64,000 bases of DNA, from assembly GCA_043228905.1 (NCBI GenBank), contig JBHGNT010000020.1, positions 12,896,001 to 12,960,000 of the forward strand. The letters are read 5' to 3'. The translations under genes and the position numbers were made by a program. The notes below the pieces were generated by a model, which saw only the letters and a program-made list of their open reading frames with translations, was not told the DNA's origin and ran no database searches. Origin of the DNA: Azolla caroliniana. Taxonomy: Eukaryota > Plantae > Polypodiophyta. Shown piece after piece: positions 1-64,000 of the stretch (the stretch's first letter is position 1; the number at the start of each line of letters is the position of its first letter).

Positions 1-368
1 AGGTCGAGTCGGACAAGGCCGTCATAGTCGGCAGATCCAAGAGCGTAATGACAAGAATATGCGGAATATTGCTCTGCCACAACCGAGTCTCAAGATCAAC
101 CATAGAAAGCTGAGAATAGTAAGAAATGCACGTATACACACAAAGAATAGAGCAAGAGAAAGTACACAGGATGTTTATGTGGAAAACACTAAACGGGAAA
201 AACCACGGGAGCCCACTAGCTCCAACTATCACTATGTAGGGAGAATACAACAGGAGGAGCACAGAGGCAACGACCTCGTGCTCTCAATCTTTGCCTGACG
301 GCAGTTACAACAGAGACATGCTTTGTATCACTCTCTCTCTCTCTACAACAGTTACACTGGGAACTCTT

Positions 369-635
369 TGTTGAAAAACAGTGCTCGGCCACAACCGAGG
401 AATAGGATCAACTTTCAGAAAACACGAAATACAAAGTGCACAAGGACAATAGTGAGAGAAAGGTACACTGGATGTTTTACGTGGAAAACCCTAAATGGGG
501 AAAAACCACGGGAGTCCTCAAACTCCAACTATCAGTATAAACAGAGATGTACAATGGTGAAGCTACAAGGCAACAACCTTGAGCTCACTGTCTTCGCCAC
601 AGGCGGCGGCAGTACACAGAGGCAACGACCTCTTC

Positions 636-692
<57 letters not shown>

Positions 693-1023
693 CTGCACTC
701 TCTTCGCATAAAATGAGCAACAACAACAAACTGTTTGCCCTAAGTCATATTTATACACATATGACTTTCGGGCTATTTACAAATATAGCCTCAAGGGCCC
801 TTGGCAAACATATTCACAAATATGTCCCCCGCATCCGGATCTCTCTCCGGGTACATTCGTCATCCGGCTCCGTAACCGGGGTCTTCATCATCCGGATCCG
901 TATCCGGGTACTCTTCATCCGGCTTCATGCCGGGTACTCTTCATCATCCGGTTCCGTAACCGCAACCGGGCTTGCCGTCATTCATCTCCGGACATCCCAT
1001 CCGGAGGGACCGAAATCCCAACA
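369..1023 (-). repeat. 3' LTR of the young copia element (655 bp, contains a (CT)n tract)
   Basis: tgttgaaaaacagtg...aatcccaaca; direct repeat of 5139-5790. Confidence 0.97.
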
Positions 1024-1033
1024 AACTCCCCCT
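1024..1033 (-). promoter_or_regulatory. Polypurine tract
   Basis: aactccccct reads AGGGGGAGTT on the minus strand, directly next to the 3' LTR. Confidence 0.9.
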
Positions 1034-4000
1034 TCACTTCGGCATGGGATGTTTCTCCAATCCGACCCTCTTCCGGCATGCTTCCAGCTTGTCGGGTGTG
1101 AGCACCTTGGTCAGCATATCCGACCCGTTCTCGTCCGTGTGGATCTTCGTCAGCACGAACTCCTTGTCTTCTATCCTTTCCCGGATCCAGTGATATCTTC
1201 GCTGGATGTGCTTCGTCCGGGAGTGATAGGCCGCGTTCTTCGCAAGGTGGATGGCACTCTGACTGTCGCAGTAGAGTCGGTACTCCTCTTGCCGGATACC
1301 GAGCTCTCTAATGAAGTCCTTCATCCATATTATTTCCTTGCCGGCTTCAACAGCCGCCATGTACTCCGCCTCCGTGGTTGACAACGCAACCGTCTTCTGC
1401 AGCCTCGACTGCCATGAAACAGCTCCCCCTGCATACGTCATCACATACCCTGATGTGGACCGGCTGGTATCTGCATCAGCCGACATATCCGAATCGGTGA
1501 AGCCGTCGAGTTCGGGCTTGCCGGAGCCGAATCGGAGGCACATGTTTGCCGTGCCCTTCAGGTATCGGAGTATCCACTTGGCCGCGTTCCAATGCTCTTT
1601 GCCGGGATTACTCATGTACCGGCTCACCACTCCGACTGCATATCCTATGTCCGGTCTCGTACACACCATGGCGTACATCAAGCTCCCGACGGCTGAGGCA
1701 TACGGCACTTTCATCATATCCTCCTTTTCAGCCTTTGTCTTGGGACTTTGCTTGCTGGACAGCTTGCAGTTTGCCGGGAGGGTCGATCCGACCGGTCTTG
1801 CTTCCGACATGTTGAACCGGTGAAGCACCTTCGTCACGTACTTCTCCTGTGACAGCCACAACTGCTTCTTCTTCCGGTCCCGGATGATGTGCATCCCTAG
1901 TATTTGCCTCGCCGGACCCAGGTCCTTCATTGAGAAGGTTCGGTGAAGAGCCTTCTTCAGCATCCGTATCTTGACCTGGTCCCGTCCGACGATCAACATG
2001 TCGTCCACGTACAGGAGGAGTATTAGAGAGTCTCCTCCTTCGAACTTCTTCACAAACACGCAGTGGTCGGACTGCATTTTGAGGTACCCTTCGTCGGTCA
2101 TGAAGGAGTCGAACTTCCGGTACCATTGCCGGGGAGCCTGCTTCAGTCCGTAAAGGCTCTTCTTCAACCGGCATACCAGGTGCTCCTTCCCTTTCTTCTC
2201 GAATCCTTCCGGTTGCTGCATGTAGATCTCTTCATCGAGGTCACCGTGAAGGAATGCCGTCTTCACGTCCATCTGTTCTACCTCGAGGTCCATGCTTGCC
2301 GCTATGCTCAGCACCGTCCGGATGGAGGTCATCTTCACTACCGGGGCAAATATCTCGTCGAAGTCGACGCCCTTCTTCTGCTGAAACCCCTTCACCACGA
2401 TCCTGGCTTTGTATCTCGGGGGGTTTCCGGCATCTCCCGGTTTCAGCTTGAACACCCACTTGTTACGGAGTGCCCGTTTTCCTTTCGGCAGCTCCACAAG
2501 TTCATATGTGTGGTTCTCATGCAGGGAATCCATCTCCTCCTGCATGGCACTTAACCACCTGCGGCTATGGGTGTCATGCTTCGCTTCTTCGAAGCTTTCC
2601 GGCTCCCCTTCGTCGGTTAGCAGCACGTGCTCTGGTTCCGGAAATCTCCGGGGGGGCCTTCTCTCTCTTAGAGGATATCTCCGTTCCGGAGCTTCGGTAA
2701 TCGGTTCTTCCGATTCTTCTTCATCCGAATCCATTTCGGGATCGGGGCCGGTTCCGGTATCATTTTCATCTTCTTCGGCCGGTTCTGTTTCTTCACCGTC
2801 TTCGGCCGGATCCTCGAGTGCTAACCGGTCCCTTGCCGGTCGGGACTGCTCCTCGTAGAGTTGATCCTCACCGGTCGACTTTGAGCTCTTCATCTTCTTC
2901 TCCGACTCCCAGTCGGCGAGTGTCTTGTCCTCCATGAAGATGATGTCTCGACTCCTGAATATCTTCTTGTCGACCGGGTCCCATACTCGGTAGCCGAACT
3001 CGTCGTCGCCGTATCCAAGGAATATGCATGGCCGGGTCTTTGGATCTAGCTTTCCTCTCCGGTCCTTTGCCACATGCACGTATGCGAGACACCCGAACAC
3101 CTTCAGATGCCGGTAGGACACTTCCTTACCGGTCCACACTTTCTGCGGCGTGTCTCCGTCCAAAGGTACTGAGGGTGATCTGTTTATCACGTATGTCGCC
3201 GTCGACATTGCCTCAGCCCAAAACCCCTTGGGTAATTTCGCATGTGCCAGCATACTCCGGACCCTCTCCATTATGGTCCGGTTCATCCTCTCGGCCAGCC
3301 CGTTCAGTTCCGGCGTCTTCGGCACAGTAAACTCGAGTCGGATTCCCTTCGAGCGACAGTACTCCTGGAACTGCCCCCGGTATTCCCCTCCGTTATCCGC
3401 TCGTATCGCTTTCAGCTTCTTGCCGGATTCCCTTTCCACTCTCGCGTGGAGTTCTTTGAAGACGCACAACACTTGGTCCTTTGTCTTCAACGGTGCCGTC
3501 CACAGCTTCCGGCTGTGGTCATCAATGAATGTCACGAAGTACTGGGCTCCGCCATGTGACTTCGTTTCTACTTGACACACGTCAGTGTGCACCAACTCCA
3601 ATGGTGCGCTACGTCTCGTCGGTGGCCTTGAGTGGAAGGAGGTTCGGTTCTATTTACCGGCCAGGCAATCGGTGCACTTCTCCAGATGCACATGCTTCAC
3701 TGGAATGAGATTGTCTTCTGCAAGCCTCTTCATCCCCTTCTCGCTCATGTGGCACAGTCTCTTGTGCCACAGCTCACCGGCAGTGTCGGCTGCCACGTTC
3801 AGCTCCTCCGGACATAGCCGGGAATTCATCAGGTACAGGGTGTTGACCTTCCGGGCCCGAGCCACTATCAGGCTCCCCTTGCTGAACTTCATGACACCGT
3901 TCCGGATGCTACCCGTGTAGCCTTCATCATCTAGCCTCCCGGCCGAAATCAGGTTCAATCGAACCTCCGGAACGTGTCGGACATCCTTCAGCAGCATCTT

Positions 4001-5107
4001 GCATCCGGTTGATGTCATCAGCCACACGTCTCCTATGCCGGCAATCCGGCATGTACCTTCATTTCCCATCCGGACACAGCCGTGCTCACCGGCTGTGTAG
4101 GATGAGAAGTATTTCTTCTCCGGGGTCAGGTGGAACGACGCTCCGGAATCGACCACCCAGGTCATCTCTTCACCGGCAAGGTTCAGCTCCGACTCTTCGG
4201 TAATGAGCATTATCTCTTCTTCACTTGCCGCGAGTGCCGTTGTTCCTTTCCGGTCCTGCCCTCGCCGATCCGAACCTCTCCGGTCCGTGGCTCCCCGGTA
4301 TGCACCGTTTCTCTCCGGTGACTTCTTCGAATCGGTGTCGACGGCTCCGTTGTCTTTTCGGTAATGCCGACAATTCTTTCGGAAGTGCCCCGGCTTCCCA
4401 CAGTGGAAGCATGTGGGCCTTCCTCTTGACTGCGACCGGGTCCCCGACTTCTCCCGTCTTTGCGGACTCCGGTTCCATTGTCTTCCCCGATCCGATTCGG
4501 TAAGCAGCGCCTTCGAGTCGGAGGCCAGTTCTTTATCTCTCCGACGCGCTTCTTCGTTCAAAATACTTGTCTTTACCGTTTGTAAGGACAAGTTACCTTC
4601 GGTGCAGGAGGTGCTGAGAGTCACCACCAAGTTCTCCCAGCTTTCCGGCAATGTACACATCAGGATGATGGCTTGCATTGCATCCTCCAACGGGAACTTG
4701 ATCGCCGCAAGCTGATTCACGAATCCCATGAACGTGCTTACGTGTTCCACCATACTCTCGCCGTCCCGGTACTTGAGATTCACTATCTTCCTCATCAGGG
4801 AGGTCCGGTTCAACGCATTCTTCCTCTCGTAGAGGCCCGACAGCTTCTTCCACATCTCATATGCGTTGGTGTCGTTCGCCACATGTTGTAGGACGCTTAC
4901 ATCGACATATTGTCGGATCGTCGCTACGGCTTTCCGGTTCAGGAGCTTCCACTCCGACTCAAGTACCCCCTTCGGTATTTCCGACCTGTCAATCGGTTCG
5001 TACAGGTCCCGAACAATCAGAAGATCCTCCATCTTGATCTTCCAGTCGGCGTAATTCTGCGCATTCAGCACCATCATCCCCGGAGGCCCACTACCGCCGC
5101 CTTCCAT
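1034..5107 (-). pseudogene. Copia gag-pol polyprotein with one in-frame TAG at 3650-3652
   Basis: ATG at 5107 (MEGGGSGPPG). Motifs: zinc knuckle CFHCGKPGHFRKNC, protease WVVDSGAS, LWHKRLCH...CTDCLAGK*, integrase VHTDVC...ADNGGEY...NGLAERMNR, RT LLYVDDML, RNase H FTDSD...STTEAEY...YCDSQSA. The two track ORFs are in the same frame across the stop. Confidence 0.93.
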
Positions 5108-5123
5108 TTTCTGTGTTAACCAT

Positions 5124-5135
5124 GCTCTGATACCA
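5124..5135 (-). promoter_or_regulatory. Primer-binding site (tRNA-iMet)
   Basis: gctctgatacca reads TGGTATCAGAGC on the minus strand, 3 nt from the 5' LTR. Confidence 0.95.
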
Positions 5136-5138
5136 ATT

Positions 5139-5406
5139 TGTTGAAAAACAGTGCTCGGCCACAACCGAGGAATAGGATCAACTTTCAGAAAACAGGAAAT
5201 ACAAAGTGCACCAAGGACAATAGTGAGAGAAAGGTACACTGGATGTTTTACGTGGAAAACCCTAAATGGGGAAAAACCACGGGAGTCCTCAAACTCCAAC
5301 TATCAGTATAAACAGAGATGTACAATGGTGAAGCTACAAGGCAACAACCTTGAGCTCACTGTCTTCGCCACAGGCGGCGGCAGTACACAGAGGCAACGAC
5401 CTCTTC

Positions 5407-5459
<53 letters not shown>

Positions 5460-5790
5460 CTGCACTCTCTTCGCATAAAATGAGCAACAACAACAAACTG
5501 TTTGCCCTAAGTCATATTTATACACATATGACTTTCGGGCTATTTACAAATATAGCCTCAAGGGCCCTTGGCAAACATATTCACAAATATGTCCCCCGCA
5601 TCCGGATCTCTCTCCGGGTACATTCGTCATCCGGCTCCGTAACCGGGGTCTTCATCATCCGGATCCGTATCCGGGTACTCTTCATCCGGCTTCATGCCGG
5701 GTACTCTTCATCATCCGGTTCCGTAACCGCAACCGGGCTTGCCGTCATTCATCTCCGGACATCCCATCCGGAGGGACCGAAATCCCAACA
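5139..5790 (-). repeat. 5' LTR of the young copia element (652 bp)
   Basis: Differences from the 3' LTR seen by eye: one substitution, one 1-bp indel and the (CT)n length. Confidence 0.97.
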
Positions 5791-6870
5791 CTCTTACGAT
5801 ACTACTAGCCTCAATGCCACTACTCAATACAGTGTTTGCCCTAGGTCATATTTATACTAATATGACTTTCGGGCTATTTACAAGTATAGCCACAATGGGC
5901 TAACAGAAACATATTTACATCTATGTCCCTTCATGCGGTTCTCACCAGGCCTTCCTTGCCGGGTACTCATCTCCCATCTGAAGGAACCGAAATCCTAACA
6001 GGATACAGATCCAATCAACAGGGTTGGAAGAATGAAGGAGGACGCGCGTGCATAACACGAGTAGGTTACGAAGAAATTTTCAAAGCCGGAGAAGGATCCA
6101 CCACACTTGTACCAGAGACCCTCGGCAACTCAGTCGGGGTGGCGACGGCTGGCGTGGCAAGCATAAGCCCAAGGTGATAAGCAGGTGGGGCCGAGAGGTT
6201 GAAGGCAATGTCGGGCGACGATGCCGGGCCCAACCGACGTGACACGGAGACGACGGGTCGTGCGGGCCAAAAGACAAGCTTAGGGTGATCTTGTGCGGGT
6301 AGCTACCCGGAAAGCTACCAAGGACACCCAAGCGGATAACGGTGTGCCGAGCTGGAAAGGGCACACCCGGAGGCGAGTCAGAAGGCATGCGTGTGGCCAC
6401 TGAGGGCCGAGGTATGAGCACGGGGAGAGAATGGAGTTCGGCACGGGTGGCGTCGAGCGAAGGAGGACGGCAGATTGAGCCTCTTGCGGGGCGTAGTCAA
6501 GGGTTACGCGGCACACGGAGGCGCATGGATGAGAATACGGGTGCAAAGACAGTTTGCTCAGGCCGGTAGCCTCGAAGAACATCGAAGGCCCAAGAAGGAT
6601 ACTTCACACCAGTTCCGGATACCCCAACAGTGCGGCCGACGTGGCAACCTGAGACCGAGGGAGATGGACGATGATGGCAAGGGGACAAGGGCAATGGCGA
6701 ACAACGGCACCAGACAAGCAATAAAGGCATCGCAGAGATCGACGGTGGCCAAGCGGGCTACTACGGGATGCTCCTCGAACACGGAGGACATCAGGTGTAC
6801 GACGTAGAAAGGGGCATGCATACGGTCGGTCGAGGGCTGCGAGAGGAGCACACGTACGAAAAGAGATCAC

Positions 6871-8955
6871 GGAAACATCGTGAACAAAAAGTTACGCCGG
6901 TCCACCCGAGAAAAGAACCTCGTAAGCCGTTACGACTACAATGGGTACATGGCGCATCATTACGCCTTTATGATGAAGGTAGCGTCAGTACGGGAGCCGG
7001 AAACCCTTTCCAAAGCTGTAAAGGATCTGCGATGGGTCGATGCGATGAATGAAGAAATGCAAGCCCTATGCAAAAACGAGACATGGGATCTCGTTCCTTA
7101 CATTCTGCACAAGAAAGCAATTGGTTGCCGTTGGATTTACAAAGTAAAACACAATGCTGACGGCCCCATAAATCGCTTCAAAGCACGGCTCATTGCGGAA
7201 GGATATGCACAAACGCACGGAGTTGACTACGAAGAGACCTTTGCCCTAGTGGCAAAGATGATAACTATGCAAACTGCGGTTGTACTTGCAACAACAAAAG
7301 GGTGGCTCCTCCATCAAATGGACGTGAATAATGCCTTCCTCGAAGGGTAACTAGAGGAGGAAGTGTACATGATCCAACCACTTGGCTTTGAATCGTGCAA
7401 TCATCCGAACGTCGTGTGCCGACTCAAGACGCCACTCTACGACCTCAAACAAGCACCGCGTGCATGGCATTCGAAGATCACGTAGTATCTTCATCAAATC
7501 GGATTTCGAATGTCACAATCTAATAACTCTCTGTACATCCGAAAGGATTGTCATCATCCTATACGTGGATGATTTGGTCATTGGAGGAAAGGAGCTTGCC
7601 TAGATTAACAAGGTCAAATCACTTCTCTCCGGTAGATTCGAAATGAAAGACCTGAATGAGCTACATTACTTCTTAGGCATCAAAGTTAGACACCAGTCAG
7701 GATAACGATCTCACAACGACACTACGTCCTCAACTTACTCTATAAGTTTTGGATGACAGAGTACAAACCTGTGTCCACCCCGCTTGACCGAAATCTCAAG
7801 CTTGATGTCGATTCTGGCACAACCGAGTGCAAGTCAACTCAGTATCGCCAATTGATCGGCAACCTCATCTACCTAACCATTATGCGACTCGACCTCACCT
7901 ATTCGGTCGGTCTACTCAGCCAATTCATTCAGAAACCGTGAAACCTTTATCTTGACTACGCGAAGAGGATACTACGGTACGTCGGTGGTACGATGGATTA
8001 CAACGTCAAATACAGGTCAAATACGATAATTCGACTTGAAGGGTACACAGATGCGGACTGGGGAGGTTATAAAGGGGATAGACAGTCAACATCAGGATTC
8101 GTTTTCTCCCTTAGCAACAGAGCAATCTCATGGAGTAGCAAAAAGCAACCGACAATCGCACTGTTGAGCACGGAGGCCAAATACAGGGGCATGACGGTCA
8201 CCGCATGCGAAGCCATATGGCTCAAGCATATACTAAAGGATCTAGGCGTACCCATCAAGGATCCGATTCGTCTATACTGTGACAACATGAGCAGTATCTA
8301 CCTAGCACAGAACCCCGTATTCATTCCACGCGCGGACTAAGCATGTCGAAGTGCACTACCACTTCATCTGCAAATGCGTGCAGGCCGGAGATATAGACTT
8401 GCACCACATCAGCACGAATCTACAGGTAGCCGACATTTTCACGAATGTCCTAGGTATCGACAAGCTGCGACAGTTCAGGTTGAACCTTGGGCTATCTCTT
8501 CCCAACCAACTGAGCTTGAGGGGGAGTACAGAACAGAATAGAGAACCGATCGATTGATCAAAGCACATGTTGGCCGAACAAGGAGTACACAACCGAAAAG
8601 CTGAACAATCGAATCCGAAGACCGATCCGAAACAATTTTTTGATATCCGGAAGTTGTGTTCGAAGGGGCGTGTTGAGAATCGAACTCAACTTCCCATAGA
8701 AATAGGTTTCACTCTTGCTCATGGACATACCATGCTAGTTTTGTAAATAGTAGAAAGGACCCTTGCCCTAGTTTAGTTGGTATTTAAACCAACCCTTTGT
8801 AACTTTGTTACCGTTGGATGTAATACATAGTTTTCTCATCTTAAGACTCTCTCTCTCAATTTCGCATAAGTGCTCATACGCGCGCGCGTGTGCGCGCACA
8901 CACACACACATAGTCCTATTGGTGCCTACAATCACTCTCCTTTCTTTTCACAACA
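6871..8955 (+). mobile_element. Decayed copia 3' half: RT-RNase H, spacer, PPT and 3' LTR (8671-8955)
   Basis: KARLIAEGYAQTHGVDYEETF, QMDVNNAFL, ILYVDDLVI, GYTDADW, LYCDNMSSI with many stops and frameshifts. gaaggggcg is followed by tgttgagaatc...caaca. Confidence 0.88.
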
Positions 8956-9729
8956 ACAAAGGATGCTTCATCGAGAAAGATGGTCGACTCATAGCTAAGG
9001 GATGGAGAGACAACCGAATGTTCATTCTCAATTCAAACGAGGTGAAATCAGCCATGTATGCCAAAGGTCTCAAAACCGAGACAAGCATTGAGTTGTGGCA
9101 CAAGAGAATCAGCCACATCAACCTCCAACATCTCCGAGCTATGCAAACAAAGGGAGTCGTCATCGGACTTCCGACCTCCGAGTTGAAACGAGTCGACCGA
9201 GTGTGCGAAGTGTGTCAACTCGGCAAACAACATCGACTCCCATTTCTGAAGGAGAGCTACGTAAGCAAAGGCCTCCTTGATGTCATACACTCGAATGTAT
9301 GGGAACCAACTGAAACGCCGACGATCGGTGGATGCCGATACTACGTCACCTTCATCAACAACAATTCCCACTACACGTGGATCTTTCCAATGAAGAAGAA
9401 GAGAGAAGTGTTCTTCCACTTCCAAAAGCTCAAGGGCCAAGTCGAAAACGAAACCGGTTGGCACATTCGATGCCTATGATTGGATGGAGGCAAGGAGTCC
9501 TTCTCCAACGAATTCATCTCCTACCTCCACGGTGAAGGCATCCAGAGAGAATTCTCATGCCGACGCACACCCCAACAAAATGGAGTTGCCGACAAGAAGA
9601 ATCAGCACGCACTCAAGGTAGCATGCGCCATGATGCATGAGAAGCACATGTTAAACTTCTATTGGGCCAAAGCGGCATCCACGACCGTCTATCTCATGAA
9701 TCGATGCACCACTAATGGAGTGCATGAGC

Positions 9730-10174
9730 TGTTGAGATATCAAGCTCAACTAGTTTAATCTAGTTAGTCAACACATGTAACTTAGTAGTTACCTAGATCG
9801 AATCTAGTTAATGTGTCGACCTTAAGCCTTTAAATAGGACCTTGTACTTAAGTGGGATATTCTAGATCCTCCACTCCTTAGTACATTTAATGTAGGACTT
9901 ACACATAAGTACCTATGTTCTACCCACACATGTGCACCTTTGCACATGGGTTGTATATATACCTCATTGTGGGTATTTTTGAATGTTGATGACACTTTTC
10001 AATATAGTCAATCATCCCCCATTTATCATCGTGTTCAAGTGTAACTTCCTCTCTCTCTCTCTCTCTCTTCCTCTCACACACTCTCACGCGCATATCATAC
10101 TAATCTTCCGCTGCTTAATGTAACCATATAATTAGTCTCTAATTAACCCTAGTTAATTACCTAATTACTTAACA
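9730..10174 (+). repeat. 5' LTR
   Basis: tgttgagatatcaagc...ttacttaaca, followed directly by the PBS. Confidence 0.95.
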
Positions 10175-10350
10175 TGGTATCAGAGCGCGTGGTTTAGGAA
10201 ATCCACTAAGCCCATCGCTTATTCGTGATTGTGTGTTCGAGACGCCGACGACAAATCCCGGCTATTTGCTATCCGCTACCGTAGTGCCGCTACGAAGGAC
10301 GTGTACGCGACCAAGAGAAGAAAAACAAAACGGAAGACACAACAATCAAC

Positions 10351-11283
10351 ATGAACAAACAAATGGGAAGCTCACTCCCTAGTGAAAAGCTAGACCGAAG
10401 CAACTATTCATCTTGGGAGTACAAGATGAATCAATACCTTGTCGGCCAAGGGTATTGGAGCTACATCAACGGAGCACAAGAAAACAAACCCGAAACCACA
10501 CACGCCAACTACCCAACATGGGAGCAAGGAGTGAGTCGGGTAATGTATTGCTTGGCAACATGTGTAAACGATCACATGCTTAGCCACATTCGTGACGCCA
10601 AGACGCCCAAAGAGGCGTGGGAAAATCTCAAGAAAATTTTCGCCGCGGACACATCCGCGCGCAAGCTTCAACTTCGGCAAGAGTTGAACAACATACGACA
10701 AAAAGAAATGTACGTGACGGACTACACCGCCAAGATCAAGAGCATTTGCGACTCTCTTGGCTCCATCAACGTCAACATCAACGAGGACGAGATGGTGCAA
10801 GTATGCTTGGGCGGCCTTGCACAACGATTCAACCCGTTGAGAACGGCAATCTTGGCAAGAGATACCCCTCCCTCGTTCTTCAACCTCCAATCAATGTTAT
10901 TGGTCGAAGGAAACCACGTTCAACCAAAGACCAACACATCGGAAGGACAAATGCTCTTCTCCAATACGGATGGTGCCCATAGACGAGGTCGACGCGGAAG
11001 AGGTCAATTCGACCTATCCCACGAAGGGAATTCACAATTTCGGCAAGGAAACGGAAGCCATCGAGGAACCTTCACAAGAAGTGGGAGCTTCCACGCCGAA
11101 CAAGGTCGGCGAACGACGCCACCTACGTGCAACTATTGCGGCAAAATCGGCCATCGCGAAGAGGAGTGCCGAAAAAGACGAAGCGAGTCGGCCTCAACAA
11201 GCCGGCAACTCACAAATTACGCCGCGAACGCGGAATACGCAGACTACGGCGGACTACGGCGGACTCTTCGTGATGAGGCATAG
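10351..11283 (+). CDS. Copia Gag, open ORF; the last residues are out of frame after a 10-bp duplication
   Basis: KLDRSNYSSWEYKM...AWENLKKIF and zinc knuckle CNYCGKIGHREEEC. Confidence 0.85.
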   Translation: MNKQMGSSLPSEKLDRSNYSSWEYKMNQYLVGQGYWSYINGAQENKPETTHANYPTWEQGVSRVMYCLATCVNDHMLSHIRDAKTPKEAWENLKKIFAADTSARKLQLRQELNNIRQKEMYVTDYTAKIKSICDSLGSINVNINEDEMVQVCLGGLAQRFNPLRTAILARDTPPSFFNLQSMLLVEGNHVQPKTNTSEGQMLFSNTDGAHRRGRRGRGQFDLSHEGNSQFRQGNGSHRGTFTRSGSFHAEQGRRTTPPTCNYCGKIGHREEECRKRRSESASTSRQLTNYAANAEYADYGGLRRTLRDEA

Positions 11284-11988
11284 AGCAAACTCTATGATGG
11301 CCTCCGATCCCGCAAACTCCGCAAGCACCTCCAACTCCGAACACACGTGGTTCGTAGACTCCGGCGCCTCGCACCACATGACGTCGCACCAAGAGTGGTT
11401 TCGCGACTTGCGAATGCCGGATCGACCCAGCTACATAGAGACCGGAGATGACACTCGGCATCCCATTCGACACATCGACGATGTCCCATTCGGGAAAGAA
11501 GGCGAGCAAACTTGCACCAAGAATGTGTTGCATGTGCCCACAATAACAAAGAATTTGGTCTTGGTCGGCCAAATCGTGGAGCAAGGCATGCAAGTCCGCT
11601 TCAACAATGAAGGTTGCTTCATCGAGAAAGACGACCGACTCATAGCCAAGGGACAGAGAGACGGTCGCTTGTTCATCCTCGACTCAAACGAGGTAAAATC
11701 GGCCATGTACGCCAAAGGTCTCAAGACCGAGACAAACATCGAGTTGTGGCACAAGCGAATCGGCCACGTAAACCTCTAACAGCTTCGCGGAATGCAATCA
11801 AAGGGAGTCGTAATCGGACTCCCGGCCTTCGAATCGAAACGAGTTGACTGAGTGTGTGAAGCATGCCAACTCGGCAAGCAACATCGACTCCCATTCCCGA
11901 AGGAGAGCTCCACAAGCAAAGGCCTCCTCGACGTCATACACTCGGATGTATGGGGACCGGCTCAAACGCCGACGCTCGGCGGATGCCG
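11262..11988 (+). pseudogene. Copia protease, pre-integrase and integrase start, disrupted
   Basis: WFVDSGASHHM, NVLHVPTITKNLV, LWHKRIGHVNL*, HSDVWGP...GGCR. Confidence 0.85.
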
Positions 11989-12159
11989 CTAGTGCACTGT
12001 ATAAGGAGTTCCGTTATAGCCATCTCTCTTATACGCTACTAGGATATGGGGAGATATCCTATTACATATTAAGGTACGTCGGTACCATTCATTGCAACGC
12101 AATCACCTTGAGGTCTAGGTCGAAGGACTGACTATAGACCGTGTTCCTAATCGGTAACA

Positions 12160-13135
12160 CTACAGGTTGCTGAAGAAGGGGTGTAAATTCAAATGGGGTG
12201 AGGAGCATGCGGAGTTGGTTCGTAGACTAAAGGGGGCGCTAACCGCGACACCGACACTCCGGAAAGCGGTTTACGGCAAGAACGTCCCAATTTACATTAC
12301 GGTAGACACAAGCCCTACCGGGATAGGATGGGTGGTCAACCAGGAGGACGAAGCTGGCACGAGGTTCCACATCTGGTTCGGAGCGAAGGTGCTGAGTTAG
12401 TGACAGCGAGGATACGCCCAAGTTAAACGCGAGCTCTGGGGTATCATTTCGGCAGTCAAGGCTGATAAAGACTACTTGATCGGAACGAAGGTGATAATCA
12501 AGACGAACTGCCTACCGATCCTTGGTATGGTTTTCGGATGCGCGACACTGGACCTGGCAATGCTCAGTTGGATCGCGTACATTAAGTCTCTGAACCTGGA
12601 GATACGGCACATGTCCGGTAAAGACAACGCCATGGCCGACATGCTTTCTAGAGCACGGTTCAATGACGAGGATGGCATGGTTTCGGAGGACAAAGAAGTT
12701 GGCGTAGACTTCTTCGAGTCAGCTTGAGTGACGACAAGGGCGGGGACCACTCCGGTGCTTAACAAGTTCAACAAAGGGGGGTACGACGAGGAGTGGCTCC
12801 AGATCAGCAGGTTCCTGGAAACAATGGTGCCAGACACGGCATGGACAAGGGAAGAGGCTGGTTGGATCCGGAGGAAGTCGTACCGATTCTTCCTATGGGA
12901 TGGGGACATATGGAAACTCCCGAAAAAGAGAGGTGGTGTTCCACTCTGCGTAATGGCGGGGAAGGCAGAGCAAGCGGCGTTGTTGACGGTGTATCACGAG
13001 AGTCCTTGGGCCGGACACCACGAGATATGGGCCACATTCGAATAGCTAAAGGAGAAGTATTGGTGGTCGGGGTTGTACCGAGACGTGTACCAGTTTGTAA
13101 CAACATGCGAGAGCTACCAAATGCAATCCGTGATC
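12160..13135 (+). mobile_element. Ty3/gypsy pol fragment (RT thumb, RNase H, integrase H2C2 zinc domain) with stops
   Basis: LLKKGCKFKWGEEH, ITVDTSPTGIGWVVNQ, GKDNAMADMLSR, HESPWAGH...YWWSGLYRDVYQFVTTCESYQ. RH precedes IN, which is gypsy order. Confidence 0.88.
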
Positions 13136-14335
13136 GGTCGGCACATTCGATGCCTACGATCGGACGGAGGAAAGGAGTACTTCTCCGACGAGTTCACCTC
13201 CTACCTCCAAGGTGAAGGCATTCGTAGAGAATTCTCATGCCGACACACTCCCCAACAAAACGGGGTAGCCGAGAGAAAGAATCGGCAAATACTCGAGGTA
13301 GCACGCGCCATGATGCGTGAGAAGCACATGTTGAACTTCTATTGGGCAGAAGCGGCATCCACGGCCGTCTATCTCATGAATCGATGCACCACAAATAGCG
13401 TGCACGAGCTTACTCCATATGAGATCATCGTTGGAAGAAAGTCCATCCTCTCGCACCTCAAGGTGTTCGGAAGCATTGCGAATGTACGCATCCCGAACGA
13501 AAGTCGAGAGAAGCCCGACGCGAAGTCGGAAGAATGTATCCTCATAGGATACTTGTCCGCAAAAAAGGCGTACAAGTGCTTCAACCCTTCAACCCGAGCG
13601 GTGCGGATAAGTCGCGATGTCGTTTTTGACGAATCGGCATCTTGGTATAAGCCCGATGCGACTCCATCCGACCCAATCGAGGAAGAGTTGAACGCCAACT
13701 CGGACGACGAAACTCGGCCAAGTCCTCCACCGAAGGACAATCCAAGCTCTACCGAGCTAATTGGCCCACAAGAGCCTCCATGCGATGAAAACACGTTGCG
13801 GCCAAGTTCGACATCGGACAAAGGCAAAGGTAAGATGCCCGAATACGAAGTCGAGGTCCACCCCAACGACCGTGATTCGGATGATTCGGCTCGCTCATTA
13901 GACAGTGAGTTCGGTGTACCCATCATGAGGACACCCGGAGTAAAGAAGGCGCTCACATCGACAAACGAGAAACTCCGCCACTCATCACGAGCGAAGACCC
14001 AAATCACTCGTTACGCCTACAACGAGTATATGGCCCATCACTATACCCTCGCGATGAAGGTAGTGCATGAACAAGAACCCGAGGATCCAAGCCTTCGTCG
14101 CAGGCTTGAGGGGGAGAACAAAGTTGCGGAGAACCGCGCAACGAAGCCGCGAATACGCGAAGAAAGTTGCGCAATGCCGCGCAACAAAGCTGTGGAGAGC
14201 CGCGCAACAAAGCCGTGAAGACGCGAAGAAAGCCGCGCAACACTGCGAAGAAAGCCGCAAGCCGTACCGATGCTGACGAAGCCAAAGGAAGCTAAACCGG
14301 ACGTTGGACGCCTCACACTTGAGCTTGAGGGGGCG

Positions 14336-14780
14336 TGTTGAGATATCAAGCTCAACTAGTTTAATCTAGTTAGTCAACACATGTAACTTAGTAGTTACCT
14401 AGATCGAATCTAGTTAATGTGTTGACCTTAAGCCTTTAAATAGGACCTTGTACTTAAGTGGGATATTCTAGATCCTCCACTCCTTAGTACATTTAATGTA
14501 GGACTTACACATAAGTACCTATGTTCTACCCACACATGTGCACCTTTGCACATGGGTTGTATATATACCTCATTGTGGGTATTTTTGAATGTTGATGACA
14601 CTTTTCAATATAGTCAATCATCCCCCATTTATCTTCGTGTTCAAGTGTAACTTCCTCTCTCTCTCTCTCTCTCTTCCTCTCACACACTCTCACGCGCATA
14701 TCATACTAATCTTCTGTTGCTTAATGTAACCATATAATTAGTCTCTAATTAACCCTAGTTAATTACCTAATTACTTAACA
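14336..14780 (+). repeat. 3' LTR
   Basis: Direct repeat of 9730-10174. Confidence 0.95.
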
Positions 14781-15430
14781 TGAGCTAACTCCATACGAGC
14801 TCCTTGTTGGAAGGAAGTCGATCTTGTCGCACCTCAAGGTGTTTGGAAGCATTGCGAATGTACGCATCCTGAACGAAAACCGACAAAATCCCGACGCGAA
14901 GTCGGAGAAATGTATCCTCGTAGGATACTCGTCCGAGAAGAAGGCATAACGTGCTATAACCCTTCGACCCGATCGGTTCGGGTGAGTCGAGACATAGTCT
15001 TCAATGAATCGACATCATGGTATAAGCCCGATTTGGCTCCACCCGACTTGACCGAGGAAGAGTTGAATGTCAACTCAGAGGACGATTTTCGGACAAGTCC
15101 TCTACCAAAGGACAATCCAAGCCCACCCGAGCCTTCAAGCATTCCAAGCACGTCACAACCAAGTACAAACTTGGACAAAGGCAAAGGTAAGATGCCCGAA
15201 TACGAAGTCGATCACCCTGACGACAATGATTCGGATGTGTTGGCTCTCTCACTAGACAATGAGTTTGGTGTACCCATCATGCGAACACCCAGAGTAAAGA
15301 AGGCACTCACATCGGCGAGTGAAAAACTTCGACACTCATCTAGAGAGAAGAACCTCGTCATTCGGCTCGGCTACAACGAGTATATGGCCCATCATGATGC
15401 CTTTGCGATGAAGGTAGTGGTCGAACAAAA

Positions 15431-15734
15431 GTTGATAATTAACTAGGGGTTAATTACTACCTAATTATGTGATTAAGTAGTAATTAGCCCGTAGTTAATT
15501 ACCTAATTCTTACATCTCATGTGCAAAGGCTCACATGTGTGAGTAGCATATAGATACAAAGGTGTAAGTACTATATTTAATGAACATGGGAGTGGAGGAT
15601 CTACAACGTATCCCACTCAAGTACAAAATCCTATTTAAGGCTTTAAGGTCAACACACTAACTAGATTCTATCTACGTAACTACTAAGTCATGTGTATTGA
15701 CTAACTAAATTAAGTTGAGCTTGATATCTCAACA
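15431..15734 (-). repeat. Inverted, diverged solo or partial LTR of the same family as 9730-10174
   Basis: Ends gagcttgatatctcaaca, the reverse complement of the LTR start tgttgagatatcaagctc. Internal blocks also match in reverse. Confidence 0.85.
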
Positions 15735-17755
15735 CTTCTATTTCCTAGAAAGTAATGGAGCTCTTTCATATCAGTCATTTCGAATCGGCTAGAGAGGCGC
15801 TTCTTGATGTGTTCAATGTCTACTGCTAAATGCTCTCCTCCTATAACCAAGTCATCCACATAAATGATGATAAATAAATGTCCTCTAGAGTCGCTCTAGA
15901 TGAACATAGAGTTGTTAGACTTGGACATGTTGAAGGCAATTTGATGAAGATATTGCATTATCGTTGAATGCCATGCTCTTAGTGCCTGTGTGAGACCATA
16001 AAGAGGCTTTTTGAGTTCGCAGACAACAGTCGGATGCGTAGTCGACTAGAATCCAGGTAGTTGTATCATGTACACCTCTTCTAACTCACCTTGGAGAAAG
16101 GAGTTCTTTATGTCCATTTGGTGGAGGTGCCACCCTTTTGTGGCTGCAAGCGCGATCACGGTTCGAATTGTGGTCATCTTTGCCATCGGGGCAAAGGTCT
16201 CTTCATAGTCAACACCATGCGTCTATGAGTAACCCTTCGCCACAAGCCGAGCCTTGTACCAATGAACAGTGTCGTCGGCGTTGTGCTTTACCTTGAAGAT
16301 CCAACGACATCCAATTTCCTTTCGATGGTTTGAAGAAGGGATGAGATCCCATGTCTCGTTCTTGGAGAGTGCTTGCATCTCCTTATTCATCACTTCGACC
16401 TATCTAGGGTCCTTCGCGGCTTCGGAAACGTTTTCTGATTCTCGGACTGTCACCACCTTCATCATGAATGCATAATGATATGCCATGTAGTCATTGTAGC
16501 CGAATCAGCTGACTACGTTCTTTTCTCAGGTGGAGCAACGTGGTGCTCCGTCTCGCACGTTCAAAATGTCTTGTCGGTAATAGAAGTTATGTTCTTGGGG
16601 CTTCTCTTGGTTGTGTCGGCCTTGGCCGAATTGGCCTCTTCTTCCATGACCTTGTCCTCTTCCTCCATCGAAATTCGAATAGAGAATTTTTCCTTCTTGC
16701 GTATTACTTCTTGTTCGAACATGATTCTCCTCGACTAGCAACATCGACTGGAGATCGAAGAAGGAGGGAGGATTCTCCCTTGCGAGGACTGCCGACCGAA
16801 TGGCTCCGAACCGAGGTGCTAGGCTTCCAAAGCAAATATGCACCATTTCATCGTCATCAATGCTAACAATGATCGACCCAAGGGCATCACACAACTCCTT
16901 GATCTTCAAGGTGTAGCTGCCGATTGACATGTTCCTCTATTGTATGTTGTTCAACTCTTGACGGAGTTGATGCTTTCTTGCAATCGTGTTGGCTGCGAAA
17001 ATCTTCTTGAGATTCCCCCATGCCTCCTTCGTCGTTTTGGCCTCTCGGATGTAGCCGAGCATGTGATGAACGCAATACAACACACGACTCGCCACTGGCT
17101 CCCAAGCTAGGTAGTCGGCATGTGTTGGATTGGGTTGATTTTAGTTTGCTCCTTAGACATAACTCCAATAGCCTTCGCCAACAAGGTATTGGTGCATCTT
17201 GTACTCCCAAGATGCAAAGTTGTTTCTGTCGAGCTTCTTGGTAGGAAGAGCGCTTCCCATATGAGAGTTCATTGTCGAACTTCTTATTCTTCTCCTCTTT
17301 GATATGAACTATGCAGGTTGCTGCTACATCGATCTGTCGGTTCTTTTCGAACGCGGTATTGGGCACAACACACATAAAGGAGATGGGCTTGGATCAAGCT
17401 ACCACATGCTCTAATGTCATGTCGAGAATCTAATGGATTTTGTGCAGTGGAAGAACTGTGTATGTGGAGAGAGAGAGATTACAGAAAAACATAAGAACTA
17501 TATTACTAGGAAACAAGAATGACCAACAATTACAAAGAGAAGGAGAAGGTGCTTATGTCGTCACCTTCTCTCTAAGTTCTCTCACTAGTACCGCCTATTA
17601 GGAAAGAGGTCGTGTCGTAACTACTTAAGAATATGTGTCATATGACATTAACTTCAATGAGACACACATTATTGTACAAGGAGGTGGGGTGTTTACACAC
17701 TTGAGTATCCTAGAGTGTGTTCCCACTCACGGGAAGTTGAGTTTGATTCTAAACA
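15735..17755 (-). mobile_element. Decayed copia on the minus strand: 5' LTR (17420-17755), degenerate PBS, gag, and RT fragment; PR and IN deleted
   Basis: Gag KIKELCDALGSI...ENPPSFFDLQSMLLVEENH. RT remnants include IYVDDLVIG. The LTR begins tgtttagaatcaaactcaacttccc on the minus strand, similar to the 8671 LTR. Confidence 0.85.
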
Positions 17756-19174
17756 CATTTAAAGCTCGCAAAATGCATTGCAAGCACAACTCATTTCCCT
17801 TTTTACCGATTTCAATTGTCCCATTGGGCACGTTCAGTGTGAGCCTCACCATGTGTCTCAAACCAATAAGACATCATGAGTTATAGGTTCACAAAGGGTG
17901 ATTGTTCAGTGCGTAATGAAATCCAAATGAAGTTGTTTATCATGATGCAAGTAGATTATGTTGCATGCAAGGTTGTTAGTGTTTTTTCCTCATTCAAATC
18001 TATTGCACATTATTTGACAACATTGATTGCTAATTGCAGGCAGACAAATCTTTAGGACAATACTTGACCCAAAACAATATATGTGACATTTCAATTTCAA
18101 TTACCCGACAATTTAAATCAATCCTTAAGAAACACATATTATAAGTTGTGACATGTTCTCTGATCTCTTTTTTCTTTTGACGACCAAGACAATACATGCT
18201 AAAGCACAATGTGAGAACATTGCCTTTACATGTCATAACAAGAACTTTAGAAATTCCCACCATTATGCAAGTCCAATATTTTATTGGTTTCTTCGAGTCA
18301 CAAACTTGCATGATGTTGTCATTTGCGGCATGAGGTTGTGGCCCATGTCTTAAAGACTTGCTTGGTTAATGTTGTTTTACAAATAATTCTACATAACCCA
18401 AGAGTTGAATAGATAACCGTTCTTTGTATTAGATCATGTTAATAACTGTATTTCAAGTATGGCTTTCAAGGTTATGAAGATAATTAATTGTAGTTCTAGA
18501 TAAAATGAGTATAATTGATATCAGACATACCCTATAATACTCCCAAAATTATAAAACATAAATATTCTTACTAGTTATTGTTGTCCTTAGATATCAAATA
18601 TGACCAATGGGACCAAAGGGGGAGCATATGTAGAGGTTATGGGTCCATATTAGGCCTTACATTATTTTATAGGCTTAACCTTACGAACCAATTCGATAGC
18701 TAATTTTAATGGGTTAAGGGTAAGATGGCTAGGAAACAAGTTATCTTATGTGTAACATGCATAACCATAATTTATGTTGTGGTAGTTTGTAGTTTAGTAT
18801 TCTACACATGAGGATAAAAATTTGAGGGTTAATAGAGAGTGTAAAGAAGGGGGATCACTTTAATCATAAGGATTGAGACAACCCCCTTAAGGACCATGTG
18901 TGAACTTGCCTAGGGACCTTATGTTTAGATATAAACATGAGGTCTAACTATCCTCATTTTACACATTATTTGACTGTGTTGACATTGTGACCTTGTTGTG
19001 AATAAACTCTTGTGGCCAGTGCGCACTAGTACTAGGTACAACTTGATGCCATGGCAATGGTATAGGACATCGTTCAAGGCTTGGGTTCATCTCGATCCCT
19101 TCGCTCGGGGGTGGTAAGGTGGATCAACTATTGGAAACTGAGGCCGTCAATGCGGAATACAAAACAACATTATA

Positions 19175-19495
19175 GGTTGAAGAACAACAAGTTGGTGTAA
19201 ACAAGATCAACGAGTAGAACAGATTGAGCAACAAATACAACTTAACTAGAGTACAAAATCAAGATCAAATTAGAATGTGTGAGAGGGAGACATAGAGGCA
19301 CGAAATGTCGTTGTATTATTTAAACTCAAAGCTACAAAAGAATGGTGGCAATCAACATCTAAAACTAGGTAACAAGTTTAGTTTTATATTAACTGAACTA
19401 GGGAAATTGCCCTTTGACATAATTACAAATATGTTCTAGTCTAGTTTGTCCAAGAGGTACAACATGAATACATCGTTAGATACCCGTGTTCAACA
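19175..19495. repeat. Possible old solo LTR remnant
   Basis: Ends ...gtgttcaaca and starts (g)gttgaagaac. It contains an attacaaatatg block like the first LTR family. No TSD found. Confidence 0.3.
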
Positions 19496-21383
19496 TCAAC
19501 ACCCTTCGTTCTTTCTATTACTCTTTACTATCTACAATCTAATTCCTTATTATTATGGTTGCATTAGAAATAATCTCTAACATCATGATGAGACAAACCC
19601 ATAAGGACCTATGACATGTGGGAACATGTAGTGGTTTGTGAGCTTTAGGTGTCTAGCTATATAAAAGGGACAAACTATCCTCTTCATTACAATATAATGA
19701 GATGTTATTTCAACAATTAGGGTCAACATAAGGTAATATTCAGTGGTATGCGACACCGATAGTATTTATGTTTGTCTCATGTCCTTTTGTTGCTGGGGGG
19801 TGGTTGGTGTGGTTAAGCACCCTTAACCTATTATTCTCCTTAATCTCTTATTCTTTGCTCATCATTGATATGGCTTGTAATACCTTGTGACCAAATATCA
19901 TATTCTTCCTTTTCTTTTCATCAAACCCTAATGTCATGGACAGAAACTTATGATGATTTTGTATGAAAAATTCAACGACTTTGAGTGGGTAGTGTCTGAA
20001 GAATGAGCATGGAAGTGATTTCATGGACAAATATTGGATGTACTTAGAATGATTGAAGTGAATATGGATAAGGAGGTGAACTAGGTGGTGGGTTGGATGG
20101 ACTCGTGTGGGACAATGTTATTTCCCTCTTATTTCATAAAAATAACATATTCACAAGCCTAATGCTGAGAAACATATGATAGTGGAACACTTGAGAAATG
20201 TTTAATATCATAGTGGGATTTCATATTGTATCATATGCTCTTACAACACGAAATGAGTTTTTTTAGTACATCCTCTTGCAATAACTCATGTGCCCCGCTC
20301 TTCATAAATCTAATGTCATGGAAATATCGATGGGCAACATTGTCTTCTTTGTCTTCGACCAAAATTGTTAATATATATCATACAAAACCATCATTGAGTC
20401 AATTAACCATAACATAGATGAGTTGGCCAATTTGCAAGCTCACTTGCCATTAAAAACCATCACCTCAATACCAAGTTCACTCGTCATAATCACAACATAT
20501 GAGACTCGATCAACTCATTGATGTCACTTACACACCAAACCATCATAAGGAAACAAATTACGACATTTGCAGAGATGATCATTGATCACACCAAATTTTT
20601 GTGTGGGTAGTGATGTACAATATATGGTCAACTTATCATATAACGAACACATCATTGAGATAATTAGCAGTATACTTGATCAATTTATCAACTCCACTTG
20701 GGAAATGAACTATTGCCCGAATCCTAAAACATAGTACTCACGACTTGGTCAATTCACTTGACATCGCACATAATCATCACCATGGTAAAGACTACAACAT
20801 GCAATGATAACTTTACATTTAATTATGATTTTACAAATTAGAATACAAATGCTTGTATTTATTACATAAAATAGGTTTGTATACAAGAATGTATCAACTT
20901 ACCAATAAGCATGAATCCACAACATCGAAGATTGAATGTCGAGATAGTAAACCGCAATGTAGATGACATTGTTGACGAATGAAGCTCAATATTCGCCAAT
21001 TTATCATCAAGACAATTACGTACAACAATATGCACTGAGATTTGGTTGATTTAATGCATTCACCCACCATATGAAACGTTCGTGGACAATAACCACAATG
21101 ACACGAACTATTGACAAGATAACTAAGCCATAATATATATATGGGCATGGGATGGAGTCGACTCACTCACTATACAACTTAGAAATTCATTGGACGATAA
21201 AACACAAAAGCGTGAAGTATCATCAAGGTAGTAAACCGTGTCATATAGGGTGCGATCGATTCACTCACGATATGTCCGAATAGATAAACTAAGATGTGGC
21301 TAGACTTATCAACCAGATCATTCATGGCAGGAGACAACCACGATTAATAATGGAGAGTATACGCTGACTAATCACTGTCGTAC

Positions 21384-21827
21384 ATATACATTTACGAAAA
21401 GAAAGAAAGAAAAAAAGAGCATTAAGTATTGGGATCTCGGATCAAAGACTCAAAAAGCATATATTCTAGATCGATTCTCCTATCATCATCATCACCATCA
21501 CCATCACCATCCAAAAAAAGAGCATTAAGTATTGGGATCTCGGATCAAAGACTCAAAAAGCATATATTCTAGATCGATTCTCCTATCATCATCATCACCA
21601 TCACCATCACCATCCATAGCCGTGAATATAACGAAATTAGCAGAGTATTAGGTAGGTACACAGGCAAGCTCTGAGAGAGAGAGTTGGGGGTTTAATAACA
21701 AATATACATTTACGAAAAGAAAGAAAGAAAAAAAGAGCATCAAGTATTGGGGATCTCGGATCAAAGACTCAAAAAGCATATATATTCTCCTATCCTCATC
21801 ATCATCATCATCATCATCCATAGCCGT
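21384..21827 (+). repeat. Three imperfect copies of a ~100-130 bp unit directly upstream of the PSAT1 ATG
   Basis: aaaaaaagagcattaagtattgggatctcggatcaaagactcaaaaagcatatattct...(cat)n recurs at about 21411, 21514 and 21729. Confidence 0.9.
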
Positions 21828-21837
21828 ATTGGTAACC

Positions 21838-24800
21838 ATGGGATGGAGGAGCTTTATCTGTGTGTTGTTCTTTTACATTGGTTACTGCTGTGGTTGTTCG
21901 TTTGTTAGAGGAGCAGGAGTGGATTCAAAACAATGGGCACATCACAATGCTAAGCTTTCGGGTGTTATAATCCCTGGCTTGGCGAGTACAAGGTTGAGAG
22001 CTTGGGCCTTGTTGGATTGCCCGTTCTCTCCTCTAGATTTCAGACCCCTCGATCCTGTGTGGCTCGATACTAGAAAGGTATGTTGGATTGTCTTTCTTGC
22101 ATTTGATTATGCTATGTTGTATTGTATGGATTGACTCTACTTTCCTCTTTTGAAATTTGATTATACTATGTTGGTTTCTTGTTGCATTGTCTGAATTCAT
22201 ACTTCTAAAGAGTTATATTGGCTTTTTTCTGCATTGTATATAAATGTATCTGGTCTCTTTTTGTATTTTCTGGCTTGATGCAGAAAATTTACGTTTTTCT
22301 TTTGCATTTCTAGGCTTGGTACCGAAAATGTATGTTGTTTTCTTGCGTTGTCTTGCCTATCTACAACTTCTAGGTTGATCCTAGGGGTTCATGTGCTTTG
22401 GCTTATATCCTAGGGTTAAAAAGAAGGAACTGCAAGGATTCAATAAATATTGATTATTGGGTGGCTTTATATCATAAGAAACCCTCGAAATATAGAAATA
22501 CTGGGCTAATATTGTAGCATTTTATAAAACTTAGCTCATATTTTGATGGATATTACTATTAAATTCTTAGTTCTGTTTGCAAAATTGGGTCATTGACCTG
22601 ATATCTCATTACCTTGTCCTATTTTCAGGTAATATCTGTTCCTAATTGCTGGCTCAAGTGCATGCTATTGGAACCTCACAATCAAACAGATCATCCTGAA
22701 TGCAAATCTCGTCCTGACTCCGGTCTTGCTGCTATAACAGAGCTTGATCCAGGGTATATCACAGGTTGCTTTGTAGTGTTTTTCTTCCACTATGCAAAAA
22801 TGCCTTTGTGAAAGAATATTGGGGCAAGAAGTAATTGTATCCTGGCTGTTTTTAGGCCCATTGTCATCAGTTTGGAGAGAATGGGTTAACTGGTGTGTTG
22901 AGTTTGGCATTGAAGCTGATGCAATAATTGCTGCACCTTATGATTGGAGACTGTCTGGACCAATGCTTGAGGAGAGGGATCTTTATTTTTACAGATTGAA
23001 GTAAGCCTTCAAAATGCATTTGAATATTATTGCAAATATATTATATTTTTGTTTAAGGTCAGTCATGGAATACTTTGACTTTTGGGACTTGGTAACTGGG
23101 TTGGTTTGTGGAAGTACGATATGGTAAAAGGGATCATGTAATGAACTGTAACCATAGGTTAGGAACATAAAATGATAGGAAAGGGGCACTTTTGGAATGA
23201 GTAGAATTAGCCTCTATTTAGAACATCAAATCATCATCATAAAAGCAAAATGTTGGTTGTGAGGCTCATTCATGAGCTACTTAAGAAATAAGAATGAAGA
23301 TACATGCAAGATGATGGATGCATGATCTCCTCTTCACACCATTCCTGGCTACATAAAATGTAATGATCCTCCAAATTGGCTGCTACTATACCATGCTCAG
23401 GCTCTCTCCCCAACAATAATTTCAATCTTAACTTATGATAATCAAGTTTTGTAAGTGTTGACCGGATCCCTTTTCCACCGATCCGTAGTTCGTGATCCGT
23501 AAGACTCACCTGTGTTTTGGAGACGGTTGGGTGCCTCCAAGGGAGGGCGGGCAGTTTTCGGTGGGAGGAGTCCAGTAGGCCCCTTTCTCGACATGCTATG
23601 AGGCTCTAGAGGAGGAAATTATCCCATAGAGTGAGTTGCGCCTGTCTTGCCATGGAGCAACAGCAGCGTCCGGATAATCTATCTATCTGGCAATTCATCT
23701 GGTGGCTTCGCAGAAGCCAAGGAAGCCCCAGGAAGCATCAAACATCTCCAAGGAAATCCATGGCCACCTGTTTGTGTGGTTAGCTGCCAGGAAATGATCA
23801 TACTTCTTGTGCATGTGTCAAGTAAGGTTGCTCGGTGCTGGCCCCCTCAGAATAAGGTGGATACTAGTCTAACTTCTGCTCCCTGCAGAAGAGATGTAGT
23901 CGTAGTAGTTTCCAATGGTCGATGATCTCGCTTACAAACCCACAAATAGCACATGGCAATCATGATGAGCTACGCCTATGGTAGCATACAAGCGTACTGA
24001 ATGTTGTTCAATTGTGGTGACTCTTATGTCACCAACCACCACGCACACACTTCTCCAAGAGATGCACTTTGGTCAAAGCCTGGATACCTCCCATGCTCCT
24101 ATCTTACCACTGATGATTCCCTGACTGATGATCATCACCATCCCCTCAGAGGACCAATTACTTTTTGTCCTTCAACTCATTATTCTGGTTTGATCAGACC
24201 GTGGCGCCCGACAAACAGAGCATTATTAATGTGGGTAACATATAGGATGAGAAATGCTACCATGGTTAATCCCATCCTTCCATTGCCGCTAAATTCCAGC
24301 ACTTTTTTTCCTTGCTCCTGTTTTGAGGAAGGTGCCATCTGGCATTCCTACCCCGAGTATTGAGACAAGGATGAGGATGATGCCAAAGCTCATCTCTCTG
24401 CCTTCCTCGCCACATGGCAATTGGTCCTCTATGGCCATGGGGATGATTGCTGGGGAATCTTGGGTGGTCAAATAAGAACTGAGGCGAACCATATGTTTCA
24501 ATGTTTATGCTGGGATGCATCTCAGATTGCCTTCTGCACTGACTTCCTGCAGATGTTCCTCCAGAAGATCTCTTCCAAAGAAAAAACGATTGACATCTAG
24601 TACCAAATCAAATGCTGTAAATATAACTTGTTGGCCAAAACCACAACCAACATTCAGTGCCTGGAGCCTCCTGATAAAAACTTTTACCTATCCTGACCAC
24701 CCCAGTGAGAGCCCCAAACAGAAACACTTTTACCCTGATACCATCTGCATCTATGATCATGGTGACCACCAACAATAATGCAACATTGATTGTGACTACT

Positions 24801-27800
24801 GCAAGTTGAACCAAGGGTCCAAGACTATGAATGGATAATTGCCACCTGTACTGTGACATAGACTAGAAGTACACCCGCAATGAGCATCACCATTTTCGTG
24901 TTAACAACTGACCTGCTCACCACAATGATAAAGACGAGTGTGATCAGGATTGTGGATATGGCCATGAGGCCAGCTACTGCTACTCACTGCACCAGGGTAA
25001 TTCTCTTCAGCATTGGCTCAATTCCCCCAAAGAATAACGAACCCCGGTCACATCTCCTGGTCATTGCAGCACTCCTTTCTGAGCCTCATCCCACCCAGAC
25101 ACTTACCTACTATACAACCACTGGGAGCAGCTCGTATGGATCTGTCTAGTAGTTCAGAGCCATACCAGGAAGCCTGACCTGAGCTCTCCTCCACCCCTTA
25201 TATGCCATCATTGCCACAAGATGAGGTATATCAGAAACAAATGCTCTGACTGACCGCTGGATTACAAATGGAAAGAACCTGCACTAACGTCATCAGAAAA
25301 TGCATGGCAGGATCTGTCTGGTGGTTCAGAGCCACACCAAGAAGCTGAACCGAGCTCTCCTCCACCCCATATATGCCATCATTGCCACAAGGTCAGGTAT
25401 ATCAGAAAACAAATGCTCTGACTGACCCCTGGATTACAAATGGAAAGGACCCACTAATAACTTCATCAGCAAATGCATGGCGGATGTGCGACAGGTCACC
25501 AGTCGGCAACAATGGGACAATAGTGAGGACTGCTCCGAGTAGGAATGCATCTGTCAACAAGCACAAAAATGGTTTTGGACGTGAACAACAAGAATATTAA
25601 ACAGATGATCTTAGACACCATGAACAATCGGTGTTCTCTGTGGTAGAATGCAGCACATATCAGACGTAACAGGACCAAATAGCCCATCACCTGTACAGCT
25701 AGTTCAGAAGATCCACTGGAGAAGCCTGATGTGGCCTGTCTGGAACCTCATTTTCTCTTCACTATTATCAACAATGCTCGAAGAGTCTGATGTTTAAAGT
25801 TATAGATTGAAGCCTTAAAAATGTAATTTGAATATTTATTCCACAGGCTTTATCATTTTGCATAACCTTGTGGATGCCATTTGTGACAAGGGTCGATTTA
25901 TTTGGAACTATTCCCATTGTCAAGAGGATTTGGTCCACTTAATTACTGTCAATCCTTAAGTGAGTGGCAGCTATGTTATTTATAATGAGGATATTCTAGC
26001 ATTGAGGGATCGAGGAAATTGACATCAATAACAAACTAGAGGTTGCTTTTAACAACTTAAGGAGAACACTTGATTCTGGCTTAGGATACTTTTACTTGGG
26101 TGTACATTCAATAGATAGTGGGGCATTGAGCTTGAAATTTGATCTCTACTCTTTCACTGATACAGCTTGAATATTGTTTTATTGAGAACATAGAAGCACA
26201 CTTTTGCTTTACACATGACTTCCCCCCATTTCCTCTTTGTATTCATGACAGACAAACATTTGAACTAGCATTAAAACGCCGAGGCGGTCCTTCCCTTGTA
26301 TTTGCTCACTCTCTGGGGAACAATGTTTTTCGTTACTTCTTGGAATGGTTGAAGCTTGAGATTGCCCCAAAACAATATCAACAGTGGCTCGATGATCATA
26401 TACATACTTATTTTGCGGTTGGTCAGTGTTTCTCACTGTGAATGTTATTCTCTAATCATTGATTTAGGATAACTAAGATCTTACAAAATCTACTTATGCC
26501 TCTGCTTCTCCTTTTACGTTTTGGGGATCTAGGAGCACCATTGCTAGGAGCTGTGGAATCCATCAAAGCCACATTGTCTGGTCTAACATTTGGGCTGCCA
26601 ATTTCGGAGGTGACATGCCATTTATGAATACTGAGTAATAATCTTCTTATATAGTTCTAACATAATAATTTCCATTTCACTTGTTTTTTTCTTTTCTTGC
26701 TAATTGTTATTTAGCATCACGATATATAGCCCTTTCAAGTTGTATACTCTGTTTCTGACTTTCACTCATATTAAGACATCTCGTTCGTTCTCCCTCTAGC
26801 GCTTGATTTTATTGTAACTGTGAAGTGTTCTCATTTGTTATGCCTTGATGTAGCTTTGATGCTAAGGAATATGGTTTTTGCATGCACCAAAAAATTTATA
26901 TATGATGGAAAGTTTGACACTTTTCTCATGCATTTGGTTTATGTCTGTTTCTGTATAGATGCCATTTCTGTTTTGTATTAGTGCTTGCTGATTTAAATAT
27001 CTTAACCACTTTCTAATGAAAGAGTAACCTCATTTATTGAATGAATATTTATGAGCTTTGGGTCCAACCATTTAGATGCCTAAGATTAAATCTTTTGTAT
27101 ATATCCTCATGGATGTCTCAGAGGGATGTGCCCAGGTTTCTCTCCTTGGATCAGAAATATGGTAGGCGCAAGGCCTTAGATCATCTTCAAATTCCTATAA
27201 CATTCAAATAAAAGAAAATTATCAAGAAAGAGGAAGATGGAAACTTAATAAGGAAGAACTTGAGAGGAATGAGAAAATCGATAATGATAATGGGCAAACA
27301 TTGAAAGAATTGTTGTTATGGAAAAAGAAATGAGCTACAGTCACATCAGCCTCTTCCCCATATTAATGTGTGTGCAGGTATCACGATGAAGGGTTCTTCT
27401 CTTTGTGTAGTTGAGAAACATCAGTAACTGATACAGACTGCCTCTCTATTGATGGAGAAGATTTTTAAGTCCTATCGGGGCAAGGCCCGCATATCCATGT
27501 GCGCCTTCCACATTGATTGACCTCATTGCTGCAAAATGCGTTGCCCTCCTATCGAGTCAAATTCCTTGCATTGGTTATTTCAACCCCAAATTTTTTCAAA
27601 TTACATTCCAGTTGCTGGTCTAGCATTTTGTCAAAATCTGTAGTACCCTTCAAACAGGTGATCACGCACTACCCAACCATCTAATGTCTTTGCTTTGATT
27701 ACACAAAGAACAGATTCAAGTTTCTGGATTGTATATGCTAAATGCTTCACATCTACTGTAAGCTTCTAATGGTTGTCAATAATATGATCTTCTAGGGAGA

Positions 27801-30800
27801 TTCTCCTCATCTATTGTCAGTTGTGGGTTCACTTAGCATACCTTGTGCTCCACCAATCTGAACGTTTTGAGGGTTTGCTTGATATATTTTGGTTGGGAGA
27901 CTGAATCATCTCTAGTTCTTGGTAGTAGTGTAGCAGTTTGAGATCTACCATCTAGAGCTTCAAATTTATTTGTTGAAAGTTTATCACTATTATTTCTCAG
28001 GACATCATCATCTAATTCGAGGATAACCAGCGTATGCTTCTGACATTTTGCATTGACATACACATACCAGCTGCAGAACTTGTCGATCCACTCACCATAT
28101 TATCTGGACATGCATCTCTATGAACAAATGCCTTCTAGAGCCTATAAACCTGAAAACAACCTGTTTCCTGCTGGTTTCTTTCCACTATAGTCTATGACCA
28201 CACTTCTCCTGAGAGATAGAACTAGGTCGTTGTTTTCAAGCAGCTGGCTAATGGGGTCTATTCGATGATCGAATAACACTTATTAGTTAATGATTGAATA
28301 ACATTTATTAGTCAACGATTGAACAACATTTACTAGTCAATGATGGAATATCATTTTTTTTCTTTTTTAAATAGCATTTTGTTTCATTTGCTATGTGTAT
28401 ATATAATCTCCTAGGAAATAACTTAGAATAGAATCTTGCTTCTTTCATTTTGTTCTGCTATTTAAGCATTGACAAGTTGGGCATGAAAAAAATTGCAGTT
28501 AAATTGTTGTTTTACAGGGAACAGCACGTCTTATGTGCAACTCCTTCAGTTCCTCTATTTGGATGCTTCCTTTTTCAAGGCGTTGTGATGCTAAAAATAA
28601 ATATGGTACCAGGTTTTTGGGTAAGTATGATAAAGATGAGTCAGCTTTTGTATGTGACGAGGAGGAATATTCTGTTGCTTCATCTGGGTGGCCAGTAGAT
28701 GTTGTGAAAGTGGAAGTTCCTGAAAATCTGGGTGAGCATTCAAGTGAGCTGTTGCAGTTCTACTTTTAGTTATTGGATGCTGGATGCTTCTGATTCACTT
28801 CTTTTATAATGTCGCAAGTGACATATTAAATTCTAATTCTAATGCCATTATTTCTCCCATTGACTTTTATGGGAAGGTGCCAACACATTCCCAAATGATG
28901 TGCCGCTTTCGGAGCCCTTTACCAATATAGATTGCTGTCAGACAACCCAGTGGTCTTTTTCTGCTCGTGAGGTAGCAGATGGCACATTCTTTCGTGCTAT
29001 TGGTGATCATGATGTGGATAGTAAACAAGCTCATTATCAATTGGAGAAGTATGTGTCTCTTACATATAGTTTCTTCTTATTGCTTTTATTAAATGGAAAA
29101 ATCCATGTGGGAATTGGCATAAAATGTAAAATGATCACTACTTGTGAAAATTAAACACCTATTTTTGGGATAAGGAAAACTATTTTCTGTGAATAGCAGT
29201 AATGTATACTACTGTGGACTTTTGACCAAACACTGTTCAAAGAATAATACTAGGGCAGCAGGAAAAGAATTCACAAACGTTACGTGAGTGAAGGCAGTTA
29301 TACAGAAGCATTGAAGATTGTCTCAGAACTTGGGCGGAATGATAGAAACCAGGTAGAACTTGAGTGTACCATTTGGTATCTAGACGAAAAGTACTCTTTC
29401 ACCTCTAATGGTATATCAATAGTGGTAGCCTTCAATGGAGGCAAAAGATTCTGAAAATGTAGCTACCAAACAGCGAACAAAATATGTGTGGAAAGTTGTA
29501 GACATTGGTCTTTTCAAGTCTTGAAGTTATTTATTTTCAGTGGTAGACAGTACTTGTCGGATTTCTTGTGGTAGATGGGCTGTTAGATCTGGAGGGATCC
29601 TTATTGTTGCATGTGTGATGACCATGTTCCATAGTTGCAGAGGGGATTTACCCCGTCTTCATGCTTAGAGTTTCTGTATTTTCCTCATGCACGGTGGACA
29701 TGTTTCCAGGTGATGACTTGGTGGTGACCGATAGGCGATGTTAGAGCTATTCTCTGTTATTTTGTGTGAGTTGCATCATACTACGATGAGTGAGTGGGAC
29801 GTTTCCACTGATTCTTGTAGGATATTAAAGGAAAGAAGACAGGCTTTCTTTGTAGCTTGAAGGTGTTCTGGCCTCTTTTTTGTGTTTGCCTTCTGTAGTG
29901 ATACTGGTCATAATGGTTCATTTGCTCCTCTCAGTGGACTGTCCCCACCTAAATATGACCAAAGTGGAAAAGAATAGAGTGATCCGAACTTATATTATTA
30001 ACTTGGAAAACAAGATAACATGGATCAGCCCCAAAATACCACTTTGTACAAAGATGGCCCACTATAAGACACACTTCTTACATACATCGGAGGACAGATT
30101 CATCATCAGGCCACCTTATATGGACATACATCTATCCTATGCGCTGTGTAGTGTGATAGGGCAGCTAAGAACTGCATCACATCAGCTACAGATTGAGGTA
30201 GGCAGATATACACGACTACCTCTAGAAGAGAGAATGTGCCAATTGTATCATCAAGGAGTGGAATCTGAGGAACACTATGTTTGTCATTGTAGTGTCTTTT
30301 ATGAAATCAGAGGGAGATACCATTGCCTCTTTAAACAAGGCTTTGACCCACTATGCAAGGTAATGGAATATGAGGACCAATGATGCCTAGGACTTTCTTG
30401 CTAGAGCTCAAGAGACATCGGGAAAAGTTGTTGAAGAATACAGCCACACAAGCTCATCCACAAAGAACAATCACAACTTTCTTTAGCCCCATCACTCCTA
30501 CTAATCCTACAAGTCCATCACGGGATACACAAATGGGCTCCAGGCCAGGACATAACAAAGGGGTTACAATTGATCGTGCAATAGCAATTTGCCGTGCACG
30601 TAGGTCCCGCCCCCATGGACCACGCCCTCGACACCCTTGTCATCGACAGATAAAAGCCATTATCTCCCGCCATTGTAGGTGCTTCCCTCGCGTCGGAGAC
30701 ATTTCCATTCTGGATTGACCTATGCTAGAGATCTTTCGAAGACAAAAGCTACAATATACCTAACTTGAGAATCTCACATGTGCCAAAAACCAGATTCCCT

Positions 30801-33800
30801 TGTTTCTTCTCTTTTCATCTTATTTACTTTTATATTTACTGTGTAGTATTTATTTTATTTTGATTTGTTCTCAAAGACGAGACAACACTCAAGATGTAAT
30901 CTCTTATTTGGTCTTATAGGCCATTTTGGCCTCTTAAAAGACATTAATATATCTTTCTTTCTTTCTTTCAGTACGATGACAGACATGCCAATTACCTTGG
31001 AATCAACCACATGGAATTTGTGCAGTTAATAAACAGCCTGGTTAACCTATATAAAGTTTACATTTAGTAATTACTCACGACAATTTTATATATTCAAATT
31101 TCAGACAAATCCTAAAAATTTAATAAAAATAGGTTTCTGAATTTGTATCACATATCCAATTCGAAAATTTAAGCTCTGTACCAAAAGCTTCATTATAAAA
31201 CCTTGCACTAGTTGTTGCAGAACCTTTTTTAAGCATGCATGCACGAGATCAGAGAAGCCAGGTGTTTTACAGCGAGTCTTGACGTTTATCTCATCATGAA
31301 GTCTTCTATAACAAATTGAGGGATCTCTAGGTAGGAACAGATTTAGTCTTGAAAACTAGTTATTACTGCATTTTGATTGTTTAAGGATAAGCACTCACTG
31401 AATGAGGGAATGCGTTCTCCACTACTTCTCTACATATTTCATCGTAACCAAACTTGTCATTTTCATATTTTCAATTCAAATGCTGTGCTGGTTGGCAGAT
31501 ATTCAGATTTATAATCATATATTAAAAATGAGTATATCTCATGGCCACTTGCCTTTCATTATGTTTTCTACTATTACTTGAGATTCAAGGGAATTTCTCG
31601 GCTTTTGTTGAGTCCATGTTTAACTCCGTAAGCTGTTGGAGTGGATTATGCTTCTTTCTTAGTATATATATCCAAGTTTCTCTGGTAGATGTTTGAATTT
31701 GGCAATGGTTTGCATCTGTCAGTGCCAATAATCTATCTAGTGAAGCGCAATGATATTGCAACATATGACTAGATGAGTGTGAACACTTGCCCACTTGAGT
31801 ACATTAAAGCTTTTGGTGTGGTGTAATACAATCCAGTTCCAGTTTATTTACTTTTTTTCCAGGTACTTGCTAGGTGATCCAGTTTTAAATCCTTTGACGC
31901 CGTGGGAACGTCCTCAGCTGAAGAGTATATTTTGCATTTATGGAATTGATATGAAGACAGAGGTTATCTTTCATCTTATGGTTAATTAAATTGAGAAAGT
32001 TTCAATCATCTTACCTTATGAGTAGGTGGAATGTATGGTTCTAGCTGACTTCTGTGTGCAGATCATGTGTTATTGACATCTTACAATGTGTAGTTTATTG
32101 ATTCGTGAAATTGCCTGCGAAATTGAGACATTAGAAATACTCATCCTGAAAGAAGTGAGATATTACTTTTGTGTATGTTTTAGTCTGCCAATTTGGCTCA
32201 ACCTGTGAAGGTTTTGAATCGTTTGTGTGGGAATGGTAGTCAATGCCAACAACTAACTTCATGGTGGTTCTTCTTTGCAAAAAAATTATGAAAAATGTCA
32301 ATGCTGAAAAAAATGGTGTTTGTTTTTGGCTGGAAAGAGGAATAAGGTGTACATAGAATGCAGAGAAGGAAATATCATAAGAAAAGAGGATTAAATGAGT
32401 CTCATTATCATGGGTAATCAAATAGGAAAAATGGATAGTTGTAACATGTAAACTGAAAAGGGAAATTTGAAGCCCTGTGCCTATAACAGTGAGAAAAGTT
32501 TACTGTGTGTATGACATAAATAACAATAGTCGTTTGATGTATGTCTCCGTGTTTTCTAGTCTCATTATATGTTTAAAACTTAATGAACAGTTTGAATGCC
32601 ACAGGTTGGATATCACTATGCTCTTAGCGGTAAACCATACCCAGACAGTTGGATTTTGACAGATGTGATTTATGAGAATGGAGGAGGAGTTCTTCAATCA
32701 AGGTTAGGATGAGATGTTACCATTGCATGAATTTTCCACTAAAGACTGTTACAGTTGTTACAACTGCCAATTGTCTTATTGGTAAACATAATCATATGAA
32801 GTGAACCTTATCAATAAAAGATTATAACTGATCTCTAAATTTCAATTTAATGCTTTGACCTCAAATTAAATGAAAATGCTTTGATCTCTAAGTATGTTGA
32901 AGACCTGCAGTTTGCACATGCATTTACTGATGATGTGAGGCTCTAGCTAATACTTTGAATATTGTTAATAAACGATTATAATTTATTCCTAAATTTCAAT
33001 GAATGCGATGACCTCAAATGAAAAGAATATGCATGTTCAGCTTGCCAAATATATTGATAAGGCTTGACATTTATTGATGATGTGAAACTCTAGCTGGGAA
33101 ATTGTTGGCTAGCATGCATATAAAGGGATTTCCTATGGACTTTTATTGTAGAAGATAGCAAATACAATATAATAATGCTATACTATCCTTCATGTCCAAT
33201 AATTTTATTATAACGTCATTTCGAAGTATGTTCATGTAAACACACAAAATGATAGTAATAGTGAATGGTTTTCCAGGTCTGGTGCAACGGTATCGGGAAA
33301 TCCGAGTGCTAGTGGTGGAGATGGGACGGTATAATCCTCTCTATTTGATTTACTATGACTGAACTGAACTAAACAAGATGATTGATTTTCTGTAAGGTGA
33401 ATGTTTGTAATCCATTCCACATTATACTTTCATTTCTCTATTCACATCACCTCTTACTAACAAGCGAAATCCTGCTAGATTGCAAGAACCACTAATTTGG
33501 GCACTGTTTTAGAGGCAAAGGGCTTTCCCATACTAATCATGGTTGTCCTCCAGATTGTTAGTGGGGTATTGGTCAGCCTTTAAATGGATTGGGCACATTT
33601 ACACACATGCATCCATCTTAGCTTTATGCCATGGCCTCCTTGAGGAAGATTTGATTTTATGCTTTGGTTTTATTGGCTTGTTACTGCATCATCACCCAAG
33701 GATACCATTTACTGTATTGCCATGACCTTGGGGAACATTGTTCATTTCCTATATTGGTCAAAATGGCTACGATCTTGGGATACCATTTACTGTATTTCCA

Positions 33801-35849
33801 TGAGCTCCTATATCAAAATGATAAAAGCCATCATTGCCCATCATAACTGTAGGATACTCTACTTTGATCTAGAATAAACAACAAATCACTAGTAACAATT
33901 AATTTTGGACTTTATTTGCTTTCTTTTTATAGAGATCACTAGTAAAGAGTTAAGTTCATCCTTACGATATGTTATTGTCTTGATTAAAGAGTTTCTTTGA
34001 AATAAGATGCGTTTTGTATGGAATACAAGGTATATTTTCTCTAAATAAGGATTATAAATGCTATCGCGCGCATTGTTCTATGTTTTCTGTATTTGTGACA
34101 TTATTTGGGAGTATACTAGAAACTTCCTTTCTCATACGTCAGGTACCATATCATTCTCTTTCTTGGTGCAAAACATGGCTTGGATCTTCGGTCAATATAA
34201 CTCGAACCCCACAAGTACGTGCAAAGGTTAAAACAATATGTTTAGATTATATTTGCAGGGTACAGTACAAAGAATTTCCATAACCTTGGGTGGTTGCTTC
34301 TTTTATGCGAGCTTCTATCCAATTTTGGGTGATTATAAAAAGTAAAATAGGATTTCCAATAAACTGACAGTCGCTGTTACATTGAAAATCCCTGTGGAAA
34401 TTCATGAGGTTAAATAAGATTTCCAATAAGCTGATATTCATGGTTACATTGAAAACCCCTCTGAAAATCCATGATTTACTAATATGTCAAACAAGTTGGA
34501 AATTTCTTGACTATCAACAAGATTATATTATATATATAATACAAATAACTAAAATAAGACTTGTATATTACTGCTTGCTGGATCATCTGGTCTGCTTTTG
34601 TTACATCTATCATGATGTCGATGCTGTCTTACACAATCTACTTGACAATTCATTATGTGGCTACAGCATGCATACAGCGTATCTGATGTGCAAGTATCTT
34701 ATAATTCGGAACATCGGAATGGCAAAGATATAATTCCAAATATGACACGTGATAACAATGTGAAATATGTAACATTCTATGAAGATGGTGAAAGTATACC
34801 TGGCAAGCGTACTGCTGTATGGGAGATCGATAAAGGTGTGTTTCCCATTCTATTCATTGAAATGAACGTGTAAAATATTTAGAGAAATGATAAAATATTC
34901 TTGTGTGCACATGTATAATAAAAATGGTATGCAGTTGACCACAGGAATATTGTTAGATTTCCTGTTCTACTTCGTGAGTTATGGTTAGAGACATCACATG
35001 GATATCATCCTGAAGCAAAACGACATTTTGTCTCGAAAGGTTTGTTTTTCTTCTGCACAAGCCCACTTGATCTCTAATGAAAATAAATGTAATGTAATGT
35101 AATATAGTAGAATAGAAAGTCATGATGAGCCTTTAGAATCATCAAGATGAACTGCCGCAATACAACCAAAAGCAACCCACAAGTGGGATATGGCCAATTT
35201 GGTGAGCCCAAATACCAACTAGGAAGCTAGCATGTGCAATTATCCTCAGAAAGCTAATAATCCATTATGTTTTGGGAGAGTTGTTGGTCCTATGTGTCAA
35301 AGATGTCATATTGCTGATAGAGGCGGATGTGCCTCTCTATGTGGTGAATGCGCTGGTGGCAAAGATGTTGATTTCTGTAGGGGTAGTTCTGATGTTGCCT
35401 TGATGTGATTATCATAGACTCAATAACGTTAATACCTGCAGTGCTTTTTGCTCATAGATAACCTATTTACAGTTGGAAGGTGGTTTTTAGTCATCTTTCT
35501 TAGGTAAACCTATATAAGCTTGGGAAGTGGTTTCATTCACGAAAATATGCAATGCACATGAAAATGATGAAGCTATTTGAGCTAAAATGGCACGCTTTAA
35601 ACAGTAAAACGTGAACCCATCCGAGATGAAGACTGTTTCTGGGATTATTCAAAGGCGCGATGTGGCATGCCTGACAGATGTGAATACAGGTTTGTATGTC
35701 CAAGGGGGTCATATTTACATTACTTTTGATTATTTATATTCATATTTACATTACCTCAATGTTACAGATATGTGTTTGGTGATGTCCATCTGGGCCAGAG
35801 CTGCCGTTTACGGGCTTCCTCAGAGAATATATTCCAACATTATCTCTAG
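21838..35849 (+). CDS. PSAT1: Phospholipid:sterol O-acyltransferase (LCAT family), 15 exons, ~638 aa
   Basis: GT-AG exons: 21838-22077, 22629-22764, 22856-23000, 26252-26421, 26533-26609, 28518-28731, 28877-29048, 31863-31962, 32605-32702, 33277-33328, 34143-34214, 34667-34835, 34935-35039, 35605-35689, 35768-35849 (1917 nt, in frame). Motifs: KLSGVIIPGLASTRLRAW, PYDWRL, AHSLG nucleophile, GDGTVPY, DHRNIVR, C-terminal YVFGDVHLGQSCRL. Confidence 0.93.
23456..25760 (+). mobile_element. Heavily decayed LTR-retroelement gag-like remnant in PSAT1 intron 3
   Basis: KDEDDAKAHLSAFLATWQ-like gag segment near 24370 and a degenerate zinc knuckle CHHCHKMRYIRNKC near 25200, duplicated as a ~175-bp unit. 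Boundaries are approximate. Confidence 0.45.
28266..28350. repeat. Short tandem repeat, ~26 bp x3
   Basis: gattgaataacatttattagtcaa-like units. Confidence 0.7.
29936..30969 (+). mobile_element. 5'-truncated non-LTR retrotransposon (LINE) 3' end in PSAT1 intron 7
   Basis: QLRTASHQLQIEVGRYTRLPLEERMCQLYHQGVESEEHYVCHCSVFYEIR resembles a LINE C-terminal zinc-finger region. It is followed by a 3' UTR ending in (CTTT)n. Confidence 0.75.
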
Positions 35850-35903
35850 TTGTATATATATAATTGTTTTGTTCATTACTCATCCGAGTATGCATTGTAA
35901 CGC

Positions 35904-36107
35904 TAGTTCAATTCTTTGTATGATATGTCATTGTGACATTAATATCTCATTGATATTTATGAGCATTGAGTACACTCATTATTTAAATTACTAATGCAGC
36001 AATAAATTATTAGTTCAATTCTTTGTATGATATGTCATTGTGAAATTAATCTCATTGATATTTATGAGCATTGAGTACATTCATTACGTAAATTACTAAT
36101 GCAGCAA
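35904..36107 (+). repeat. ~100-bp tandem duplication in the PSAT1 3' UTR
   Basis: tagttcaattctttgtatgatatgtcattgtga...ttactaatgcagcaa at 35904 and 36011. Confidence 0.9.
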
Positions 36108-37554
36108 AAAGCCTTCTCATTTTGTACACATACATATTAAATGGCTACATTCACATTGTTTTGTTTTGCTAGAACCATGGATGATTACCAATAAAGACTA
36201 AAGATTCAATCCCCCAAGAAATGTATATTTATGTTTTAACATATTGTTTACATGGATAACAAACATGCAAGTAAGAACATACATGAGAATGACATTAGTA
36301 GTAGGACAAGGAGAATAATGAATAACTTGTTGCAATAGGTTGTTATAGGGTATCACATTAATTTTGGATTCAGTACATCAAAAAAATAATTTATGCATAA
36401 GTAGTCGAGATAAGGTTTAGGGCCAAGTATGTTAATTTTGTTTCATGAAAGTAAATGTATTGATGTGAATTCGGGAGATACAGTTTGCTTAATTGAGATA
36501 GAATTTAAGGATTTACCATTGATCTATTTTTCAATGCAAGTAAATGCATTGATGTGAATTTGGCAGTTAAATGTTGAAGTGCATGTGTGACATATAATGA
36601 TGGTCCCAATTATACAACCTCAATTTTTGTTGTGGATGTGAATATTTAAAGACTTACCATCCAATTGGGATTTTAATGTTTTTGACAGCCATTCTAACTG
36701 AAGTCATGACCAATATGCAATTTTACGAGGTTAAGAGCCTTGAATTCATTGCTTATGATCACTTTCTATGTCAATTGAGCTTCACACAATAATTTTCGCA
36801 AACCCTAAATCCTGAACATAATAGCAGACTGACTGCAAGTATTTGATCCAACATCTTTTGGATTAATGAACTCCCTTTTGTTTCATGGTATGCTAGAATG
36901 TACACATTAAATTTCTAAATATGTCATTCATAGGCAAACCCTAAATCATCAATAATTGTAGGACGAAATTGGATATTTCATGTTTAAGTGGAAATTGTGA
37001 TACTGAACAAATTTGCTATTAGTTTGGATGCATAAACAAATCTTGTTGCCTTTAACAACATTGAAAATTTTGTGGGTTTTCCACCTACTTCTGAAATGTA
37101 GATGGTCTGAAATTTCCATACCTACAAGCATTGATCACTTCAACCAAGCTTAATCAATTGTTTACTTATTGACAAGAAGAGTCTTTCTTGCATGACTGAT
37201 AAAGATTCAGAATAAACAGAGAGGATACTGGGGAGAAGGAATAATATTGCAAGTAACCAAAAGGATACATTCCTTACTATCTTCGTAATGTCTTACTTTC
37301 TCTCATTACTTCGTCGTATGAAGGATTTACACACTCTTCTTGTTTTAGTAATTGAAACTTCTCTTTGAGTGTTAAAAATGAAATGAACTTGGTGTAATAG
37401 CACACCTCTAAATCCAATTATATGATTCTTCCATTGCCAATCATTAGTTTGTAAGTCAACATTCAAATCCCATACTGCCAAAATGTGCTGGCTTGTTCAA
37501 AGTGGATTATCGACATTGTTTAAAATGTGACTTACCATTGAGTAAAGGAGAAAT

Positions 37555-40500
37555 CTAGACCTCAGCTGTGATCGACATTGAGCTCCCACAACAGTGAAAT
37601 ATTCCAACCATGGTCGTTGCTTGTTCATATAGTTGTGGCCGATGAGAAACTATGATATACTGGGCTTGACCTTGCTTCTGTGCCAAAAGAAAACAACTTT
37701 CACAGTGCACATTAAGATAGATTTATGCCAAATAAAAGGAAACACTAAAAAATAAATTTATTAGTAGAAAATTCATTAGCTTTAGAAGAAATTATCTTCT
37801 AGTAACAAGTAATGACGAGCTAGCAGACATTCATGCATAGAATGCCAACGAAGAAATTGAAGAACTATGGAAACTCTGAGGTAATCCTCAGGTTTTCTTT
37901 AGTTTAAATAGAATTTCTCCAAACAACGTTGGTCAACTGCTGAAAGAGATGAATTTGATGATACAATTTTTCAAAGAATACATAATTGAGAACAAGGGGG
38001 ATGGATTAACCAATATAATTGCTCCAAAATCTTCTTCAGGTTAGACAAAGCGCATTTAGAAGTATTGCAGAAACACTACGGCAATCGGGGAAATAAAGAA
38101 AAAACTATGAAACGTATGGTAAATGATAAGATTTGAAATAGAAAATCTCAGAATTAACAGAGTCCACCTTGACATAGTCGGCTACTAGTTGAGCATTCTT
38201 GGTGTCCAAAGCAGCATCAATCTCATCAAAGAAGTAAAATGGTGAAGGGAACTGCAGCTGCAGACTGAAGGACAGAGCAAGAGCGGCCAATGATTGTTGG
38301 CCTCCAGATAAAGAGCTGAAACTACACCATTTATGCCGACCTGGCCGCACTATTTACAAGCAAAAAGTACTATTTTTGAGAGGGGTATTCTGGTAATTGC
38401 TATAACACTTATGGATAGTTTGGCAAATAAACAATCCCTAAGGCTATTTAGGTGTTTTCCCTATTTTCATATTTAGGAAAAATGTGTAAATAGGGCATCA
38501 ACAGTAAGTGCATAATGTCTCCTATAAAGCAACCAAATCCATTGAAGCAGTAAGGAAATATACTAGTATTGTAATTACCTTGGAAATTCACACCTTCAGT
38601 GAAAAGAAGTCTTTTCTCTTCAGTGAATGATAGATAAGCATCCCCATGCTTTGTGAGTTCACCATAAATACGTGTGAGGTCGACATTTACCTAAAACAAG
38701 AACAGAAGAAATGTTATCATCTGATCAATTGCATTTGCATGGTAAAGATAGTTAAATAAACACAGTGATTCTATGCGAAATGGATATGAAATAAACATAA
38801 CAAGGAAAGAAACAGAGGACAAACCTTTCTTATTGACACCCTAAAGATTTCAAATCGTTCATTTTCAAGTGCTTCTTTTCTCAATTTCATAGAGTTCAAG
38901 AGTTCCTCAATTTTCTCAGTTTCCTTTAGAAGATGGGACTCGACTTTCCTACAGTTAAGATCCTCATCCAGTGTTCTTGGATCAATTGAACTGTCAAAGG
39001 TAACACTCCACATTGTTTAGTTGTATAAGTGAGCTAATAGACAAAATAGGGCGTTTCACCTATGAAGTCGCTTTAGAGACAATTCTTCTTCAGCCAGAGT
39101 TACACCTTCTAAATCTTCGTCCTTCCCCCCAAATTGATTCCCCTCACTGGAGAATTTGAAATCGTGGTAAATCCTTTTCACCTGACTTTCCTCAGAGCCC
39201 TCATCCAATTCATGAACAATTTTGTTAAGTCTGTCTCTCAATTCAGATGTTGACTCAGATATATTTTCAAGCCGTTTCTGGATCTTGACCTGGAAAAGCA
39301 TGTTAATCCTCTCTTCATCTAGAAAGAAAATGATGTATCAAAACTGTTGCACAATGATTCTAGAACAAAAACAAACTTCTTCTTTCAATAGAGCTGTTAT
39401 TTCAGTCTTATGCTTATATGCTTCCTCGTTTAGTTCTCGTATTTTTTGAGAAATAATCTCAACTTCAGCTGTCCTGCAGATGTCATAGGAGATTTCAGTA
39501 TTCCAATCAGCATGCCAAGAGTAATGTGCTTGTTATTTAATAGTAAGACAATCACCGATCAGAAAAGGAATCCATACATTTCATTGCTTTGAATTCTTTT
39601 CTGCTCTAGTTTTACTGTTAATTGCGAATGTCTTATTTTTAGTTCTGCTAGAACTGTCTTCTTGTTGGCAAGTTCCACAGATAAGCTTTGTTCTTTTTTT
39701 ACTTTCTTCGACAATTTGTTCATGCAGAATTGAGTCTGTTGAGCTTCCAACTCACATTTTTTAATTTCTTCATCCAAAACATTAACATTTCTTCTCCATA
39801 CTTGCATCTCAGGTAATACGTTATGAGTCGTGGAGTACTCAAGATCCATCATCACACCATGAAGCTGTGCTTCCTTATCATGCTGTTTTTTTGCTTTAGC
39901 ATTCATGATGAATAACATCTCCTTCTTCTCCTCTAATAGTGAACTCAGCAAACTCAAATGATCACTTTTGCTTCCATCAAGCTTCTGCAATTCTTTTTGA
40001 AGCTCCCTCTCTTTTGATTTTAGTGTATTGATCTTAATCTCGTAGTTCACAAGTTCTTCCTTGCACACTTTTTGTCTTGCCATGACAATGTTCAATTCAT
40101 CCTCATGGTTGACCATAGAAGATTCTAGACTAGGATTTTTGCAACCTTGTAATGAGTAATTAATCTGGTTCTTAATTGCAGCAACAACCTCCCCATCCTG
40201 AAATCATGCATTTGAAATCATGAATACCCATAATTTGATTATTTTCTGTGTCAAATAGAGGATAGGAATGTGATGTTATTACATACATGTTTAAAAATGT
40301 CCCCCTTAAGAGTCACTACATTTCTCTGAAAAACATTGGTTTTCTTTCTAAAATACGAAATTGCTGCATCCCGATCCTTTAAAATAATCCAATTTTTGGT
40401 GTACTTCCAGAAAATTGGTTTATAGACATGTGCACACTGAAGGTACTCCATCACTGATTGCTCTTGCCTAAGATCTGACATATCATCGGACTGTTTATAG

Positions 40501-43500
40501 AACCCATGTGCCTCTGAAAGGATTTCGCAAGTCACGACACCAATCCGCTGAGACTGAAAATGATGGATCACTTCATCTGCAGTTTTGCGATCTTCAGTTA
40601 CAAACCTGGATTATGAACGTAAACAAACATTATTGATTTGATCTTGCAGAAATGAAAGGAAAAACGTGCAATGTTATTGAACTTGCATAATATGGGGTCA
40701 TTCTCAGTAGTGTAACACCCACATCTTACAGCCATAGAATTGAGATGGATCCTTGAAATACAACATAAAATTTATGGATATACAGCAATATTAATTCAGT
40801 TTGATTATATATTCCTTTTATTGCGACAATGCTCAAGCCACAGAGATAGATAGACAAATATAGGTCACCTACGTCATTGATGTGTTTATCAAATGGCTCA
40901 TAACAGAATTAGCTGCCTGCTTCATGTTGTCCTCAACCTTTGCAAGGTCTATCAAACGACCATGGAATTTCTCTTTCAACTTCACCCTGAGTACTTCCAA
41001 AGCTTTATCCACCCTTGAGACTCTGCTTAGTTTATTGTGAGAGTTTTCGATTTCCTTCCTCAGTTTAAAGAGTTCTAGCTAGAATAATTGTTTCAAAAGA
41101 CAAAAATAGAAAGCTATTGGCCATCAATGTATCAGGTACCTACGCTGTGAAATTAATATCAATGCATCCGGTTTACCTCATCCCTTTTCAATGATTCTTT
41201 AAGATTGACAATTCTGGTGGAGACCTTTGTGGACTCGGAAATTGTTGCTCGCAACACTTCCTGAAGAACTGCAATATCTTCTTCTTGTTTCTTTTTCTTT
41301 TCGGTCATTTCAACACAGCGTTTTTCTATTGAATGAATCTGGGAGGATATCAGAGGACACTAAGTTTACATTGCAACGAAACGTTTCTGAACAAATATAT
41401 GAATAATTAAAACGAAAAATGCAGATCATGTTCAACATGTTTAGGAAAAGGTCTTAGATATTGCATGGTAAAATACTTGGGCTGTAATATTTCAACGTGA
41501 ACATAGAAAGAAATTTCTGAGAGATAAATAAAAACTCGTGTGAAAACCATGGAAATTTTCCATTAGAAGTCAATTCTTGCTGCCAAGCTTTAAACAGTCA
41601 CATTGGAATTCAAATATAATCAAAATGCTTAGATATGAATGTAAAAAGAAGTTTAAAAAAATGACAGCAAATAAACAGAAGAGATAAAATCATGAAAACC
41701 TTTGTATTTAAAACTCAGTTCTCAGTATTATATCGCTGCAGTCGTAATGACAAACGAAATATTTCAGCAGTGAGTGCCAGTGACAACCTTCCAAGATGAA
41801 TGTGTACCAATGAACCTAGCAGAATGAGAACTTAGAGCAGACTAAGGCAGTGACTGTAATATATGATTGTTTTTCATGAGAAAGTTAAATAATGAAATAA
41901 GTTGATAGAAAAGGGGGTCAAATAGCGTCTACTAAGTTAATTTACTAGGTACAACAATAGGAGACATCAGAATTCAGAGTTAAAGAAAGCAAATTGTAGC
42001 ATAGGCATAAGAACAAGTAACAAAACCCCTACCAATTTAGATATGGAATAACATTTAATTCTGAAATTTCTTAAGGATCCCAAAAATACCTAAATTTAGA
42101 TAACATGCCATAAGACTGGAGAAACAGCAATAAAAGATACCTCTTCTTTAATTTTGGATGCTATAATGGAATCATTTTTTATCTCTTCTCTGATGTCAGA
42201 CAAAGCTTCCTAATAAAGTAAACAAGAGTAACTCAGCATGAGCATAGATCTTATAATTGTAAGAGATTCATACCTTTTTCAAAGCTTACATGAATCTTTG
42301 AGATTTCCTGAGATGATTCATCCTCAGCATCTTCAGTAGCAGATATCAAGTCATGATTATGGTTCATAATTCCATCAAGACTTTGGAATAATCTCGGTTT
42401 CTTTTTTGCCAGCTCTTTTCTTTGTTGTTCCAGTGTTTTCTTTTTCTCCTTGATGTTATCAAGAATCTTAGAGAGAGATGCGAGTTCATTATCCATTGCA
42501 TGTCGCTGGTTATGCATGAGCAAATATTCATTTTCTTCAATTTCAGCATCTTTTTTTGCAGCACTGAGACGTACCTGCAAAGTTCCTCTATTAAATTATC
42601 ATATAATCCTCTACCCTGACACAAGATTTTTACTGAAAAGAAAACAACATGCCTGTTTAACAAAAGACAGCAATATTAGGCCATACTGTCAACAGTCTAA
42701 ATGACAGATTATCAATGCAAACAATGTACTAAGGCAATATTAAGTGTCTAAAGTAGGAAGATAATTATGAAGAGCCAAACCTTTTCTTTTAATTGTTCCT
42801 TCCGTACTTCAGCAACATGTTTCTCAACACCTTCTACCTCCTTTTGTCTTTGTACCAATAGATAATTTAAATCAGCAATCTGTGAATTCCCTGATATCAG
42901 CAGCTCTTGTAAAGCCTACCTTCCAATGAAGGGCAACAATGATTTCCCAAAAATAGAGGCTAAATTAAAATTGCAATCCGAGGATACATGACGTTTTTCC
43001 TTGATCTTGCATACTTCTGCATACGCAATGTCCTTCTGAGCTACATTCTGTTGCAGCTTATATCTCAATGAATTCTCTTGGAATTTCAAATAAGTGATCT
43101 TCCTCAATTGGAAGTCGTGCCATTTGCTATTGAAACTGTAACAGAAAGAAAGTGTTAATTAACCAGACTTGATTCGCTTATTAATAGAGGATGTGCCATA
43201 ACCTAGTCGCTATTGGTAAACTTCGTTGATGCAAATCCCAACAATTTACAGACAACCAAGAAAAATGAAGGGTATGTTTCTGACCTGATGGCACACACAC
43301 TTTGTTTGAAACAATTTTATTTTTGAATGTAGTGCATATTTCTGTGAGACTGCACACACTACATACATATCAAATCCACATGATGAATGGAACTTAAGTT
43401 AGGTCACTCCACGGCTTCTTCATCATAAGGAGCATATCTTACAAAACTAATAAGAACGGTTCGAACTCCTGCATATGTCAACATGCTCACATATTTCTGT

Positions 43501-46500
43501 GAGACTACACGTACAACATATCCAATCCACAGGATGAATGGATCTTTAGTTAGGTCACTCCATGCCGTCTTCATCATTTGGAGCACACCTTGCAAAACTA
43601 ATAAGAACAGTTTTGACTCCATTATATGTCTACATGCTCACATATTTCTGTGAGACAATACAATAACATACCAAATCCACAAGAAGAAAGGATCTTCAGT
43701 TAAGTAACTCCACGCCTTCATCATTAGGAGCATATCTTGCAAAATTAATAAGAACGGTTCCCAATCCTTTATATGTTAACATGCTCAAATGCATGCATGA
43801 CAATGCCTTGTGATCTTAGAGCCATGTCCTACTGGGATTTAGAAAAAACATAAACTTAAAATACGTGGTGTTTCACCTATAAAAGTGAGCTTTTTAGCTG
43901 GTTGATGTTTTGAAAAATCCTTAATATTGATGAAGTTTCACGTTTTCAAAGTTTTAGTATCTCTGCCAAAAATAATACAATTAGATTTATTCAATTAGCA
44001 GATCAGTGTGGGATAATGGTAAAGCTACTAAAACCTCGTCGGACGTGACTTTTAGAGAACTTAGCATTCTGAATTTATGATACATCGACTATATGCGTCG
44101 TAATGGGAGATACCAATATTGTGAAGGTGTTATTCCAGAATTCTTCAGGTTTCCATTTCAGGATGATTACGTCATAAAGAAAGCATCTCGAAATAAGAAT
44201 AGCAATAGAGTAATGATTGAACTGAGACAATTTATCTGCAAATACCCTTCATTTACCTCTGCCAATTCTTAACTTCAGGTTGAAGCACTTCTATCCTTGA
44301 TTGTACCTCAAGAAGTTTTTCTTGCAGGGAACGGCTTTCAATGAACTTCTCAGATATCTCTGCATCTATTTCTTTGACCAGTTCTTTGAAATGAGCTGAT
44401 CCAAATATAACTTCTAGATACTGGGAAAAGGGAAGTGATCTAACCATTAGAATCAAACACCATATTGCCGGAAAACACAAAATCAATTCAATAGCCACAA
44501 TTTTTAAGGAATCACCTCACACAATTCAGATGGCTGCTTTGCTTTGACCGCATGTCTACTTTGCATAATTATAAATCTGATGTAAAACGGTTAGGAATAG
44601 AATCCGCACAACATGAATTCAAGCTTTAAGAATTTTCCAATGGTATGTATATGTTTTCTCATACCTCTCTGTAATATCTGCAGAAATACCAAATTTTGAT
44701 AGTTCTTCTTTCAGCTCTAGAAAGGAGAGCTGTCTGAATCAAAATTCAATGGGGACGAAAAAATCTGTCAGACAAAAGATTTTACAAGAGCCGATTGAAA
44801 ATTAAAGGTTTTAAAATCTTTTACTTATTACTAATTCACCTCTTTCCCCCTTCTGAGTTTAAAAAATAATTGCTGGTAGATCCACTAATAACTCTCGACA
44901 CTCTAATAGAATGTCTGCCAATGGCTTCTAATGTCACTGTAACCTTCCAAAAAAACGTGAAGTTTACTTTCCATTCCCGTGAAGTTCAATACAGTACTGT
45001 TGTTGATGCATAGAAATAGCAGGTATAATGTGTTTACACAACAGCTTTGATTCATTTATACTGACCATGAATCAATTTTACAGTTTTCTCGTACATCTTT
45101 GATGGAACCAACAGAATTCACAGGAAATGGAAAAGTTTTTTTGCTGTGTGTACTATGCTTAAACTGGACACATTCAGATACGTACGTTGCACGACGAAAG
45201 AATTACCATGATGAATATTGACTCCTACGTGTGATTTTGACACAAAATCATTGCTTATTCTATGTAGAATCATTTAGTAGTTTGTACTGGTCATATAGCA
45301 GTTGTTAGAATTGAAAGAAAGAGACATGAGAGTGTGAAATATAAGGCCATAGATAAGTTACTTCCAAATATTGCGATGAAAATGTGTTCCAATAGGTTAC
45401 TTCCAAATATTGCAATGAAAGTGACTGGGATTTTTGTACGAAATTATTGTTTGTTTTACATACAGACGGGGAGAGAGAGAGAGAGTATGTAGTACCTTGG
45501 CCACAGACGTCTGCTTACTGTTTCTCATGTCTTCATTCAAAAGGCCGAACAAAGACTTGGTTCTCAGGTTTTTTGCAGAACCTCCAAAAACAAAGCCGAG
45601 GGCTTCCCCAATGACCTGAAATAATTAGGAAAGAGAACTTTATTCAAAAGTTATCCAGATTAAATTACGTTGAGAAAGGAATAAAGAAGAAAGCAGAAAG
45701 CAGAAAACTGCGCAGTTTTTCAAAGCAAAGGGAAATTTGGACAGAAGCCAGTTCGTTCTTCTCTAAAAGCATCAGTTTAAACGGGGATGAAAGGAAGAAC
45801 TGAGAAAGCATCTAAACATTGGCTAGTAAGCATAAGATTCTGCATTTTCTTGAAGCAATAATGAGAACAGTATCTGAGCTGTACCTAATCAGGAGAGACG
45901 GTAAAAGACAAACAAAGGAATATTGTATACTGAGTAGAAATTAGTAGAGAACTGCACATTTTCTTAAACAAATTCATGGTGGAAATAAAAAGTAGAGAGC
46001 AACGCAACTTCTTGAAACAGAATAGTGCTGCTTTTGAAAGGAATCAGCTAGTATTTAGAGCCGAAGAATGAATTGCTACATATGTTAGCATAAAAGCATG
46101 TGTTTTCTAGTTGAAGCAAACGGAAATCAGCAGAAAACTGTGCATTTTCCAGTTGAAGTAAATTCATGGAAACCAGCTGAGTCAGAACAAACTTGTATAA
46201 ATCAGCAGATTAAAACAGTGCGTTTTCTTGAAACGGAAAAGCACTCCTTCAGAAAGAAAGCAGCTTGAGTAATACGAGTCAAAGAAGAACAAAGTGCGTG
46301 TAAATGAGCAGAAAACGGTGTGTTTTCTTGTTGAAGATAATGGAAATCAGCAGAAAACTGTGCATTTTCTAGTCGGAGCAAATCCATGAAAAGCAGCAAA
46401 AGTATTCGACTTGTAGATCAGTAGATTAAAACCATTTTCTTGACGCAAATACCCCCCAGAAAGAACTGTGAAGTTGGAGCACATTCATGGAAGCTAGCAG

Positions 46501-47087
46501 AACACCGTACATTTTCTTCAAGCTAGTTTTTCTTGTAACCGATTCATGGAAATTAGAAGGAAAGAAGCCAATTTATTAAAAGAACTATAAACGGTTTCAT
46601 TTTTTCAAGCACATTTACAGGAATTAGTAGAAAATGGGACCTTTTCATAACGCAAACTCATAGAAATAAGTAGAAAAACGAGCATTGTCTTCGTAAAAAT
46701 CCGTGGAAATCAGCCGAAAACTGAGCATTTCCTGGTTGGACAAATAATGAGAAAAGATGAATAAATATATATGCATACACTCTTGCCAGCACCATTAGGT
46801 CCAACGATGCAGGAGAAGTCTGAGAGAGGGCCGATCTTTGATTTCGATTTGAAGCTCTTGAAACCTCGGATGGAGATCTCCTTCACTTTCACCGTTGCTG
46901 CCATATCCATAGGAACTTCATCTGATTCTCTGCTACTTCCTCTTCCCGTTAAGGAGTGCTTACATGATAATCCATGGTGATCAGCCTCGACATTCATATT
47001 AATCTCCTCGGGTGTCAGAATGGAGCACTTCGGGATATGGAGGAAAGGCTTACAAGATAATCCTTCCTGGTCAGCCCCCGCATTCAT
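37555..47087 (-). CDS. Divergent SMC-family ATPase, closest by motif to SMC4; 20 exons, ~1217 aa
   Basis: Minus-strand GT-AG exons: 47087-46779, 45615-45496, 44943-44840, 44733-44665, 44576-44516, 44420-44257, 43135-43015, 42915-42781, 42574-42290, 42209-42141, 41338-41177, 41078-40873, 40605-40287, 40197-39578, 39473-39377, 39289-39060, 38990-38825, 38690-38579, 38349-38168, 37677-37555 (3654 nt, phases consistent). Motifs: GFKSF, Walker A GPNGAGKS, Q-loop RFIIMQ, coiled coils, hinge FHGRLIDL...VTLKGD, signature LSGGQ, Walker B/D-loop FFDEIDAALD. The start codon is uncertain. Confidence 0.88.
43335..43787. repeat. ~152-bp tandem repeat x3 in SMC intron 6
   Basis: catatttctgtgagac...aactaataagaacggtt...acatgctca starting near 43335, 43490 and 43641. 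Confidence 0.9.
45690..46735. repeat. Degenerate ~43-bp minisatellite filling SMC intron 1
   Basis: Recurrent (ggaaatc)agcagaaaactgtgcattttc variants, for example at 46125, 46345 and 46709. Confidence 0.65.
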
Positions 47088-47224
47088 ATTATTCTCCTGA
47101 GGAGTCAGTGTGGGGCACTTCAGGCCATGGAGGAGGACAGGCTCTTTCTTCAACCTTCCATATCTATCTTCCTGATGAGGGTGGTAGTGCTCTCTCTCTC
47201 TCGATCGCACAGCGAAAACACTGT

Positions 47225-47570
47225 TTAATTAATTGCATGTAAAAAACACCAATATATTGTCAAATAACAACCTTAATTGTAAACTAATTGCATTTAAAAT
47301 CACTAATAACAAACTTAATTTAAAATTAATTGTATGTTAAAACACTAATAACAAAGTTCATTTTAAACTAATTGTATGTAAAAACACTAATAACAAACTT
47401 CATTTTAAACTAATTGTATGTAAAAACACTAACAAACTTCATTTAAAACTAATTAATTGTATGTAAAATCACTAATAGCAAACTTCATTTAAAACTAATT
47501 AATTGTATGTAAAAACACTAATAATAAACTTCATTTAAAACTAATTAATTGTATGTAGAAACACTAATTA
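47225..47570. repeat. AT-rich ~40-44 bp tandem repeat, ~8 copies
   Basis: aattgtatgtaaaaacactaataacaaacttcatttaaaact units just upstream of the SMC gene. Confidence 0.9.
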
Positions 47571-48419
47571 TGTGCTAGTCCACCTTTGCTTCATGCTAAT
47601 CCCAAAGATAAACCCCCCAAATGAAGACCGTAGTCACTAGTGCCAATTTAGAATGCCAACTATGTTTGCAATATCTCCAACCATCCATGATGAGAATTGT
47701 GTACATTCAATCCTTGTTTCAGACTAAGATAATAGTGATTGAATACATTGAATGGAGCAATGGTACAAGAGATTAGTAATCACTATTAAAAATTGAGTTT
47801 AACCCCTTAAACACCATCTCTAACTCACTCAGACGCATATGTTTACAACAATCTCATGTATAGTGTTGTAAGCATATGCTTGCTATTTGTTAGAGCACAT
47901 GTGTTGATTGTCTGCATGTCTTCATTAATGCTCGGACAAACTAGTGAATTCGTTCATTGAAATGTAGGATCTTTAACTTTGACAATTCTCAATTGCTTTG
48001 GACTAGTATGAAATGTTGATATGTTGCTTTACAAATTGGAGAGTTCAAGAAATTGCTTTGGGAAATTATGGTTTTAAATCTCACTTTCAACACCAACATT
48101 AGGCTTGCAAAAACCGCTACGCTATGCACACATCTCGAACTTGAATTCATCAATGCGTCATTACGATGATAGCGCTCAACAAGTGATTGATTCATTTTGT
48201 ACTACCTATTGTCAAACCCACTGGAAACATAGAGTCATAGTTTCTCCTGCGATTGTGAGAAACAAGGTCGTGTGAGAATTGTTTAAATAATAGCCACGGG
48301 GTATGTTCTCGGGTAGAGTTAGAAGAGATGCATCAGGGACGGGGTTTCGAAGCTAGCGAGAGATGGACAAGCATGTGTCATTGGGCAACGACAAGTGGAT
48401 GCCACCCAATAAAGAAGTA

Positions 48420-48737
48420 GTGGTTGAGCTTATCACACATGAGGTGGTAGTGTGGTTATCATATAATAGGCGGTGTTGTGGTTATCATACATGAGGTGGC
48501 GGTATGTGCTTATCATATACGAGGCGGTGGTGTGCTTATCATATACGAGACGGTGGTGTGCTTATCATATACGAGGCGGTGGCGTGCTTATCATATACGA
48601 GGTGGTGGTGTGCTTATCATATACGAGATGGCGGAGTGCTTATCATATCATATACGAGGTGGTGGAGTGCTTATCATATCATATACGAGGCGGTGGTGTG
48701 CTTATCATATCATATACGAGGTGTGTGCTTATCATAG
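48420..48737. repeat. 26-bp (31-bp variant) minisatellite, ~11-12 copies
   Basis: gtgcttatcatatacgaggcggtggt units; later copies have an extra catat. Confidence 0.93.
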
Positions 48738-48938
48738 GGGCATTTGGGGAAATAATAAATTTGAATGAACTCGGGAGGGGTACCCCTTAGAGATTCTCCA
48801 TAACCATCGTCGTCTTCTTCTTCGTCTTCGCCCCCAGTCTGCAGAGAAAAAGAACAGCAGAGCCTGCGATCGATCGAGAGAAGCCTTTTCCTCTCACTCT
48901 TCGGCTTCGTTTAGTTAGCGGAAGAGACACGCAGAGAT

Positions 48939-49797
48939 ATGTCTTACCTTCTACCTCACCTTCACTCAGGCTGGGCTGTGGATCAGGCCATTCTCGCAGA
49001 GGAGGAGCGTGCCGTGGTCATCCGTTTCGGCCACGACTGGGATGAAACCTGCATGCAGGTAAACTTATCTTCATCTCCTGTAAGATCTCTGGATTTCCCT
49101 TTTCGTACTCCTTTCATGGTTTCTTATTCGTTTTTGGAAGTTTCTTGTCCGCTTCTGGAGTCGTTTCTCGTGCTTTCGCGAGACTTGTCCCGAACCTAGC
49201 AGAAAGCTGGGCTCGCTAGATTTCCCTCTCAAGTCTCCATTGTTGTGGCGTCATGGACTCACTAATGTTCTTTTGATTCGGGAAATTTGGTCTGACGCTC
49301 ACTAAAATATAATCTTCTAGATTTCCCTATCAAGTTTCCATATCCATGGTTCAGCTACTTGTCAGTTTCAATTGCTTTGAAAGATTGCACTTTCCTTTGC
49401 TATATTATTGATGATCGTTTCATTTGCTTTGCAAGTGGTTCTTTTCTGAAGCTCTGATTATTGCTGTTTGTTTGTTTGTTTGTTATAGATGGACGAGGTT
49501 CTTGCATCTGTGGCCGAAACGATCAAGAATTTTGCAGTCATCTACCTTGTAGATATTACTGAAGTTCCTGATTTCAACACAATGTATGAACTTTATGATC
49601 CATGCACAGTCATGTTCTTCTTCCGGAACAAGCATATCATGATCGATCTTGGCACAGGTAACAACAACAAGATCAACTGGGCCTTGAAGGATAAGCAAGA
49701 ATTCATTGATATAGTGGAAACTGTGTACAGAGGTGCGAGGAAAGGACGAGGTTTGGTTATCTCTCCTAAAGATTACTCTACTAAATACAGATATTAA
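48939..49797 (+). CDS. YLS8: Thioredoxin-like U5 snRNP protein Dim1/TXNL4A, 2 exons, 142 aa
   Basis: Exons 48939-49058 and 49489-49797. MSYLLPHLHSGWAVDQAILAEEER...FFFRNKHIMIDLGTGNNNKINW...GLVISPKDYSTKYRY. Confidence 0.97.
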
Positions 49798-52700
49798 TCT
49801 GTATGAATCAAAAGAAATTTATACACTTGAGACCCTATTAAATGAGTAGTAAAAGAACACCTTTCGATCTTTTAACTGTGTTGTAGATTGTAAGGAAAGC
49901 TTCTTAAAGATATGTTATTTACTTAATGAAGGTTTCATGGTATATGAGATGTAATTGCTATTAAAAAGCTCTAAATGGGAGGTGCTATTTACATCATTAA
50001 CAATATTTTCATTGCCCATGTTTGAAAATCTTAAGCAAAGTGGAGATCGAGTAATTGGTAGATATCGTGAGCTTTGCCTATTTGTTCTTGTTAAGAGAGG
50101 TTAGGAGAGAACACTTTGTGGTCTAAGATATGACTTTCATATTTAGTATGCCATGTAATTTTGGTCGAAGCCAAACATTAAGGTGAAAGTGTCAAATGTT
50201 TTTGTATGGTTATGTAATCAAGATGAACTATGGATCAAGATTTGTGAACATAGTTTCTAAACAAAGCTAAATTTAAGAATTTCATGGTAATTATGTATAA
50301 GCGAAAGTTAAGCTATGCTAGTTTTGTGAGTCTGACTGATTTTGCAGCTTTTAGGCCACTTACATCTTTGTTCAAACCCTCGAGTTTACTGATAGGCGAC
50401 ATATTTAAATTTGTTAAGTGACCTTCATTGTCAGTCCTCTTAATACCTCTGTTATCAAGCACAAATCTTTGCTCAACTAGTGCCTTTGCTTTTCATCTCA
50501 TTTCTTATCTGGCCGTAACGCTCTCCACAACATCAGTGTATTCTCTGCAAAGAAAGACTACTTTGTTGTGATTGATATGCTAGTAATGCATCAAAGTATT
50601 GTTCTTAGTTTCAAATTTTCTTATGGGTTCACATCATGAATCCATGATTTAGAAAAGGTGTTACATCATTCATCCTAGGATTGAAAAGTATATTGGGTCT
50701 TGCTTATTTGAGGTTTTATAGTTTAAGAATGAATTTATCTAACTAAATGCTTTGAGGCAAAATTTTGATCTTGAATTTTAAAAGATATTCAGGGGATCAA
50801 CAATGCAGGTCACATGTATTACATGGTAAATCAAGAGTTAGATCGAAAACATAAGTGGCCTAGCCTAACCTGCAAATTTAGCCATAGAATGTCAGAAAAC
50901 TACTGAACCGTCACTTTTAAATTTAGTAGAATTTAGCTTCTCAAAACTTGAAAAAATTAGCTTTGTATATAAACGATGTGAATAAATGTTGATATAGATG
51001 GTTCATCCCAATTTCACAATGATACAAAATTTCTTGACAATTCGACGTTAATGGCCAACTTACCAAAAACCACCTGATGTCCTGAATTTAAGTTATGTCT
51101 CATATCACCAAAAACAAATTATTATTATGTCTCAGATCACCAAATGTTTTGAAGGCTTCATACACAAGGAAATGAAAAGTTTGTTAATGATGCAAATAGC
51201 ACTTACTGTTTAGAGTATTTTAATAGTAATTACATATCATATACCCTGAATTCTTCATTGAGTATTATGATTTACAATGTGTATTATGCAAGTTGGGCTT
51301 CGGTTTGATTCAATAGGACCTATATATAGTACTGACAAAAGGGAGGCATTGGGTATGATTCATGTAATTGAAACGTTCTAGCGGAAACCAAGAAAATTTG
51401 GGTGGATGATTGTTCTCCAATTATTCAATTTCATAATTCAACAAATTGTTGAAAACAAGTATGTTATAATGAACATTTTCTTGAGGTTGAGAATTGATGG
51501 AGAATAAATAATTTCCAATTTAGGCATATCCAAATGCAAAGGTCGAGCCTACATAAACTTACTATCACAAATGCAAGTAATCCTTGCGATAAAGTGTTTA
51601 GATTTCAAAAATCCAAAAATTAGAAGAAGATACCACTAATTATAAAAGGTTAATGGTAGGTGAAGGGGGGTATGTTTCAAACCTATAAACGCTCCACCAA
51701 ACCCTAAATATTCATGCATAAAACTATTTCTATATCTGCAAATGCACAATCAATTTGATTCTTTCCTCACCTTGCATTCCATGTTTATTACACACACCCA
51801 ATGTTAATATGTTGGCATTTAGAACAAAGCTCAATCATGTCTTTGCCAACTCTAATGTTTAATGCTAGAGACCATAACATAAAAAGTTATTTTGAACTTC
51901 ATATATTTTATGCATACAACAATTTCTACATCTATAAACACACAATTAGTTTGATCGTTTTCACCTTGCTTTCCATGTTTTGAGACACACCTTAGATTCC
52001 AATCCATTCCCCTCTTGTAGAACACTTTCATTATGATGGTGTACTCCAGACTATGGAATGTCAGTTGTCTCCTCTTTTCCCTTGCCCATAAATAAGACCA
52101 AAGGCACCCATAGACTAAACACTACAACACACTCCACACCAAAATATGAACTTTCTTATGAGGTAGTAGCCTAGAAAATCCAACTAGGGTTGGATGAAAT
52201 GAACTCACAAAAGTGATAGGTGGCTCTAAAGCTAACAATCATCAAATAATTTGGGTCTTCACTCCAATGAATGTAAGACCATTAGAAAATTGCCCTAGAG
52301 ACATTCCACCAACCTTGAAACAAGACCTCAAGTTACGAACATGCCTTGGACCACAAGATCATTTTGAGTGGTTCAAACAAGATTGTTCTAAAGCAAGCAA
52401 TAAAATCCTAAGATAAGGTAAGAATAAAAGAGAAAAAGAAATTGATAGAGATAAACTATAGGTTATTGACGAGTAAAACATGGAAAAGTAAAGCAACCAA
52501 TCAAATCATCTAAGAATTCAAGCCAAAATCAAGTCATGGTTCTCTTTTTTTGAGTCCTTTCCTCCAATCCAAGTTGGATTTCTTAGGCTTCCTCAAATGA
52601 AAACTTCCCTATAGCTACCAAGTCACCCTCTCTATAATCGTTAACTCTAAGAGGATATTCTCATGTCAGGTAACAAAAGTCCTTATATTTGTGTCTAGGT

Positions 52701-52879
52701 CTCCCAACTTGGGTTTTATGAGTGTGGAGAGGGTGGCAAAGTTTAGTTGGTGAATGTATTGAGCCTTCTTTAAATCAAACCACCTCTTAGATTGCATGGG
52801 AACCACCTTCCAACCTCTTTTCTTGCACACTTGATTTACCTTGTTTGGTTGGTGGGTTTGAAGCACCATCATCGTCTTC

Positions 52880-53470
52880 TAGGGCTTGTCGAACATGGAA
52901 ATGATCAGTCCATGTTTTTGTTCTCTATGACATTTCATCTCATCTCACTTAGTCTAAAATATTTCAAGTGAGTAATGAACACATGTGGTTTTGGAATCAT
53001 CCTATGTAGTATGTGAATAAATTCACATAATACGCGTATCACACCTAATGTTGTGTTCAAAATAAACCAACAATGGATCTTATTGTCTTCAAAATGACCT
53101 CCTTCATGTCAAGTTTACCAAATTTCTGTCTTAGAAAAGGTCGAGTATGTGAGAATAGTGAGATGGACCATAGGGATTTTGAACCAAGAGAGGTAGTACA
53201 TCAAAATATGTGTTAGAACCAAAATAGTTGATAGAGTTGAGCAACTTGAGCAAGTGATTCCACAATCATTGATAATGTCATCTTGGAAATTATGATGTTT
53301 GAATACTTCTCTCATTATTGTGTTCGATATTCCAAGATTTTCAATGTCATGCACATAGAGGTCGATTGGCACACTAAGATGGCACATTTTCTTCAATGCA
53401 TGAAGAAACAACTGTTTCGGAAAGTATACAAATTAGTACACGATTTACGAACAACACTTAATAATTACTT
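52880..53470. mobile_element. Very old gypsy pol debris
   Basis: EVDWHTKMAHFLQCMKK (+, ~53355-53410) resembles the integrase motif VVDRFTKMAHFIPC. The flanks are highly decayed. Confidence 0.45.
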
Positions 53471-56400
53471 AGTTTAGTAGGGAACACTAGAGCAAATACC
53501 AAAGTGGTCATCCTTGTGCTAACTCTTGAAGTCCACAAGATTATATACGAGAAACTTAGGGTTAGGAGAGGGTTAATAGTTGTAGAGAGTGTGTGTGTGT
53601 TACCTTGTAGAGCGAGAGATAACTCTTGTACATGGTCATGTACTTATTATTGTGAATAATGAAACCCTTATCTTTGGTGTTGTGGATTGAATCTGTATTA
53701 TCTCATTGTATCTTTGAGCATTGTGTCATTGCCCTAACCTTGCCATAGTTTGTTTTGTTTTTTGTTGTAGGATCTTTAGGTTTTGAATGGTTACATCAAA
53801 CATTAGGTTGACCATTTCCCCCTTAACAAGCTCATGATTTTGAGAATCAGGACCGTCCATATAATCCTCCACCTTCAGTCACATTCAAAATTTCTTTCCC
53901 CAAGTTGTTGATCAGGTTTTGCCTCTAGATTTGTTTCTCTCACAATCACAGTGTCCACTCCCAATTGCAACGTTCATTTGAAAATTTCATGAACATCAAG
54001 ATTGACAACTCAACTCCACACATACTATGTGAAAATGATCCACTTTGGTCACATATCCCAAGGATGATAATAAAATACATCTATCTCGTGGCTTGGTGGT
54101 TTACACGTAGGCATCAACGTCATAAGTTTGAACCTTGGCATGGGCTTGATCTCATCCCAAAGATCGTATTGGCCTCACATGGATGTTGATGCAATACTTC
54201 TGATTGTCTTAACATCCACATGCCATATGTCTCAACCAACAAATTATTCTTGGAGGTGTGATAGCTCACCCTCAAGTAAAGGAACACATGTCGGATGTCT
54301 TATCCGAAGCAATGTTCCCCAAGAAAGAAAATATGTTGCTAGCAATCTAAGCATGAAAGTAGTCGACTAATTGCATACTATATGCTAGGAGCACTCGAGT
54401 ATAGCCACAAACACAATGCTTGAAACTTTTGCGACACACTCATAACACCTATAACATGCGAGATCATCCCAATCTAGAATGATCATAATACCCATCAATA
54501 ATTGCCCATCTATGATCCACCATTGAAAATGGACAATTTTTCTATTGATAAGTAATGAACACAAGTGTGATTAAAAAATGCTTGTATAAAATCTTTAGTA
54601 GACATTAAGCTTTAATCTCTTTATGTCTTGTTTTACAAGCGCTTGCAGTTCATGACCACACAATCTTGATGGTAATACTCTCTCCATTACGAGACGATGC
54701 TTGTGGATGGAAATTTTTCGTTTGCAAATTCTTTCTAGTAAACTCGGCTCGATCTCTTTTTCGTGGGGGGGGGGGGTCTTGAGAGATAGGAAGTTATGTA
54801 ATGTGGAATTCACAGTGAATACGATGAGATGTTTTGTGTTTGTTATACGAGAGCAATCGAGGTCCCTTGGAAAAGCATATTTGGTTTCATATAAGGCGAA
54901 CAAAAAATGACACCAAGAATGGCCGGTCATGTACAGGTCTCCCCGAAAGGAATTACGAAAAGAGAGTCGGGAGGGCGGGCAGGCGGGCGTGGAAGGCAGC
55001 TCGTGAAAAGCAAAGAGTAGAGTGTCCGGACACAAAGGGCGGACAAAAAAGAAAAGAAAAAGGCATCGGTGACTATTTTGCGAGAAAAGGTGGACTCGAG
55101 GAAGAACAGTACGGCAAAACAGTACGGCAGAGGCCGTAGAGGCCCTGACGCACGCGCCGCTCCCATCGTACGGCCCGGCCGCGTTACGTGGCGAGGCAGC
55201 CCCCCTCCACCGGTCAGGCCATGTGCTCCGTGCAGCAGCAGATCGCACGCACGCCAGCCGGTCAGCTGACGGTAGCCCTTCTTCTCTCTGTCCTCTGACC
55301 GGTCGGTTTCCCGGTCGTCCCTCTTGAGACAATACATCATCATCTATGTACATACATACATATATCAATATATATATATGTATGTAATAATAATGTATGT
55401 ATGTATATGACACCCACATAACCAATGCCTACTAGGTGGCCTGCAAGTTTCCTACGTTTCACACCTCCTTGTCTTATGTCATAATTCATTCCCTTAGATC
55501 CTTCCCAAGCCCACACACCTCATCATTTTCGTCACGCTTCGTGCTCCACACCTTTTCGTGGGCATGCGTGCGTCACAAATCCGTCCTGACCTCCACACAC
55601 TAAGCACCACTCGATACTCGCATTCTTTGTTGGCTATGGAAATACCTTTCACAAACTTGTTTGAGCACGACGTGAACCATTCTTGAATGTTTCGAGAATA
55701 AAAACCTTCCGAACTATTAAGAATGCATGTTAAGTCATGATACTTCGAATCTCTCGATCGAATGTGGTGCCTTAAACCATTGGCCCTTTCTTTAGGTTAT
55801 GATATGTATGTACAAATTCTAGTGTATATGCACTATTTTCTTTTTAGAAAAGACCATCATGACTTAATGCATGAGATATTTAGCTAAAAATCCTAGTAGA
55901 AATAGTTTGTTTCAATTTTATTGTTCTTATGGCCATCGATCACAATACAATACGTCCACTTGATGACAACATTCTTTGGCAACATATTCATGAAACGATC
56001 ATTACATGATACTATGACCACACTCATCATTACATGCATGATCAAGGACTTCTACATGACACAAATTCGACCGAAATTATCAGGGGTCTCGAAAATGCAA
56101 TCAATCATGATTCTTGTACAAATCTAGTACCGTTGTAACTTGAAACATAATTTTAGACATTTTGGAAATTAAACACCATGAATTATATTGGATTTCTTCT
56201 TCTTTTTCATCTTTTCCAAAGAGCACATTTTTCAATTGTAAAACAAATGAATTTAATGTATACAAAGATAGCCTTTTTCAATGACATAGTAATGTTATTA
56301 GAAACTAGAGGATAGGTTAACAATAAATTATGCAAGGGAAAATCATATTGGAGTTGTGTATTCGAGAAAAGATGCAAATATTCTCAACGACATACATGAT

Positions 56401-57815
56401 TAAGTTAAACTAGTCCCTAGATTTGAATGTTTAGAAATATCAAAATGAAAATTCCATAGAACATTCATTGAGATTTTGAAAGGTTGGGCCTCCACCTACA
56501 TATCTTAGTGGCAAATTACTACATGTTCTAGGTGTCGTACATAACATTACAAGATGTTTTGGTTCATTGTATGGAATTGAACGATTATATTAGTTGTCGT
56601 CAATCAACTTGTACAATTATTGATGCATTGATGTGTCTAGGCAAGGGAAAATTGTTTGACTAACATACAATACTTTGAGATATTATAGTTTAGATTTTGT
56701 TAATGCTCTATGACAAATCCAAAATTACTTGCACTAGAATAACCAATTAATTCTTAACCCCTTATGTATTGTCAAGGAAATGAAGAGTCATAGAACATTT
56801 CTTTCCAATCATTAGGTAACTACATATTTTAATTGTTACATTTTGACAAAGGTGAGGATAATGTAAATTTTGTTTATTATTGTGTGGTAACTATTTAACT
56901 TTGTGTCCATTGTATACATGTATCCTCTACAAATACGCATATGCATAAATGTCCTTTTTTATACGTTCTATTACATATGTGTGTATATGCATCATTCTTG
57001 TGTTCCGTTATATTATATACACATGTGCTTTTGTCACGAGAATATAACTTGTAATACATATACGGAAATACACTCGTCTTTGGTCTTCAATTTCTTTTCG
57101 ATTGACTATAAGTTGCAAATGAATGATTTCAATGGCAGTTAAAACTCAACAAAGACATCTTTTACATTGACTGGCCTGAAATTTTCCTTTCTTGTGATAC
57201 CCATTAGCGATAATGTAGAACTCTAAATACACACCCATTTTTCTTGAACTTTATCAAGCCCCAAAAGAGCACCACAACCCAAAGTTTTTGCTATTTCTTC
57301 GAAACCCTTTGTATTAACCCCCCGAGAGAGTCCCATTAAGATTTCGTGATGGCTCCGATGTGCCTACAACGGTATGCTACAATGACCCAACCCCATCTCA
57401 AATTTTCTCGCGGGCCCGAAGGTTCGTATCATAGCCAAAGACCAAAAACCCTAGGAGCATATTCCCAAAGGTGTGTTTCCGGAGTGTGATGGCGATGATG
57501 CACACAATGGGAACACACTTAATGTAAGTGTGAGCCAATGGTGGGGTGGGATGGTTAGTTTTTGGTAGGAATGTGGTGCTTGAGGAAGTGACTGAATTTT
57601 GTTATTGTTATTGTATATATAGAAGTGAAATGACAAGATGTTCTCGTTGGTAATCAATGAAGAATAGTAAAGCAAAAACAGACAAACAAAATAACGTAAT
57701 ATATGTATATATATATATAGTCTTATAGATATAGATAGATAGATTGTAGGGTGGCCCTCTGATGTGACCCCACCTCGCATGGCTAGCATCACCTCTTTCT
57801 CTCGTTTCTCTCAAA

Positions 57816-57848
57816 AAGAAGAAGAAGAAGAAGAAGAAGAAGAAGAAA
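57816..57848. repeat. (GAA)n microsatellite
   Basis: Read directly from the sequence. Confidence 0.9.
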
Positions 57849-59845
57849 GAGACACAGTGGTGTGTGTCTCGGGAAATAGCTGCCGCTCTACTACTACTAA
57901 ACTACTAACTACTAACTACTGCTTAACTACTATTACTACGCCATTCACACACTCGCCTTCTTATTATATATATATAATTTATATACACACTCTGCTACTT
58001 TATAAAAAGTCAATATTTACTTTACTTTACCCTTCATTCGTGCTCGTATTATTCAGTCTTTGTGTTTCGCTAATGCCTTTCTGGCTTGCTTTCAATTAAA
58101 ATAAAAATTCAATTCAATTCAATTCAATAATGGAAGAACTCAATTAAATAATTCCGGACTCCCGTCTGATCGATGGGCGGCTCTGCTTGTACTATTCGCG
58201 GCGGCGGCGCCACCACCACCACCACCACCACAATTTTTTTTGTTGAATTAAATAATTAATCAAATAAATAAATCGAGTCGTAGTTAACTACTTTTTTTAT
58301 TTTTATCGCTAATATATATTATCCATTTTCGTTATCGACAATATGTATATGTTGAATTAATCATTTAATTCCTTAAATTTCAACGAATAAATATAATAAA
58401 CTGGAGAAAAGGGAAACGATGGAAGCGATGATGAATTTAATTATTAAAATACTAAAATACAAATAAATAGAATTTAGATGTAAGGTTTGCCAAAAATACA
58501 CATGTTTTATGAAATGCCCCAAGTTACCCCCCTTGGTATTTTCGACCAAGAAGAACGAGCGTATTGTATGTATTTTTATAGACGGCTCCCTTGTGACCCA
58601 AGCCAATGTGTATCTTTATAGATATGGTCACTATAGCCAATGTGCATTCCACTAGATGATTAGCTTGTGACCACAACAAGTCACAACTAGGGGTTGGGCG
58701 AACTCTCATAGAGAAGTATTTTGGGAATTTGGTTTATGAGAACATGAAAAGGTGGTGTGTTTTGGTACCTTCCCTGATAGAAAAAAAAGAGAGGGAAAGA
58801 CTTGTCACAATGGGGTAGCGGAGATAACAAATAGAGTTTTGCATGATCCCAAATCGTTAAATTGTGTTGTAACATCATCTCCTACGAACTCATCTTCCTA
58901 TTATGTTCATAAATCACTTAGGATGATGTGCTTTACATGCATGAAATCTACCCATGGGCCAAGTAACTTACAATCAACCTACTGAGTTCAATCATGTCCA
59001 ATCCAATTTTACTACATGGTTCATCAATGTGTCATTGCTTTTATATTGCGCATGTGTCAACATAATAATGGCACGAATGAGATTACGTCTTAATGATTGG
59101 CATGAATAATTGGCTTCCAAAGGTACACCTAGTCCTTGCCAAGGAAAACATACACTTTGCCTAATTACAATATGTTGATATCAAATGCGTTAATGTTTGA
59201 TGGTGAGAATTCCAAATTGAAAAGTGATGAAAAAGCGTTTTTCTTTCTACTAAAGCCTAATGTCACCAATGCATTGCCACATTCAAGTTTAGTGTCAATT
59301 CTATGCATGGAAAAGGATTTGGGCTGAGTAGCTCACATCCCTATGACCACCAATGCGTAACAATAACGATGGCATAAAAGTTGTCAAAGATATACCAGTA
59401 TTTCTGGTTGAATCTAACATTGTGACAATGTGCGTTTGATGGATCAACTCTTGAAAACAGGTTTACGAGTGGGCATTGTGATTTGGTCTACCAAGTTCTC
59501 CAGTATTACAAGTGTATCTCAAAATCGGGGTAAATGATTAGCAATAAACAAGGTAGGTATGGTACTGGTAGGGTAATTTCAGGGGGGATTCAAAATATGG
59601 GGGTAATTTACAGTATAAATGTTGATGTTGGTATGTATTTACTATGACCACTTCTTTGTTTAGACAATGTGCATGCACACACCCATCTTATTATGTAAAT
59701 ACGGCTATAGACAATTTATTTATTTATTGATTCATATTATACGGCAAAACAGCGACTAATTTTTGCAAATACATGCATACGTATATGTACATAGTGTTCC
59801 AGCATACGCATACGTAATATATACTAAAAAAATAATGATTGGAGC

Positions 59846-59927
59846 AAAAAGAAAAAGAAAAAGAAAAAGAAAAAGAAAAAGAAAAAGAAAAAGAAAAAGA
59901 AAAAGAAAAAGAAAAAGAAAAAGAAAA
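59846..59927. repeat. (AAAAAG)n hexamer microsatellite, ~13 units
   Basis: Read directly from the sequence. Confidence 0.95.
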
Positions 59928-60232
59928 CGCAATTCTGTGCTTTTTTGTTTTTTGGTCCGGACAAAAAAAAGAAGAAATAGAAGAGAATTAGACAACATTT
60001 ATTATTTCTCTGGACACATATTATTATAATGTAAAAAAACAGGAAAATAATTTGATTGATTATTATTATTGTTGTTTATTTAATAATAATAATGATTTAA
60101 TTATTAATTTATAAATGCAGATTACTATATGAAGGGGGGGGGCCTCGAGCTGTGCGCTTTTTTTTTTCTCTCTCTTCCGCGTGCTCTTAAAAAAAAACAA
60201 TCGAAGCGGCCACACACACGACTGCCACCCTC

Positions 60233-60300
60233 TGACGTGGCAGTCTGCCATTCCCCTCCCCTGACGTGGCAGCGCAGGCCTTGAAGCGCCGTACACGTCA
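60233..60300 (+). promoter_or_regulatory. Cluster of three TGACGT(G) bZIP/TGA-type sites upstream of the glutaredoxin
   Basis: TGACGTGGCAG at 60233 and 60262, and CACGTCA at 60294-60300. These are followed by (CT)n and TATA-like runs near 60371 and 60457. Confidence 0.65.
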
Positions 60301-60310
60301 GCAACCATCG

Positions 60311-60345
<35 letters not shown>

Positions 60346-60624
60346 CTCTGTCCCTCTCTCTCTATATGTTTTATATATAAATTATGAGCCCCCACCCCAT
60401 CCCCACTGCTAAACACTAGTAGTTCTCTGTCAAAACCCTTCCTTTTTTCCCTTCGCTATATATAATATAATCTCTGCAGCAAAGAATCGTCAAATCCTTC
60501 TGCTTTAATCAGTCTGTCTGTGTGCCTTTTCTGCCATTGATCTCGCTAGTTCTCAACCTATTCAGTGAATCGGATCACACACCTTCCTTCTGCATTGTCC
60601 ATCGCCTTCAAGCATCTCTAAACA

Positions 60625-60791
60625 TTCCTTCAAATCCACTGCAACTATATACATATATATACCTTTAATCCACTGCAAATATATAATTACCTCAATCCAC
60701 TGCAAATATATAATTACCTTAATCCACTGCCAATATATAAATACCTTAATCCACTGCAAATATAGAATTACCTTAATCCACTGCCAATATT
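60625..60791. repeat. 27-bp tandem repeat x~6 in the probable glutaredoxin 5' leader
   Basis: ccttaatccactgcaaatatataatta units. Confidence 0.9.
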
Positions 60792-60973
60792 TCGTTCGCA
60801 TTGCCAGAGACTTTGGTTCTGCTGGTGGTTCTCGATCTTCTGTGTGGCCTACATATATAATACGCGCTGCTGCTGCTCTGCTACGGTTCGTTATCATTCG
60901 TTAACTAACACGATCCCGACAGGTTTAAGAAACGACAAGAAAGAAAACAGAAGGGGGGGAGGGGGGGTGTGTG

Positions 60974-61579
60974 ATGATGAATATGAAGGAGAAGATGCAG
61001 TCGCACCACCATGGCGGGGTGCAGTGCTGGCCGTCATCGGCGCTGCACCCGATGCTGCGAGCCAGGAGCTCCTGCGGCAGCCAGGCGGCGGCGGTCACGC
61101 TGATGTCGTCGGGGATGGGCCCGGACGGCGGGGGAGTTAACGGCGGCGTGGGCGGCGCCGTTAGTGTAAGCGGCGGCGGAGGAGGAGGAGGAGGTGGAGG
61201 AGGCGGCGGAGGTGGTGGCGGAAGTGGAGGCGCGACGGCGGCGTGCGTGGAGACGATCCTGAGGCTGGCGGGGGAGAGCGCGGTGGTGATCTTCAGCGTG
61301 AGCACGTGCTGCATGTGCCACGTGGCGAAGCAGCTGCTGGGGGGACTCGGGGTGAACCTCACGGTCTACGAGGTGGACGAGGTGGCGGACGGAAGGGGCG
61401 GGGCTCAGCTCATGGCGGCCTTGTCCTTCCTGGTGGGCGGCGGCGTCGGGGGATGCGAGCCCGTGCCGGCCATTTTCGTGGGTGGGAAGCTGGTGGGCGG
61501 CCTGGACCACGTCATGGCCGCCCATATCAGCGGCGCCCTCATCCCCCTCCTCAAACAGGCCGGCGCCCTCTGGCTCTAA
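60974..61579 (+). CDS. CC-type glutaredoxin (ROXY-like), intronless, with a Gly-rich N-terminal extension
   Basis: VVIFSVSTCCMCHVAK active site, VPAIFVGGKLVGG, LIPLL and terminal GALWL. Confidence 0.93.
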   Translation: MMNMKEKMQSHHHGGVQCWPSSALHPMLRARSSCGSQAAAVTLMSSGMGPDGGGVNGGVGGAVSVSGGGGGGGGGGGGGGGGGSGGATAACVETILRLAGESAVVIFSVSTCCMCHVAKQLLGGLGVNLTVYEVDEVADGRGGAQLMAALSFLVGGGVGGCEPVPAIFVGGKLVGGLDHVMAAHISGALIPLLKQAGALWL

Positions 61580-61699
61580 TCCAATCCCAATTCTCTTTCT
61601 CACGTCAATCAGAGATATATATATACTGCATTGCTTCAATTATATGCTTCCCCAATTTATTCTTTCTCTCTCTCTCTCTCTCTCTTTTCTGTTTCCCCC

Positions 61700-62140
61700 T
61701 CTTGCTTTCCCTGCCACCTTCCCAGCCATCCGTTTCTTTCCCGCACTTTTTTTTTTGCTTTTTGCTTTTTTCTCTTTTGTTCTTCTTAGCTTTTCCGCCT
61801 CCTGTAGATGTTCCCCGCCGGGATTTGCTTTTTAAAAAAAGAAAATAAAAAAAAACTCTGAACGCGACGTTTTGGCGGAGCTCTGGACACGACGCCGATC
61901 CGTAAATCAGAGACACCACATTACTGCATAGTTTTGACTATATGCCCGATTTATTCTTTTCCTTCTTCTTTTCCTCTTTCAGCTGCTTTCCTGCCACCTT
62001 TCGCCCTTCTTTTTGCTTTTTGCTTTTTTTTTTTAAGCTTTTCCGTCTCCAGCAGATCTTCGCCGCCGGGATGTGGGTTCTCTTTAAAAACTCTGAAGAC
62101 GACGTTTTGGTGGAGCTCTCGACACGATGCCGATCCGTGA
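61700..62140 (+). repeat. Diverged ~170-200 bp duplication downstream of the glutaredoxin
   Basis: ctgccacctt...ttttgctttttgc...gcttttccg...cgccgggat...gacgttttgg.ggagctct.gacacga.gccgatccgt occurs twice, at about 61710-61903 and 61990-62139. Confidence 0.8.
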
Positions 62141-62665
62141 ATTATAAACTCTGTTAAATTTCTAATTTTGTAGGCCGATTAATGTCCGCCATGCCCATCC
62201 CCTCCTCCTCTCCTGCTTCTGCTCAAATCGCAACAGTATATTAACTCTTAATGCTGCAGCATCGATCTCGCCTTTTTTAATTTCTTTTTAACTTCAGATT
62301 ATAAAAGGAAAAACCAAAAGTACAAACATATATATGTATAATTCCTCAGTTTTTTTTCTTCTAATTCCGCTGTCCACATTTACGTATGAATTATTCACTG
62401 GTTCTTTTTTCTTTTTCCTGTTTGTGTACACAAGAGCTTACAAAATTTGAATCTACGTGTGGAAGAGTAAGAAGATCGTGGTGAAGGAACTATCTATTAT
62501 AACTGATTGGCGCACTCTTCTTTTTAGCTCGAAGATCCGCCTTTCGTGACAGATTTTCCAGTTTTGTGTTTTGATTTTAATCTGCATTCCGATCAATGCA
62601 TGCTTTAGACGACGTAAATCTGCATGGCGCTTTCAAAAGGTGGCAAATCCGTTTAATGATCATGT

Positions 62666-63237
62666 CCATGTTATATTGTGTTGTGATAATATGAACAGTA
62701 AAAACGTGTTTCAACAACCCTAATCACTTAAACCCTCTCCATGTTATATTGTGTGTCGATATATGAATGGTAACGTGTTTCACAAAACCCTAAACCCTAA
62801 ACCCTCTCCATGTTAGATTGTGTGTCGATATATGAATGGTAACGTGTTTCACAAAACCCTAAACCCTAAACCCTCTCGAAGTTAGATTGCGTGTCGATAT
62901 ATGAACTATATGAACGATAACGTGTTTCACGAAACCCTAAACCCTAAACCCTCTCCATGTTAGATTGTGTGTTGATATATGAACGATAACGTGTTTCACG
63001 AAACCCTAAACCCTAAACCCTCTCCATGTTAGATTGTGTGTTGATATATGAATGATAACGTGTTTCACAAAACCCTAAATGCTAAACCGTCTCCATGTTA
63101 TATTGTGTCGATATATGAACGATAACGTGTTTCACAAAACCATAAACCCTAATCCATCCCATGTATATTGTCTGCTGATATATGATTGTTAACGTGTTTC
63201 AACAACCCGAAACCCGAAACCCTCACCATGTTATATT
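62666..63237. repeat. 69-bp tandem satellite, ~8-9 copies, each carrying 2-3 plant telomere heptamers (CCCTAAA)
   Basis: Unit ccatgttagattgtgtgttgatatatgaacgataacgtgtttcacgaaaccctaaaccctaaaccctct. Unit starts are near 62741, 62810, 62879, 62957, 63026, 63095 and 63161. Confidence 0.93.
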
Positions 63238-64000
63238 ATAATTCTTGGGTGGCAATAATCAAACCTTGTTTGGTTGTGTATGTACAATGTGCTCGGATGC
63301 TCGCACGAATCATTCATGGAATTAGCACTTCTACAACTCGGTCTAAGTTAAGGCTCCTAGATTTGGTGTCCATCCAATGACAATACAAGTCTTCACTTTA
63401 GAAGATATCCATTCCTAAGCCCAATAATTAAAGGAATACTGTTTAAATAGACGAGAATAATTGAAGAGAGGCACACTTCCATGGCATGGGCAAATTCCTA
63501 ACAATATTAGAAAAAAAGAGACAAATGGACATTACATCTATATATATCATGAACCAATTATATACATAAATCTTTTGGGGTAAATCATAATCAATATTTC
63601 ATATAGATCAAACGTCATCTATAGGGTGATATTCTGCATAGATCACATTATTAGTTAGTATCGTTATCAATATCAATGTGTTGTGCCCTCAATAAATTCG
63701 ATGTTGGCAGAGTAAATACCATGCAATTCATGTTCCAAATCTATAGTATTAGAGCAACCTCAAGAATATTTTGGAAAAATGCATGTATTCTTCATTGAGT
63801 GATCTTGTGCATTAACTTTAATTGAGTCCTCGACTTTGGACATAATTCTCCTCCCTAATATTTTGATGCACGTGCATGGTCATCCACCATAATATCGGCA
63901 AACTGATCAGCGTGCAATTCATCATTCGATGACATCTTATGAGGCATCACATTGCTTAATCCACTAAATCTAGTTACTATTCTTGAAATGCCATTCTAGA

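What the first reader, a model, noticed from the sequence alone, without database searches (positions are those of the whole stretch)
37555..47087. Intact, full-length SMC gene that fits none of the canonical SMC1-4 motif sets: candidate extra condensin-like subunit
Seen: 20 GT-AG exons splice in phase to ~1217 aa with head-coil-hinge-coil-head architecture and Walker A, Q-loop, signature and Walker B all present. Known, from recalled consensus: plant SMC4 heads are strongly conserved (NFKSY...GPNGSGKSNVIDAMLFVFG, RFLILQGEVEQI, FSVRPPKKSW...LSGGEKTLSSLAL...DEIDAALD). This protein has the SMC4 scaffold (FVFG, RFIIMQ, EYLEVIFGS, FQVRPGRHKW, DEIDAALD) but differs at near-invariant positions: GKSVIGEA for GKSNVIDA, QSRH for QGEV, and LSGGQQ for LSGGEK. 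Inference: this is a separately evolving SMC4-derived paralogue that could define a specialised complex. Nematode DPY-27, an SMC4 variant used in dosage compensation, is an analogy only.
Basis: partly seen in the sequence, partly recalled or inferred. Interest (0 to 1): 0.85.

Follow-up and report, generated by a model that had tools for sequence, protein, structure and literature searches.

The report
Overlooked ancient condensin-like SMC family
This fern-like plant has an intact, spliced gene from an unnamed family of chromosome-folding motor proteins shared with conifers, algae and distant protists, and it likely pairs with a second odd gene in the same genome to form an extra condensin-like machine.

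Summary
In detail: 20 GT-AG exons give an open 1226-aa SMC protein, and 15 of 19 introns recur exactly in transcript-like contigs of close relatives.

The gene is not a local oddity. Orthologues occur in ferns, a lycophyte, conifers, Klebsormidium, Mesostigma and green algae, and in an oomycete, a brown alga, Vitrella, diplonemids and metamonads. They form one clade (100/100) in the SMC1/4 clan, outside the SMC4 crown and most often its sister. A plant-lineage SMC4 duplication is rejected (p-AU 9e-43), so the family likely predates the last eukaryotic common ancestor.

It keeps the core ATPase residues and the SMC4 W-loop Trp. It lacks the residues SMC4 uses to bind CAP-D2 and has its own hinge motifs.

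The genome also holds an intact, spliced, very divergent SMC2-like gene (contig C14). The best reading is a second SMC2/SMC4-type heterodimer, but binding is untested.

Canonical SMC4 and SMC1 were not found in this assembly, probably a gap. Nine literature searches found no description of the family.

The parts
37555..47087 (-). Whole gene of the divergent SMC1/4-type protein ('family X'), 20 exons, 1226 aa from the first ATG
46779..47087 (-). Exon 1: unconserved ~60-aa extension (alternative starts 46910, 46904), first head strands, Walker A GPNGAGKS (46802-46779)
45496..45615 (-). Exon 2: VIGEA helix and R-loop arginine
44840..44943 (-). Exon 3, N-terminal head
44665..44733 (-). Exon 4, N-terminal head
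44516..44576 (-). Exon 5: Q-loop FIIMQSR (Gln kept, following Gly lost)
44257..44420 (-). Exon 6, head-to-coil transition
42988..43135 (-). Exon 7, coiled coil
42781..42915 (-). Exon 8, coiled coil
42290..42574 (-). Exon 9, coiled coil
42141..42209 (-). Exon 10, coiled coil
41177..41338 (-). Exon 11, coiled coil
40873..41078 (-). Exon 12, start of hinge
40287..40605 (-). Exon 13: hinge core with the family-specific IGVVTCEIL.E strand, conserved Trp and VTLKGDIFK
39578..40197 (-). Exon 14: hinge end DGEV (terminal GG of the canonical hinge motif absent) and second coiled coil
39377..39473 (-). Exon 15, coiled coil
39060..39289 (-). Exon 16, coiled coil and low-confidence acidic linker
38825..38990 (-). 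Exon 17, head-proximal coil
38579..38690 (-). Exon 18, C-terminal head
38168..38349 (-). Exon 19: W-loop RPGRHKW, signature LSGGQQ, Walker B and D-loop FFDEIDAALD
37555..37677 (-). Exon 20: H-loop VSH, last head strand with SMC1/4-type glycine, stop
46958..47134 (.). 90-bp tandem duplication (2 copies) that makes most of the unconserved 5' extension

Best explanation
The gene encodes a full-length SMC ATPase of an ancient SMC4-related family ('X') that likely pairs through its hinge with the divergent SMC2-like protein on contig C14 ('Y') to form a second, condensin-derived DNA-folding motor. Shown: intact spliced gene; head-coil-hinge-coil-head fold; core ATPase residues present; one clade across several eukaryotic supergroups, outside the SMC4 crown; an intact, spliced Y gene in the same genome. 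Inferred: X takes the SMC1/4 (kleisin C-terminus binding) side and Y the SMC2/3 side. The two heads would sandwich and hydrolyse ATP as in condensin. The ring would be closed by a kleisin not yet identified and probably not regulated by canonical CAP-D2. The complex would loop or tether chromosomal DNA in a specialised, dispensable role, since no named hit came from flowering plants, animals or fungi.
For: Family. The top 16 of 150 HMMER hits are all X-type (31 of 150 by motif). Named members: Adiantum, Ceratopteris, Diphasiastrum, Cryptomeria, Taxus, Klebsormidium, Mesostigma, Elliptochloris, Saprolegnia, Cladosiphon, Vitrella, Diplonema, Anaeramoeba, Blattamonas. Trees. X is one clade in all five trees that held it (SH 0.999; 100/100 four times). 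X+SMC1+SMC4 has 99.9/100 and 100/100 without Y. X is sister to SMC4 at 88/89 and 84/81 under LG+C20. Grouping green X with plant SMC4 is rejected (p-AU 9e-43). Condensin marks. Trp six residues before the signature: X 35 of 36, SMC4 32 of 32, none in 16 SMC1, 16 archaeal or 12 bacterial SMCs. Trp seven residues before: Y 5 of 6, SMC2 2 of 2, absent in the one SMC3. In the PDB, X scores SMC4 292 bits, SMC1 232, SMC3 149, SMC2 125; Y scores SMC2 107, SMC3 91, SMC1 60, SMC4 51. X keeps the glycine of the last head strand (31 of 34) and Y lacks it like SMC2. Shared X/Y changes. Both lose the Gly after the Q-loop Gln (not among the six commonest X residues, which cover 31 of 32; 0 of 3 Y; SMC4 32 of 32 Gly). 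Both carry the H-loop His (X 27 of 35; Y 5 of 6; SMC4 0 of 32). Dedicated partner. X has its own hinge residues (Cys 33 of 35, Trp 33 of 34, Glu 32 of 35; in SMC4 2, 0 and 0 of 32) and mostly lacks the terminal GG. It lacks the Ser before the W-loop Trp and the Phe of the D-loop pair, which Hassler 2019 (PMC6591010, passages) shows SMC4 needs for function or for Ycs4/CAP-D2 binding. Co-occurrence. X and Y both occur in this genome, Adiantum capillus-veneris and Ceratopteris. Both are spliced in the same three runs X1, X2, X5.
Against: Trees do not place Y with SMC2. It falls beside the SMC1/4 clan (88/67; 90/93) or weakly with X (63/83), on a very long stem. AU tests reject none of the four placements, and only three SMC2/3 sequences were available. 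Identity of Y to SMC2, SMC3, SMC4 and SMC1 is flat at 22-23%. Y was found only in ferns and unnamed alga-like records, not in conifers, Klebsormidium or non-green lineages, though those searches were narrow. No extra kleisin or HAWK turned up: one CAP-H locus, three RAD21/REC8 loci and one CAP-D2. X's position in the clan is not fixed: sister to SMC4 p-AU 0.60, outside SMC1+4 0.32, sister to SMC1 0.09, and two trees with Y put SMC1+SMC4 together (SH 0.966; 95/97). Canonical SMC4 was not found in this assembly. The Vitrella member has a degenerate signature (LSMGQ).
Confidence: 0.58

Rival explanations
1. X is an ancient variant SMC4 that swaps into canonical condensin with the ordinary SMC2 and CAP-H, as DPY-27 does in nematodes (recalled); Y is a separate matter.
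For: X is nearest to SMC4. Only one CAP-H and one CAP-D2 were found, and no dedicated kleisin. Y's placement is unresolved and Y has not been shown outside green lineages. Precedent: both Paramecium SMC4 paralogues co-purify with SMC2-1 (PMC10700549, passages).
Against: X's hinge strands differ from SMC4 at family-wide conserved positions while this genome's SMC2 hinge is ordinary. X lacks the W-loop Ser and D-loop Phe used with CAP-D2. X and Y share the Q-loop and H-loop changes.
Confidence: 0.22
2. Only the green-plant members are one family; the protist sequences are independent fast-evolving SMC4 duplicates drawn together by long-branch attraction, so the family is not as old as it looks.
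For: Non-green branches are long (0.6-1.5) and their internal order is poorly supported. They were found with an X profile, which biases the sample.
Against: X stays 100/100 under LG+C20 PMSF. All 23 non-green members score closer to the green-X profile than to SMC4, SMC1 or archaeal profiles. They share specific residues, not just divergence (hinge Cys 20 of 22, Trp 21 of 22, signature Gln 22 of 22). Even the green clade alone cannot be derived from plant SMC4.
Confidence: 0.1
3. In this lineage X has replaced a lost canonical SMC4 and is the working condensin subunit.
For: Seven searches of G000 found no canonical SMC4 or SMC1 (the last scored all 5 candidates). SMC2, SMC3, SMC5, CAP-H and CAP-D2 were found.
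Against: SMC1 is missing too, although SMC3 and three cohesin kleisins are present. That points to a gap or withheld stretch. CAP-D2 lies on a contig numbered C33, outside the low-numbered chromosome-size contigs seen. X lacks SMC4's CAP-D2 contact residues. By the trees, both lineages coexisted in the ancestor of ferns and seed plants (X in conifers, canonical SMC4 in Orobanche).
Confidence: 0.07
4. The gene is a decaying or catalytically dead relic.
For: Departures at Walker A +1, Q-loop +1 and the hinge glycines.
Against: Open frame; spliced; heads 64-71% identical to Adiantum against 34-35% in the coils. Walker A Lys/Ser, Q-loop Gln, Walker B Asp-Glu and D-loop Asp are kept across the family.
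Confidence: 0.03

Closest known systems
SMC4 / SMC2 of condensin I and II
   Same: Architecture; best sequence and fold match; W-loop Trp at the Smc4 W1317 position; SMC1/4-type last head strand. Y has the SMC2-type Trp spacing.
   Different: Outside the SMC4 crown, 25% identical to plant SMC4 over conserved columns. Lacks the W-loop Ser, D-loop Phe, Q-loop Gly and hinge terminal GG. Has the H-loop His and signature LSGGQQ.
Nematode DPY-27 / condensin I-DC (recalled, not tested)
   Same: A second SMC4-like subunit that could define a specialised complex.
   Different: DPY-27 is lineage-specific and shares SMC2 (recalled). X spans supergroups and has a candidate partner of its own.
Paramecium SMC4-1 / SMC4-2 (PMC10700549, passages)
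   Same: Two functionally distinct SMC4 paralogues in one genome, one with a specialised developmental role.
   Different: Described as confined to some Paramecium species, and both co-purify with SMC2-1. Whether either is an X member was not tested.
SMC1 of cohesin
   Same: Same clan; sister placement not rejected (p-AU 0.09).
   Different: SMC1 has Phe/Tyr, never Trp, at the W-loop (0 of 16) and scores lower (232 vs 292 bits).
Archaeal and bacterial Smc
   Same: H-loop His (12 of 16 archaeal, 12 of 12 bacterial), which X and Y share and canonical SMC1-4 almost always lack.
   Different: Homodimers (recalled); no W-loop Trp; X groups firmly with SMC1/4 and has 19 spliceosomal introns.
Chlamydomonas 'SMC7' (PMC10473203, passages)
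   Same: Name only.
   Different: A coiled-coil pyrenoid protein without head or hinge; unrelated, but the name SMC7 is taken.

Membership tests
SMC ATPase | Head - coiled coil - hinge - coiled coil - head | tested here: met
   Pfam on exons; AlphaFold model of the Adiantum orthologue, pLDDT 77.9, heads and hinge mostly 80-96; best fold match yeast Smc4, E 9.5e-47
SMC ATPase | Walker A, R-loop, Q-loop, signature, Walker B, D-loop residues | tested here: met
   All present in the window and nearly invariant in X
SMC ATPase | ATP hydrolysis and DNA looping | not testable with these tools
   Needs purified complex
SMC1/4 clan (kappa-SMC) | Groups with SMC1 and SMC4 | tested here: met
   99.9/100, 100/100, 96/92 with Y present
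Canonical SMC4 | Inside the SMC4 crown clade | tested here: not met
   SMC4 is one clade without X (98.7-100); grouping with plant SMC4 rejected, p-AU 9e-43 and 1e-12
Canonical SMC4 | W-loop tryptophan | tested here: met
   36 of 36 X with the site; aligns to yeast W1317
Canonical SMC4 | Ser before the Trp and Phe-Arg/Lys after the D-loop (CAP-D2 contact) | tested here: not met
   X has K/Q/E/R/P before the Trp (SMC4 Ser 28 of 32) and Thr in 22 of 35 for the Phe
Canonical SMC4 | Hinge GX6GX3GG motif | tested here: not met
   First two Gly kept; last two are Gly in only 4 and 7 of 35 X against 30 and 29 of 32 SMC4
Canonical SMC4 | Pairs with SMC2 and CAP-H or CAP-H2 | not testable with these tools
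   Needs pull-down
SMC1 (cohesin) | Inside the SMC1 clade; Phe/Tyr at the W-loop | tested here: not met
   SMC1 is 100/100 without X; Trp in X. A sister position is not excluded (p-AU 0.09)
SMC5/6 | Nearest sequence family | tested here: not met
   SMC5 44 bits against SMC4 292; SMC5/6 were not put in the trees
DPY-27-type variant condensin | Recent lineage-specific SMC4 duplicate | tested here: not met
   Shared across supergroups
DPY-27-type variant condensin | Shares canonical SMC2 | not testable with these tools
   Needs pull-down
SMC2 family (for the C14 gene, Y) | Groups with SMC2 in trees | tested here: inconclusive
   Not grouped in ML trees; not rejected by AU (p 0.31 and 0.46)
SMC2 family (for the C14 gene, Y) | SMC2-type Trp spacing and non-Gly last strand; best PDB score | tested here: met
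   only two SMC2 sequences in the comparison
Paramecium SMC4 paralogues | Same clade as X | not tested
   Sequences not fetched

The most novel reading that the evidence does not exclude
X and Y are a seventh and eighth eukaryotic SMC family forming a fourth SMC heterodimer beside cohesin, condensin and SMC5/6. [quoted passage not shown]
Probability: 0.4. Interest if true: 0.96.

Novelty: new variant of a known kind. Interest (0 to 1): 0.87.

Why it matters
Two recent surveys treat SMC1-6 as the eukaryotic set (PMC8665677; bioRxiv 10.1101/2024.01.07.573240; passages read). The first says it filtered out sequences it could not classify. A conserved extra SMC1/4-type family across plants, stramenopiles, alveolates, discobans and metamonads would change the reconstructed ancestral chromosome toolkit. 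With its candidate partner it offers a natural variant of the loop-extrusion motor, with a different hinge, an H-loop His and no canonical CAP-D2 contact. It can be tested in Ceratopteris, a laboratory fern that has both genes, and its apparent loss in flowering plants gives a concrete candidate for differences in chromosome organisation among plants.

Tried and rejected
Complex prediction of the X and Y hinges gave no verdict: the job was not folded, so binding stays open.

Support labels printed are shifted by rerooting; only the split-based values are quoted.

ESM Atlas gave only generic SMC clusters. The word-based search with the X alignment returned mostly prokaryotic SMCs and missed known members. 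The representative library also lacks two known members under their own ids (P0007, P0008), so absences in mosses, liverworts, angiosperms, animals and fungi are weak.

The metagenome scan for Y gave 32 loci, of which I looked at 9: four alga-like Y, one near-copy of the fern Y, one X, one SMC2, and two bacterial-looking. No run is on record as RNA; run X4 looked like DNA and showed none of the listed joints. dN/dS was not computed because read laying lists only part of the differences.

No extra Pfam domain in 13 X proteins and one Y at E 1e-4; Y's hinge is not detected by Pfam. My automatic SMC2 and SMC3 models contain spurious inserts and gaps and were used only for trimmed head and hinge columns. 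My first placement of Y's ninth intron (138 nt) was wrong; one run shows 87 nt.

Rejected as the same thing: Chlamydomonas SMC7 and hinge-less ocean SMCs of Actinobacteria. Three look-ups of earlier scan findings returned nothing.
Full report
OBSERVATION. The gene lies on the minus strand, 47087 to 37555. Twenty exons joined at GT-AG sites give 1226 aa with no internal stop. The model aligns collinearly with Adiantum P0001 (47%), Cryptomeria P0006 (36.5%) and an unnamed alga-like protein P0008 (25%). Contigs of close relatives reproduce 15 of 19 introns exactly in the listed joints, from 3 of 4 runs and two studies; the fourth run looked like DNA. Conservation follows function: against Adiantum, the N-head is 110 of 173 identical, hinge 86 of 160, C-head 125 of 176, and the coils 116 of 327 and 110 of 320. 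The first 60 residues are unconserved and overlap a 90-bp duplication. The window is G000:C20:12896001-12960000 of a 523-Mb genome. Its closest relatives are ferns, so the organism is very likely a fern (inference).

FAMILY. Exon 19 alone found 15 proteins among 228 candidates, led by Adiantum (92%), Diphasiastrum, Cryptomeria and Klebsormidium. A profile of seven members searched against 1.84 billion representatives put 16 X-type proteins ahead of the first canonical SMC4. By motif, 31 of the 150 listed are X-type, about 109 SMC4, 7 SMC1 and 3 archaeal (sorted by eye). I looked up names for 19 of the 31. Ten had one: Taxus, Mesostigma, Elliptochloris, Anaeramoeba, Saprolegnia, Vitrella, Blattamonas, Diplonema, Cladosiphon, and a EukProt entry tagged 'Hpha', which I read as the diplonemid Hemistasia (recalled). 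Databases label members 'SMC4', 'SMC2-1' or hypothetical. No named hit was an angiosperm, bryophyte, animal or fungus, but these absences are weak.

PHYLOGENY. Trees used 594 trimmed head and hinge columns. Sets were 124 sequences (FastTree), then 81, 50, 31 and 34 (IQ-TREE), dropping partial and redundant rows. Only 32 SMC4, 16 SMC1, two SMC2 and one SMC3 were used, and no SMC5/6. X is one clade in all five trees. Its green subclade (100/100) follows the species order: chlorophytes, Mesostigma, Klebsormidium, lycophyte, then conifers and ferns. X sits in the SMC1/4 clan but outside the SMC4 crown. It is sister to SMC4 at 49/77 under LG+F+G4 without Y and at 88/89 and 84/81 under LG+C20. It lies outside SMC1+SMC4 in the two simpler-model trees that included Y. 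AU tests cannot choose among these placements, but reject an origin from plant SMC4. All 23 non-green members score closer to green X than to SMC4, SMC1 or archaeal profiles, though they were found with an X profile. I infer a duplication before the eukaryotic radiation.

ANATOMY. An AlphaFold model of the Adiantum orthologue shows confident heads, hinge and long coils (mean pLDDT 77.9, pTM 0.46), and its best fold match is yeast Smc4. Catalytic residues are kept across the family. X keeps the W-loop Trp that Hassler 2019 shows is essential in Smc4. It lacks the adjacent Ser and the D-loop Phe that the same paper ties to viability or to Ycs4/CAP-D2 binding. The hinge carries family-wide residues absent from SMC4 and SMC1, and mostly lacks the terminal GG. 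The H-loop has His in 27 of 35 X, as in most prokaryotic SMCs, where SMC4 always has Leu.

A CANDIDATE PARTNER. A Pfam scan of the genome showed a second non-canonical SMC at G000:C14:4845667-4834857. It has 11 exons, an open frame of about 1124 aa or slightly more, intact motifs and 52% identity to Adiantum P0145. Seven of its introns appear in the listed joints, in the same runs that carry X. Orthologues occur in Adiantum, Ceratopteris and unnamed alga-like records. It scores best against SMC2 then SMC3, has the SMC2-type Trp spacing and last strand, and shares with X the lost Q-loop Gly and the H-loop His. Against this, trees never group it with SMC2, and no placement is rejected. Pairing of X with Y is inferred from complementarity and co-occurrence in three ferns; it is not shown.

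THE MISSING CANONICAL GENES. G000 yielded SMC2 (C6), SMC3 (C10), SMC5 (C1), CAP-H (C21), CAP-D2 (C33) and three RAD21/REC8 loci (identities of these read by eye from the translations). It yielded neither SMC4 nor SMC1 in seven searches. Loss of SMC1 with SMC3 and its kleisins intact is implausible, so I read both as assembly gaps or withheld stretches. Replacement of SMC4 by X in this lineage is not formally excluded.

MECHANISM. Most likely (0.58), X and Y dimerise at the hinge, engage heads on ATP, are closed by a kleisin not yet found, and loop or tether DNA in a specialised, losable role outside ordinary condensin control. The main rival (0.22) is a DPY-27-like swap into ordinary condensin.

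LITERATURE. Nine searches of the held library showed no description of this family; most subscription papers are not held. Seen as passages: van Hooff et al. bioRxiv (supplements closed and may hold these sequences), Yoshinaga and Inagaki (section 5; the one supplement held as text, 32,788 characters, had none of my six terms), Lau et al., Hassler et al., Zhang et al. and PMC12153180. Yoshinaga and Inagaki mention second SMC4 types in Oxytricha and Trichomonas and a second SMC2 in Paramecium as lineage-specific; whether any is X or Y is untested. DPY-27 and the kappa/nu kleisin-binding roles beyond those passages are recalled.

VERDICT. A real, intact and apparently undescribed SMC family of probable pre-LECA age, with a plausible dedicated partner. 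The family is well supported; the complex is a hypothesis. Interest 0.87; new variant of a known kind.

Noticed in passing
G000:C14:4834857-4845667 (-), loci L018-L020: Second intact, spliced, very divergent SMC gene (Y), SMC2-like by motif, with orthologues in ferns and alga-like records; its hinge escapes Pfam.
   Followed up: yes
G000, whole genome: Canonical SMC1 and SMC4 not found in seven searches, although SMC2, SMC3, SMC5, CAP-H, CAP-D2 and three RAD21/REC8 loci are present. Unexplained; gap or masking suspected.
   Followed up: partly
G000, Cnd1 family search: Only one condensin HAWK (CAP-D2-like, C33) among 10 matches; the others read look like adaptin subunits. No CAP-D3 seen, so condensin II may be missing or undetected. 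CAP-H2 was not searched.
   Followed up: no
window 1037-5299 (-) and about 6800-15400 (+): Copia-type LTR retrotransposons: gag, integrase and reverse transcriptase Pfam matches, with repeated flanks near 299-1378 and 5145-5857; further gag and pol fragments beside it.
   Followed up: partly
window 60929-61576 (+): Single-exon glutaredoxin (Pfam E 9e-11) with CCMC and a C-terminal ALWL, which looks like a plant CC-type/ROXY glutaredoxin (recalled).
   Followed up: partly
window 21652-22131 (+): Probable first exon of a signal-peptide protein resembling phospholipid:sterol acyltransferase (recalled); no Pfam hit for this exon.
   Followed up: partly
window 43335-43787: 151-bp tandem repeat, three copies, inside intron 6 of the SMC gene.
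   Followed up: no
window 47285-47568 and 62665-63237: 42-bp tandem array just upstream of the gene; a 69-bp array containing telomere-like CCCTAAA units near the window end.
   Followed up: no
P0156 (Vitrella): Family-X member with a degenerate signature, LSMGQ, suggesting one weakened ATPase site.
   Followed up: no
P0029, P0188, P0221: X members with long N-terminal extensions (about 270, 1010 and 900 aa). P0029's start looks Tudor-like by eye, but Pfam found nothing at E 1e-4.
   Followed up: partly
L058:1894-6252: Intron-containing X member in an unnamed metagenome contig, found by the Y scan.
   Followed up: partly
L035:2-202: Near-identical copy of the fern Y last exon in an unnamed metagenome contig, probably plant DNA in the sample.
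   Followed up: no
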